Below, piece after piece: positions 1 through 32,000 of a stretch of DNA of 32,000 nucleotides. Under the pieces are notes generated by a model. It worked only from the letters and a program-made list of their open reading frames with translations. It was not told the origin of the DNA and made no database searches. The stretch lies in contig CP011211.1 in assembly GCA_001029695.1 (NCBI GenBank), positions 390,001-422,000 of the forward strand, written 5' to 3'. The stretch comes from Candidatus Saccharimonadota bacterium (GTDB taxonomy: Bacteria; Patescibacteriota; Saccharimonadia; Saccharimonadales; Saccharimonadaceae). The position numbers were made by a program, and so were the translations under genes. Position 1 is the stretch's first letter; every line of letters begins with the position of its first letter.

Positions 1-549
1 GCCAACACCCTGCGATGCGTCACTATGAAGGTATATAGGTGTCACCTCGCCCACAGATAGTCGACGTTCACGCTCCTGCCTTATAACATCCGCAATGGTA
101 CGTAGCTGCTGTATCGTCCCAAGTTCATTGTTAGCAAGGGCGATACTTACCAGCTCCGTTTTCGGCGTGATTGCATCCGCAATTGACGCCACAGACACAC
201 TTCCCCGTTCATCAACCTCTACAATGGTATGTTCGCGCCGCTTCGCAGCCTGCAGAACCGCGTGATGCTCAATTGAGCAGGTAACGATATGTCCCGACAC
301 GCCACCAAACGCAAGGTTAATCGACTCGGTAGCACCTGCGGTCATGATCAGTTCATCTGCCTTTGCGCCAATAGACTGCGCAATCACCGCTTTGGCATGT
401 TCGTAATCATTCCGTACAGCAATAGCGGGCGCGTAGGGACTCGATGGATTATAGAATTGTTCAGAATAGTACGGAAGCATTGCCTCAAGTACACGCTTAT
501 CAACGGGCGTGGCTGCAGCATGATCAAGATAGATAACTTCGTTTGGCAT
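1..549 (-). CDS. cysteine desulfurase (class V aminotransferase, NifS/IscS-like), N-terminal part; 3' end lies beyond window start
   Basis: My own minus-strand translation from ATG 549-547 gives MPNEVIYLDHAAATPVDKRVLEAMLPYYSEQFYNPSSPY...ELIMTAGATESINLA...YLHSDASQGVG. This is a typical NifS/IscS N-terminus. It is absent from the ORF track because it is open at the window edge. Confidence 0.8.
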   Translation of the reverse strand, partial: MPNEVIYLDHAAATPVDKRVLEAMLPYYSEQFYNPSSPYAPAIAVRNDYEHAKAVIAQSIGAKADELIMTAGATESINLAFGGVSGHIVTCSIEHHAVLQAAKRREHTIVEVDERGSVSVASIADAITPKTELVSIALANNELGTIQQLRTIADVIRQERERRLSVGEVTPIYLHSDASQGVG

Positions 550-559
550 TACTTGTCTT

Positions 560-565
560 ATTATA
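560..565 (-). promoter_or_regulatory. -10 box TATAAT 10 nt upstream of the desulfurase ATG (short or no leader)
   Basis: The minus strand reads TTGCTATAATaagacaagtaATG. There is no Shine-Dalgarno motif in the 10-nt gap. Confidence 0.4.
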
Positions 566-576
566 GCAATAAATTA

Positions 577-1020
577 CTAAACGAGGCTCTGTCCCGTCGC
601 AGGATCTCGTTTATAAATCTCTCGAGCGACTCGCTCATAATAAAGACGTGTTGCAACTAAAAAGTTTTTTAGTTCATCTCCTTCGATAAAATTGTATCGA
701 GCGCCCTCTTGTACTTTCAAAATACCATTTGGGTGGATCTCATAGCGAGTTGTCGTACTACGCTTTTTATTTAAATGATCAGACCACTCCTCGTACCAAA
801 TCCAGGTACTGCGATCGAGATTAAAAAACTGTCTGTGATGCCCTTTTGGAATTTCACCAAAAAGCGTTGCACCAATTTCGCTTTCAAGCTGAATAAGCTC
901 ACGTGTAGTGAGTTTTCGAAATGGTCGTGATTTTTTAGGAAGCGAGATCGTAGGTACTGAAATAGCGTCGGGTTCGCTGCCGACAAGAAGTTCGTAGGCT
1001 TTTTTCAGTAGGTCAGGCAC
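577..1020 (-). CDS. hypothetical protein, 147 aa, basic, Trp-rich core (STWIWYEEWSDH)
   Basis: ORF track entry. The GTG start at 1020 directly abuts the TAG stop (1021-1023) of the upstream ORF on the same strand. I recognise no family. Confidence 0.6.
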   Translation of the reverse strand: MPDLLKKAYELLVGSEPDAISVPTISLPKKSRPFRKLTTRELIQLESEIGATLFGEIPKGHHRQFFNLDRSTWIWYEEWSDHLNKKRSTTTRYEIHPNGILKVQEGARYNFIEGDELKNFLVATRLYYERVAREIYKRDPATGQSLV

Positions 1021-1449
1021 CTACTGCGCCCCACTGACAAGATCGTGCTGTTCGCGAAAAAGTGCGACTCTATCTCCAATATTAAGAAGCGCCTCAAGCT
1101 GCTGCATGTCTGCGGCACGTTGCTCCGGAGATGTACTGAGTTGCTCATGAACATCTTCTCGTGCTTGCTTCTGCGCGTCAGAGTAACTCGTATCTTCCAG
1201 ACGACCCAAAAGAGGTTCATTGCCAATAATTTCATAAAAATCATCGTCACCCACTGATTGTGGAGTGGTGATATGGTCGACATTTTGCTGCGGCGCCAGT
1301 GTATCAATATGACGATCTAGCATCGTCTGTTGACGTAGCTGTTCCAGGTTTGCGTCGACATTCTCAAGCGTCGTTGGATACACGAAGACATTCGGCTGGG
1401 TGTGGCCGTTTTGATCATAGGATGGTGGTGTGGCGTAAGCTACAGACAT
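1021..1449 (-). CDS. hypothetical protein, 142 aa, acidic and Gln-rich
   Basis: ORF track entry with an ATG start, same strand as its neighbours, and a stop adjacent to the next start. I recognise no family. Confidence 0.55.
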   Translation of the reverse strand: MSVAYATPPSYDQNGHTQPNVFVYPTTLENVDANLEQLRQQTMLDRHIDTLAPQQNVDHITTPQSVGDDDFYEIIGNEPLLGRLEDTSYSDAQKQAREDVHEQLSTSPEQRAADMQQLEALLNIGDRVALFREQHDLVSGAQ

Positions 1450-1500
1450 GACATAAATCTCTCATTAATTAAATGATCTTTTTGAAATGTATGTTTGTGT

Positions 1501-2256
1501 TTAGAGTGCGAATAACGCAGTGGCATTTGCAGATGTAGCGGTTGCGATTTCATCGAACTGCATACCCCGTATATCGGCATGGTGCTGTGCAACATACCTC
1601 ACAAATGCTGGCTCATTTACTTTACCACGCTTTGGCGTAGGCGTCAAGAATGGTGCATCGGTTTCAAGCAGAAGCCGCTCAACCGGAATTTGAGCAAACA
1701 TCGCTTTCTGCGACTCATCTTTCGTAAACGTACTGATACCATTTACACCGATATATAGCCCTCGAGCAAGTGCCTGTTCGAGATTTACTTGCGTATCCGT
1801 AAAACTATGCAGTTCACCGCGTATTCCATGAAAGTTATCAAAAACCGGCCAGAAATCATCAAACGCTTCACGAACATGAAAAATGATCGGTAATTTTGAC
1901 TCAAGTGCTGTATGAATTTGCGACTCAAGCGCTCGTAGCTGCACATCACGCGGACTATGAGTATAGAAATAATCGAGACCAATCTCTCCGATAGCGACAA
2001 GTTTCGAGCTACGTTTGACACGCGCCATCTCCTCGATCTGTGCATAGCCACCAGCAGTATCATGAGGATGCACACCTATACTTGCAAATAAATGCTCGTA
2101 CTTTTCCGCAAGCGTCACAGCCCACTCCGAACTCTGCTCATTTGTGCCGACACAGATCATCTTCTCAACATGCGCTTCTTGAGCATGCGCCAGCGCATCA
2201 CTGACCGGAATCTGATAGTCCTTCTCGTGAATATGGCAATGCGTATCGATCAGCAT
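1501..2256 (-). CDS. tatD: TatD-family metal-dependent hydrolase/DNase (YabD-like)
   Basis: Motifs MLIDTHCHIH (HxH metal site), GEIGLDY and LLLETDAPFLTP are present. I moved the start to ATG 2256, 1 nt after the metG stop at 2258-2260. The ORF-track start at 2343 would overlap metG by 86 nt. Confidence 0.85.
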   Translation of the reverse strand: MLIDTHCHIHEKDYQIPVSDALAHAQEAHVEKMICVGTNEQSSEWAVTLAEKYEHLFASIGVHPHDTAGGYAQIEEMARVKRSSKLVAIGEIGLDYFYTHSPRDVQLRALESQIHTALESKLPIIFHVREAFDDFWPVFDNFHGIRGELHSFTDTQVNLEQALARGLYIGVNGISTFTKDESQKAMFAQIPVERLLLETDAPFLTPTPKRGKVNEPAFVRYVAQHHADIRGMQFDEIATATSANATALFAL

Positions 2257-2257
2257 A

Positions 2258-3754
2258 CTATTCAGGCTTAGGGATGTTCTTTGCGCGAGGGTCTGGTGTA
2301 TGGAGATAGATTTTTGGAAACAACACGCCATCCTGAGGAACAATCACGCCAGATTCAAATGTCTTATGGATGATCTCAGCTGTATGGGGAAGAAACGGTA
2401 CGAGAAGATCACCGATCTGTAGCAAAGAGCCTACAGCCTGCGACAAAATCTCCGATAGATGCGCCTCAGCGTCGGTATCGGTATCGCGTCGCTTTGCAAC
2501 TTCCCACGGCTTAACACGCTCTAAGTATTGATTGAGGCTACGAACCGTTAGCCAAACTTCGTCGAGCGCAACGTTAAAATTGAGACTATCCATAGCTTGT
2601 CGATACGGCTTCATGTCATGCTCTGGTTGCGGCGCATCGCCAATCACACCAGCCTGGTAGCGACTAATCATACTCGATACACGCGACACAACATTACCGA
2701 GGTCATTACCTAGTTCGGTGTTATACGCGGTCTCAAACTTCTCCCACGTGAAATCCCCGTCATCTAGTGTCGGGATATGACGTGCAAAGAAGTAGCGAAA
2801 AGCGTCAAGTCCATACTGGTCAATCAGCTCATTTGGATCAACGACATTACCAATCGACTTGCTCATTTTGACATTGCCAACATTCACGAAACCATGTACA
2901 AGAAGCTTTTTGGGGAGCGGTAAATCAAGTCCCATCAGCATAGCTGGCCAGATACCAGCGTGGAAACGAAGAATATCTTTGCCGATGACCTGAACATCTG
3001 CAGGCCAATATTCCTGCCAGCCATCACGATCTGGGTACCCCAGCACTGTAATATAGTTTGCAAGCGCATCAATCCACACATACATGACTTGGTTCGGATC
3101 ACCTGGAACAGGCACGCCCCAACTCAAGTGTTTGTTTGGACGAGAAATACTTACATCTTGCAGGCCGTCTTTAATAAGCTCAAGGAATTCCTTTTTGCGA
3201 AACTCTGGCTCGATCTTCATCTTACCCGATTCGATCGCGTCGCGAATACGATCTGTAAATTCACTTGTCTTTAAGTAATAGTTATCTTCACTCAATCGTT
3301 GATAAGGCTGATTATGGTCTGGGCAGATACCGTTATTTGTCGCCGCTTCTTTGTCAGTGACAAACGCTTCACATCCTACGCAGTACCATCCCTCGTAAGT
3401 ACCCTTGTAAATATACGGCTGCAGTTTCTGCCAGATGTATTGCACTGCTGCGACATGATGATCATCGGTAGTACGCACAAAGTCAGTAAACTCTGCACCA
3501 ACCTTTGTCATGAGTTGCTGAAAATTACCATACATTTGATCAGTATAGGTTTTTGGATCGATGCCAGCTTCTTGTGCCTTTGCAGCTATCTTATTGCCAT
3601 GCTCATCCGTACCTACTTGAAAACGAACCTCATGTCCATTTTGCTTTTGGTAGCGTGCCCAAATATCTGCTAGTAAGTAGTCGAGCGCATTGCCGATATG
3701 CGGCTTAGCGTTGACGTACGGAATTGCAGTAGTGATGTATAAGTTTTTTCCCAT
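2258..3754 (-). CDS. metG: methionine--tRNA ligase
   Basis: Motifs TTAIPYVNAKPHIGN (HIGH-class motif), KMSKSIGN (KMSKS), WYCVGCEAF and CPDH knuckle. This is the short 498-aa MetRS form. Confidence 0.95.
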   Translation of the reverse strand: MGKNLYITTAIPYVNAKPHIGNALDYLLADIWARYQKQNGHEVRFQVGTDEHGNKIAAKAQEAGIDPKTYTDQMYGNFQQLMTKVGAEFTDFVRTTDDHHVAAVQYIWQKLQPYIYKGTYEGWYCVGCEAFVTDKEAATNNGICPDHNQPYQRLSEDNYYLKTSEFTDRIRDAIESGKMKIEPEFRKKEFLELIKDGLQDVSISRPNKHLSWGVPVPGDPNQVMYVWIDALANYITVLGYPDRDGWQEYWPADVQVIGKDILRFHAGIWPAMLMGLDLPLPKKLLVHGFVNVGNVKMSKSIGNVVDPNELIDQYGLDAFRYFFARHIPTLDDGDFTWEKFETAYNTELGNDLGNVVSRVSSMISRYQAGVIGDAPQPEHDMKPYRQAMDSLNFNVALDEVWLTVRSLNQYLERVKPWEVAKRRDTDTDAEAHLSEILSQAVGSLLQIGDLLVPFLPHTAEIIHKTFESGVIVPQDGVLFPKIYLHTPDPRAKNIPKPE

Positions 3755-3762
3755 TGTACACT

Positions 3763-3771
3763 ATTATAACA
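3763..3771 (-). promoter_or_regulatory. extended -10 promoter TGTTATAAT, 8 nt upstream of the metG ATG (leaderless architecture)
   Basis: The minus strand reads cTGTTATAATagtgtacaATG. It matches the TGnTATAAT consensus exactly and has no SD. Confidence 0.55.
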
Positions 3772-3788
3772 GAGATAAAATGTCTACG

Positions 3789-4565
3789 CTACGCGTTAAC
3801 AATCTTGGCAAGACGATACCAATCGTCAAGGTCTAATTCTTCCGCTCGACTATCCGGACTGATAGCTGCTTTTTCAAGTAATTGCTCAGCGTCTTGCTTA
3901 CTGATCGAAAGCCCGCCCGAAAGTGAAGAGCGTAGCTTTTTACGCTTTGCACTAAAGCCAGCCTTCACTACTCTAAAGAATTCACTCTCAGATATATCAG
4001 TAAAAAGAGGTGTTGTGCGAGTACGGAGCACGACGACTCGACTATCAACCTTCGGTGGTGGTGTAAACAACTTTGCTGGAACGATATCACCGAGCGTCAC
4101 TTCGGCAAATAATTGAGCGCTCACGGCAAGAATACTCATATCACCAGGAGCAGCTGCGAGACGCTCAGCAACCTCTTTCTGCACGAGCAGTACCGCAACA
4201 GAAGGCTTATTGCTCGCTGTCATCAGACTTTTGACTATTTTACTCGTGATGTAATATGGTACGTTCGCAACAACCTTATAGCCAGCTGGGAGTGTCGAAT
4301 AATCGAATGATAGTATATCGCTCTCAATCACTTCGAGATTCTTACCAGGAAATTGACCAGGTAACTTGCGGGCGAGTTCTCTATCAAACTCAACAGCAAT
4401 CACTTTCTGACTACGACGAAGTAGCTCGCTTGTAAGCGTTCCTAGCCCTGGACCAATTTCAAGTACTGTATCATCAGCGGCCAATTCAGCGCAATCGGCA
4501 ATGTGAGAAAGAACACTACGATCATGAAGCCAATGCTGACCCAAAGATTTGTTTGGACCTGCCAT
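3789..4565 (-). CDS. rsmA: 16S rRNA (adenine1518/1519-N6)-dimethyltransferase
   Basis: Motifs LGQHWLHD, VLEIGPGLGTLT (SAM motif I) and ANVPYYITS. The ATG overlaps the TAA of the upstream gene (TAATG at 4563-4567). Confidence 0.93.
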   Translation of the reverse strand: MAGPNKSLGQHWLHDRSVLSHIADCAELAADDTVLEIGPGLGTLTSELLRRSQKVIAVEFDRELARKLPGQFPGKNLEVIESDILSFDYSTLPAGYKVVANVPYYITSKIVKSLMTASNKPSVAVLLVQKEVAERLAAAPGDMSILAVSAQLFAEVTLGDIVPAKLFTPPPKVDSRVVVLRTRTTPLFTDISESEFFRVVKAGFSAKRKKLRSSLSGGLSISKQDAEQLLEKAAISPDSRAEELDLDDWYRLAKIVNA

Positions 4566-5719
4566 TATCTGTAAATATCCTGCAATCCTTGGCTATTTTT
4601 ACATGATGGCCACGGCTGCCAACCTCGTCGCTGGTACGTCTCCCATGCTTTTTGGTCTTGCACAGCTGCAGGCGCATCGCTTGCAACTGCGAAACCACCA
4701 TAACCGCCCCAGGTCTGTTTATCGAATTGATACGCGCCGTAGTAGCCATTGCCAGTATTGGAGGTATAGCTTCCCTCACAGCTACGTAACCGAGCCAGCG
4801 CTTCAGCAAAACTACCACTAAACGTATTGGTCATCTTTGCGCCGACAATCTCAATCTGCTTCTTAGGTTGCGTCGTAACGACACTTTGAATTTCCTTACG
4901 TGCCACTTCCTTGCCATTCTTCATCTCAACTTCATAGCTAACAGACTTCTTGCCCTTCACTCCAGGAGTTTTCACTTCTTTAAAGCCAATCTCCCTATCG
5001 GCATCTTGAATTTTTTCAGTTTCAAACGCAATATCCTGCTCTTCAGTAATCGTCTGTTTGCCATTACGCCAAATCTCAACAATCATACCCTCGGTAAGTG
5101 GGTCTGATTTTTTTACCGATACCGTGTCGTCTTCAGCAATAGTAATCTTCTTTTCTGCAAGCATCTCGCCAACAGTCTTCTTCTGAGTATAGACAGTCGT
5201 TTTTTCACCATACAAGACAAGAGTGAATGATGTGGCGCGTGCAATAAGCAGCTCAACTCCCGCGCCCTCTTCGACGACGTCTCGAACAGGCTGAACAGAG
5301 GTCTTATCTTCATCATGAAGTGTAATGCCCGCATCACTTGCAATCTTTTCGGGAGTCTGGCCTGCAGTCATAATCTTCTGACGCACCATACCGTCGGTGA
5401 CGATAACTGGACGAGCTCGATAAATGTTAACTGTGTAATCAGTTGCAACAAGCTTCTCATCAAGACCCGGTTCTACGATGTCATTCTTATCAAAACGGAT
5501 CCCAGCTTCACGAGCTGCCGCCTGAACAGTGTCGCTTTTTGTAACGATAACTCGCTGTGCACCGCGGTCATGGAAGGTGACCAAACGCCCATCACGCGTG
5601 GCAGTTTCATCAGCAGCACCGGCACGGCTGATATAAAATAACGCAAACAGCGCCGCAAGAACGACGCTTATAATCACGATAAACCCTACAGGGGTTTTTG
5701 GACGAGATAAAATCTTCAT
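4565..5719 (-). CDS. membrane-anchored cell-wall protein with DUF348-like repeats, a G5-like region and a C-terminal Rpf/transglycosylase-like domain (RpfB/YabE-like)
   Basis: N-terminal TM segment (GFIVIISVVLAALFALFYI). The C-terminus reads CEGSYTSNTGNGYYGAYQFDKQTWGGYGG...GWQPWPSC, which matches the resuscitation-promoting-factor lytic transglycosylase motif. Confidence 0.8.
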   Translation of the reverse strand: MKILSRPKTPVGFIVIISVVLAALFALFYISRAGAADETATRDGRLVTFHDRGAQRVIVTKSDTVQAAAREAGIRFDKNDIVEPGLDEKLVATDYTVNIYRARPVIVTDGMVRQKIMTAGQTPEKIASDAGITLHDEDKTSVQPVRDVVEEGAGVELLIARATSFTLVLYGEKTTVYTQKKTVGEMLAEKKITIAEDDTVSVKKSDPLTEGMIVEIWRNGKQTITEEQDIAFETEKIQDADREIGFKEVKTPGVKGKKSVSYEVEMKNGKEVARKEIQSVVTTQPKKQIEIVGAKMTNTFSGSFAEALARLRSCEGSYTSNTGNGYYGAYQFDKQTWGGYGGFAVASDAPAAVQDQKAWETYQRRGWQPWPSCKNSQGLQDIYR

Positions 5720-5773
5720 GTATTTAGTAAGTGCACCTCAAGTGTGACTCGTATTAGTATAGCAAATAGCGCT

Positions 5774-6247
5774 CTATTTGGGCAACTTATCTAGGGCAAT
5801 CTTTGTCACTGCTGACAGATACGCAGGGAGAGCATCAAGCTCAGCCCACTGCATCTGAGCAATCTCAATAGAGTTTAGTCGCAATGCTTTGAGCTGCTGC
5901 TCATTCATCATAGTCCAATAAAGATACACGTCGTACGGTCGATCTGGTCGACTTCTTTCAAAATAACCCAACTCGTACACTGCACCTTCCTCCACTTCAA
6001 GACCTGTCTCCTCGCGTAGTTCGCGAATCGCAGCCGCCCGGGGCAGCTCATCTTTCTCGATACCCCCGCCTGGAAGTGACCAGCCGCCTCGCGAGACCAC
6101 ACCCTTAACAAGCATCACTTCACGGTTGCTATTTAAGACAACGATACGAGCGCGTTTCTGTCCCGTCACTCGCGTCTGTAGACCGAGCAGTGCGATTACT
6201 GCTGGACTCATTATCTTTCCAGCTTTGAGGTATATCTGACGGATCAT
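5774..6247 (-). CDS. Nudix hydrolase
   Basis: Nudix box [27 protein letters not shown] 6247 overlaps the helicase stop (ATGA at 6244-6247). An alternative start at 6211 (MSPAV) is possible. Confidence 0.85.
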
Positions 6248-8349
6248 AGCTTCTCCAAGTGAGCATACTCAGCGTTTAGCTTCTTTGTAATTCCATCGTC
6301 AAAGGTGATAGTCACCGCTAAACCTTCGATATCAACCACCTCGCCCTTACCGAAAGCCGCTGTTCGCACACGGTCACCAATCTCAAGCGACAGTTCATCA
6401 CTGTAGTAATCAGGTTCTGCATGCACGATCGGCTCATCAATAGCCGCCAACTGATCACCCATATCCGCAATGAATCTTGAGACATCATTGTATCCACGCT
6501 GTCCAAATTGCAACCGACTCTGAGCATAGCTTAAATGCAGTTCTTCCCGCGCACGAGTCATGCCGACGTAACATAGCCGACGCTCCTCCTCGAGCTCACT
6601 GGGACCCGATTCATACACTCGTGAATGTGGAAATATCCCCTCCTCCATGCCAACCATAAATACCACAGGAAACTCAAGCCCTTTTGCAGCATGAATCGTC
6701 ATAAGCGTTACCTTATCGGAGCCAGCCGACGTGTCCGCACTCGAGACAAGTGCCACCTCTTCAAGAAATTCAGGTAAGTCGACAAATACTTGCACCTCCG
6801 AGATCAACGCACCGACGTTGGCTTCACGCTCCTCAGCTTGCGGCGTTCCATCCAGAAGATAGCTTCGATAATTTGTCAGAGCAAGAAGTTTTTCAATGAT
6901 GTCCGCAGGGGTCGCATTGCTCTTTACCATCGCCTGTAAAATGCGCATCTTTTCACCAAACTCCTTAAAAGCAATGCGTGCGCGTGGCGTTAAAGATGTT
7001 GTCTGATCGGCATTTGTGAGCGCTGCAATAATATCCATCTGTGACCCAGATTGCCAGACCAGAAACTTCTCCAAACTCGTGGCACCAATTCCACGACCGG
7101 GAATATTTGCGATACGACTAAAACTCATTCGATCATTTGGCTGATAGATAAGCCGTAGATAAGCGATAATGTCTCTGATTTCTTTACGATCATAAAACCT
7201 CACCCCACCAACTAGTTGATACGGAACACGCTGCAGGCGAAGTGCACGCTCGAGGGTATAACTCTGCGCATTAGTGCGGTACAGTACCGCAAAATCACCA
7301 TACGTTCTTGCGCCCATGCTGACATGCGATGCAATGCGTCCAGCTACTAAGCTTGCTTCTTCAGCTTCGTCATACGTCCCTTGTACTTGCACGGGAGAAC
7401 CGTCGCCGAGATCAGTCCATAGTTTCTTGTCTGTGCGCTGAATATTCTTGGCGATAACATTATTTGCTGCCTCCAAAATAGCGCCCGTACTACGATAATT
7501 TTGCTCCAGCTTAATAACCTTAGTGCCAGGAAAGTCCCGCTCAAAGTTTAGGATGTTCGTAAAGTCAGCACCACGCCAACTATAGATCGACTGCCAGTCA
7601 TCCCCCACAACACAAATATTACGCTCTTCATTGACGAGGCTTTTTACAATAGCGTACTGAGCAGCATTTGTATCCTGATACTCGTCAATTAAAATATGCT
7701 TGAACGTATCGCGCCACTTTTTCTTTACTTCAGGTTTTTCATTAAATAAACGCACCGTTTCAATCAGTAAGTCGTCAAAATCAAGCGCCCCTGCATCGCT
7801 CCGCAGCTTTTCATATCGAGCATAGATATCTGCGACACTTTGCTCAAATGGATATTTCGCACTAAGCATCATGTCTTCTGGCGTTCTTAGCTCATTTTTT
7901 GCATTTGAAATCGCGCTACTCACGGCCCTTGCCTTGATCTGCTTATCACTGATTGAAAGCTGCTTCATAGCCTGCTTGATCAATCCTTGACGATCATCTT
8001 CGTCATATATAACAAAGTTTGCCGCGATACCTATCGACTGGCCATCGATTCGAAGAAGACGGACGCATATGCCGTGAAATGTCCCCATCCATGGCATAAA
8101 ATGACGTGACTGCGCATCTTTACCAAGAAGATGACCCAGGCGTTCTCGCATCTCTTTTGCAGCCTTATTCGTAAATGTCACTGCTAAGATTTCGTTTGGC
8201 CACACCGCCTGCTGCTGCACGAGGTAGGCGATACGATGCGTCAGTGTTTTTGTCTTGCCGCTTCCTGCTCCAGCTAAGATAAGCAAAGGCCCAGACGTTG
8301 TTGTAACCGCCGAACTTTGGGCGGGATTTAAACCTTGTAGTTGATCCAT
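6244..8349 (-). CDS. pcrA: ATP-dependent DNA helicase, UvrD/PcrA family
   Basis: Motifs AGAGSGKT (Walker A), [10 protein letters not shown] (motif II), [19 protein letters not shown] and [10 protein letters not shown], plus a C-terminal Tudor-like tail [15 protein letters not shown]. Confidence 0.93.
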
Positions 8350-8356
8350 TACCTTT

Positions 8357-8362
8357 AGTATA
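8357..8362 (-). promoter_or_regulatory. -10 box TATACT 7 nt upstream of the helicase ATG
   Basis: The minus strand reads cggTTATACTaaaggtaATG. Confidence 0.35.
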
Positions 8363-8399
8363 ACCGAGTTACAAAGGCGACGCTAGCAAAGACAGTGCT

Positions 8400-9560
8400 T
8401 TATTTCAGTAGTAGGTATGTTGCAGCGCCGATGCCGCCACATACTGCCATAATAACAATAGTAATGATAATCCATAGCCATCCTGAAGATTTTTTCGCAG
8501 GATGCTTGAGCGGTGCATGGTATTCTTTGACATCATAAATCGCGCCCGTATTTTCAACGACATCAGAAGACGAAGCCTTCTGTGTATTTTTCGCCGATGG
8601 TGATGTGACCTGAGGAGCAGGAGTCACTTCCGTAGACTTTAGTTGCGTAGTTTCAATAGTGAGTAGATCGTTGTTGAACTCATCAGGTATGATTGATGCC
8701 TCACCAGTACTAGGGTTTAGCTGCATATCTTCACCGCCATCTTTCGAGGCATCAGGCCACATGGCGACTTCTTGCGCGCCACCGGTAGCTTCCTCGGAAG
8801 TATTAGCGCCTCCAAGAGGACGTTTCTCTACTTTTGCATCAGTCAAAAAAGGTGAGACGATTGGACCAGTCGCTTCCTCGGGCATACTTTTCTGCGAGAT
8901 AACAGGAGATGCATCTACTACCGCACTCGCCTCAACAGCCACTGGTACGAAAGGGTTTACTGAAGTCTGTGGGATTGCTACCTCGGGTGCCTTAGTCGGT
9001 GCCGAATCAGAGCGGAGCTCTGGAGTTGCAGTATCGCTCAACACGGCTTCTGGCGAAAATTGCTCTTCAGCTGCCGCAGTAAGCGGGCTGACGCTTGCTA
9101 TTGGCGTCGCGGTAGCTTGCGGCTGTCGAGGTGGAACCGACAAAGCAGGACTACTGTCACCTGATGAGACTGAAGCTGTTTTCATATCAGATGAAGGGTG
9201 CATGACGTCCATAAAGCGCCCACTCCGCTTAACCGAAGCCTGCCCTCGGGCATCCTCTATAGTTTCGTTACCGATGCGACGTGCGGCTGCATTAATCTTC
9301 TCGTATGAAGGTAGCTCGCCTGGCGCGAGCGTAGAATTAAGTTCTGTTTTATTGATAGCAGTTGGATCAAGTGCCTCACTACCAATTTTCTGAGCCGCTT
9401 CTCCAAGTTTGTTATACTCTGGAGTCTCATTAGGAGCAAGAGTTGCGTTGATCGTGAGTGTCTTGGCGGGATCAGATCCATCTGAGATCTTAGCCGCTTT
9501 CATACCACCCATAAGAGAGTTTACCGCTTTATCAAGTTCATCAAAGTCAAACTCAGTCAT
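8400..9560 (-). CDS. hypothetical low-complexity (Ser/Pro/Ala/Thr-rich) protein with a single C-terminal TM anchor
   Basis: 386-aa ORF with an acidic N-terminus (MTEFDFDELDK) and an internal ~37-aa duplication: TLAPNETPEYNKLGEAAQKIGSEAL versus TLAPGELPSYEKINAAARRIGNETI. The C-terminal TM segment is WLWIIITIVIMAVCGGIGAATYLLL. Confidence 0.65.
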   Translation of the reverse strand: MTEFDFDELDKAVNSLMGGMKAAKISDGSDPAKTLTINATLAPNETPEYNKLGEAAQKIGSEALDPTAINKTELNSTLAPGELPSYEKINAAARRIGNETIEDARGQASVKRSGRFMDVMHPSSDMKTASVSSGDSSPALSVPPRQPQATATPIASVSPLTAAAEEQFSPEAVLSDTATPELRSDSAPTKAPEVAIPQTSVNPFVPVAVEASAVVDASPVISQKSMPEEATGPIVSPFLTDAKVEKRPLGGANTSEEATGGAQEVAMWPDASKDGGEDMQLNPSTGEASIIPDEFNNDLLTIETTQLKSTEVTPAPQVTSPSAKNTQKASSSDVVENTGAIYDVKEYHAPLKHPAKKSSGWLWIIITIVIMAVCGGIGAATYLLLK

Positions 9561-9566
9561 AGCTGT

Positions 9567-10343
9567 CTATTCGTCCTCCGATAGGCCATGAGCCTTAGCC
9601 GCGATAGCTGCAAAATCATGCACGCTGAGGCTAGCGCCACCCACAAGTAGACCATCAACGCCTTCGACCTGTAGATACGCAGTTGCACTATCAGGCTTCA
9701 CACTGCCGCCGTATAGCACCTGAATCTCTTCAGCTGCAGCAGCACCGTACAAATGGCGAATCTGGCTGCGGATCGCCTTGATAGCGTGCTTTACGTCAGA
9801 TGGTAGCGCGTTGTTACCTGTGCCGATCGCCCATACCGGCTCGTACGCTATCACGATATCTTTGAGCTCATCACTCGTCACATTCGCAAGCCCACCCACA
9901 AGTTGATCATGGATGACATCGGCAGTTTCACCTTCACTCTTTTGTTGAGCAGTCTCGCCAATACATAGGATTGGTCGAATTCTATTTCGAATTGCAGCCT
10001 GGACCTTTGAGCGGATCATCTTATCTGTTTCGCGGAATATATGTCGTCGCTCACTATGCCCAACGATACCGTACTCGACAAGCCCACGTAACTGTGTAGC
10101 CGAGACCTCACCAGTAAAGGCGCCGTAGTCCTGAAAATGAAAATTCTGAGCAGCCAACTTAAATTGTCGACGATTTACCTGCAAACTCAGTGGCTGTAGG
10201 GCGAGCATTGTTGGCGCCAATACTACTTCGACATCACGATGCACCGCAACTTCTTTCTCAAGATTATGCAAGAAAATACTTGCCTCTTGAATATTGAAAT
10301 TCATCTTCCAATTGCCTGCGATAATTTTCTTGCGTCGTGTCAT
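9567..10343 (-). CDS. tpiA: triose-phosphate isomerase
   Basis: Motifs IAGNWKMN, VGHSERR and IAYEPVWAIGTG. Confidence 0.95.
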   Translation of the reverse strand: MTRRKKIIAGNWKMNFNIQEASIFLHNLEKEVAVHRDVEVVLAPTMLALQPLSLQVNRRQFKLAAQNFHFQDYGAFTGEVSATQLRGLVEYGIVGHSERRHIFRETDKMIRSKVQAAIRNRIRPILCIGETAQQKSEGETADVIHDQLVGGLANVTSDELKDIVIAYEPVWAIGTGNNALPSDVKHAIKAIRSQIRHLYGAAAAEEIQVLYGGSVKPDSATAYLQVEGVDGLLVGGASLSVHDFAAIAAKAHGLSEDE

Positions 10344-10390
10344 AGTGTTATAGCTCTTATGCTTACTTTATTACTGTTAGTGTAGCGTAT

Positions 10391-11632
10391 TTATGGGCGA
10401 GCGTCTAGCAAGCTTTCAATTCCAGGTAGCTTTTTTCCAGCCATAAGATCCAGACTTGCGCCACCGCCTGTCGAAACATGCGAAAAGCTCTTTCCGTCAC
10501 TGCCATCCCACTTCAATGCGAAGTCAGCTGTATCACCACCACCGATAATCGATGTAATCTTAGGCTGAGTCGTCGCCAATGTTAACGCCAGTCGAGCTGA
10601 ACCATGTGCAAATTCTGGTAGTTCAGCATACCCAAGTGTTCCATTCCATATAACCGTCTTTGCATTTGCGACGATAGCCGTATAGCGCTCGATACTCTCA
10701 TCACCTACATCAAGCGCAATGTCATCAAACTTAATATCCGCCACACTGCGAACCACACGCTTAGCCTGCGCGTTAATTTCATTTGCGACTGCAACGTCTG
10801 TTGGAAGTACGATAAACGAATCGACATTCTCTTGGCCTACTTTCTTTGCTGCAGCTGCGTATAGTCGATCGAGTACCTCCGTCTGGTCGCTTTCGATCTT
10901 ACTCATCCCTACGCCATACCCCTTATATGCCAAGAATGTATTCGCCATTGCTCCGCCGATAAGAATCGTGTCGGCAACCGACACAAAGTGCTCGATCACA
11001 CCGATCTTGTCGCTCACCTTCGCTCCACCCATCACTGCGACGAGCGGACGTGTTGGTGCCTTCATAGCAGCCGTGATTGTCTGATATTCCCTTTCGAGAA
11101 GCAGCCCGGCTACACTTGGAATCTCCATAGCAATCGCATGAGTACTTGCGTGCGCACGGTGTACTACGCCAAATCCATCTTGCACAAAGTATGTGGCTCG
11201 CGTACTACGAATAATAGCTTTTGCAAACGCAGCACTATCAGCCTCTTCTTCACTATAAAAACGAAGATTTTCAAGCAACAAAACACTCTTCTTAGGTGCC
11301 TTGCGAACCGTCTGGTACACTTCGTCACCGATTGTATCTCCAATGAACGTCACTGACTGATGAAGCAATTCACTGAGTCGCACACCCACCTGTTCAAGAC
11401 TATACTTAGCCTCTTTGCCGTCGGGACGCCCAAGATGGCTAATCAATACTACCTTGCAGCCCCGCTCAAGTAGATACTTAATCGTCGGTAAACTACCGCG
11501 TATACGAAGATCATCACTGATCTCACCCTTTTGATTAAGAGGAATATTGTAGTCAACGCGCACGAGAACAGTCTCGCCGCGAAGCGGTACGTCTTTAATT
11601 GTCTCTTTGAAAAAGCGCTGTTTGCTCTTCAT
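10391..11632 (-). CDS. pgk: phosphoglycerate kinase
   Basis: Motifs RVDYNIPL, ISHLGRP, GGAKVSDKIGVI and STGGGASL. An SD-like AGGTGGG lies 4 nt upstream of the ATG. Confidence 0.95.
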   Translation of the reverse strand: MKSKQRFFKETIKDVPLRGETVLVRVDYNIPLNQKGEISDDLRIRGSLPTIKYLLERGCKVVLISHLGRPDGKEAKYSLEQVGVRLSELLHQSVTFIGDTIGDEVYQTVRKAPKKSVLLLENLRFYSEEEADSAAFAKAIIRSTRATYFVQDGFGVVHRAHASTHAIAMEIPSVAGLLLEREYQTITAAMKAPTRPLVAVMGGAKVSDKIGVIEHFVSVADTILIGGAMANTFLAYKGYGVGMSKIESDQTEVLDRLYAAAAKKVGQENVDSFIVLPTDVAVANEINAQAKRVVRSVADIKFDDIALDVGDESIERYTAIVANAKTVIWNGTLGYAELPEFAHGSARLALTLATTQPKITSIIGGGDTADFALKWDGSDGKSFSHVSTGGGASLDLMAGKKLPGIESLLDARP

Positions 11633-11705
11633 CTGCCCACCTAGTTATTGTTTATGTTTATTTTATCACATCACCCTGGCTGACGACTATATTTGATCAA
11701 ATAAA

Positions 11706-11739
11706 TACAGTGAGACTTCTTAAAAGTAGTCTCACTGTA
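11706..11739 (-). terminator. intrinsic terminator downstream of pyk
   Basis: A 12-bp perfect stem, TACAGTGAGACT / AGTCTCACTGTA, with a 10-nt loop. On the minus strand it is followed by TTTATTTGAT. Confidence 0.7.
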
Positions 11740-11765
11740 TTATCAAGAATATATATTAAGTAAGT

Positions 11766-13184
11766 CTATTCGAGAACGCGCACGCGTATTGTGTCGGTGC
11801 CCCCAATAAGACCCGGTTGCCGTCCACTAACGATCGCGACAGTGATTTGATCATCATCGCCGAAGAAGCCTTCCTTTTTTAGCTCCTTAGCAAGCTCAAA
11901 GCCCGCTTTTTCACCATCAGGACGCAAGAAGCTTTTGTTTGCATAGCTTAGCGCAAGTTGCTGCGCAGCGCGTGGCTCACTTGTTACGCTGATAATTGGA
12001 AGATTAGGGCGTACCGCTGCGATACTTGCCGCCGTCGCACCAGAACGAGTCTCTGCCACGATAGCACTTGCACCTACAGCCTCAGCAAGACTTACAGCAG
12101 CACTTGCGATCGCTCGGCGCGCAGACTTCTTTCCCTGTAGTATGTCGGTAATCGGCGCAACCTCAATATGCTCTTGAGTATAGAGAATAACACGCTTCAT
12201 CGCTGCAACTGTCTCAAGCGGATAGCTACCGTTTGCCGTCTCGTCACTCAGCATCACAGTGTCAGCCCCAAGGATAACAGCGTTTGCCACGTCACTCACT
12301 TCGGCGCGAGTTGGCTCAGGGGCATCAACCATACTTGCCATCATCTGGGTTGCAACTATGCTCAACTTACCGTATTTTCGACAAAGCGCAATGATCTTTC
12401 GTTGCACAACCGGAACAACTTCCGCTCCTGCCTCAACGGCCAAGTCACCGCGTGCTACCATGACGCCGTCACTTACCTTTACAATCTCTTCGAGCACGTC
12501 ATCTTTGATTGCGGCTTTTGTCTCAATCTTCGGGATGATCTGAGCTGTCGAGCCCAATCCGACAAGGATCTGGCGTAGGTTGTTGATATCATCAGCGGAC
12601 TGCACAAAGCTCAATGCGACATAATCGATATCTTTCGTTGCTCCGTATTCGACGTCCTTTAAATCTTTCGGTGTAAGAATATCACCACCAAAATCAGTGT
12701 CCGGCAAATTGATACCTTTTCTACTCATAAGCGTGCCGTTATTTTCTACGCGTAATGTAATTGCGGTATCAGACGGAATATCAATAACTGTCGTGCGGAT
12801 CTTACCGTCAAAGATATAGATAGGCTCACCAACTTGCACCTTTTCAGCAAGATTATATTGCACAGGGTACGTATTGCCGTTATGTTCAGCGGCATAGTCA
12901 AGAATAATCTCATCGCCTGTCTTTACATCGACATTTTCAGTAAGATTACCGAGGCGGATCTTTGGACCCTGCAGGTCCTGCAGAATCGCTACCGGCTTGC
13001 CAAGCTTTGCGCTCGCGGTGCGAATCCACTCGATTTGCTGATCACGCTCCTCATAGCTACCGTGGCTAAAATTAAGGCGAAACCCATTGACGCCGGCTTT
13101 TGCCATTGCCTCAATTGATTCATAGTTATTAGTTGGTGGGCCAAGTGTGGCCAGAATTTTTGTACGTTTAAAGATAACACTCAT
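11766..13184 (-). CDS. pyk: pyruvate kinase
   Basis: Motifs TKILATLGP, NFSHGS, MVARGDLAVE and TQMMASM. Length 472 aa. Confidence 0.95.
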   Translation of the reverse strand: MSVIFKRTKILATLGPPTNNYESIEAMAKAGVNGFRLNFSHGSYEERDQQIEWIRTASAKLGKPVAILQDLQGPKIRLGNLTENVDVKTGDEIILDYAAEHNGNTYPVQYNLAEKVQVGEPIYIFDGKIRTTVIDIPSDTAITLRVENNGTLMSRKGINLPDTDFGGDILTPKDLKDVEYGATKDIDYVALSFVQSADDINNLRQILVGLGSTAQIIPKIETKAAIKDDVLEEIVKVSDGVMVARGDLAVEAGAEVVPVVQRKIIALCRKYGKLSIVATQMMASMVDAPEPTRAEVSDVANAVILGADTVMLSDETANGSYPLETVAAMKRVILYTQEHIEVAPITDILQGKKSARRAIASAAVSLAEAVGASAIVAETRSGATAASIAAVRPNLPIISVTSEPRAAQQLALSYANKSFLRPDGEKAGFELAKELKKEGFFGDDDQITVAIVSGRQPGLIGGTDTIRVRVLE

Positions 13185-13191
13185 ATGGACT

Positions 13192-13199
13192 ATTATACA
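13192..13199 (-). promoter_or_regulatory. -10 box TGTATAAT 7 nt upstream of the pyk ATG (leaderless architecture)
   Basis: The minus strand reads gagagGTGTATAATagtccatATG. Confidence 0.5.
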
Positions 13200-13210
13200 C
13201 CTCTCCCCTG

Positions 13211-14224
13211 TTATGTTAACGATAAATTGCCGCTATCTACCAAAAAACGAAAATTCCAGTCATCATCCTGCTCTGTTTTGTAGCTCCAATAAAACCATCC
13301 CGCAGCCGCTTCGTAGGTAGATAACTGCGCTTCTATATACTGATTGCGTAGTTCTATACGCCGCTGATGATCCATCTGCACATACACTTCTTGTGGCAAA
13401 ACTCCACTCCACTCACCTACTGCCACCGGCTGCTGTTGTCGTAGGTATCGTAGTTGGCGATATCGTTTGACGCGTACTTTTTCGAGGTGACTCGATGGAC
13501 CACGCTGCTTGTCTCTCGCACTAAAGCATTGATAGAAATGACTATCCATAATCACCGGAAAGTTCTTGTGTGCACGAAGGGCGCCAGTGAGAAGGAGTGG
13601 ACGAAAGCCATCTCCAAACACAATCACCGTACCTGGTCGCGCAACTCGTATCAGCCGACGATATGCCTTTCGGTAAAAATGCACCAGCCGAAGCGTCGAC
13701 CAATCAAGCGTTGGCTCGTTGAGCAGTTCAATCCCCCATATACTCGTTTTGTCGTAGTACCTCTCTGCAATCTTCTCTAAAATCTCAATGGTTCGCTCCT
13801 GATGCCCTGAATGGTGAAGCCATTTCTCCGTTTTTGGCCTCCCGCTCCCGCTATGATCAGCCTCATTCTGCGCACCTGGTGCACCGTGAAGATCTAGTAT
13901 CACTTTCAGCCCGTACTTTTCGGCCATATCGACCGCCCAGTCGAGCTTCTCGATAGCACCTATATAGGGAGGTTCATCACCAAATATCCAATATCCAAAG
14001 GGAATTCTTACTGCCGTTACCCTGTTATCACGAAGCCAACGAAAATCCGCCTCTACTATAAAAGTATCGTGGTGATCTCGCAGCCGAGCACCGCCGCCCT
14101 TTACTTGCACAAGTTCATACTCATTATCTGCAGTAGTATCCTGAAAAACACTCGGCGTCATCCACTTTTCGAGCACAAGCCATCCGCCAAGATTCACTCC
14201 ATAAAGACACTGCTTTTTTGTCAT
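13211..14224 (-). CDS. glycoside hydrolase family 5 (exo-beta-1,3-glucanase/cellulase-like), no signal peptide
   Basis: Motifs GVNLGGWLVLEKWMTPSVF, ELLNEP (acid/base Glu) and VGEWSG (nucleophile Glu). I set the start at ATG 14224 (MTKKQ) because TATAAT lies 6 nt upstream. The ORF-track start at 14257 falls inside a terminator hairpin. Confidence 0.85.
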   Translation of the reverse strand: MTKKQCLYGVNLGGWLVLEKWMTPSVFQDTTADNEYELVQVKGGGARLRDHHDTFIVEADFRWLRDNRVTAVRIPFGYWIFGDEPPYIGAIEKLDWAVDMAEKYGLKVILDLHGAPGAQNEADHSGSGRPKTEKWLHHSGHQERTIEILEKIAERYYDKTSIWGIELLNEPTLDWSTLRLVHFYRKAYRRLIRVARPGTVIVFGDGFRPLLLTGALRAHKNFPVIMDSHFYQCFSARDKQRGPSSHLEKVRVKRYRQLRYLRQQQPVAVGEWSGVLPQEVYVQMDHQRRIELRNQYIEAQLSTYEAAAGWFYWSYKTEQDDDWNFRFLVDSGNLSLT

Positions 14225-14230
14225 AGAGCT

Positions 14231-14236
14231 ATTATA
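14231..14236 (-). promoter_or_regulatory. -10 box TATAAT 6 nt upstream of the GH5 ATG (leaderless architecture)
   Basis: The minus strand reads ggcatTATAATagctctATG. Confidence 0.5.
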
Positions 14237-14242
14237 ATGCCT

Positions 14243-14288
14243 CACCAAGTAAAACACCCATCGGCGAGGATGGGTGTTTTACTTGGTG
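14243..14288 (-). terminator. 20-bp perfect hairpin immediately after tRNA-Glu; its outer arm includes the tRNA 3' ACCA
   Basis: CACCAAGTAAAACACCCATC / GATGGGTGTTTTACTTGGTG with a 6-nt loop (GGCGAG). Confidence 0.7.
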
Positions 14289-14358
14289 ATCTCACGGAGA
14301 ATCGAACTCCGATTGCCAGGATGAAAACCTGGTGTCCTAACCGTTAGACGATGAGACC
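14284..14358 (-). tRNA. tRNA-Glu (anticodon UUC), genomically encoded CCA
   Basis: Hand-folded cloverleaf: acceptor GGTCTCA/TGAGATC, D-stem GTCT/GGAC, anticodon stem CCAGG/CCTGG with loop TTTTCAT, T-arm CGGAG-TTCGATT-CTCCG, discriminator A plus CCA. Total 75 nt. Confidence 0.93.
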
Positions 14359-14411
14359 ATTGGTCATACTACATACTTAATCAAGCTTGTATACAACTCG
14401 AAACAGTATAG

Positions 14412-14438
14412 CAAAAAAATAACCTCTTGAAAAGAGGT
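14412..14438 (-). terminator. intrinsic terminator of the two-gene small operon
   Basis: The minus strand reads ACCTCTT-TTC-AAGAGGT followed by TATTTTTTTGC. A longer imperfect hairpin (CCGAGTGG...CCACTCGG, 14447-14484) precedes it, directly after the stop codon. Confidence 0.75.
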
Positions 14439-14495
14439 GGATTACTCCGAGTGGAGCGCAGTAGTCGTACTACGCCCCACTCGGATTGCACTAAC

Positions 14496-14735
14496 TTAGA
14501 TCTTGTCTGCCAGAGAATAGTGGCCTTGTCCTCTGCAGCGAAGATTCCGACTTCGGATCAACGACTGGATTGCCCCAAGAATTTTCTCATGGCAATCTTG
14601 ACTGAGGTGCTCTTCTCGTATGATTCGAGAAGCAAGACTCTTTTGATCATCTGCTTTTCGGTAGCCACAGTCGCTTTTGCAAATGTAGTCTACCACGATC
14701 GCCTCGTCACGAGTAAGCTTTGCTGCGACAGTCAT
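14496..14735 (-). CDS. hypothetical small Cys/His-rich protein, 79 aa
   Basis: The ATG overlaps the upstream stop (ATGA at 14732-14735). A strong SD (AGGAG) lies 8 nt upstream and tandem terminators follow. Motifs CKSDC, DCHEK and LRCRG. I recognise no family. Confidence 0.65.
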   Translation of the reverse strand: MTVAAKLTRDEAIVVDYICKSDCGYRKADDQKSLASRIIREEHLSQDCHEKILGAIQSLIRSRNLRCRGQGHYSLADKI

Positions 14736-15031
14736 ACTGACGCTCCTGCTCCGACAAGATCCTCCCGACGAACTGATTCTGCGTACTGCACGTAGCAGTG
14801 CACAGAGTGCTTTGTAGCGAGAACATCAGGGAAATCGTAATGCCCCACCCCTCGTGACTCCAGAAACTCGAAGAGCCTCTCTCGAAAACTGTTGGTGTCC
14901 GGGCATTCGTGTCCCAATATGCGCAAATGGCGCTGGGTGATTTCACAATCGGGCTTTGCCTCCAACTCCTCAAGAAGAGCCGTGAAGCGCTGCCGAGCCT
15001 GATTTTCCTTATCCTTCACCTTGCGAGACAT
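14732..15031 (-). CDS. hypothetical small Cys/His-rich protein, 99 aa
   Basis: I chose the start at ATG 15031 (MSRKVKDK) because SD AGGAG (15036-15040) lies 4 nt upstream. The ORF-track start at 15058 has no RBS. I recognise no family. Confidence 0.65.
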   Translation of the reverse strand: MSRKVKDKENQARQRFTALLEELEAKPDCEITQRHLRILGHECPDTNSFRERLFEFLESRGVGHYDFPDVLATKHSVHCYVQYAESVRREDLVGAGASV

Positions 15032-15055
15032 GTATCTCCTAAGATAGTACAAGTA

Positions 15056-15072
15056 CACGAGAAGTCCTCGTG
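15056..15072. promoter_or_regulatory. operator-like palindrome CACGAG-N5-CTCGTG between the promoter and RBS of the small operon
   Basis: A perfect 6-bp inverted repeat with 5-nt spacing in the predicted 5' UTR. It could act as a DNA operator or as an RNA hairpin. Confidence 0.4.
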
Positions 15073-15084
15073 CACTAACAGTGA

Positions 15085-15113
15085 TTTATACGCTAGTTGA
15101 CATACTTTGTCAA
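15085..15113 (-). promoter_or_regulatory. sigma70-type promoter of the small two-gene operon
   Basis: On the minus strand, TTGACA (15113-15108), a 17-nt spacer, then TATAAA (15090-15085). The -35 is one arm of the palindrome TTGACA-N5-TGTCAA (15097-15113). Confidence 0.6.
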
Positions 15114-15198
15114 TCATTTTCTACAGTGCTTTTTATTTTGTACTCAAAATTGCACCTACAACTTTATTGTTCTTATGTAAATAAAGTAGTATAGAGTA

Positions 15199-15227
15199 TT
15201 GACATTATAAGCGTTTTGTGATAATAT
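15199..15227 (+). promoter_or_regulatory. near-consensus sigma70-type promoter driving the rightward operon
   Basis: TTGACA (15199-15204), a 17-nt spacer, then TAATAT (15222-15227). The first plausible long-ORF start is about 340 nt downstream. Confidence 0.6.
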
Positions 15228-15566
15228 GAATATATACGTCGATCTGAGGTGGAGACCGTAGGAGGCGCATGATCGTTAACAAATCAGATCATTACAGTAT
15301 ATGTACAGATCTGCGAACGTAGCAAAATGAGCATGAGCCCCAAACTCGACACTTTATACCTCCTACTCACTTTGCTGCGTTTGCAGCCTATGACTCAATA
15401 GTCATAGATTTGTATACCTACTTACTACATATTTCGCCACTTCAACTTGGAGTCAACATACTGCAGGTAGCAGAAACGCTGTCGATGGTATGTTGGCCCC
15501 AAGCGAGGGTACAACCATGAATTGAAATTGTTTCATTTCATGCGACTCCCTCAGAAAGGGGCGAAA

Positions 15567-16352
15567 ATGACTACAGTCCTGGAACAACCACAAGTAGCAC
15601 AACACGGGTCGACACCCAAGCGAAGTAATTCGCTTAAGGATGAGTTCGATATCGTGTTTTCCGGTCTTCAGAATGCCAATACCTGGACTGGCTCATTTGC
15701 CAGAGTTAACTTCTCTGGCAAAATGAATCAGCCAAGTGTTTCTTCAGAAGAAAGTCAGTGGTACAGGCAGATTGGCGAAGCATTGGTATCCGCGGGTGAC
15801 GTGATTGCGTCGCTCTGGGAGCATCTATGCAGCAGCTACAAAGCCTGGAAACGCAACGACCATGACGGCGTGATCGATAGCATGAAACTCTTTCTTGAGT
15901 TAACACGCGAACGAAACGTCGTCTTTCCGGAGCGTGTCTACTATAGTGCGCTGTCCATCAGTGGTCAGACGTTCCCTACGGGAGCCGAAGACCCGGAACG
16001 CGCACCATTCATGTGTGACGAGATCCAGCAATGCCTCGAGCTGCTCAACCAGCCCGTAGCAAAGCCTGATACTGACACACAGACACCCGCGGCACCACCT
16101 CAGAAAGCAGAGCCACCCACTCAAAAGCCTGTTGCATCACAGCCTTCCCAAAAGAAGGACTGGAAACAGCAAGCGCTTGAGTGGTGGCACGCCACCGTGA
16201 AGTGGTTTCGCGAGTTCACGCAGGCGATGACGTCGCCAAGCCAAAGAAAGATCATCGATGCTCACAATGAGCGTCTCCGAGCTCCGGCTCAGCAGACGGC
16301 TCAAAGTGATGCCGTCGCTCAACCAATCAAACGAGAGGAAGTGGCGAGATGA
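15567..16352 (+). CDS. hypothetical cytoplasmic protein, 261 aa, with a Pro/Gln-rich segment and a Trp-rich C-terminal helix
   Basis: I chose the start at ATG 15567 (MTTVLEQ) because SD-like AAAGGGG lies 5 nt upstream; the ORF-track TTG at 15522 is less likely. The stop overlaps the next start (ATGA at 16349-16352). I recognise no family. Confidence 0.6.
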   Translation: MTTVLEQPQVAQHGSTPKRSNSLKDEFDIVFSGLQNANTWTGSFARVNFSGKMNQPSVSSEESQWYRQIGEALVSAGDVIASLWEHLCSSYKAWKRNDHDGVIDSMKLFLELTRERNVVFPERVYYSALSISGQTFPTGAEDPERAPFMCDEIQQCLELLNQPVAKPDTDTQTPAAPPQKAEPPTQKPVASQPSQKKDWKQQALEWWHATVKWFREFTQAMTSPSQRKIIDAHNERLRAPAQQTAQSDAVAQPIKREEVAR

Positions 16353-18058
16353 TCGCACTAACGCTTATCATTGCTGTTCTACTGTCAATCCTGACAGTAC
16401 TCAGTATTCGGGGCGTCGCAGCCCGTGATGAAAACGGTAACAAAATTACCGTACACTCTGGTGCAACAAGCTTTACCGAAAGTGGTGAAGTTGCCAGTAA
16501 GTCTACGGGAAAGACCCTCCGCATCCCTCAGCCGATTGGACTACTCGCCTTTACGGCAGCAGCCCTTCTATGGGGAGCGGTCTACGGTCTGACTTACCCG
16601 CCGCTCGTATGGGCTGGCTACTTGCTCGTACTATTCATATGCGTAGCAATAGTCGTGTCCAACCCTTCGAAGCGAAAGACGGCCAACACCGGGATCGTAC
16701 TCATCGGAATCGTGACAATTGCCATGGTCTCGGTGATTATAGGGAGTACCGACAGCACTACCTCCGCAGCCTTTGCTCCGTCTTTTGACGGTAAAACGGT
16801 TCAGCTTTCAAGCGGTTTGTATGTTCCACTGCCTACCAGCAACGGAACCTCGACAACCGACTGCAAGCTTGTGGACATGAGTACCAATACGTCGTCGAAT
16901 TTCATCGAAGACGGATTGACCGGTACAACAGAACACATGGTTCAGCAGGTACTCGACAATGTCGAACGCTTGCCATTCCAGCTCTCGACTACACTCGTGA
17001 AGTTGGGTGAATGGGACAACGTCAACAACGTTGGACCGTTTGTCTACACCAACGAAGAAGGTCGACTTTGCCTCTCCAAGGAGGGCGAAGAAGGTGTCGT
17101 AAAGGTAAAGGCTCATTACGATGGCGCCGATATCTCGATCGAAACCATGAGCGAAAAGGTCGCCCTTGCAAGCTACACCACCGGATACAACGAATCTGGT
17201 GTTACCAGCTCACAGGGTATCGCTGCCAACAACCGTCAGATTCTCACTGTTCGCAAGAATGGTAAGGTTGACGAAAAGCAGCTCGCCTGCGCCAATACGC
17301 CGTTCCAAGGTAGCGCACCTGCTCCGCAGGGCCACACCAACGAACAGCCTCCGCGCAAGCCTCCGGCCCCACCAAAGCCGCCCAAGACGACACCTCCAGT
17401 GCCGCCGAAGACGACGACTGTTCCGCCGACGACCACGACTACCGTGCCGCCGACGACAACAACGACGCCGCCGCCCGTCTGCCCATGGAATCCGGAACTG
17501 CCCCCAGGGCATCCGGATTGCTTGAAGCCGAAGGATCCCGACGACACTCGTCCGACTGATGAACATCAGTCAGGTGGTCACACGACGACAGGACCGGAAG
17601 AAACGGTATTGCCAACTGAGGCAAATCCGATTGATCCGGAGATTGAACCGGGTACAGAACCTGAGATTCAGGCTCCCGGCGCGACTCAGCCAGAGACGCC
17701 CCTACCGATTCAACCCACTGAAGCACCCGTAGCTGGTGGCGAGGATTCTCCTAACACGGAGACAATCCCCGACCCCGACTATGTGCCCGCTCCAGTTGCA
17801 CCTGCCGCAGTTCCAGAACCTGCCTACACCCCTGCACCCGCAGAGGCGCCAGCAGCTTCCAGTGGCGAAGATACCCTACCCGCTTCCGAGCCCGTAGCTT
17901 CGTCTGATGCAGACATAGTTCCCATGGCGAAAGTCATTCGAAACTATGACGATACGCAGTCTACAAACAGTGCACTTGCTCTGCTCGGTGGAATCGCCGC
18001 TTTGGCGATCCTCATCGCAGCTCCGGCAGCTGTTCGTAGATTTCAGCATCACCAGTAA
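16349..18058 (+). CDS. hypothetical membrane protein, 569 aa: 4 N-terminal TM segments, an extracytoplasmic domain, a Pro/Thr linker, an acidic Pro-rich tail and a C-terminal TM anchor with a basic tail
   Basis: Hydrophobic stretches at about aa 2-20, 63-83, 86-104, 115-133 and 540-560. The linker reads PPKPPKTTPPVPPKTTTVPPTTTTTVPPTTTTTPPP. The end reads ALALLGGIAALAILIAAPAAVRRFQHHQ. GC content is noticeably higher than in neighbouring genes. Confidence 0.7.
   Translation: MIALTLIIAVLLSILTVLSIRGVAARDENGNKITVHSGATSFTESGEVASKSTGKTLRIPQPIGLLAFTAAALLWGAVYGLTYPPLVWAGYLLVLFICVAIVVSNPSKRKTANTGIVLIGIVTIAMVSVIIGSTDSTTSAAFAPSFDGKTVQLSSGLYVPLPTSNGTSTTDCKLVDMSTNTSSNFIEDGLTGTTEHMVQQVLDNVERLPFQLSTTLVKLGEWDNVNNVGPFVYTNEEGRLCLSKEGEEGVVKVKAHYDGADISIETMSEKVALASYTTGYNESGVTSSQGIAANNRQILTVRKNGKVDEKQLACANTPFQGSAPAPQGHTNEQPPRKPPAPPKPPKTTPPVPPKTTTVPPTTTTTVPPTTTTTPPPVCPWNPELPPGHPDCLKPKDPDDTRPTDEHQSGGHTTTGPEETVLPTEANPIDPEIEPGTEPEIQAPGATQPETPLPIQPTEAPVAGGEDSPNTETIPDPDYVPAPVAPAAVPEPAYTPAPAEAPAASSGEDTLPASEPVASSDADIVPMAKVIRNYDDTQSTNSALALLGGIAALAILIAAPAAVRRFQHHQ
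17399..17476 (+). repeat. imperfect tandem repeat (21-24 nt units, GTnCCGCCGAmGACnACnAC) encoding the VPP(K/T)TTT(T) linker
   Basis: Units at 17399-17419, 17420-17443 and 17444-17467, followed by CCGCCGCCC. Confidence 0.8.
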
Positions 18059-18074
18059 GTCACACCGTTGAGGT

Positions 18075-18111
18075 CGTGACGCCTCGTAGCAACCAGCCAC
18101 GAGGCGTCACG
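18075..18111 (+). terminator. GC-rich 13-bp perfect hairpin after the membrane-protein gene, with no U-tract
   Basis: CGTGACGCCTCGT / ACGAGGCGTCACG with an 11-nt loop, starting 17 nt after the stop. It is followed by CTTCACGG, so a role as an intrinsic terminator is uncertain. Confidence 0.45.
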
Positions 18112-18285
18112 CTTCACGGTGCAGTAGTAAGTAGTATACAAAAAACAGGGAGCTTTTCTCCTGCTTGAGTTTCACTACTCGCAGTTAGACGAATAGCTCC
18201 CTGCTATTCCATGTTTTGTAATGATCTGATTTGACGAACTACTCGTACGTTAACAACTTAACCATCAGCATTCTTTAAAATAAAG

Positions 18286-18314
18286 TTTACTTTTATATAA
18301 ATTTGTTATATAAT
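18286..18314 (+). promoter_or_regulatory. sigma70-type promoter of the LPXTG surface-protein gene
   Basis: TTTACT (18286-18291), a 17-nt spacer, then TATAAT (18309-18314). Downstream SD AAAGGAG (18353-18359) lies 6 nt before ATG 18366. Confidence 0.6.
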
Positions 18315-18365
18315 CTAATTAAATCCAATAAATCTGGCTCGTGGAGTGCCAGAAAGGAGTTCGTA

Positions 18366-19820
18366 ATGAAAAATATCATCACCGCACTTAAGCGGTCACC
18401 AAAGCGCGCAGCTAGCCTTTTGGTTGTTGCGTTTGCCGTCATGATCCCAGCAGGTCTACTTGCATGGGGTCCAGCGGATCGTCCAACTTATACATTTGAG
18501 AAGCCTGCTGACCATGTCACATTCAACTCAATCACAAACAACCCAAGCCATGGAGACGAGCGTAATTTTGTTCAGATCCGTGACACAAGCACAAATGCAA
18601 AGTTTGGCGAAGAGGTTGCACTAACACCAGGCAAAGAATACGAAGTATATGTATTCTTCCACAATAACGCAGCAAGCAATCTAAATGATGCCGAGCACAA
18701 CTACAAAGGTGTTGCACAAAATGCAACTATGCGAGTACAAATGCCCGGATCTGTAAAAGCAGGCGAAAAAGCACGCTTTACAGGAATCGTCGGAGCAGAT
18801 AACGCGCAACCTAAAGAAGTATGGGACGAAGCATACGGCACAAGTGCAAGTAATGTAGCACTTCGTTATGTACCTGATTCTGCAACAATCTACAGCAATG
18901 GCGCCGTAGACGGACAGAAGCTACCTAGTACACTTCTTACAAGCGGTACAAAGCTTGGATTCAACGCGCTTGACGGTAAACTACCCGGCTGTAATGAGTT
19001 TGCAGGATGGGTAAAATATCGATTTGTTGTTGATCAACCAAACTTTAGTGTCGAAAAGACTGTTTCAGCAGTAGGAAAAAATGCATTTGCAAAATCAGTT
19101 AATGCAAAAGCAGGCGAGCAAGTTGAATACAAAATCCAGTACAAGAATACTGGCACTACTCAACAAAACGACGTCATGATCAAAGATACGCTTCCAAAAG
19201 GTATCTCATACGTTCCAGGTACAACGTATGCTGCAACTGGAAAAAGCAACGGCCAGTACGAAAAGATTAGCGATAACGTTACAACTAGCGGCGTCAACCT
19301 AGGTTCATTCGCACCAAATGCAAATGCATATGTTAAATTTACCGCAAAGGTAACCGACAACAACAGTCTTGAAAACTGTGGTACTAACACTCTCGTCAAC
19401 AAGGCAACTGCTCAGACAAATAACGGCAGCAAAGACGACACCGCTAACGTCGTCGTTAGCAACGACTGCGCACCAGGCAACATCAGCGTCTGTGACCTTT
19501 CTACTAACAAGATCGTTACTATTAACGAAAAAGACTTTGATAGTAAAAAGCACTCAAAGAACCTTGCTGATTGTGCAGAGAAGTGCCCGATCCCTGGAAA
19601 AGAACACCTTCCAAAGAATAGTCCTGACTGTGCATACTGCCCAGTTCCAGGCAAAGAGCACCTCTCAAAGGACAGCAGCGATTGTAACGAAACTCCAGTT
19701 GAGCTGCCACAAACCGGTATCTCAGGTGGTGCAACAATCGCCGGCATCGGCCTTGTAACTGCTGGCCTCGGCTACGCACTATCAAGCCGTCGTATCCGCG
19801 ACATGCTTATTGGACAATAG
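18366..19820 (+). CDS. LPXTG-anchored surface protein with a DUF11-type conserved repeat domain and a Cys-rich stalk
   Basis: Start at ATG 18366 with a strong SD. Signal-peptide-like segment KRAASLLVVAFAVMIPAGLLAWG. DUF11-like segment FSVEKTVSA...GEQVEYKIQYKNTGTTQQNDVMIKDTLPKGISYVPGT. C-terminal sorting signal LPQTG plus hydrophobic stretch plus RRIRD. Confidence 0.85.
   Translation: MKNIITALKRSPKRAASLLVVAFAVMIPAGLLAWGPADRPTYTFEKPADHVTFNSITNNPSHGDERNFVQIRDTSTNAKFGEEVALTPGKEYEVYVFFHNNAASNLNDAEHNYKGVAQNATMRVQMPGSVKAGEKARFTGIVGADNAQPKEVWDEAYGTSASNVALRYVPDSATIYSNGAVDGQKLPSTLLTSGTKLGFNALDGKLPGCNEFAGWVKYRFVVDQPNFSVEKTVSAVGKNAFAKSVNAKAGEQVEYKIQYKNTGTTQQNDVMIKDTLPKGISYVPGTTYAATGKSNGQYEKISDNVTTSGVNLGSFAPNANAYVKFTAKVTDNNSLENCGTNTLVNKATAQTNNGSKDDTANVVVSNDCAPGNISVCDLSTNKIVTINEKDFDSKKHSKNLADCAEKCPIPGKEHLPKNSPDCAYCPVPGKEHLSKDSSDCNETPVELPQTGISGGATIAGIGLVTAGLGYALSSRRIRDMLIGQ
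19584..19685 (+). repeat. two copies (54-nt period) of the motif CP(I/V)PGKEHL(P/S)K(N/D)S(P/S)DC in the stalk preceding LPQTG
   Basis: Copy 1 at 19584-19631 and copy 2 at 19638-19685. The peptide is conserved while many codons differ synonymously. Confidence 0.8.
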
Positions 19821-19869
19821 AAAAACGAGTCTGACCGCTCTTCTAACGAAGCACCAGCCTCGTACTCGA

Positions 19870-19899
19870 CAACCCCTGTAGATTTACAGGGGTTGTTTT
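19870..19899 (+). terminator. intrinsic terminator of the surface-protein gene
   Basis: CAACCCCTGTA-GATT-TACAGGGGTTG followed by TTTTG. Confidence 0.8.
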
Positions 19900-19901
19900 G
19901 C

Positions 19902-19907
19902 TATAAT
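19902..19907 (+). promoter_or_regulatory. -10 box TATAAT 9 nt upstream of ATG 19917 (leaderless or very short leader)
   Basis: Sequence gcTATAATagctatactATG, with no SD. Confidence 0.4.
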
Positions 19908-19916
19908 AGCTATACT

Positions 19917-20141
19917 ATGGCAAAGCAGAAAAAGAAACGAACTAAAGTATATAGCGGCGCAGATGCAGCAACTTCTCGTCCAACAATCACCCGTGTTCAA
20001 GCAGCGAATCGCAACAAAGTATCACAATGGTGGTTTGACCATAAGCGTATCGCTAAACCAGTCGCAATAGCGGCGATTATACTCCTCGTCATAATCATCG
20101 TTATCGTCGAGGTCGTTCGTCTGGCGACTGGCTCGGCGTAG
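19917..20141 (+). CDS. small basic membrane protein, 74 aa
   Basis: MAKQKKKRTKVYSG... followed by a TM segment (PVAIAAIILLVIIIVIVEVV). I chose ATG 19917 over the ORF-track TTG at 19893. The 3' end overlaps the convergent kinase gene by 41 nt. Confidence 0.5.
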   Translation: MAKQKKKRTKVYSGADAATSRPTITRVQAANRNKVSQWWFDHKRIAKPVAIAAIILLVIIIVIVEVVRLATGSA

Positions 20142-22326
20142 GAAAACTTGGCACTCTAAATCCAAAAGAACTGCCCGTCTCATCTTCAGCTTTAAATATC
20201 ATCGCACCCTTATGTGCGGTGATTACTTTTTTCGCGAGGAACAATCCTACGCCAGTACCATCAGGTCGCTGCTTGCGTGCGTTGGTTGCACGGAAGAATT
20301 TACTAAATAATCTCTCCTGCTCCTCAAGAGGTACGCCGATACCCTGATCCTTTACGAGGACGATCGCCTCATCATCGGTATATTCAAGCGAAACACTGAT
20401 CGTACTGCCACTGGGTGAATAATAAATAGCATTATCAATAAAGTTCATCACAACCTGTCCCACTTTTGACCGATCAATCTCCGTCTCGCGCCGAGCTACC
20501 GGCCCACTATAGACAAGTGTTTGCCCGTGGGCTTCGGCAAGCGCTCGAAGTGTATTTACCTCAGACCTCATCATTACATCCAAATCGACAGGATGAGCAT
20601 CGATGATAAACTTGCCCGTCTGTAGCCTTGATACCGATAAAAAGTCAGCGATAAGACGCACCATACGCTCACTACTTTCAAATGCCTCGCCAAGTAGATG
20701 GCGTTGTGTATCATTAATCTTTCCGGCATCCCCTTCCATCACCATACTCACGTAGCCTTTAATGCTCGTCAAAGGAGTACGAAGCTGATGTGATGCCATG
20801 CTTACAAATTCATCCTTCGCCTGGTCAAGCTTCTGAAGCTCTCGATTCGTAGCTCGTAGTCGAGTCGTTGCGACCGACACTTCATGCTTAAGCGTATCGT
20901 TAAATAATTTAATCTCCTCGTAGCGCAAGCTATTCTGAATCGCAAGCGCTAGCTCATCACTCATCATGCCGAGGAATCGAGTATCCTTCTCATCATAGCG
21001 TCGTCCACTTTTACGGTCACCGATAAAGATCGCTCCGATTCGCTCGTGCTGGACAAGCAGTTGCACAATCATAGCTGCATCAACATCCTCGATATACTGC
21101 TGCATATCATTGTCACCCATCGATGACACCCTATGTCCGTTCACCACTTGAGGCAGCTGATCGAGTAGATTTGCCACGACATCAAGCTGCATTGAACGCT
21201 GCTTGTGGGAAATCTTTCCAGGACCATGACCAAAATAACGAAGTTGACCATTATTGTCTGCCACATACACCGAGGTATATTCTGGCTCAAGCGCATCGTG
21301 AACAATATTGAGCGTCTTACGCACCAGGCGGCCAAGCTCGATCTCTTCAGACATGACATCTCCCACCTGCTGGAGTGTCTTGCTTGAGCTATAGTCATTC
21401 TGATAAAACAACCGATGAGTCAGCTGGTCAAAAAATCGCTTTACCGGTATATACGTCAGGGTCAACAAAAGCGCCACGACCACATACACCGCAGCATAGA
21501 CGTTATCAATGACCCGTCCGACAAAAAATAACTGTGTAATACCGAATATCGTCACGCTATAAATTACCGCAAGCGCACCAAGTAACAGTACATACGCCAT
21601 ACTCCTTGCGAGAGCTGCACGTAGATCAAACAACCCCTGCTGGATAATTGCATAAAATACTGAGATAACAAACAATACCGTAAATGGTGGTCCAGCCCAT
21701 ATCAGCTGATAGTTACCGAGTAGTGGGAGAAGCAGATTAAATAACGCCCCAAAAAATATAGCGACAACCACGCCTACGCACACCGTTCGCAGCTGATGTC
21801 GCAGATGAGCCTGATTGTGTCGCTTCGTCTGGCCATAGCTATACATAAACAACGACGTCGCGATAACCACATACACGACAAAGTATGCGACATAGATTCC
21901 ATATCCTAGAAGATTAAGTGTCGCCGTATTACCAGCCTGCCTATCAAGTGTCACCCCTTCGAGTAGCCCCCATGGAGCCACCGATACCACTATCGCTACA
22001 ATAAGACCAAGCAGAAGCATTGGCTGCACAAATGGCTTTATTTTTCGTCGATATGGAAAGCAAAGTGCAAGCTGTACAAGAAAATAAACGATCAAGGCGG
22101 CAATAACATAATACGAGTGAACAACGATACGCGCTATCGCCTCACTATACTGGAGTGAGAGGAACAAAGAGACGCCAACTCCCCAAAATCCTGCACATAT
22201 TGCAAGTAACGCGATCCACAGAGGTGATCGTTCCTGATGTTTCGAAGTAAGGACGACTCCGGCAAGTGCGAAGTTCGTCAATGCAATGCTAAACGACACC
22301 ACCAATGTTATCAATTGCAGATCCAT
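20101..22326 (-). CDS. sensor histidine kinase (multi-TM N-terminal sensor + GAF-like + HisKA + HATPase_c), paralog 1
   Basis: About 8 hydrophobic segments in the first ~300 aa. H-box SMASHQLRTPLTSIKGY, N-box MNFIDNAIYYS, G1 DQGIGVP, F-box/G2 FFRATNARKQRPDGTGVGLFLAKK. Confidence 0.9.
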   Translation of the reverse strand: MDLQLITLVVSFSIALTNFALAGVVLTSKHQERSPLWIALLAICAGFWGVGVSLFLSLQYSEAIARIVVHSYYVIAALIVYFLVQLALCFPYRRKIKPFVQPMLLLGLIVAIVVSVAPWGLLEGVTLDRQAGNTATLNLLGYGIYVAYFVVYVVIATSLFMYSYGQTKRHNQAHLRHQLRTVCVGVVVAIFFGALFNLLLPLLGNYQLIWAGPPFTVLFVISVFYAIIQQGLFDLRAALARSMAYVLLLGALAVIYSVTIFGITQLFFVGRVIDNVYAAVYVVVALLLTLTYIPVKRFFDQLTHRLFYQNDYSSSKTLQQVGDVMSEEIELGRLVRKTLNIVHDALEPEYTSVYVADNNGQLRYFGHGPGKISHKQRSMQLDVVANLLDQLPQVVNGHRVSSMGDNDMQQYIEDVDAAMIVQLLVQHERIGAIFIGDRKSGRRYDEKDTRFLGMMSDELALAIQNSLRYEEIKLFNDTLKHEVSVATTRLRATNRELQKLDQAKDEFVSMASHQLRTPLTSIKGYVSMVMEGDAGKINDTQRHLLGEAFESSERMVRLIADFLSVSRLQTGKFIIDAHPVDLDVMMRSEVNTLRALAEAHGQTLVYSGPVARRETEIDRSKVGQVVMNFIDNAIYYSPSGSTISVSLEYTDDEAIVLVKDQGIGVPLEEQERLFSKFFRATNARKQRPDGTGVGLFLAKKVITAHKGAMIFKAEDETGSSFGFRVPSFPTPSQSPDERPRR

Positions 22327-22360
22327 TCTTTTCCAGTATACTGCTTTTGCTTTGATTCAT

Positions 22361-23338
22361 CTATGCACGAATGCAATAAACTGCGTATACATTGTCATCC
22401 GGCAAAAGAATCGTTAGTTGGTTTGGCCCGAACCCAGCTTTCTCAATAAGATCTTTAACCTGATCAGATGTTCTTGGCAACACCCCCGGCCAACCAAGCC
22501 CCCTCTTATGAACCTGAAGCTGCGGGTGATCAGCATGCATATTTGAAAACACAAACGAACCGTCTTTTGGCATCGTTTCACGTATCTTTCTCAGCATCTC
22601 CACCGCCTCGCCCTCGTCAAGGTACTCAAAAAGCCCCATAGCCTCGATGATCTGCGGCTGAGCATCTACGACAAGTGCCTCGAGCACGCCTGGTCGCTTA
22701 AGGTCATGTTCGATCAAATGCACGCTGCTCTTTGCTATACCATACTCATGCGCAAGTTCATCTGCAAGCGCCAACGCGTTTTTGTCGATGTCACATAAAT
22801 AAAAATTCTTCTCACCATCAAACAGTCGCGCAGCATCAAACGTCGGCTGCCCACTGCCACATGCAATGCTCATCCAGCGAAGCTTTGCCTCGTCTTTATA
22901 GATACCCTGGAGGTACCATGACATCGCATAGGCACGCGATCGTAGACCTATAGCGTCACTCGAATGACGAAATAGATTACGGGTTATATAGTCAATCTTT
23001 TTTCCACTACGAAGCTTCTTTCGATCTGGGTTGTGCACATGAAATGTAGCAAACCCTCCAGGCATATACGCCGCCCATGCTCGCAGTGCTGGTGGCACAT
23101 AGATGATCTTGCGAATATGATTTTTGGGATGCTCAAAATCAAGATGGGGGCGCTTACGCAAGTACGCCTCCATAGCGCGAGTAAATAACGCAAACGTTTT
23201 TCGCTCCAGTAGATGTCGTTTTGTACTAAATCGGTCACTTGCATGAAGACGAATAGTCATGACTTCACCATTCAATGTTTCATCTAAAACTCGCAAGCTA
23301 AATTGATCACTCGTAAAATCTGCTGGCTTTTTGCTCAT
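22361..23338 (-). CDS. class I SAM-dependent methyltransferase with a ~150-aa N-terminal extension
   Basis: Motif I-like WMSIACGSGQPT, an acidic motif II residue in YLCDID, and post-I/III features (IIEAMGLFEYL). There is a 10-nt gap after the upstream kinase stop, with AAAGG 5 nt before the ATG. Confidence 0.75.
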   Translation of the reverse strand: MSKKPADFTSDQFSLRVLDETLNGEVMTIRLHASDRFSTKRHLLERKTFALFTRAMEAYLRKRPHLDFEHPKNHIRKIIYVPPALRAWAAYMPGGFATFHVHNPDRKKLRSGKKIDYITRNLFRHSSDAIGLRSRAYAMSWYLQGIYKDEAKLRWMSIACGSGQPTFDAARLFDGEKNFYLCDIDKNALALADELAHEYGIAKSSVHLIEHDLKRPGVLEALVVDAQPQIIEAMGLFEYLDEGEAVEMLRKIRETMPKDGSFVFSNMHADHPQLQVHKRGLGWPGVLPRTSDQVKDLIEKAGFGPNQLTILLPDDNVYAVYCIRA

Positions 23339-23348
23339 GAGAACCTTT

Positions 23349-25529
23349 CTATGCTTCGTTTATCTGTGTACGCTTTTTTGAAGTATCGACAGGTATCCTA
23401 AACCCGAACTTACTCCCCTTACCTTCAGTCGATGAAAAGATCATCTTACCACCATGTGCGGTGATTACTTTTTTCGCAAGGAACAATCCTACGCCAGTGC
23501 CGTCAGGTCGCTGTTTGCGTGCATTGGTTGCACGGAAAAACTTATGGAAAAGCTTCGCCTGCTCTTCGACTGGCACGCCAATTCCCGTATCGGCAACCAC
23601 AAATGCGAGTTCATCATCGATCTGTTCGAGACTCACTGTGATTGTCGTCTCTGGACGAGAGTAGTAGATAGCATTATCGATAAAGTTCATGATCACCTGG
23701 CGAACCTTTGCCTCATCAAGTTCGATAATTGGCAGGGTCTTCTTTGGTACCTTCACGCTTAACTTGATGTTGTGCGCTTCAGCGATGAGTCGTAGACTAT
23801 TCGTTTCCTGCTCAACAACACTTCCAAGATCTGTCGGGTGGTACTCAACAAGAAATTTCCCTGTTTGCAGGCGCGATACGTTCAGGAAATCACTAATAAG
23901 TCGCACCATACGCTCGCTACTGTTAAACGCTTCCTTCAATACAGTCTCTTGCTGTGGAGTGACGTTCCCCATGTCACCCTCGAGCACCATACTTAGATAG
24001 CCTTTTATACTTGTAAGCGGAGTACGTAACTGGTGTGACGCCATGCTAATGAACTCATCTTTCACTTCATCGATATGACGAAGCTGTGCGTTCGATGAAC
24101 GCAATTCTTTTGTCGCAACATCAATTCGCTGCTGCAGGGTTGCGTTGATTTCTTTAACCTCTTGGACAGATAGCGCGTTTTGAATAGCAACAATTAACTC
24201 ATCTGAAAGAGTTTCAAGCACCCTCACATCTCGGCTTACATAGCCTGCTCCCTTATGTTCACCTAAACAGAGATAGCCCAGCACGCCACCGCTATGGCGT
24301 AAAGGTAAAATGATAGCCAACCTATAAGATGTCATCATCCGTTTAATCGCCGTATCAATTTCTGGTTCATCACCAAGAATGACGGCGTCACCCCTCTCCT
24401 CTACATATACCTCAAGGCGTCGAGCATCCTCTATCGCAAGATACGTTCTGTTTTTAGTTCCAGATGACAGATAATGGCCAGCGGAATGGTATACAAAAAA
24501 ATATCCCTGCTCGGACTTTAGCGTACTCGCTAGCTTAACTGCAGCCCTCTCCAGGAGACCTCTAAGATCTGTCGTAGAAGCGAGTAGCCTACTCATCTCT
24601 GCGTAGAGTACATCCGTCTTGTAGTTATCTCTGTAGAAAAACTTATTTGTAATCTTATCAAAGAAAGATTTCACTGGCTGGAAAAAGAAAGCAAGAAGCA
24701 AAGCGGCAAAAGTATTTATAGGGCTTACGGCAGTCTCTCCGCTACCAGTAAATAAAATCCTAGACGCAGCATATGCTATCCCGTAGTAAAGCACCGAGAG
24801 AGTGGCTAAAACCCCTATATAGACAAGACTCCTGACAACGACAAAACGAAGGTCAAATAACCTATGGCGAATAACGCTATAGTAAATTCCAATCACTAAG
24901 AGAAGTACGGGAGAAACCCCAAACTCTGTAAATGCGAAGATACCCGTTAGCGACGGTAGGATGAATTGCATCGTTACAACCAATGGCAAGGACACCATCA
25001 GACTCAGTGCAATGACTTGAAGCTGGTTAAGCGCTGCGCCCTTCAGTTTACGCAAACCAATAATTAAAGTATAGAAGACTATCCCCATCATCATAAGTAA
25101 AGCAGCCCCATACAACAGAATAAGAGGACCGAAGATGACAGCGTATACATTTCCTTGCTGCTCTATACCTGCGACAGTCAAAGGAGTTGCAGCCAATAAA
25201 GCAATAATCCACAAGAAAGGTGTCATAAACTTTGTAAACTTTCGACTCAGTGACACACTCGCCAATTCGGAAACAAAATTCATCACCAGTATCATTGCTC
25301 CAAAAGCAGATGCGAATACTAAATAATTTGCTACCAGTGCAACACCGACAGACAGGTCAACGTTATTTGCTATGTGGTTAGAAGGGATCCATACCGCTAC
25401 CATAATAGCCAAAACTACAAATAATCTGTTCACATACTGCTTATAGCCACCCCTCAGGGAGACTAAAACTGCAAGCACCGTAAGAAGACCGACAATAATT
25501 ACATCAATAATCGCGTAGACACTCAGCAT
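23349..25529 (-). CDS. sensor histidine kinase (multi-TM N-terminal sensor + GAF-like + HisKA + HATPase_c), paralog 2
   Basis: Same architecture as 20101-22326. H-box SMASHQLRTPLTSIKGY, N-box MNFIDNAIYYS, G1 DTGIGVP, and the identical FFRATNARKQRPDGTGVGLFLAKKVITAH. Confidence 0.9.
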   Translation of the reverse strand: MLSVYAIIDVIIVGLLTVLAVLVSLRGGYKQYVNRLFVVLAIMVAVWIPSNHIANNVDLSVGVALVANYLVFASAFGAMILVMNFVSELASVSLSRKFTKFMTPFLWIIALLAATPLTVAGIEQQGNVYAVIFGPLILLYGAALLMMMGIVFYTLIIGLRKLKGAALNQLQVIALSLMVSLPLVVTMQFILPSLTGIFAFTEFGVSPVLLLVIGIYYSVIRHRLFDLRFVVVRSLVYIGVLATLSVLYYGIAYAASRILFTGSGETAVSPINTFAALLLAFFFQPVKSFFDKITNKFFYRDNYKTDVLYAEMSRLLASTTDLRGLLERAAVKLASTLKSEQGYFFVYHSAGHYLSSGTKNRTYLAIEDARRLEVYVEERGDAVILGDEPEIDTAIKRMMTSYRLAIILPLRHSGGVLGYLCLGEHKGAGYVSRDVRVLETLSDELIVAIQNALSVQEVKEINATLQQRIDVATKELRSSNAQLRHIDEVKDEFISMASHQLRTPLTSIKGYLSMVLEGDMGNVTPQQETVLKEAFNSSERMVRLISDFLNVSRLQTGKFLVEYHPTDLGSVVEQETNSLRLIAEAHNIKLSVKVPKKTLPIIELDEAKVRQVIMNFIDNAIYYSRPETTITVSLEQIDDELAFVVADTGIGVPVEEQAKLFHKFFRATNARKQRPDGTGVGLFLAKKVITAHGGKMIFSSTEGKGSKFGFRIPVDTSKKRTQINEA

Positions 25530-25537
25530 ACATATGC

Positions 25538-25543
25538 ATTATA
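25538..25543 (-). promoter_or_regulatory. -10 box TATAAT 8 nt upstream of the kinase-2 ATG (leaderless architecture)
   Basis: The minus strand reads gcgcTATAATgcatatgtATG. Confidence 0.5.
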
Positions 25544-25580
25544 GCGCTAAATCACTTTTTTGCCACAGCATTTGTTAAGT

Positions 25581-26516
25581 CTAGGCTGATCTACTATGCG
25601 CGTCTGTGCGCCTTTTTCTTGCATCATCCTGATAGTCAGCTTCTGGATTAAGGCCAAGCTTGGTTCGCGCAAAAGCCGCAGTAGCACCTAAGTAGTATGA
25701 CGCTCGCGGATATCGTATAACTCCCGATTTATTCGTATACGCATCCATAAATCGATATCTTGGAGCCCATGTTGGCTCCTTGCGATTATTCCCAATGCCG
25801 TACGTTAAGTGAAGAAATGCTTCTGTACTCCCCAATCCACTAGCCATATCAACCCCTTCGCTGATCGTCGGCAAAGGCGCACCACCTTGCGTAGCCAAAA
25901 GAGTTCTATAGTCACCATAAGGTGGAATATAAGGAACGCATCGACTAAGATCTACCTTCATTTCTGCAACCTCATCGAGTGGCATATCTTTTGGTATGCC
26001 CATAATCTTCTCAAAATCTCCACCCCTAAGAGATGTAGCGATACCCGCAAAACCAATATTCATCACAAGCAGTCCTGGAGTTTCCTGCTTCAGGGCCGTT
26101 CGAGCAAGCAACGTACCGATCTCAGGCTTCAAAAGCTCTGACTCATCTAGATATAAGTCTGCGCCATATAGAAATTCTTCAACGTTTTCCGAAATGACAC
26201 CATCATCATAAATCGTTACTTTTGGTGAAGCAGGTAGCGCCTCAACCATCTCCTTAAAAACCTCAGCTTTATTGCGACCTACGTTGGGTGTCGTCGCGGC
26301 AAGTACGCGGTTTGAATTCTCAGGCTCAAACGCCTCAGGATCCGCTACGCGGATCTCACCTACGCCCTTCATTGCTAGCTTATAGCCAAGTTGAAACCCG
26401 TCCCCGCCAACACCGGCGATTGCAACAGTAGAATTTATTAAAGCATCTTGCTCTGCCTCATTCCAAAAACCATAATTTCTAGAGAAGGCCGGATGATTTA
26501 TAGTATTTTTACGCAT
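25581..26516 (-). CDS. ThiF/MoeB/HesA-family (E1-like) adenylyltransferase-fold protein
   Basis: FSRNYGFWNEAEQDALINSTVAIAGVGGDGFQLGYKLAMKGVGEIRVADPEAFEPENSNR is a Rossmann GxGGxG motif in the ThiF arrangement. GRNKAEV matches the conserved Arg/Lys ATP-site region. SD GAGGAG lies upstream. Confidence 0.75.
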   Translation of the reverse strand: MRKNTINHPAFSRNYGFWNEAEQDALINSTVAIAGVGGDGFQLGYKLAMKGVGEIRVADPEAFEPENSNRVLAATTPNVGRNKAEVFKEMVEALPASPKVTIYDDGVISENVEEFLYGADLYLDESELLKPEIGTLLARTALKQETPGLLVMNIGFAGIATSLRGGDFEKIMGIPKDMPLDEVAEMKVDLSRCVPYIPPYGDYRTLLATQGGAPLPTISEGVDMASGLGSTEAFLHLTYGIGNNRKEPTWAPRYRFMDAYTNKSGVIRYPRASYYLGATAAFARTKLGLNPEADYQDDARKRRTDAHSRSA

Positions 26517-26589
26517 AATTAGTGATCAGCTCCTCTAGTAATATACAACATAGAAAATATATCCATTCTCTATAGATTCAACAGAAAGA

Positions 26590-27342
26590 CTAGTGCCTTA
26601 TAGCATCTCCCCAGTACTGAAAAGTATTACTATTGGCTTTCATACCAGATAGTACATCAGGGTCTAACCTATTACTTAGCTCGTTCGTATCTATCATGAT
26701 GCCAAGATTATCGGTCTTATACTTTGGTATATACCGTGGATCTGCAACAACGCTAAACGGCACGCCATTTCTTTCGAGTTGCTCTTGTAGTTTTGTTTCC
26801 ACTACACCATAAGCTGGGCCTAAATCGTTTGCAATAACATGTGAAACGCCACGTGCAAATAATCTTGTTCTTAGATTATTTGCGTGAAAACGGTCATCGT
26901 GTCTCACTATTAGACGTGACACTTCTACTGCCTGACTAGGCGCCGGATTCTCGTCAAACTCATCTTTGAAAAATTCTTCAATTGGTAGCTTGGTCTCTTT
27001 ATCGTGTGTGTTTTTTTCAATAAGACGCATACACCCGACAACCGCAACGCGTGCTAATTGGTTCTCTAGTGCAACGATATGCACTGATCGCTCGTCGTCA
27101 ATATCAGTCTCGGTGCCGTCAACGCGCCTAGCATCTTCATCTAATATTTGCCTCTGGTCAATGTATACATTGGCTCGCAGTCGTAGATATGACTGAAAGA
27201 GTGCATCTTGGTCTAATGATGGATCGGTGTTGATACCAATAACTCCGATTGCGAATCTCTGATCAGGGTGGTGATCAAATATATCCGTCTCAACAGAAGG
27301 GGTAATATTGTGTGTCTTTATTGGATCGTAATTCATTACCAT
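26590..27342 (-). CDS. GNAT-fold N-acyltransferase of the autoinducer-synthase-like group (LuxI / N-acyl amino acid synthase-like)
   Basis: Motif series YLRLRANVY, GTETDIDDERSVHIV, VVGCMRLI, KLPIEEFF and AVEVSRLIV parallels the conserved blocks of LuxI-type and N-acyl amino acid synthase families. I set the start at ATG 27342, because the ORF-track GTG at 27366 sits inside the promoter -10 (GTGTATAAT). Confidence 0.65.
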   Translation of the reverse strand: MVMNYDPIKTHNITPSVETDIFDHHPDQRFAIGVIGINTDPSLDQDALFQSYLRLRANVYIDQRQILDEDARRVDGTETDIDDERSVHIVALENQLARVAVVGCMRLIEKNTHDKETKLPIEEFFKDEFDENPAPSQAVEVSRLIVRHDDRFHANNLRTRLFARGVSHVIANDLGPAYGVVETKLQEQLERNGVPFSVVADPRYIPKYKTDNLGIMIDTNELSNRLDPDVLSGMKANSNTFQYWGDAIRH

Positions 27343-27357
27343 AGGTTTATAGCTTTG

Positions 27358-27385
27358 ATTATACACTTTATTAAAAAAAAGTCAA
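27358..27385 (-). promoter_or_regulatory. near-consensus promoter of the acyltransferase/ThiF-like genes
   Basis: On the minus strand, TTGACT (27385-27380), a 16-nt spacer, then TATAAT (27363-27358) preceded by TG. Confidence 0.65.
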
Positions 27386-27419
27386 TACCAACATAACCTG
27401 CTAGCTCTTACTGGGAACA

Positions 27420-27428
27420 TGCTACAAT
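27420..27428 (+). promoter_or_regulatory. extended -10 promoter TGcTACAAT 6 nt upstream of the response-regulator ATG (leaderless architecture)
   Basis: Sequence aTGcTACAATatacctATG, with no SD. Confidence 0.5.
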
Positions 27429-27434
27429 ATACCT

Positions 27435-27806
27435 ATGACCAAAATTGCAATCATCGAAGACGACTCAGTCATTAACCAAATGTACCGTATGAAGTTTGAA
27501 GCCGATGGCTTCGACGTTCAGGTGGCAGACAATGGCAAGAGCGGTATCGAGATGGCAAAAACCTTCAAACCAGACATTATCTTGCTTGACCTTCAGATGC
27601 CAGAAATGACTGGAGACGAGGCGCTCGTACATATTCGCGGTAGTGACTGGGGTAAACAAATACCCGTCATCATCCTCACAAACCTTGGTGCAGAAGAATC
27701 ACCAAAGATCCTCAAGCAGCTTGATATACATAGCTATATAGTCAAAGCTGAACTTACCCCGAGCCAAGTTGTAGGACGAGTCAAAGAAGCACTCCACCTC
27801 AATTAA
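27435..27806 (+). CDS. single-domain (receiver-only, CheY-like) response regulator
   Basis: Acidic pocket EDD (aa 8-10), phospho-acceptor Asp in ILLDLQMP, Thr in IILTN, Lys in YIVKA. At 123 aa there is no output domain. Confidence 0.9.
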   Translation: MTKIAIIEDDSVINQMYRMKFEADGFDVQVADNGKSGIEMAKTFKPDIILLDLQMPEMTGDEALVHIRGSDWGKQIPVIILTNLGAEESPKILKQLDIHSYIVKAELTPSQVVGRVKEALHLN

Positions 27807-27819
27807 ATCTTTAAGTAAG

Positions 27820-28629
27820 CTAGTCTTTAGCTGTAGCGGTGGCTGCTGAGATAACGTTGTCAAACAGCGCCGTGACAGTGAGCGGACCGACTCCACCTTT
27901 GAGTGGTGTAATCGTAAGATCATCTCTCGTGCGAACATCGTCGGCCACGTCGCCGACAACTCTGCCATGCTCGGCTGCAGTCCCAGCATCTATAACAACC
28001 GCACCGTCTTTCAACTGTTCTGAAGTGATAAGACCTGGTACGCCAGTTGCCGTCACGATCACATCATACTCCTTTAGTTGCGCTGCAAGGTCTTTCGATG
28101 AACTATCGAATATCGTTGATTCATAGCCGCTTTTTTGCCATAGCACTGCAAGCGGAGCACCTACGAGGCGGCCATTTCCGACAATTGCGATCTTCTTATC
28201 TTTGAGGACAATATTGTACCCAGCTGCCAGCCAATTAATCGCGAGCGCCGTAGCAGGATCAAATATATGATCTACTCCGAGACCGTCAACGTCCTTTTGT
28301 GGCGCAACCGCGTCGACAGCAGCCTGTGTCTGCGTAGTGTCAGCGAGCGGGAGTTGAATGATAATGCCATGCACTGACTCGTCGCCGTTGAGCGCCTCAA
28401 TCGTCGCCATAAGCTCTGCACTCGACACTTTATGAACGGCTACATCGACAAGAATATCCGCACCATATTGTTTTTTCATACGAACATACGTATCAATCAC
28501 AGGGTCATCTGTCGTCTGAACTACCGCAAGCACAGGAAAAACACGCTTTGCCTGCCTCAGCGCACGTACCTGTTTTGCTTGGCGCTCTTTTATAAAGCCC
28601 GCCAACTCATTTCCATCGAGTAATTTCAT
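27820..28629 (-). CDS. folD: bifunctional methylenetetrahydrofolate dehydrogenase / methenyltetrahydrofolate cyclohydrolase
   Basis: MKLLDGNELAGFIKERQ..., YVRMKKQ, GIIIQLPL, VGNGRLVGAPLA and TPLKGGVGPLTVTALF. Confidence 0.93.
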   Translation of the reverse strand: MKLLDGNELAGFIKERQAKQVRALRQAKRVFPVLAVVQTTDDPVIDTYVRMKKQYGADILVDVAVHKVSSAELMATIEALNGDESVHGIIIQLPLADTTQTQAAVDAVAPQKDVDGLGVDHIFDPATALAINWLAAGYNIVLKDKKIAIVGNGRLVGAPLAVLWQKSGYESTIFDSSSKDLAAQLKEYDVIVTATGVPGLITSEQLKDGAVVIDAGTAAEHGRVVGDVADDVRTRDDLTITPLKGGVGPLTVTALFDNVISAATATAKD

Positions 28630-28636
28630 TGTATCT

Positions 28637-28645
28637 AGTTTACCA
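28637..28645 (-). promoter_or_regulatory. extended -10 TGgTAAACT 7 nt upstream of the folD ATG (leaderless architecture)
   Basis: The minus strand reads cTGGTAAACTagatacaATG. Confidence 0.4.
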
Positions 28646-28657
28646 GAAGCTGAGCTG

Positions 28658-28666
28658 TGCTACAAT
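28658..28666 (+). promoter_or_regulatory. extended -10 TGcTACAAT for the DUF5684-like gene (this one has a leader plus SD)
   Basis: gTGcTACAAT is followed by a leader of about 28 nt. AAGGAG (28686-28691) lies 9 nt before ATG 28701. Confidence 0.5.
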
Positions 28667-28700
28667 CTAGACAACACTAGTAGCTAAGGAGAATTAGATC

Positions 28701-29249
28701 ATGGGAATTTTAACGTATCTAGCGCAAAGCTCGGACACTTCACTGTTTGACGATCAGCCATATACCTACACGTCAACATCGACAGCAACGCTCTCGCCTG
28801 AAGTGGCGTTCACTATCACAATTGTTGCATTACTATTTGCTGCGGCTTTATATGCCGTATCAGCGTATCTACTAAGTCGAATCTTTAAAAAAGCCGGTGT
28901 CGAGCAGTGGATTGCTTGGATACCCGTATACAACTCATGGAAACTACTCGAACTCGGGGGTCAAAAAGGCTTCTGGGCCGTGCTTGCATTCATCCCTATC
29001 GTCAACATTGCTTCTGCCGTGTTTATGTACATCGCAATGTACCACATAGGTAAAAAGCTACAAAAGGAAGACTGGTTTGTTGTTCTTGCAATCTTGGTAC
29101 CAATTGTATGGACTTTGTGGCTTGCGTTGGACGACTCTAAATGGCAAGGCGTATCCGACTCAACTAACGGCACTCCAGCCTTTCAGCCAGCAGCATCAGC
29201 TACCGCAACCGATGATAACGGTCAACCAAAACCACCGCTCGTACAATAG
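28701..29249 (+). CDS. DUF5684-like small membrane protein
   Basis: IFKKAGVEQWIAWIPVYNSWKLLELGGQKGFWAVLAFIPIVN is the characteristic DUF5684 core. There are 3-4 TM segments. Confidence 0.7.
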   Translation: MGILTYLAQSSDTSLFDDQPYTYTSTSTATLSPEVAFTITIVALLFAAALYAVSAYLLSRIFKKAGVEQWIAWIPVYNSWKLLELGGQKGFWAVLAFIPIVNIASAVFMYIAMYHIGKKLQKEDWFVVLAILVPIVWTLWLALDDSKWQGVSDSTNGTPAFQPAASATATDDNGQPKPPLVQ

Positions 29250-29263
29250 CTAAAATGCTATCT

Positions 29264-29305
29264 CCAAGAAAAAAGACTTATCTAACGATAAGTCTTTTTT
29301 CTTGG
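29264..29305. terminator. bidirectional terminator: 19-bp perfect hairpin shared by the convergent DUF5684-like gene and tRNA-Lys
   Basis: CCAAGAAAAAAGACTTATC-TAAC-GATAAGTCTTTTTTCTTGG. A/T tracts flank it on both strands. The right arm includes the tRNA CCA end. Confidence 0.8.
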
Positions 29306-29379
29306 AGGGCCAGGAGGGACTTGAACCCTCGACACCCTGCTTAAGAGGCAGGTGCTCTAACCAGCTGAGCTACTGGCCC
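29303..29379 (-). tRNA. tRNA-Lys (anticodon CUU), genomically encoded CCA
   Basis: Hand-folded cloverleaf: acceptor GGGCCAG/CTGGCCC, D-arm GCTC-AGCTGGTTA-GAGC, anticodon stem CCTGC/GCAGG with loop CTCTTAA, T-arm GAGGG-TTCAAGT-CCCTC, then T plus CCA. Total 77 nt. Confidence 0.93.
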
Positions 29380-29518
29380 GTATTGCAAAATAAATTGTAC
29401 TCTATTACTCGAGAAAAGGCAAGAGAAATCTCCCCCATTCCAGCAAAAGATTCATCATATTCTGTATATTCAATCGGCCCATACGATGCTATACTTAACC
29501 GTAAGAAGTTTGTTGTAT

Positions 29519-29992
29519 ATGAAGAATACTCACCCATCATCTGGTTTTACCGTTGTTGAGGTATTGGTTACCCTGGTGATCATATCGCTATTTATGGGGC
29601 TCTTTTTTCAGACCTACATGGCTATGGAATCACAACGTCTCGCAGTGCAGAAAACCGTCTTTGCTAGTAATATCGCTTATGCCAACTTGCGTAAATTCTC
29701 TGAACGCCCTGATTCAACAAAGCTCAGCTGCACCAACGACATGAACCTCGCTAGCAATCCAACCGCACCGGGTATCGAGATTGGCGGAAATAACACCAGC
29801 CCGAACACATTTGGGTTTGTTGGCGAAAATCTCACCACTTCACTTGGAACTGACGCTACTCAGCAGGTTCTTATCTTTGCACCAAATGGCTGTACGAGAT
29901 TTGCAGACATGCCGCTAAAAATAGTGTCTATAGTTAGATACGGACCCGCATCAAATCAGGAAGAGATCGCTCATGTATCATATGTCAAATAA
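29519..29992 (+). CDS. type IV pilin-like / pseudopilin protein (prepilin N-terminal cleavage-methylation motif)
   Basis: MKNTHPSSG|FTVVEVLVTLVIISLF has Gly-Phe at the cleavage site, Glu at +5 and a hydrophobic helix. I chose ATG 29519 rather than the ORF-track start at 29486. Confidence 0.8.
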   Translation: MKNTHPSSGFTVVEVLVTLVIISLFMGLFFQTYMAMESQRLAVQKTVFASNIAYANLRKFSERPDSTKLSCTNDMNLASNPTAPGIEIGGNNTSPNTFGFVGENLTTSLGTDATQQVLIFAPNGCTRFADMPLKIVSIVRYGPASNQEEIAHVSYVK

Positions 29993-30752
29993 AAATCGAT
30001 CCCAGGGTTTCACTATCGTCGAGCTGATTGTCGTAATATCAGTACTATCGATACTTATCGGCCTCATAGCGACAACGCTCCTAAATTTCTACCTATCAAA
30101 TATAGCCACGATCAACCGTACGACGCAGGCAAATGACGTCGCAAGCACGCTACAATCGATAGAAAAAAATGTATCGCTTGCGAGTAACTTCCTCAGCAAG
30201 ACATCTAGTTCGGCACTTGCAACACCACTTGGTCCAGAAAACTCTGCGATGCCTTGGATCTTCAAGACAGGTGAGCCGAACTACAACGTATTGATTGTCC
30301 AGAACTACGCAACAGATGGTACATCGAGCGACACAGCTCGGAAACTCATCTATTCATCTCCTGATTGTAAGTCGGATCCTGTCAAGAATACTCTGATCTA
30401 CTTCGTTGACACTTCTAGTACATTATATCGCCGCACTATCAGCGGACCCCCCTCTGTCTGCGGCGGCGCAATATCTCAAAAAACAACTTGCGCTCCAACA
30501 GCGACCTCATCACCACTATGTATCGGTGTAGACGCTGTCCTTTCCAGGAACGTATCAAAATTTCAGATACACTATTTTGCCAATAGCTCAGACCAGACAC
30601 CCGTGGACCCATACTCACAATCAGAGGTAACAGCCGCAGACACCATAAGAAACGCCAAAGCAATAAACATAACACTAGAGACATCCGAAAACATAAACGG
30701 TAAACTGAATAAGTACGCAAGTACTTTGCGGATTACAAGGTTGAACGAATGA
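29973..30752 (+). CDS. type IV pilin-like / minor pilin protein
   Basis: MYHMSNKNRSQG|FTIVELIVVISVLSILIGL is a prepilin motif with Glu +5. SD-like GGAAGAG lies 7 nt upstream. It overlaps the previous gene by 20 nt, and its stop overlaps the next start (ATGA at 30749-30752). Confidence 0.8.
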   Translation: MYHMSNKNRSQGFTIVELIVVISVLSILIGLIATTLLNFYLSNIATINRTTQANDVASTLQSIEKNVSLASNFLSKTSSSALATPLGPENSAMPWIFKTGEPNYNVLIVQNYATDGTSSDTARKLIYSSPDCKSDPVKNTLIYFVDTSSTLYRRTISGPPSVCGGAISQKTTCAPTATSSPLCIGVDAVLSRNVSKFQIHYFANSSDQTPVDPYSQSEVTAADTIRNAKAINITLETSENINGKLNKYASTLRITRLNE

Positions 30753-32000
30753 GACTATATACCATACTTCAAAAGAACATTGACAGGCACGAACCTAGTC
30801 GTGGCTTTATATTGCCTGTCGCCATCGTACTATCCTTGGCTATAATGACCGTAAGTATCACTGCGCTCCAGCTCATCAGCCAAGCTAGCGCACGACAAAG
30901 TGAGGCCTACGCTCAGACACTTGCCGCCGAAGCGTCTCAAGCAGGGATCAAACATGCAAATGCTTGTATCGAACGAGGGGTGGCAACATGGGCTACCCCG
31001 CTCAAACCAGGACTTGATTGCAGCGGCACTCCGTCAGGCGCCCCCGACACCCTAACGACTCTTCGTGACTGGACTACCAGCTACAGTGTCACAATTAGCG
31101 GAGGAACCATAAACTCCGTGGGAATTGTAAACAGAGTACGAAGCGACGGCATTTCGATAGTAAGTACTATCGATAAACAGCTCAAGTCAGACACCGTAAC
31201 CGGAAGCTCATCGGTAGCCGTTGCTGCGCCCGACCCTAATCGACAATTTAGCTCTATAGGCGCAGGCTTTGAACATACCTGCGCTGTTTCGAGTGGAAAA
31301 GTATTTTGCTGGGGACAGAACAACGTAGGCCAGCTCGGTATCGGCATCACTGGAGGTACCTATACTACACCACAAGAAGTAAAAGGCGGACTGCTTGGCA
31401 AACGAGTCACCAGCATTGCACTCGGCTCTAATCATACCTGTGCTCTCGCGGAAACCATACCTCAAACAAGTACAAATGAGGTGTGGTGCTGGGGGCTTAA
31501 TACATACAGCGGCCTCGGCTCCAACGGCACCACTAATCAAAATGAACCGAGACGTGCACTTGGAGATATTAGTGGTAAACGCGTCATGAAAATCGCACTC
31601 GGCACAGGAGTCGAAGGCAATAACGCGTGCGCCATAACAGACGAGTCAGCCGATGCAGGCACGCGCGTAGCTCGAAATCTATACTGCTGGGGAAAGAATG
31701 GACAGGGACAACTAAGCACAAACAGCATCACCACTTTTGCAACCCCTAAGCGCTCCACTGACTATGCTCAATTGAATAGAAGCTTCGTAGATATAGCGAT
31801 GGGCAATAGCCACGCTTGCGGCATTCTAGCAAATGGAGACATGTACTGTTGGGGCGCAAATAGACCGTCAGGCGGTAGCGGTCTATTTGGGACGTTCGGC
31901 ATAGGCAAGGAAGACGACGATCCAAAGTACTCTACTATAACCTGGCGATACCCCCGACAGGCTATAGATACAAGTGAATTTGCATTTGGTAGCAACTTCG
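30749..32000 (+). CDS. PilX-like N-terminal pseudopilin helix fused to RCC1 (beta-propeller) repeats; partial, continues beyond window end
   Basis: My own translation (open to the window edge, so absent from the ORF track) reads MRLYTILQKNIDRHEPSRGFILPVAIVLSLAIMTVSITAL.... It is followed by at least 4 RCC1-type blades: HTCAVSSGKVFCWGQNNVGQLG, HTCALAE..VWCWGLNTYSGLG, NACAITDES..LYCWGKNGQGQLS and HACGILANGDMYCWGAN. Confidence 0.8.
   Translation, partial: MRLYTILQKNIDRHEPSRGFILPVAIVLSLAIMTVSITALQLISQASARQSEAYAQTLAAEASQAGIKHANACIERGVATWATPLKPGLDCSGTPSGAPDTLTTLRDWTTSYSVTISGGTINSVGIVNRVRSDGISIVSTIDKQLKSDTVTGSSSVAVAAPDPNRQFSSIGAGFEHTCAVSSGKVFCWGQNNVGQLGIGITGGTYTTPQEVKGGLLGKRVTSIALGSNHTCALAETIPQTSTNEVWCWGLNTYSGLGSNGTTNQNEPRRALGDISGKRVMKIALGTGVEGNNACAITDESADAGTRVARNLYCWGKNGQGQLSTNSITTFATPKRSTDYAQLNRSFVDIAMGNSHACGILANGDMYCWGANRPSGGSGLFGTFGIGKEDDDPKYSTITWRYPRQAIDTSEFAFGSNF

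Follow-up and report, generated by a model that had tools for sequence, protein, structure and literature searches.

In the LuxM/LuxN and CqsA/CqsS systems, the synthase gene is located beside the gene of a membrane histidine-kinase receptor. The same neighborhood is known for the PhcB methyltransferase, whose gene adjoins that of the membrane histidine-kinase receptor PhcS (PMC8578825). The locus presented here has been described in part: syntenic group 13 in Table S4 of Bernard et al. 2020 (PMC7567580) lists its GNAT, HBH77738.1, together with the kinases HBH77736.1 and HBH77734.1 and is classed as a candidate complete quorum-sensing system; the same table contains LuxI homologues directly beside sensor kinases in around ten other CPR phyla.

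The present locus derives from the tiny genome of Candidatus Saccharibacteria GW2011_GWC2_44_17 and was analysed within a window of 32,000 nucleotides. The sequence-only reading knew of no described system with this gene combination, which has to be narrowed: the LuxI homologue and both kinases are already in PMC7567580, and the other parts were not found there. The main text and a part of the supplement of that work contain no ThiF link (the term "ThiF" has zero occurrences), no methyltransferase-kinase cassette, no shared receiver, and no modularity. The locus resembles PhcB/PhcS, LuxM/LuxN, and CqsA/CqsS in placing a putative synthase beside a receptor-type kinase. The reading preferred below, given about an even chance, is that of interchangeable signal-synthase/receptor-kinase cassettes of the quorum-sensing type converging on one CheY-like regulator.

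Two tandem cassettes in one slot

The minus strand carries, in the order of transcription, a GNAT gene (26590-27342; 250 aa; AKM80325.1 / HBH77738.1), a gene of a ThiF/E1-like adenylating enzyme (25581-26516; 311 aa), the kinase HK2 (23349-25529; 726 aa), a class I SAM-dependent methyltransferase (22361-23338; 325 aa), and the kinase HK1 (20101-22326; 741 aa), separated by gaps of 73, 51, 10, and 34 nt. A receiver-only CheY-like response regulator (27435-27806, plus strand) is divergent. The ORF check and Pfam place all six ORFs of the sequence-only reading exactly here, with the domains it had assigned, and agree with its 10 nt from the HK2 stop to the methyltransferase start and its 92 nt between the starts of the receiver and the GNAT.

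The slot occupied by these genes can be delimited by synteny. For each cassette type, the gene of FolD (5,10-methylene-THF dehydrogenase/cyclohydrolase; 27820-28629, minus strand) adjoins the receiver in the majority of loci; it is the conserved left border and lies outside the system. The right border is formed by the gene of an LPQTG-anchored CLIPPER-domain surface protein (18303-19820, plus strand) and a small 82-aa membrane ORF (19893-20141, plus strand), which has one hydrophobic segment in a hydropathy scan and overlaps convergently with the 3′ end of HK1. In most group-A loci of cassette types A and B, both follow the last kinase, and the CLIPPER gene does so in the X+B loci too.

In 27/27 distinct related loci, with GNAT identities as low as 33% and two kinds of flanking context, the GNAT, the ThiF-like gene, and a kinase are contiguous, and the methyltransferase-kinase pair is kept in 8/8 contexts, with an HK1-type kinase directly 3′ of the methyltransferase, although such counts are inflated by the strong overall synteny among Saccharibacteria. 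The genes are thus co-conserved in relatives, but not as one unit. The methyltransferase is missing from all 27 of the other GNAT-ThiF-kinase loci and has its own HK1-type partner, so that the window contains two tandem cassettes. At the same slot, the methyltransferase-kinase pair is the sole cassette in four genomes (L041, L042, L045, L046), and in three others (L040, L043, L044) a third enzyme type replaces the GNAT and ThiF-like genes ahead of the kinase, preceded in L043 by an AdoMet decarboxylase. The earlier proposal of a self-contained produce-and-sense module therefore stands as the best explanation in its produce-and-sense part; the single self-contained pathway does not, since the methyltransferase and HK1 form a separate pair.

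Enzymes, sensor kinases, and the shared receiver

The GNAT passes the Pfam models Autoind_synth (38.3 bits, cut-off 24) and Acetyltransf_5 (PF13444; 35.6 bits, cut-off 22.4), and scores under the cut-off for FeeM (23.7 bits against 27). In a PDB search with its predicted structure (AF2 pLDDT 90.6), the best 12 matches are all AHL synthases, among them BjaI, RpaI, and LasI, followed by FeeM; the best viral match is a phage AHL synthetase. Residues R56, E78, D83, R106, E140, and R143, as well as the motif set R...Y, E-x-D-x-x-D, R-L, and E-x-S-R, are invariant among 55 diverse members, and R56, Y60, R106, and the E-x-S-R motif match those of TofI in an alignment. The assignment of the 250-aa protein to the autoinducer-synthase-like GNAT group is thus borne out by HMM and predicted structure, and the protein is a LuxI/FeeM-branch acyltransferase, the putative signal synthase of the first cassette. 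The position aligned to the LGW tryptophan of TofI, a residue that contributes to the SAM pocket in LuxI-type enzymes, varies between I, M, F, and L, which makes the use of SAM, and thus a true AHL product, doubtful. To our knowledge, Saccharibacteria lack fatty-acid synthesis, and the acyl donor of the GNAT is therefore a point against the signal-synthase reading.

The ThiF-like protein matches PF00899 with 71.2 bits; the nearest NCBIfam model, PRK08223, remains under its cut-off. Its predicted structure (AF2 pLDDT 91.3) has a Rossmann fold from around residue 28, and the Foldseek matches include ThiF, AclA, MccB, PaaA, and MoeB, with a TM-score of 0.77 to ThiF versus about 0.52 to MccB. Family invariants are GVGGDG, D59, R70, K83, and D124; the protein has no CxxC motif, and the family alignment contains no strictly conserved Cys. 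The ThiF-like gene directly follows the GNAT in 27/27 related loci and overlaps with it in L001, L003, and L005, which argues for an obligate partner of the GNAT. We know of no LuxI-type synthase that requires a ThiF partner, and the GNAT/ThiF chemistry is therefore guesswork. The methyltransferase exceeds the Pfam cut-offs for Methyltransf_25 (29.8 bits) and Methyltransf_20 (26.0 bits), its catalytic domain covering residues ~142-304 after an N-terminal part of about 140 aa with no assigned domain. At E <= 1e-5, its homologues number over 170, and those among the matches listed are nearly full length and apparently belong to Saccharimonadales wherever a source is named.

HK1 and HK2 each combine a 7TM-type membrane region with GAF, HisKA, and HATPase_c domains (Pfam), and the H-box of HK2 reads SHQLRTPL. 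The 7TM character claimed for both was compared with the profile HisKA_7TM (PF16927). The N-terminus of HK1 covers positions 3-222 of its 224, but at 26.4 bits it falls just below the cut-off of 28.6; HK2 itself has no match to this profile, but its orthologue from L006, 60% identical, passes with 41.7 bits. The profile is matched by 18/33 members of the kinase family, and a crude hydropathy scan suggests around nine hydrophobic segments per kinase.

The kinases are paralogous, as proposed, with 38% identity overall, distributed very unevenly: 63.8% in the catalytic core versus 19.6% in the TM region and 20.1% in the GAF. A similar pattern separates the kinase classes (TM 19.7%, GAF 22.8%, core 58.6%), and core identity inside one class is 61-62%. 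In simple neighbour-joining trees, which carry no support values, all eight methyltransferase-linked kinases, HK1 included, form one clade by their sensor regions, whereas cassette types are intermixed in the core tree; the sensor phylogeny tracks the upstream enzyme. HK2 orthologues, 40-60% identical, directly follow ThiF in all related loci. The GNAT-ThiF cassette has HK2 as its ancestral receptor-type kinase; in the methyltransferase cassette, the receptor-type kinase is HK1.

The receiver (Response_reg, 74.8 bits; no output domain in Pfam) possesses the residues E8/D9/D10, D52, T82, and K104. A single receiver-only gene accompanies every cassette type, its closest copy being 55-85% identical across complete loci, and it is the shared candidate phospho-acceptor for both cassettes.

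The proposed mechanism has its basis in the observed gene content, domains and folds, in pairs that strictly co-occur, in cassettes that replace one another at one slot, and in sensors that diverge far more than the cores. Two independent sets of enzyme(s) and cognate kinase, in tandem between FolD/receiver and the small ORF/surface-protein gene, would each produce their own small, probably lipid-like molecule, presumably secreted. In the first cassette, the GNAT may form an N-acylated amine, which HK2 would sense after activation or cyclisation of its carboxylate by the ThiF-like enzyme; in the second, the methyltransferase may yield a methylated (ester-type) compound for HK1. Each kinase would sense its own molecule through its 7TM/GAF region, the part that differs so strongly between the two, and both, almost alike in their cores, would phosphorylate the single conserved receiver, which may work on its target through protein-protein contact. 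If true, the circuit is of the quorum-sensing type and multi-channel: many inputs feed one output, and the channels vary by lineage. The window, as noted earlier from the sequence, shows neither a DNA-binding output nor an exporter or precursor gene, and the absent output and exporter count against a quorum-sensing-type circuit.

Alternative functions of the enzyme-kinase pairs

Enzyme and sensor would also be expected to co-vary if the enzymes had the kinases or the membrane as their targets. Envelope or lipid homeostasis has a low but appreciable probability: the products of the GNAT (with ThiF) and the methyltransferase would be new or remodelled membrane lipids made from host-derived building blocks, e.g., N-acyl amino-acid lipids similar to ornithine lipids, and methylated versions of these, and what the 7TM kinases sense would be the composition of the membrane, not a diffusible signal. 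The GNAT also passes the model of PF13444, a family to which the lyso-ornithine-lipid synthase OlsB belongs. The sensors consist of large, polytopic membrane domains, and the exporter-free locus has neighbors encoding surface proteins and pilins. However, the closest folds of the GNAT are AHL synthases rather than lipid-synthesis GNATs, and a housekeeping role in lipids sits uneasily with enzyme types that can replace one another at one slot, and with a sensor identity of ~20% next to cores near 60%.

Detection of foreign molecules is unlikely. Saccharibacteria are obligate epibionts reliant on host metabolites, and the kinases could detect compounds of the host bacterium. Acylation, adenylation, or methylation by the neighboring enzymes would serve to detoxify, quench, or convert these compounds, with no self-signal made. 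The enzyme-sensor pairing agrees with this reading just as well, and the lineage-variable cassette content could reflect different hosts; yet synthase activity is what LuxI-fold enzymes are known for, the GNAT catalytic residues are strongly conserved, and the order of enzyme first and kinase second is that of known synthase-receptor operons (PMC8578825).

Modification of the signaling proteins themselves is decidedly improbable. The kinase or receiver would then be the target of acylation, adenylation, or methylation, and the enzymes would be adaptation or regulatory partners in the manner of CheR, the methylator of chemoreceptors. Close adjacency, the co-variation of enzyme type with sensor region, and the classical action of E1-like enzymes on protein C-termini agree with it, but the locus encodes no small substrate protein, ubiquitin-like or otherwise, the ThiF-like protein lacks Zn and catalytic-Cys motifs, the GNAT fold branch is that of small-molecule N-acyltransferases, and the NCBIfam search gave no CheR-type match for the methyltransferase. 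The microcin C-like peptide-nucleotide or antibiotic pathway raised earlier (ThiF as MccB, methyltransferase-fold as MccD, GNAT as MccE), for which MccB and PaaA among the structural matches and the presence of all three enzyme classes in the window would speak, is largely refuted and very improbable, because the methyltransferase is part of the other cassette, no N-terminal peptide-clamp (peptide-binding) domain is present in the ThiF-like protein, which is structurally nearer ThiF, the GNAT is LuxI-like, unlike RimL/MccE, and the ORF list of the window holds no immunity gene besides the missing precursor and exporter; the resemblance is a coincidence of gene order in this lineage.

Promoter sites of the array

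The near-consensus promoter reported upstream of the GNAT (TTGACT-16-TATAAT; 27358-27385, minus strand) is confirmed as an 11/12 match to the sigma-70 type and the best in the region, and is the putative driver of the GNAT-ThiF-HK2-methyltransferase-HK1 array; the total number of promoter-like sites, 15 against 14.4 expected, is about what chance predicts. Upstream of the GNAT, 14/24 related loci have a match of 11/12 or better, and in six of these it is 12/12. The −10 element ends 15 nt from the GNAT ATG, which implies a very short leader. An alternative longer GNAT start, GTG at 27366, would fall within the promoter, and the public annotation also gives 250 aa. A second promoter-like site (GTGGCA-17-TATAAT; 25538-25566, minus strand; 10/12), just upstream of HK2, is a possible internal promoter for this kinase.

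Two enzyme-plus-kinase cassettes in one chromosomal slot

The locus of Candidatus Saccharibacteria GW2011_GWC2_44_17 consists of two cassettes, each joining an enzyme set to its own histidine kinase, and of one divergently transcribed receiver. The first cassette contains the genes of a GNAT acyltransferase (26590-27342, minus strand), a ThiF-like enzyme (25581-26516, minus strand) and the kinase HK2 (23349-25529, minus strand). The second is composed of a methyltransferase gene (22361-23338, minus strand) and the kinase HK1 (20101-22326, minus strand), and the receiver gene is located at 27435-27806 on the plus strand. Neighbouring genes of the array lie 73, 51, 10 and 34 nt apart, and the region between the GNAT gene and the receiver measures 92 nt. 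An ORF check of the window confirmed the positions of the six genes proposed in the sequence-only reading, and Pfam searches confirmed the domain content proposed for all six proteins. The GNAT is identical to AKM80325.1 and HBH77738.1, which come from Candidatus Saccharibacteria (the genome GW2011_GWC2_44_17 and one TPA assembly).

The window proteins were mapped on 14 distinct genome or assembly loci and on 13 metagenome loci long enough to be judged. The GNAT, ThiF-like and HK2-type kinase genes are contiguous and co-oriented in all 27, which span deep relatives (33% identity for the GNAT, about 40% for the ThiF-like protein) and two distinct flanking contexts; in three loci the GNAT and ThiF-like genes overlap by 1-14 nt. 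The methyltransferase and second kinase were found in none of these 27 GNAT-ThiF-HK2 loci. A genome scan for relatives gave 11 loci, all from Saccharibacteria, and a further metagenome search gave 23 with the same architecture wherever it is readable, the most distant being the numbered loci L032-L037. The sole exception in gene order is a metagenome fragment (L039:1486-3017), where the ThiF-like gene precedes the GNAT gene, with a gap of about 400 nt between them.

The second cassette has its own pattern of linkage. In 8/8 contexts the methyltransferase gene is directly followed by that of an HK1-type kinase, the two lying 4-80 nt apart or overlapping slightly. The neighbourhoods of the methyltransferase-kinase pair and of the GNAT-ThiF-kinase set argue that the locus is formed by two units and not by one pathway. 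The earlier interpretation is therefore supported in part: the produce-and-sense element remains the best explanation, whereas the single self-contained module gives way to two cassettes, the methyltransferase belonging with HK1. Likewise, the co-conservation expected of the genes holds for the GNAT, ThiF-like and HK2 genes but fails for the methyltransferase with the GNAT and ThiF-like genes.

The cassettes occupy a chromosomal slot of constant order: FolD, the divergent receiver, the cassettes, an ORF of about 75 aa and a CLIPPER surface protein. Within the slot the cassettes are interchangeable. The methyltransferase-kinase pair is the sole cassette in L041, L042, L045 and L046. In L040, L043 and L044 it is preceded by a cassette with an unrelated protein of 259-274 aa before the first kinase, here called type X, which stands in for the GNAT and ThiF-like enzymes. 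In the window and its close relatives, GNAT-ThiF-HK2 is followed by methyltransferase-HK1.

The X proteins of L040:5038-5817 and L044:5002-5826 have no Pfam match, are 36% identical to each other and precede an HK2-like kinase. LuxI-like motifs can be seen in them by eye (R..F/Y.....W, E/D.D.YD, S.RL, WDLTRF). Their assignment as divergent LuxI-like enzymes was rejected, with hhalign probabilities of 0.75-2.6%, no Pfam match and only noise in a PDB profile search. The corresponding stretch of L043 (4557-5710) encodes a different 270-aa protein (weak Acetyltransf_5, E = 0.086), preceded by an AdoMet decarboxylase (43.5 bits). In L005:6678-9901 and L044:2131-4331, an ABC ATPase and a membrane protein of about 480 aa are inserted between the receiver and the first enzyme gene, on the strand of the receiver, and the L005 stretch additionally carries a DDAH/arginine-deiminase-like gene. 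These two loci hold different cassette types, and the ABC pair, absent from the window, could be an exporter.

A near-consensus promoter had been proposed at 27385-27358, upstream of the GNAT gene. The site (TTGACT-16-TATAAT) is the top match of the region in a consensus scan (11/12), in which the overall number of promoter-like sites equals the chance expectation. It is taken as real because 14 of 24 related loci also have a match of at least 11/12 upstream of the GNAT gene, and in six the match is perfect. A further promoter-like site, a possible internal promoter, precedes HK2 (25566-25538). The -10 elements end 15 nt before the GNAT start and 8 nt before the HK2 start (window 27342-27363 and 25529-25543). 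At such short distances a Shine-Dalgarno sequence would hardly fit, if at all, and the GNAT and HK2 transcripts may therefore lack a leader or have only a very short one.

Enzymes of the cassettes

The GNAT (250 aa) falls inside the autoinducer-synthase-like group by HMM and by predicted structure, as had been anticipated. It matches Pfam Autoind_synth (PF00765) with 38.3 bits against a gathering threshold of 24, over model positions 9-167 of 183, and also passes Acetyltransf_5; many relatives bear the same precomputed Autoind_synth match. The FeeM family HMM (PF21926) is not passed (23.7 bits, cut-off 27). The top NCBIfam match is TIGR03694, an uncharacterised PEP-CTERM/exosortase-associated acyltransferase (E = 3e-15), which is not passed either: 56.3 bits were obtained against 111.95, over the N-terminal half of the model (positions 14-124 of 241), and the PEP-CTERM/exosortase context of that family is absent at the window locus. 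An alignment-based AF2 model (pLDDT 90.6, pTM 0.88) retrieved AHL synthases at Foldseek PDB ranks 1-12 (E = 4e-10 to 7e-7, TM to target 0.62-0.77). The order was BjaI and RpaI, which are CoA-dependent AHL synthases, then LasI, TofI, MesI and EsaI, with FeeM (2g0b) at rank 13. The best match in a viral-library structure search was a phage AHL synthetase. The sequence link to the PDB is weak, with E = 0.003 for the profile against TofI.

In an exhaustive profile search the GNAT family proved sizeable: E <= 1e-30 was reached by 179 representatives and E <= 1e-3 by 860. Six residues (R56, E78, D83, R106, E140 and R143) are invariant among 55 diverse members, and three others (Y60, D80 and S142) are almost invariant. 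These residues form the motifs R...Y, E-x-D-x-x-D (E78/D80/D83), R-L and E-x-S-R (E140/S142/R143); in the sequence alignment, R56, Y60, R106 and E-x-S-R coincide with the equivalents in TofI. LuxI-type synthases conserve an N-terminal Arg, Phe and Trp of the SAM pocket together with an acidic/basic catalytic cluster, and the tryptophan of their LGW motif helps to shape that pocket. The position aligned with the LGW tryptophan of TofI is variable in the GNAT family (I, M, F or L), which leaves SAM use uncertain. The enzyme is thus AHL-synthase-like by HMM and fold, and a bona fide AHL product is uncertain for the same reason.

Compared with the LuxI-type synthases BjaI, RpaI, LasI, TofI and EsaI, the window GNAT has the same GNAT sub-fold and keeps the R...aromatic, E-x-D-x-x-D, R-L and E-x-S-R motifs, but it is only 16-23% identical and has about 45 extra N-terminal residues. 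LuxI-type enzymes go with a LuxR-type receptor, whereas the GNAT is always accompanied by a ThiF-like enzyme and a membrane histidine kinase; no LuxR-type gene was found in the region, and a 7TM-GAF histidine kinase is the neighbour in every locus instead. We know of no LuxI-type synthase that requires a ThiF-like enzyme. FeeM and the N-acyl amino acid synthases belong to a fold branch common with the GNAT, and an N-acyl amino acid, having a free carboxylate, would be a substrate for adenylation by the ThiF-like enzyme. A search for GNAT-ThiF fusions found no second Pfam domain in the long GNAT family members P0274, P0276, P0285 and P0299, and the GNAT did not match the NCBIfam models PRK14852 and PRK14851.

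The ThiF-like protein (311 aa) matches PF00899 with 71.2 bits and satisfies the family HMM. Its identity to relatives is 55-66%, against 35-45% for the GNAT. The residues of the nucleotide site are invariant in 28 orthologues, namely the GVGGDG loop (G35/G37/G38/D39/G40), D59, R70, K83 and D124. The protein contains no CxxC motif, its sole cysteine falls outside the alignment columns with at least 90% conservation, and the locus holds no small ubiquitin-like ORF of the ThiS/MoaD type. The features of ThiF/MoeB sulfur-carrier enzymes (Zn-binding CxxC pairs, catalytic cysteine, Gly-Gly partner) are thus missing, and the scores for the NCBIfam equivalog models of these enzymes are far under the cut-offs. 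The closest NCBIfam models are PRK08223, PRK14851 and PRK14852, all uncharacterised, and PRK08223 is not passed (106.7 vs 266 bits). An AF2 model (pLDDT 91.3) gave Foldseek matches to AclA, E. coli ThiF (TM 0.77), MccB (about 0.52), PaaA and MoeB; with regard to the substrate, these are generic E1-like matches only. A literature search on AclA, the top match, found nothing.

By its predicted structure, the ThiF-like protein is a generic E1-like adenylating enzyme without the N-terminal peptide clamp of MccB. The Rossmann-type ATP site is kept in common with the E1-like enzymes that do not transfer sulfur (MccB, PaaA, TcdA). The protein differs from them in having neither the clamp nor the Zn-binding cysteine motifs, and nothing points to a peptide, a ThiS/MoaD-like protein or a tRNA as its substrate. 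In a distant relative (L033:7789-9699), the ThiF-like part continues into a fused C-terminal domain of about 330 aa, which scores 126.8 bits against the Acg/Rv3131 FMN-oxidoreductase (nitroreductase-like) family, under the cut-off of 199. The architecture of this fusion resembles the Rv1355c family (ThiF plus nitroreductase) and the PRK14851 and PRK14852 families, and it may point to some versions of cassette 1 including a redox step.

The methyltransferase (325 aa) is a class I enzyme by Pfam (Methyltransf_25 and Methyltransf_20) with no specific match in NCBIfam. More than 170 homologues were found at E <= 1e-5; among the matches listed they are nearly full length, and those with a named source come from Saccharibacteria/Saccharimonadales.

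Sensor kinases and the common receiver

Both kinases have GAF, HisKA and HATPase_c domains above the Pfam cut-offs and share the H-box SHQLRTPL. Their earlier designation as 7TM kinases holds at the family level, since 18 of 33 kinase N-termini match PF16927 (HisKA_7TM), but less well for the window proteins: HK1 lies just under the cut-off (26.4 bits, cut-off 28.6) with the whole model covered, and HK2 has no match. The model is passed by the orthologues in L006 (60% identical to HK2; 41.7 bits) and L041 (36.2 bits). A crude hydropathy scan indicates about nine hydrophobic segments per kinase. The sensor regions match neither the LuxN nor the CqsS family in NCBIfam. A link to PrsK/PEP-CTERM kinases was also considered and was dropped, as the sensor regions have no relevant NCBIfam match.

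The two kinases are 38% identical overall, and this identity is unevenly distributed. Between HK1 and HK2 it is 19.6% in the TM region, 20.1% in the GAF domain and 63.8% in the catalytic core. The same pattern is observed between the two kinase classes among 30 kinases (19.7%, 22.8% and 58.6%, respectively), while inside one class the values are 35-38% for the TM region, 35-37% for GAF and 61-62% for the core. The trees, both built by neighbour-joining and without support values, repeat this difference. In the tree of the sensor half, 8/8 methyltransferase-linked kinases form one clade, the ThiF-linked kinases are placed in other clades and the X-linked ones form their own subclade; in the tree of the catalytic core the cassette types are mixed. 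The pairing of enzyme type with sensor type, and the divergence of sensors over a common core, are direct observations. The simplest reading is that HK1 and HK2 would receive different inputs and share a common output.

The receiver (123 aa) matches Response_reg above the cut-off and has nothing else attached. Its Asp pocket is intact, with E8/D9/D10, D52, T82 and K104 all present. HK1, HK2 and the receiver carry the classical two-component features, and phosphotransfer from the kinases to the receiver is proposed. A receiver is found alongside every cassette type, the closest copy being 55-85% identical across complete loci, and one to three receiver-only genes are located divergently upstream in nearly all GNAT loci. 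In the deeper loci L009-L013, L015 and L033-L037, the single receiver-only gene upstream of the GNAT gene gives way to a tandem of two or three, with 38-63% identity to the receiver of the window. Such tandem receivers suggest a branched or relay-type output.

Possible function, precedents and surroundings of the slot

The arrangement of a synthase with a membrane kinase as its receptor is of a known kind. An example is the phc locus of Ralstonia, where the methyltransferase PhcB makes methyl 3-hydroxymyristate and the histidine kinase PhcS senses the product; the SAM-dependent methyltransferase gene is directly upstream of the membrane sensor kinase, with response regulator(s) nearby (PMC8578825). 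The likeness of cassette 2 to PhcB/PhcS lies in gene arrangement and enzyme class only, and the sensor (HisKA_7TM plus GAF), the receiver-only output regulator, the phylum and the reduced genome are different. Another example is provided by Vibrio, in which LuxM/LuxN and CqsA/CqsS place a synthase gene beside a multi-pass kinase, and LuxN, LuxQ and CqsS converge on one relay. The Saccharibacteria slot resembles this architecture in that several differing sensor kinases accompany one common receiver. Unlike those of Vibrio, however, the window kinases are not hybrid, no LuxU/LuxO-type relay or DNA-binding output is located nearby, and no sequence relationship was detected.

The mechanism favoured here would comprise three steps. 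First, each enzyme set would make a small, probably amphipathic molecule. Second, the 7TM/GAF module of its own kinase would detect that molecule. Third, both kinases would signal to the single CheY-like receiver, which would act on some further target. In the order preferred for cassette 1, the GNAT may N-acylate an amine or amino acid, after which the ThiF-like enzyme would adenylate a carboxylate of the product for cyclisation or coupling; in the alternative order, ThiF would supply the activated acyl donor, the organism not being known to have fatty-acid synthesis. The product could be, for example, an ATP-activated, cyclised N-acyl amino acid (an N-acyl lactone or lactam reached by a SAM-independent route) or an otherwise derivatised form. 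The cassettes might then constitute dialects that vary by lineage in a pherotype-like manner. In its full form, a multi-channel system of chemical communication with swappable cassettes of synthase and 7TM receptor kinase, at least three enzyme types that can occupy the one slot, one CheY-like regulator, a new GNAT+ThiF signal class and lineage dialects, this proposal is tentative and rather unlikely to hold in every part.

Other explanations, judged jointly to have somewhat less than an even chance, are that the cassettes remodel membrane lipids and carry sensors of membrane state, that they sense and modify host compounds, or that the enzymes act on the signalling proteins. A microcin C-like pathway, the competing hypothesis of the sequence-only reading, is largely excluded: co-conservation with the GNAT and ThiF-like genes does not extend to the methyltransferase, the ThiF-like AF2 model has no peptide clamp and a TM to MccB of about 0.52, no precursor ORF or exporter was seen in the window, and the GNAT comes from the wrong branch.

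Saccharibacteria and other members of the candidate phyla radiation (CPR) have genomes of less than 1 Mb and an attached lifestyle on host bacteria, and how they sense partners and density is little understood. The present lineage devotes about 7.7 kb to two units of enzyme and sensor, and in its relatives this site carries either of them or a third type, which argues that such units matter to the cell and are adaptive. Should the products be signals, the slot would offer a genetically compact and fairly tractable system for the study of multi-input signalling in the CPR. New signal chemistry would also be indicated, since the dependence of a LuxI-like acyltransferase on an E1-like adenylating enzyme has no known precedent. 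The synthases, receptor kinases and receiver would then serve as handles on epibiont-host associations, those in the oral microbiome among them. Cassettes that control membrane lipids or handle host compounds instead would still define envelope or host monitoring in these organisms.

Among the literature found, only Bernard et al. 2020 (mSystems, PMC7567580), who screened CPR/DPANN genomes for quorum-sensing homologues, touches the locus. In Table S4, syntenic group 13 contains HBH77738.1 (LuxI homologue, gene 811) with the kinases HBH77736.1 (809) and HBH77734.1 (807), and group 12 contains the near-identical OGL33891/93/95; genes 810 (ThiF) and 808 (methyltransferase) do not appear there. 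The text counts such loci among "18 homologs of LuxI" next to a sensory kinase, "candidates for complete QS systems", and the word "ThiF" does not occur in the main text or in the supplementary text searched. The adjacency of LuxI homologue and kinase was thus already published, and the novelty of the gene combination is limited to the ThiF partnership, the methyltransferase-kinase cassette, the common receiver and the modularity of the slot, which are undescribed as far as was found. Literature searches for later work on the locus, for a combination of ThiF, autoinducer synthase and kinase, and for functional genetics of the locus in Saccharibacteria gave nothing relevant. The same table places LuxI homologues beside sensor kinases in about ten other CPR phyla, and this recurrence backs the GNAT-kinase link with evidence that does not depend on synteny within Saccharibacteria.

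Genes for surface proteins and pilins lie around the slot. Two large surface-type proteins adjoin the locus at 16349-19820: the first (569 aa) has a long Pro/Thr-rich region with local GC of up to 58%, and the second (505 aa) has a CLIPPER domain and a terminal LPQTG sortase signal and is syntenic with the slot in most relatives. On the other side, the stretch 29303-30752 holds a tRNA-Lys (CTT; 29303-29379) and, after it, two genes whose products have N-termini like those of type IV pilins (GFTVVE, GFTIVE), and pilin-like (N_methyl) genes flank the slot in relatives as well. Type IV pili are a plausible target of the CheY-like receiver. A few kb upstream of the slot in L040 (775-2642), a SMODS nucleotidyltransferase and a SLATT gene form a CBASS-like defence pair, which is unrelated to the cassettes.

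Follow-up and report, generated by a model that had tools for sequence, protein, structure and literature searches.

The acyltransferase gene analysed here is the first of a three-gene cassette in which a GNAT of the LuxI/N-acyl-amino-acid-synthase (NAS) branch, a ThiF-like adenylating enzyme and a GAF histidine kinase are encoded in this order on one strand. The order is kept in 15 of 15 Saccharibacteria loci, at a GNAT identity of only 34–44%. By analogy with characterized pathways, we propose with moderate confidence that the NAS and an ATP-dependent cyclase would make an N-acyl amino acid together with its carboxyl-activated (oxazolone-type) derivative, and that this chemistry would be wired to a two-component sensor. 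The features discussed below lie in the window, i.e., the whole 32,000-nt stretch of DNA that was analysed:

20101..22326, minus strand: second GAF histidine kinase, 741 aa, a paralogue of the first (BLAST, domains)
22361..23338, minus strand: SAM-dependent methyltransferase-like protein, 325 aa (Methyltransf_25 and Methyltransf_20 matches)
23349..25529, minus strand: sensor histidine kinase, 726 aa, with ~8–9 transmembrane segments followed by GAF, HisKA and HATPase domains (Pfam domains, transmembrane prediction)
25581..26516, minus strand: ThiF/E1-like adenylyltransferase, 311 aa (Pfam ThiF, 71 bits; closest NCBIfam model PRK08223)
26590..27342, minus strand: acyltransferase of the LuxI/NAS branch of GNATs, 250 aa (Pfam, NCBIfam, PDB-sequence profile, AlphaFold/Foldseek)
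27358..27385, minus strand: sigma-70-type promoter of the acyltransferase operon, TTGACT-16 nt-TATAAT (11/12 consensus matches)
27364..27366, minus strand: GTG start as placed by the mechanical ORF track, rejected (abuts the -10 hexamer, upstream of the predicted transcript)
27435..27806, plus strand: receiver-only (CheY-like) response regulator, 123 aa (Pfam Response_reg only)

An acyltransferase of the LuxI/NAS branch

With the GTG start included, the acyltransferase ORF spans 26590..27366 on the minus strand and encodes 258 aa; residues are numbered here by the 250-aa protein. Each of the ordered blocks from which the earlier note, made from the sequence alone, had recognized the protein was found in the translation: YLRLRANVY (52–60), GTETDIDDERSVH (76–88), VVGCMRLI, LPIEEFF and EVSRLIV (140–146). 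These blocks are not a chance resemblance, because R56, Y60, D83, R85, R106, K110, E140, S142 and R143 are invariant across an alignment of 46 family sequences. The family comprises 183 clusters (50% identity) at E≤1e-30 and, in the present sampling, is found mainly in Saccharibacteria. A scan of a genome collection returned 11 loci, all from Saccharibacteria; it required an exact peptide pattern and is therefore uninformative on spread outside the phylum. Four long family members (P0271, P0275, P0286 and P0297; 385–497 aa) were considered as possible GNAT–ThiF fusions and discarded, their extra regions having no Pfam match.

Profile searches were consistent with the block pattern. The Pfam model Autoind_synth (PF00765) matched residues 48–209 over profile positions 9–167 of 183 at 38.3 bits (cutoff 24), and Acetyltransf_5 scored 35.6 bits (cutoff 22.4), so that both models put forward for comparison in the earlier note exceeded their cutoffs. 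FeeM (PF21926) fell slightly below its own (23.7 bits, cutoff 27), and there was no Acetyltransf_1-type Pfam match. Among NCBIfam models, the best was TIGR03694, the PEP-CTERM-associated acyltransferase, with 56.3 bits over residues 44–151, below the cutoff of 111.95; no exosortase or PEP-CTERM genes were present among the window ORFs scanned. The NCBIfam AHL-synthase models scored 27.0 bits (NF010408 TraI, cutoff 292) and 17.6 bits (NF052393, cutoff 250). A search of PDB sequences with the single protein yielded only noise and required the family profile, which matched LuxI-family chains only (BjaI, TofI, EsaI).

In a Foldseek search with the AlphaFold model (pLDDT 91.9), ranks 1–11 were all AHL synthases (BjaI, LasI, RpaI, MesI, TofI, EsaI; E 1e-10 to 1e-6; target-normalised TM-score 0.61–0.75), directly followed by FeeM (2g0b; E 3e-6; target-normalised TM-score 0.70). 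The RimI/RimL-like best match that would have spoken for an ordinary acetyltransferase, with no lipid or signal role, was not seen. Such an enzyme would share the GNAT fold, and generic GNATs do occur lower in the list, but only from rank 18 down and with query-normalised TM-scores of ≤0.47, against 0.55–0.59 for most AHL synthases; with the LuxI/NAS signature residues invariant and no Acetyltransf_1-type match in Pfam, we hold this explanation to be extremely improbable. The protein belongs, by fold and family, to the LuxI/NAS branch and is not an ordinary acetyltransferase. On this point, Pfam, the PDB-sequence profile and Foldseek bear out the assignment first made from the blocks.

LuxI enzymes share a signature of ten residues, R24, F28, W34, E43, D45 and D48 in the N-terminal part and R68, E97, S99 and R100 in the core, of which the Trp is assigned to the SAM pocket. 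Mapped by HMM alignment to BjaI, eight of the ten positions are conserved in the GNAT family (R56, E78, D80, D83, R106, E140, S142 and R143). By the same alignment, the F28 position is Tyr in 46/46 sequences, and the W34 position is Met (31), Ile (6), Phe (6), Tyr (2) or His (1), never Trp. The LuxI AHL synthases, especially the CoA-dependent BjaI, RpaI and MesI, are thus the best profile and structural matches. The family differs from them in its N- and C-terminal extensions of ~45 and ~40 residues, in the residue at Trp34, in its fixed ThiF-like partner, in having no LuxR-type receptor and in scores far below the NCBIfam AHL-synthase cutoffs. FeeM/NasY and the TIGR03694 NAS enzymes are the other known relatives, TIGR03694 as the best NCBIfam match and FeeM as the next structural neighbour, with the GNAT below the cutoff of both models. 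It counts against the oxazolone-type reading that the GNAT keeps most LuxI signature residues and scores higher with Autoind_synth than with FeeM.

The protein could therefore be taken for a canonical LuxI-type AHL synthase that uses acyl-ACP or acyl-CoA together with SAM, its lactone being perceived by the membrane kinase in the way that LuxN detects the LuxM product, and the ThiF-like gene being an unrelated neighbour. The PF00765 score above the gathering cutoff, the exclusively LuxI-family matches of the PDB-sequence profile, the top 11 Foldseek matches and the conserved equivalents of R24, E43, D45, D48, R68, E97, S99 and R100 (F28 replaced by Tyr) all favour this explanation; homologues are so named by NCBI and JGI, and LuxI homologues beside a kinase are listed by Bernard et al. 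2020. We nevertheless consider it unlikely, and the plain AHL-synthase reading is probably wrong. The ThiF-like gene is not a chance neighbour, because it is present in 15/15 loci, often overlapping the GNAT gene, and recurs beside the GNAT homologue of Rhodococcus. The NAS model TIGR03694 scored 56 bits, while the AHL models remained at 27 and 18 bits (cutoffs 292 and 250), the Trp34 position holds only other residues, and the scanned window ORFs include no LuxR/GerE-type receptor gene. Nor is acyl-ACP a likely donor, since Saccharibacteria are reported to lack fatty-acid biosynthesis (PMC10633639). Finally, ThiF-type enzymes require a free carboxylate; AHLs have none, and the partner therefore argues for a further-processed N-acyl amino acid rather than a plain AHL.

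Promoter and start codon

Upstream of the acyltransferase gene, the -35 hexamer TTGACT (27385–27380) and the -10 hexamer TATAAT (27363–27358) are separated by a 16-nt spacer. The two hexamers match the consensus at 11/12 positions, a score reached by only 7 shuffles when the 80 nt upstream were shuffled 2000 times. The earlier note had described this promoter as the best in the window; it is indeed near-consensus, but it ties with a second 11/12 site on the minus strand (13219..13192), so that two such sites were observed against 0.6 expected in shuffles. A promoter of 11–12/12 within 80 nt upstream of the ATG was found in 7/15 loci, namely the window and 6/14 orthologous loci (L001, L004–L007, L013), and the -10 hexamer ended 10–32 nt before the ATG in the promoter-bearing loci.

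Since the promoter swallows the GTG at 27366, this codon is rejected and ATG 27342 is the likely start; ATG 27336 may serve as an alternative. From the end of the -10 hexamer to ATG 27342 there are 15 nt, which leaves a predicted mRNA leader of ~8 nt without a Shine-Dalgarno sequence. Judged by its sequence, the promoter would be strong and so near the ATG that the leader is very short or none. The N-termini of the homologues align at M1 as M-x-x-N, and the database gene call is a 250-aa protein, the same call being made at all six places retrieved. Promoter position, homologue N-termini and database calls thus back the earlier argument that translation begins at ATG 27342 or 27336 and not at the GTG, with 27342 favoured.

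The ThiF-like partner and the proposed chemistry

The ThiF-like gene is separated from the stop of the acyltransferase gene by 73 nt. Its product scored best with the NCBIfam models PRK08223 (107 bits), PRK14851 (85 bits) and PRK14852 (66 bits), which describe ThiF domains fused to NAS and nitroreductase domains; canonical ThiF gave 56 bits and the Rv1355c family model 41.5 bits, and the protein lies below the curated cutoff of every NCBIfam model (PRK08223: 107 vs 266). The adenylation residues G35-x-G37-G38-x-G40, D59, N67, N69, R70, K83 and D124, the last equivalent to D217 of TrzS, are invariant, and the family alignment contains no conserved Cys and no CxxC motif. Foldseek with the AlphaFold model (pLDDT 93.2) was non-discriminating, as AclA (9egb), ThiF, MccB, PaaA and MoeB were all retrieved at E ~1e-14 to 1e-11; no paper on AclA was found in the literature searched. 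The best sequence match among solved structures was the tRNA t6A dehydratase TcdA (E 4.5e-10), confined to the Rossmann half of the protein (residues 23–137). TcdA resembles the predicted function in being an ATP-dependent oxazolone-forming cyclodehydratase and differs in that its substrate is tRNA. By analogy, the ThiF-like protein is predicted to be an ATP-dependent carboxylate activator/cyclase. A classical E1 or sulfur-carrier-activating enzyme of the ThiF/MoeB type was considered and rejected, given that there is neither a conserved Cys or CxxC motif nor a ThiS/MoaD-like ORF. A ThiF homologue on a Bdellovibrio plasmid adjoins ABC-transporter and LolA-like genes, with no GNAT there, and was set aside as uninformative.

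An E1-like enzyme could also resemble MccB, PaaA and ThiF in adenylating a peptide or protein at its C-terminus, in which case the GNAT would acylate the modified macromolecule or give immunity to it. ThiF, MccB and PaaA indeed have Foldseek E values near that of the top match, and the substrates of most characterised ThiF-like enzymes are peptides, proteins or tRNA. However, no conserved small ORF lies between or beside the GNAT and ThiF-like genes, whose ORFs overlap or abut in several loci, the ThiF-like family has no conserved Cys or CxxC, and the GNAT is of the LuxI/NAS type rather than the RimL/MccE type; macromolecule modification is thus very unlikely in our judgement. The conserved 73-aa gene beside the kinase was tried as a source of a ubiquitin-like or peptide substrate and set aside, as it encodes a Lys-rich, C-terminally membrane-anchored protein without a Gly-Gly or Asn C-terminus.

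The oxazolone-type reading draws on three characterized pathways. OxzA, TyzA and TrzA N-acylate amino acids from acyl-CoA, and their ThiF-like partners then cyclise the product with ATP; OxzA/OxzB come from Pseudoalteromonas rubra and TrzA/TrzS from Mycobacterium tuberculosis and Rhodococcus. The closest structural relatives reported for TyzA are FeeM and BjaI (PMC10404671), and elsewhere ThiF, nitroreductase and methyltransferase genes are found clustered with NAS genes (PMC12479983). The Saccharibacteria cassette shares with OxzAB, TyzABC and TrzAS a LuxI/FeeM-like N-acyltransferase gene directly upstream of a co-oriented ThiF-like gene (15/15 loci), as well as the adenylation residues, including the Asp equivalent to TrzS D217. 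The ThiF-like protein may belong to the cyclase cluster that includes TyzB, OxzB and TrzS; it was compared with this cluster through the NCBIfam models, all sub-cutoff, and through a fusion protein of Desulfovibrio vulgaris. Unlike these pathways, of which an FDO/nitroreductase is the defining third component, the cassette has none in the regions searched: neither a nitroreductase (PF00881) nor a flavin-dependent oxidase was detected among the window ORFs scanned, within ±6 kb in L001, L002 and L004, within ±3 kb in L018 or in the Rhodococcus modules. The cassette is also distinguished by being embedded in a two-component system, in a cell without fatty-acid or amino-acid synthesis of its own (PMC10633639).

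In Rhodococcus, a homologous two-gene GNAT + ThiF module with overlapping ORFs likewise occurs without a nitroreductase. An hhalign comparison of its GNAT with the family profile gave a probability of 96.8% (E 2e-10), and its ThiF is 33% identical to the ThiF-like protein of the window. The D. vulgaris fusion, encoded on a megaplasmid of Desulfovibrio (Nitratidesulfovibrio) vulgaris, is the representative of PRK14852 and joins FeeM-NAS, ThiF and nitroreductase domains (FeeM 150 bits, ThiF 168 bits). The ThiF-like protein aligns with its ThiF domain over the full length, C-terminal half included. In a profile comparison, the FeeM domain showed no significant similarity to the GNAT family profile, so that the fusion backs the NAS + ThiF logic, not GNAT orthology.

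The fold and family of both enzymes, the conserved adenylation residues, the strict synteny, the lack of a nitroreductase in the regions searched and the promoter are observations; for the proposed pathway, we infer the substrates, the product and the link between product and kinase. Judging by its family membership, the GNAT would move an acyl group to the alpha-amino group of an amino acid, yielding an N-acyl amino acid, with a host-derived activated acyl compound, such as acyl-CoA, as the most likely donor. If TyzB, OxzB and the ThiF domain of TrzS are a guide, the ThiF-like enzyme would then use ATP to adenylate the free carboxylate of this N-acyl amino acid, and intramolecular capture, most likely by the amide oxygen, would give a saturated 2-alkyl-oxazol-5(4H)-one. 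With no nitroreductase-type desaturase in the cassette, the product would remain saturated; alternatively, the activated intermediate may go to another nucleophile. In TrzS, the saturated N-acyl amino acid is cyclised before any oxidation, and disabling the oxidase leads to a build-up of saturated oxazolone, which makes a ThiF-like enzyme without an oxidase chemically competent. Since saturated azlactones hydrolyse easily, the stable end product may be something other than the azlactone. Oxazolone products are detected by LC-MS after a non-acidic quench (PMC12856293).

The two enzymes might also act in the opposite order, the ThiF-like enzyme adenylating a scavenged carboxylic acid, for instance a fatty acid, and the GNAT taking the acyl-adenylate as donor. 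Such a scheme would suit bacteria without fatty-acid synthesis, and it is compatible with the full adenylation site, the missing catalytic Cys and the strictly conserved pairing. We regard it as quite unlikely, as the substrate of TyzB, TrzS and OxzB is the N-acyl amino acid that the acyltransferase has already made, and as the GNAT gene precedes the ThiF-like gene. Furthermore, Rhodococcus and D. vulgaris keep the pairing despite normal acyl-CoA/ACP pools, and in the literature searched all LuxI/NAS enzymes use a thioester donor (acyl-CoA or acyl-ACP), none an acyl-adenylate.

The product could, in turn, be a SAM-independent lactone, formed if the GNAT N-acylates a hydroxy amino acid such as homoserine and adenylation of the carboxylate by the ThiF-like enzyme is followed by ring closure through the side-chain hydroxyl. 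This would reconcile the LuxI-like signature residues with an obligatory ATP-dependent carboxylate activator; the loss of the SAM-pocket Trp fits a non-SAM amine substrate, and ring closure after adenylation is established ThiF-like chemistry (TcdA, OxzB). However, the lactone route is purely inferential and, in our view, very improbable: known relatives close the ring via the amide oxygen, which leads to oxazolones, and the review PMC12596934 describes no ThiF-like lactone synthase.

The sensor kinase, the receivers and the meaning of the cassette

The kinase gene, the conserved third member of the cassette, follows the ThiF-like gene after 51 nt on the same strand. On the other side, the receiver gene is divergent from the acyltransferase gene across a 92-bp intergenic region, and Pfam detected no DNA-binding output domain in its 123-aa product. 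Divergent receiver-only regulators were found upstream of the GNAT in 14/15 loci, in 1–3 copies, the best copy sharing 55–81% identity. For 11 additional GNAT/ThiF cluster pairs, the listed longest contigs have equal lengths, which suggests that the members of each pair share a contig. The acyl-signal synthase reading of the earlier note stands as regards the LuxI/NAS family, but it had missed the ThiF-like partner and the membrane kinase (both 15/15) as well as the divergent receivers (14/15).

Downstream of the kinase, the methyltransferase-like gene is a genome-specific insertion with no match in L001–L015; its product had no PDB-sequence match and no NCBIfam match, and a role as a tailoring enzyme is possible. 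The second GAF kinase matches the first from about residue 210 on (44% identity), while the first ~200 residues of its membrane sensor region had no BLAST match to the first kinase.

LuxM/LuxN and CqsA/CqsS are signalling pairs of a synthase and a membrane kinase. As in these pairs (Bernard et al. 2020), the synthase gene of the cassette lies beside that of a polytopic membrane histidine kinase, without a cytoplasmic LuxR-type receptor. In contrast to them, the Saccharibacteria kinase contains a GAF domain and is unrelated in its membrane region, the regulator is receiver-only, and sensing of the product is putative. The polytopic GAF kinase, encoded on the same strand, is probably co-transcribed with the GNAT and ThiF-like genes. 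Together with the divergent CheY-like receiver(s), it would form the sensing arm for this lipid or a related host cue, and the output of this arm would be protein–protein interaction, not DNA binding. The conserved synteny of the kinase is no proof that the kinase senses the product.

Saccharibacteria matches to PF00765 with a kinase two genes downstream were already reported in silico by Bernard et al. 2020 (PMC7567580), and some homologues bear the name AHL synthase at NCBI and JGI. An acyl-signal synthase homologue in this lineage is thus less of a novelty than the earlier note had supposed. The ThiF link and the oxazolone reading go beyond the LuxI match and the kinase of 2020 and are both absent from the literature searched, in which no paper connected Saccharibacteria or the candidate phyla radiation with an oxazolone/ThiF pathway.

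As obligate epibionts, Saccharibacteria have shed most of their biosynthetic capacity and have genomes of ~1 Mb. Despite this reduction, the sampled lineages retain a two-enzyme lipid-type pathway tied to a sensor kinase. The cassette also calls for a correction of annotation: homologues have been taken as signs of AHL quorum sensing in the radiation, whereas the chemistry suggested by the conserved ThiF-like partner is of the N-acyl amino acid or oxazolone type. As a natural minimal oxazolone pathway, with a cyclase and no oxidase, it could reveal the ThiF-like step alone. Should the product prove to be a signal, or else a reactive acyl-amino-acid donor made from host precursors, it would bear on density or host-contact sensing, a question for the whole candidate phyla radiation. 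More speculatively, and in our estimate rather unlikely as a whole, Saccharibacteria may turn host building blocks into a new signal class, i.e., a saturated N-acyl-amino-acid oxazolone or another product of the LuxI-like and ThiF-like enzymes, possibly the SAM-independent lactone. The GAF kinase would read this signal and, through the CheY-like receivers, act on processes other than transcription, for example type IV pili or attachment to the host. If this signal reading is true, the cassette would give the candidate phyla radiation its first described self-made signalling circuit and would add a new chemistry to the LuxI-like enzymes.

Start codon, promoter and fold of the acyltransferase

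The acyltransferase is encoded by a single long ORF on the minus strand (26590..27366), and all five motif blocks on which the earlier note had based a LuxI / N-acyl-amino-acid-synthase (NAS)-like assignment are present in its translation. The near-consensus promoter proposed at the GTG of the mechanical ORF was recovered, with 11 of 12 consensus matches (TTGACT-16-TATAAT):

27385-27380, minus strand: -35 hexamer TTGACT, 16 nt upstream of TATAAT
27363-27358, minus strand: -10 hexamer TATAAT
27366-27364, minus strand: GTG of the mechanical ORF, directly abutting TATAAT

When the 80 nt upstream of the gene were shuffled 2000 times, this score was reached in only 7 cases. Its ranking as the best promoter in the window holds for the score itself but is shared with a second 11/12 site at 13219..13192 on the minus strand (two observed, 0.6 expected from shuffles). 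The second site, TTAACA-16-TATAAT, lies at the 3' end of a GH5 cellulase-like ORF, with a pyruvate kinase gene (11766..13184) just downstream.

The database gene call favors ATG 27342 over the GTG, as had been suspected: at each of the six places retrieved, the called gene is the 250-aa protein starting there, and homologue N-termini (M-x-x-N...) line up with its Met. ATG 27336, two codons downstream, may be an alternative start. Counting the window and 6 of 14 orthologous loci, 7 of 15 loci carry an 11-12/12 promoter no more than 80 nt ahead of the ATG. The end of the -10 element lies 10-11 nt from the ATG in loci L004-L006, 15 nt in the window and 18 nt in L007, so that mRNA leaders of zero to about 10 nt are predicted; no Shine-Dalgarno sequence was found between the -10 and the ATG of these acyltransferase genes. 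Ahead of the divergent receiver gene, an extended -10 element, TGcTACAAT (27415-27434, plus strand), ends 6 nt before the ATG, and TGnTAnAAT/TGnTAnACT elements occur 6-14 nt before the receiver ATG in L001, L004, L006 and L015. For the kinase gene, a 10/12 promoter-like site (25538-25566, minus strand) stops 8 nt short of the ATG. Transcripts with little or no leader may be common in the lineage.

Pfam scored the protein at 38.3 bits for Autoind_synth (cutoff 24), 35.6 bits for Acetyltransf_5 (cutoff 22.4) and 23.7 bits for FeeM, below the cutoff of 27. The top NCBIfam model was TIGR03694, PEP-CTERM-associated NAS-like (56 bits, cutoff 112), ahead of the acyl-homoserine lactone (AHL) synthase TraI model (27 bits, cutoff 292). 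A word-indexed search returned 46 homologous clusters at 35-45% identity, the named ones from Saccharimonadales and some already called acyl-homoserine-lactone synthase; an exhaustive profile search extended the family to 183 clusters (50% identity, E<=1e-30). The single sequence matched no PDB sequence, and the family profile matched only LuxI-family enzymes (BjaI, TofI, EsaI; E about 1e-3). An AlphaFold model built on the family alignment (pLDDT 91.9, pTM 0.89) retrieved AHL synthases from the PDB at Foldseek ranks 1-11 (BjaI, E 1.4e-10; LasI, RpaI, MesI, TofI, EsaI), followed by FeeM (E 3e-6); generic GNATs first appeared at rank 18. The best matches by sequence models and fold are thus not ordinary acetyltransferases, which upholds the LuxI/NAS-type assignment; an ordinary acetyltransferase, contradicted by both rankings, is extremely improbable.

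LuxI signature positions, in the numbering of the LuxI literature (Phe28, Trp34 etc.), were mapped by HMM alignment to BjaI. The family keeps R56, E78, D80, D83, R106, E140, S142 and R143. The Phe28 equivalent is Tyr in 46 of 46 family sequences; at the Trp34 equivalent the same set has Met, Ile, Phe, Tyr or His, never Trp. R85, S86, H88 and K110 are family-specific invariants, and the family carries extensions of about 45 N-terminal and 40 C-terminal residues. Three representative proteins (P0271, P0275, P0286; 403-497 aa) have N-terminal extensions of 160-250 residues, in which Pfam found no match.

Composition and conservation of the cassette

The acyltransferase is accompanied by three further genes:

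25581..26516, minus strand: ThiF/E1-like protein, 311 aa, starting 73 nt downstream of the acyltransferase stop
23349..25529, minus strand: histidine kinase, 726 aa, with about 8-9 transmembrane segments, then GAF, HisKA and HATPase
Divergent from the acyltransferase across a 92-bp intergenic region: receiver-only response regulator, 123 aa

The cassette was compared with 15 other loci: four came from an exact-protein look-up (among them L002 and L003, which encode the same GNAT) and 11 from a collection of genomes at species level. Every record that carries a name belongs to Saccharibacteria. Acyltransferase, ThiF-like gene and kinase follow one another in this order on one strand in 15/15 loci, with the first two ORFs overlapping or abutting in several, and one to three receiver-only regulators lie upstream in 14/15. 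Measured against the proteins of the window, the acyltransferases of these loci are 34-44% identical, the ThiF-like proteins 50-63%, the kinases 40-60% and the best receivers 55-81%, indicating that the cassette is old and the acyltransferase its fastest-evolving part. This divergence and the variable receiver number could reflect substrate or signal diversification. The equal sizes of the longest contigs listed suggest that 11 further acyltransferase/ThiF cluster pairs share contigs.

A plain AHL synthase beside an unrelated ThiF gene is disfavored and appears unlikely: the ThiF partner is invariant, curated AHL-synthase models score low, Trp is absent at the Trp34 position, and LuxR is missing among the window ORFs scanned.

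Two genes follow the cassette kinase in the window genome only, being absent from 15/15 other loci:

22361..23338, minus strand: SAM-methyltransferase-like gene
20101..22326, minus strand: second GAF histidine kinase

BLAST similarity between the two kinases begins at about residue 210 of the second; over its first ~200 residues, the membrane sensor region, BLAST aligns nothing with the first kinase. Some NAS+ThiF clusters use methyltransferases for tailoring (PMC12479983).

In several loci, a conserved protein of 73-74 aa is encoded convergently to the kinase gene end (window 19917-20141, plus; L001 9909-10130, minus; L002 9904-10125, minus). Its N-terminus is rich in Lys (MAKQKKKR...), one transmembrane helix lies at the C-terminus, and Pfam gives no match. 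L004 carries an ABC transporter pair and a DDAH-like (amidinotransferase-fold) gene between receiver and acyltransferase (2678-5901), the DDAH-like gene on the acyltransferase strand. The window flanks (28701-30752, plus; 29303-29379, minus; 18303-19820, plus) hold a DUF5684 membrane protein, tRNA-Lys(CTT), two prepilin-type (N_methyl) proteins and a DUF11/CLIPPER-repeat surface protein; a FolD, DUF5684 and DUF11 flank is kept in many loci.

The ThiF-like partner and its relatives

The best NCBIfam models for the ThiF-like protein were PRK08223 (107 bits, nearly full length), PRK14851 (85) and PRK14852 (66), with canonical ThiF (56) and the Rv1355c family (41.5) lower. Its best solved-structure sequence match is TcdA, which, like the known oxazolone pathways, forms an oxazolone ring. 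A tblastn search of plasmids located relatives in two other groups:

L017 5062-8031, Nitratidesulfovibrio (Desulfovibrio) vulgaris DP4 megaplasmid pDVUL01: triple fusion FeeM-NAS + ThiF + nitroreductase, the PRK14852 archetype
L016 6397-9280, Rhodococcus qingshengii plasmid pN9T4-3: GNAT+ThiF module, also present in L024, L025 and L027

The 989-aa D. vulgaris fusion joins a FeeM-type NAS (150 bits), ThiF (168 bits; PRK08223 354 bits) and a nitroreductase-superfamily domain, and is annotated only as a ThiF family adenylyltransferase. Its position in a PEP-CTERM/XrtA locus suggests acyl-oxazolone-type chemistry in exosortase systems. Homologues of both window proteins occur together on small plasmids and contigs of Rhodococcus: compared by hhalign with the family profile from Saccharibacteria, the GNAT there reaches a probability of 96.8% (E 2e-10), and the ThiF-like protein is 33% identical to that of the window (E 6e-28). 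The two ORFs overlap, an IS256 element splits the pair in pN9T4-3, and the family is tiny (7 clusters). Mycolic-acid actinobacteria such as Gordonia are reported to host an environmental patescibacterial parasite (PMC11880426), so that genes could conceivably have passed between epibiont and host lineages.

ThiF sequences from the three groups align collinearly over their whole length, including a C-terminal half not found in common with other ThiF families. Invariant throughout are the adenylation residues G35/G37/G38/G40, D59, N67, N69, R70, K83 and D124, and no conserved Cys or CxxC motif occurs in the alignment; the protein therefore looks like an active adenylating enzyme forming neither thioester nor persulfide.

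Proposed pathway and signaling

Known N-acyl oxazolone makers combine an acyltransferase (nearest structural relatives FeeM and BjaI), a ThiF-like ATP-dependent cyclase and a nitroreductase-superfamily flavin-dependent oxidase: OxzA/OxzB of Pseudoalteromonas rubra (10.1101/2020.06.11.147165), TyzA/TyzB/TyzC of M. tuberculosis (PMC10404671) and TrzA/TrzS, i.e., Rv1356c/Rv1355c (PMC12856293). In these systems, Tyr, Phe or Trp is N-acylated from acyl-CoA, and the ThiF-like part adenylates the carboxylate and closes the ring (same sources). TrzS requires its conserved adenylation Asp D217 and cyclizes a saturated N-acyl amino acid before oxidation, the saturated oxazolone building up under limiting oxygen or oxidase (PMC12856293). 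NAS + ThiF + nitroreductase (+ methyltransferase) clusters have been proposed for stieleriacines and kyonggic acids (PMC12479983).

By analogy, we lean towards a pathway in which the acyltransferase would make an N-acyl amino acid and the ThiF-like enzyme would use ATP to activate the free carboxylate of this product, the likeliest outcome being closure to a saturated oxazolone. Both enzymes belong to fitting families, the pairing is kept across three phyla and fused in one, and a ThiF-type enzyme requires a free carboxylate, a group present in an N-acyl amino acid but missing from an AHL. Acylation of homoserine followed by ThiF-driven, SAM-independent lactone closure would be compatible with the LuxI-like residues but is without precedent in the review PMC12596934 and seems very unlikely. 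That the ThiF-like enzyme acts first, supplying an acyl-adenylate donor, clashes with the reaction order of the characterized relatives and is rather improbable, while a peptide or protein substrate for the pair, lacking a candidate substrate gene, is given little credence.

The main departure of the Saccharibacteria cassette from the Oxz, Tyz and Trz systems is the lack of a nitroreductase-type oxidase: none turned up in the window ORFs scanned, in the ±6 kb of L001, L002 and L004, or in the ±3 kb of L018; the Rhodococcus modules have none either. The end product of the favored NAS and cyclase pathway may thus be a reactive saturated azlactone, or whatever receives the activated species. Synteny suggests that this product, or a related host cue, is sensed by the polytopic kinase and the receiver-only regulators, whose output would be non-transcriptional, as the receivers have no DNA-binding domain. 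Saccharibacteria are devoid of de novo fatty-acid and amino-acid synthesis (PMC10633639), so both acyltransferase substrates would have to be host-derived.

The acyltransferase gene is an already known in-silico hit: Bernard et al. 2020 (PMC7567580) listed Saccharibacteria PF00765 matches at ~38 bits (e.g., OGL33891.1), with a kinase two genes downstream, and counted 18 such pairs of LuxI and kinase in the radiation as a whole; neither their text nor their supplements mention the ThiF gene in between. Searches for literature tying Saccharibacteria, Patescibacteria or the candidate phyla radiation to oxazolone, ThiF or N-acyl amino acids returned nothing relevant, and recent Saccharibacteria papers, when checked, yielded nothing either. 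The new part is the reading of the cassette as an NAS + ThiF module that has no nitroreductase and is linked to a two-component system, a reading which suggests that the current naming of homologues as AHL synthases is probably wrong.

Follow-up and report, generated by a model that had tools for sequence, protein, structure and literature searches.

A PilX2-type minor pilin with a doubled RCC1 propeller as a candidate host-attachment determinant in an uncultivated saccharibacterial lineage

How ultrasmall epibionts of the Saccharibacteria (CPR) recognize and attach to their hosts is an open question, and propeller-bearing pilins of the PilX2 type are the best current candidates for a long-range host-recognition adhesin. 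The closest described system is that of the oral epibiont Nanosynbacter lyticus TM7x, in which PilX2 (TM7x_02980) is encoded in locus three of the type IV pilus T4P-2 (Grossman et al., ISME J 2025, PMC12206443). TM7x PilX2 combines a non-canonical signal peptide with a seven-bladed RCC1 propeller and has been proposed to be the T4P-2 adhesin; without it, host binding falls from 10.6% to 4.6%, and deletion of pilA2 or pilB2 lowers binding likewise (PMC11623550, PMC12206443). Competence is at the wild-type level in T4P-2 pilin mutants, including delta-pilX2 (PMC12206443). SignalP predicts a PilD site in neither PilX1 nor PilX2, and thin pili persist in delta-pilX2 cells (PMC12206443); even for TM7x PilX2, prepilin-peptidase cleavage, incorporation into the filament and a tip location are therefore inferred. 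A related arrangement is found in the modular pilins of Streptococcus sanguinis, described in the main text of Raynaud et al. (PNAS 2021, PMC8179133), where PilB carries a vWA module and PilC a lectin module, and where these pilins are proposed to act both as filament cap and as adhesin.

The window analyzed here is a stretch of 32,000 nucleotides from an uncultivated environmental lineage of Candidatus Saccharibacteria, identical to contig DNUC01000003.1 of that group (locus L020), and it closes with an operon of three coupled minor-pilin genes on the + strand, ORF1-ORF2-ORF3. We put at roughly 75% the probability that these genes are the minor-pilin set of a saccharibacterial type IV pilus, the counterpart of TM7x T4P-2 pilV2-pilW2-pilX2, in which the ORF3 propellers sit at the pilus tip and tether the epibiont to its host. 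The reading of ORF3 as a propeller pilin is supported but not new, since a homolog from TM7x was published in 2024-2025. Because the core idea is already in print together with TM7x genetics, the locus confirms and extends known biology: it places a PilX2-type device, with its propeller doubled, in an uncultivated environmental lineage. The novelty, which is minor, lies in this doubling and in the family to which the N-terminal module belongs, whose C-terminal modules appear interchangeable.

The minor-pilin operon and its synteny

The genes, and the parts of ORF3 within the window, are as follows.

29516..29992, + strand: ORF1, PilV2-like minor prepilin, 158 aa (Pfam N_methyl, TIGR02532, BLASTP to L025)
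29973..30752, + strand: ORF2, PilW2-like minor prepilin, 259 aa (Pfam N_methyl, BLASTP to L025)
30749..32000, + strand: ORF3, PilX2-type modular minor pilin, 417 of its 976 codons in the window (translation, BLASTP)
30749..30805, + strand: leader of ORF3 (aa 1-19), basic with Gly19 as last residue, putative class III signal peptide (family conservation, hhalign)
30806..30973, + strand: ORF3 alpha-1 helix, aa 20-75 (AlphaFold2 helix 22-75, pLDDT 92-97)
30974..31198, + strand: ORF3 pilin head, aa 76-150 (AlphaFold2 strands 103-148, pLDDT 93-98)
31199..31243, + strand: Ser/Thr/Ala-rich linker, aa 151-165, from the pilin module to the first propeller (full-length model has pLDDT <50 at 150-163)
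31244..32000, + strand: first propeller, RCC1 blades 1-4 with part of blade 5, aa 166-417 (PF00415, PF13540, Foldseek)

ORF1 and ORF2 are ordinary type IV prepilins with the G↓FTxVE motif and Glu5 (arrows mark the predicted cleavage position). ORF1 begins MKNTHPSSG↓FTVVE, with MKNTHPSSG as its leader, and ORF2 carries the leader MYHMSNKNRSQG, reading ...NRSQG↓FTIVE with FTIVE as the mature N-terminus; Glu+5 is present in both. Both exceed the cut-offs of Pfam N_methyl PF07963 (25.1 bits for ORF1 and 29.0 bits for ORF2, cut-off 21.2) and of TIGR02532 (19.6 and 21.9 bits, cut-off 16.3). The prepilin and RCC1 matches in the window are HMM scores above curated thresholds, not chance motifs. By its N-terminal helix, the ORF1 profile also matches type IV pilins of solved structure. 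If translation began at the ATG upstream, at 29486, ORF1 would have 168 aa, a form to which HBH77742.1 is identical, and ORF2 is identical to AKM80330.1/HBH77743.1. ORF1 and ORF2 overlap by 20 nt, and the ORF2 stop and ORF3 start share an ATGA at 30749-30752, an arrangement that points to translational coupling. The preliminary description of this DNA had recognized three overlapping or coupled genes, the first two with canonical prepilin motifs, and both statements stand; its coordinates were right to within a few bases, except that the first gene starts at 29516 or 29486 and not at 29519.

For comparison with TM7x, the gene order was taken from the supplement of Grossman et al. (PMC12206443), and a metagenome contig with the exact published PilX2_Up_F primer site (L025) stands in for the TM7x record itself. 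ORF1 matches the PilV2-position protein of this TM7x-type locus (BLASTP E 2e-12, 30% identity), ORF2 the PilW2-position protein (E 2e-12 over 234 aa), and ORF3 the 576-aa PilX2-position protein (29% identity over 393 aa, E 9e-31), the last match running collinear from Gly-1 (residue 19) across both pilin module and propeller; the N-terminal module of ORF3 alone reaches E 1.8e-11. L025 reads murB-Z-V-W-X-A-glyA(-) and the window genome V-W-X-murB-A-glyA(-), the latter with a typical major-pilin gene (154 aa, KG↓FTIVELLIVIVVIGILAAI) 1.4 kb downstream of ORF3, past murB. Synteny with pilV2, pilW2 and pilA2 of the TM7x-type "T4P locus three" is found in the window genome, and by homology as well as gene order ORF1, ORF2 and ORF3 correspond to pilV2, pilW2 and pilX2 of that locus.

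The likeness to TM7x PilX2 extends beyond the shared phylum and the position after PilV2- and PilW2-like genes near murB, pilA2 and glyA. Both proteins lack Glu5 and an HMM-detectable prepilin signal, and both end in a conserved C-terminal tail with hydrophobic and aromatic end residues. The TM7x type has 576 aa and one seven-bladed propeller, whereas ORF3 has 976 aa and 14 blades; at its N-terminus ORF3 reads G↓FILPV (family consensus G↓FALPT) where the TM7x type has G↓YSLVL; and, unlike the TM7x type, the window genome has murB between pilX and the pilA-like gene and a tRNA-Lys upstream of ORF1 where the FimT-like pilZ2 gene would stand.

The order (FimT-like)-PilV-like-PilW-like-PilX-RCC1 is kept in three further Saccharibacteria-type contigs as well as in L025, and the ORF3-type gene is the final member of the minor-pilin operon in every locus examined. 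In the window, L017, L018, L019 and L025 it is both the last and the largest gene of the operon and lacks Glu5, and in L017 and L018 orthologs of ORF2 (273-275 aa) occupy the equivalent operon position. No pilus machinery genes lie within the 32-kb window; a T4P operon including PilD is present in 62 of 65 Saccharimonadia bins (PMC12592800). On the + strand, scans for promoters and terminators upstream of ORF1 (window 29200-29700) and downstream of ORF3 (L020 14100-16200) found no signal exceeding background.

The pilin-like module and propellers of ORF3

Full-length ORF3, obtained from the identical contig (11264-14194), has 976 aa and shares a 90%-identity cluster with AKM80331.1/HBH77744.1, also of 976 aa. 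In GenBank the tandem-propeller protein has no label beyond "hypothetical protein" or "chromosome condensation regulator RCC1". The protein begins MRLYTILQKNIDRHEPSRG↓FILPVAIVLSLAIMTVSITAL, with a putative cleavage region that reads HEPSRG↓FILPV. Translation from 30749 bears out the earlier claim of a hydrophobic pilin-like helix without Glu+5: ORF3 has the short basic leader ending in Gly or Ala, then Phe and a hydrophobic helix, as prepilins do, but Val in place of Glu at +5. The N-terminal half of the helix (FILPVAIVLSLAIMTVSITAL) is hydrophobic, and the helix then carries a conserved A-x-x-A-A-E-(A/S)-G motif and Cys73; W81, L85, C91 and G93 are invariant in the head. The AlphaFold2 model of the module (pLDDT 88) is a predicted "lollipop", in which a single long helix (22-75) is joined to four strands (103-105, 108-117, 120-130 and 137-148). 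Taking sequence and model together, we describe ORF3 as a putative modular pilin composed of a basic Gly-ended leader, a Glu5-less helix of ~54 residues with a small sheet head and two invariant cysteines, and two RCC1 propellers.

Standard pilin signatures are not detected in this module. ORF3 has no match to Pfam N_methyl at E up to 1 and none at all to the NCBIfam pilin models, TIGR02532 included, and its N-terminal profile finds no PDB sequence at E up to 10. A Foldseek search of the PDB with the N-terminal model returns no significant solved pilin (best E 0.19), and a model of XcpGHIJK is matched at E 1.4. Alignment with hhalign, on the other hand, superposes the G↓F of the ORF3 family on that of bona fide N_methyl pilins. 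The suggestion that ORF3 is of PilX/GspK type stands insofar as it is the Glu5-less, last and largest gene of its operon, and is not supported by the Pfam match. The window protein does not match PilX_N (PF14341), and among members of its family the model finds one of 10 at E 0.3 and one of 42 at E 0.039. Proteins of PF14341 also lack Glu5, and hhalign of the family alignment against six of them gives a probability of 71.5% (E 3.6e-5), with controls of 73.2% for PilV-like and 11.8% for PilW-like prepilins. With the Pfam scans essentially negative and the hhalign score no better than that of the PilV-like control, we do not assign ORF3 to PilX_N.

The N-terminal module belongs to a large family of its own, with at least 880 clusters at 50% identity; it was seen by exhaustive HMM search, a word-indexed search with the same profile having returned 7 proteins only. 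The near-invariant motif is (G/A)↓F-A-L-P-T. In the 154 members compared, leaders have a median length of 12 aa. Gly stands at -1 in 135 of them and Ala in the other 19, every member has Phe at +1, one variable residue then precedes L and P, and +5 is Thr in 127 and never Glu. Positions +26 to +30 are S/A, V/I, R, T/S and A/S, and no A-x-A is conserved there. C-terminal to the module, family members have RCC1 propellers (single or in tandem), RCC1 together with ricin-B lectin, or phage tail-collar, FG-GAP or Gly-rich modules, the kind of variety that a carrier of binding modules would show, and the propeller is doubled in 6 of 125 long representatives. It is possible, though less likely than not, that the module is a Saccharibacteria-wide, sequence-distinct "carrier pilin" whose cargo would be exchanged and duplicated in setting host range, and whose near-invariant Pro+4 and missing Glu5 would mark a non-canonical processing or priming route. 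The window's tandem-propeller form would then act as an adhesin that is bivalent or has extended reach. The survey of this family suggests that its conserved pilin module could serve as a bioinformatic handle on candidate host-range determinants across Saccharibacteria genomes.

RCC1 repeats are found in the part of ORF3 within the window, with E 8.5e-25 for PF00415 and E 1.5e-25 for PF13540; four blades are complete there and a fifth is partial, each with H-x-C-A ... C-W-G-x-N-x-x-G-Q-L-G, in line with the at least four RCC1-type repeats described earlier. The downstream sequence shows that the gene runs on far beyond what the window displays, to 976 aa and 14 blades, and the full-length protein matches PF00415 at E 3.5e-96 in 11 stretches and PF25390 at 382.8 bits (cut-off 150). 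We read the 14 blades as two tandem seven-bladed propellers. The propeller model is confident, with a Foldseek match to UVR8 at TM 0.91 (E 2e-33), and sequence matches in the PDB include BLIP-II and ACR4; RCC1 repeat HMMs and a seven-bladed propeller fold are both found in ORF3, and in place of the single such propeller of PilX2 there are 14 blades. A search of genome contigs with the 417-aa fragment found only generic RCC1 proteins from unrelated phyla. L018 carries two tandem ORF3-type paralogs, and we considered whether the 976-aa protein arose by recent fusion of two such genes. This origin is not supported, because the two propellers of ORF3 share only 31% identity and show no closeness to any particular L018 paralog.

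A proposed mechanism and competing explanations

The Glu5-less GspK tops the GspI-J-K tip complex. By analogy, the three pilin modules would form a priming complex on the inner-membrane platform and so become the distal end of the filament, with the Glu5-less ORF3 subunit on top, and from that position the propellers would project from the pilus tip. There they may bind a surface ligand on the host bacterium, probably a glycan, and so tether the epibiont. We infer cleavage of ORF3 by prepilin peptidase, its tip location and its ligand; a role of ORF3 in host binding is suggested by the literature on its homolog PilX2, to which the published data refer. The earlier proposal of a minor pilin fused to RCC1 repeats as an epibiont's host-attachment determinant is supported by the saccharibacterial source, by homology and synteny with pilV2/pilW2/pilX2, by the host-binding literature on PilX2 and by the helix and sheet predicted by AlphaFold2.

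A less probable arrangement, which we consider unlikely, is that ORF3 is a membrane-anchored surface adhesin, with an uncleaved signal anchor and its propellers on the envelope, or that it primes assembly without leaving the membrane. The family's missing Glu5, the absence of an N_methyl or PilD-type signal by HMM and of a significant Foldseek pilin match for the N-terminal module would all suit such a protein, as would the failure of SignalP to predict a PilD site in TM7x PilX1 and PilX2 and the thin filaments that persist in delta-pilX2 (PMC12206443). A plain anchor, however, has no need of an invariant Gly/Ala at -1, a Phe at +1 and a short basic leader, and the family aligns in the register of true prepilins. 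The fixed last place of the gene in the minor-pilin operon at all loci examined, the conserved predicted helix and sheet head, and a binding defect of TM7x delta-pilX2 equal to those of delta-pilA2 and delta-pilB2 likewise argue against this arrangement.

We regard it as very unlikely that the operon serves competence through a Com-type pilus, or forms a pseudopilus like that of type II secretion, with propellers that bind DNA or a secreted substrate, in the manner of Thermus ComZ. Eukaryotic RCC1 proteins bind chromatin, and ORF1 and ORF2 have weak N-terminal matches to the NCBIfam GspG/H/I and ComG models, but these matches span the shared N-terminal helix only and fall far below the cut-offs. 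ComZ does exemplify a modular minor pilin that can bind DNA, as the main text of Raynaud et al. notes (PMC8179133), yet the wild-type competence of the TM7x T4P-2 pilin mutants, delta-pilX2 among them (PMC12206443), the lectin-type modules among family members and the synteny with TM7x T4P locus three all speak against this function. It is harder still to credit that the ORF3 N-terminus is a Sec signal peptide cut by signal peptidase I, for instance after ASA 46-48, to release a soluble or wall-anchored RCC1 protein unrelated to pili. An A-S-A tripeptide does follow the hydrophobic stretch, but we reject this reading because A-x-A is unconserved in the family. In addition, the hydrophobic stretch, at ~25 residues continuing as a 54-residue helix, is too long for a Sec h-region, conservation is found at its start (G↓F-A-L-P) and not at its end, and the operon context is that of pilins.

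Comparison with pilins and propellers of other systems

ORF3 shares with S. sanguinis PilB and PilC a design in which a small pilin module is followed by a short linker and a bulky binding module, but those proteins have the canonical IPR012902/N_methyl motif with Glu5 (PMC8179133) and ORF3 has neither. By the definition of modular pilins in the main text of Raynaud et al. (2021), ORF3 has the extra domain while the N_methyl signature goes undetected, so that it falls outside the class, and the RCC1 propeller that forms its module is unmentioned in main-text passages on such modules (PMC8179133). Its predicted architecture is modular in the structural sense.

GspK and the core minor pilins of PilX/PilK type resemble ORF3 in being the largest of their set, Glu5-less and last-encoded, with an extra domain on the pilin module; the extra domain of GspK is inserted into the sheet, whereas that of ORF3 is appended. 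PilX_N proteins share with ORF3 an A-x-A-A-E-A-like motif after the hydrophobic helix, aligned in hhalign.

The tip adhesins PilY1/PilC of Pseudomonas, Neisseria and Myxococcus also bring a beta-propeller with an adhesive role, alongside minor pilins, to the tip of a type IV pilus, a likeness drawn in passages of both Grossman et al. (PMC12206443) and Raynaud et al. (PMC8179133). PilY1, however, is no pilin and has a propeller of another family (IPR008707); that of ORF3 is covalently fused to the pilin module, and Pfam scans, run on the window fragment as well as on full-length ORF3, found RCC1-type families only and no PilY1/PilC-type propeller. In repeat sequence and fold, the ORF3 propellers match the seven-bladed RCC1-like propellers of UVR8, the HERC2 RLD, BLIP-II and the ACR4 ectodomain. 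In contrast to those proteins, ORF3 is bacterial, extracytoplasmic and pilin-fused, bears its propellers in tandem, and has two cysteines in each blade (H-x-C-A ... C-W-G).

The pilin operon and its neighbourhood

The preliminary description placed three overlapping or coupled genes at the end of the window, the first two with canonical prepilin motifs and the third opening at 30749 with a pilin-like start, continuing into RCC1 repeats and running off the window. The annotated features agree with this account:

29303-29379, minus strand: tRNA-Lys(CTT), directly 5' of the pilin operon
29516-29992, plus strand: ORF1 (PilV2-like), 158 aa, translation starting MKNTHPSSG|FTVVE
29973-30752, plus strand: ORF2 (PilW2-like), 259 aa, starting MYHMSNKNRSQG|FTIVE; identical to AKM80330.1/HBH77743.1
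30749 to beyond the window edge, plus strand: ORF3 (PilX2-type with RCC1), 417 codons inside the window

ORF1 and ORF2 overlap by 20 nt, and the ATG of ORF3 overlaps the ORF2 stop codon in the sequence ATGA. An alternative upstream ATG at 29486 gives a 168-aa form of ORF1, deposited as HBH77742.1. Both of the first two genes score above the gathering score of 21.2 for the Pfam N-terminal methylation motif (25.1 bits for ORF1, 29.0 bits for ORF2) and pass the TIGR02532 cut-off. HMM scans with these two models returned no match for ORF3, whose N-terminus reads HEPSRG|FILPVAIVLSLAIMTVSITAL and is followed by RCC1 repeats, matched in the window part by PF00415 (E 8.5e-25) and PF13540 (E 1.5e-25).

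Where the window has tRNA-Lys(CTT), the corresponding position in related loci is taken by murB together with a FimT/PilZ2-like pilin gene; here murB is found downstream of pilX instead, which points to a local rearrangement where the tRNA sits. Pilus machinery genes are absent from the rest of the 32-kb window, where housekeeping and signalling genes are found. A published survey reports that 62 of the 65 Saccharimonadia bins it covered have the T4P operon, PilD included (PMC12592800).

Two further gene groups were observed in the window. A 250-258-aa protein (26590-27366, minus strand) has precomputed Pfam matches to Autoind_synth (PF00765, LuxI-type) and Acetyltransf_5, a LuxI-like acyltransferase being unexpected in a reduced Saccharibacteria genome; it is adjoined (20101-26516, 27435-27806) by two GAF-HisKA-HATPase kinases, a methyltransferase, a ThiF-like protein and a stand-alone response regulator. 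The intervals 13211-14257 (minus strand), 15522-18058 and 18303-19820 (both plus strand) hold a GH5 cellulase-family protein, two adjacent ORFs and a DUF11/CLIPPER-repeat protein. Pfam returned nothing for the two adjacent ORFs, of 276 and 569 aa, in the 13211-19820 region, and these may all be further surface or host-interaction genes.

Full-length ORF3

The downstream sequence that the preliminary description had called for was obtained from DNUC01000003.1 (GCA_003508055.1, Candidatus Saccharibacteria), which carries the exact ORF1 and shows no difference from the window in the 12,515 bases compared. Here ORF3 is 976 aa long and has 14 blades by parsing of the C-W-G motif. The RCC1 repeats matched in the window part recur in the complete protein, where Pfam reports 11-12 of them together with an RCC1-like domain at 383 bits. 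The protein shares a 90%-identity cluster with AKM80331.1/HBH77744.1, likewise 976 aa, which GenBank labels "hypothetical protein" or "chromosome condensation regulator RCC1". On the same contig, ORF3 is followed by murB, a 154-aa prepilin, glyA (opposite strand) and aroA; the prepilin is typically major-pilin-like, with KG|FTIVELLIVIVVIGILAAI and a C-terminal Cys pair.

An AlphaFold2 model of full-length ORF3, built from an alignment of 42 sequences, has a mean pLDDT of 77.6 and comprises a helix (22-75), four strands between 103 and 148, a low-confidence linker (150-163) and propeller blades up to the C-terminus, residues 428-529 being poorly defined. In a Foldseek search the propellers matched UVR8 (TM 0.91, E 2e-33) as well as further RCC1-like domains. 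Each blade in aa 166-976 contributes two Cys (H-x-C-A, C-W-G; 32 Cys in total), and Gly, Ala, Ser and Thr make up 42% of residues. These features fit an extracytoplasmic propeller, possibly disulfide-stapled like the ACR4 ectodomain, which is among the PDB sequence matches.

The N-terminal module and its family

An exhaustive HMM search with the N-terminal module alone as query, clustered at 50% identity, returned 880 clusters at E <=1e-3, 324 of them at E <=1e-30. The putative cleavage site is nearly invariant among 154 family members: position -1 is Gly in 135 and Ala in 19, +1 is Phe in every one, and Leu at +3 and Pro at +4 are each present in 152. At +5 the residue is Thr, Val, Ala or Ser, with no Glu in any of the 154. 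Downstream follows Q-Y-Y ... A-x-x-A-A-E-(S/A)-G, and two Cys and one Trp are invariant across the alignments. We considered whether ORF3 might instead be processed by signal peptidase I; no A-x-A site is conserved beyond the hydrophobic stretch in these 154 proteins, which argues against it.

Whether the third gene is of the PilX/GspK type, as had been proposed, has a divided answer. It occupies the last operon position and lacks Glu5, but the suggested PilX_N search gave no Pfam match for the window ORF3 and, in scans of the family, only one of 10 members at E 0.3 and one of 42 at E 0.039. Alignment by hhalign to six genuine PF14341 proteins reached a probability of 71.5%, with Gly-1 and the A-A-E-A motif aligned, no better than the control against the operon's PilV-like prepilins (73.2%, G|F on G|F); PilW-like prepilins gave 11.8%. 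Since the PilV-like control scored like the PF14341 proteins, a narrower claim is defensible: the ORF3 N-terminus appears type IV pilin-like, its Gly-Phe lining up with a bona fide cleavage site, and the name "PilX" denotes operon position and the missing Glu5 rather than PF14341 membership.

Modelled alone (51 sequences, pLDDT 88), the N-terminal 165 residues form the same helix-plus-sheet "lollipop". Foldseek against the PDB found no significant match for this module (best E 0.19; a T2SS pseudopilus model, E 1.4), and the pilin fold is accordingly a prediction drawn from its topology.

The complete ORF3 architecture is common to nine homologs of 535-606 aa. Among 125 long family representatives, 89 carry RCC1 blades, six have a doubled propeller and 92 end in an aromatic residue. 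Other cargo on the same module includes ricin-B lectin inserted in RCC1, phage tail-collar/Gp10_C, FG-GAP repeats and glycine-rich sequence (P0155, P0161, P0166, P0169, P0178, P0216, P0164, P0225 and P0263). RCC1-type members conserve a tail past the last blade, …S-x-F-L-x-P-x4-[YF]-[IL]-[YF]. RCC1 propellers were also seen on canonical Glu5 prepilin N-termini (P0051, P0079 and P0086; G|FTIVELL..., precomputed Pfam N_methyl), a fusion that would be a second, independent route to a propeller on a pilin; P0047 (Saccharibacteria) has an atypical G|DTIVE N-terminus with no N_methyl match recorded.

Relation to the PilX2 locus of TM7x

Related contigs order their genes as FimT/major-pilin-like (164-177 aa), PilV-like (136-154), PilW-like (273-275) and PilX-RCC1 (568-592). 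In two of them, L018 and L019, a pair of PilX-RCC1 paralogs stands in tandem, each with a GFALPT pilin module of its own, so that a putative adhesin is apparently duplicated within one operon:

L018 10001-13449 and L019 7784-11232: tandem PilX-RCC1 paralogs, 568 and 579 aa
L020 (DNUC01000003.1) 14155-14191 and L025 about 4625-4663: conserved C-terminal tail, low confidence in the ORF3 model

The pilin-propeller architecture and its role are already published for a homolog of ORF3, PilX2 of Nanosynbacter lyticus TM7x (Grossman et al., bioRxiv 2024, PMC11623550; ISME J 2025, PMC12206443). There, T4P locus three comprises pilA2, pilX2, pilW2, pilV2 and pilZ2; PilX2 carries an RCC1 propeller of seven blades, and no PilD signal peptide is predicted for it; host binding falls from 10.6% to 4.6% in delta-pilX2, with delta-pilA2 and delta-pilB2 alike; and the authors propose that PilX2 serves the thin T4P-2 filament as its adhesin (PMC11623550, PMC12206443). 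In the supplement pilX2 is TM7x_02980, missed by TXSScan and BLAST (PMC12206443).

As a stand-in for the TM7x record we used L025, among the metagenome contigs recovered with the published PilX2_Up_F primer as an exact pattern. It reads murB, three genes (163, 155 and 275 aa), an RCC1 protein of 576 aa whose start lies about 0.5 kb past the primer, a pilin of 141 aa, the length that Grossman et al. tabulate for PilA2, and glyA (opposite strand). ORF3 is collinear with the 576-aa protein from Gly19 (29% identity over 393 aa, E 9e-31; N-terminal module alone, E 1.8e-11), and ORF2 and ORF1 match the 275-aa and 155-aa proteins, each at E 2e-12. Because the three genes match pairwise, we regard the window locus as the counterpart of pilV2-pilW2-pilX2.

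The best-supported reading is that the minor pilins would form a priming and tip complex in which ORF3, the largest and Glu5-less subunit, takes the top position on the model of GspK in the GspI-J-K complex, an established arrangement discussed in PMC8179133; its two RCC1 propellers, displayed there, would bind a host surface ligand. We infer prepilin-peptidase cleavage, tip location and ligand alike. Lectin-type cargo in paralogous family members and the sugar-inhibition data for TM7x (Grossman et al., PMC11623550, PMC12206443) suggest a glycan.

What the present analysis adds is modest: a propeller in tandem, an N-terminal family of this size with a motif that hardly varies, the diversity of cargo and the C-terminal tail. 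No paper in the literature searched, other than those of Grossman et al., combines Patescibacteria, pilin and propeller, and a family-wide survey may for that reason still be worthwhile. ORF3 and the TM7x-type PilX2, which ends ...NRYIY in L025, share a hydrophobic/aromatic C-terminal tail, but ORF3 has 14 blades in contrast to the single seven-bladed propeller of TM7x PilX2.
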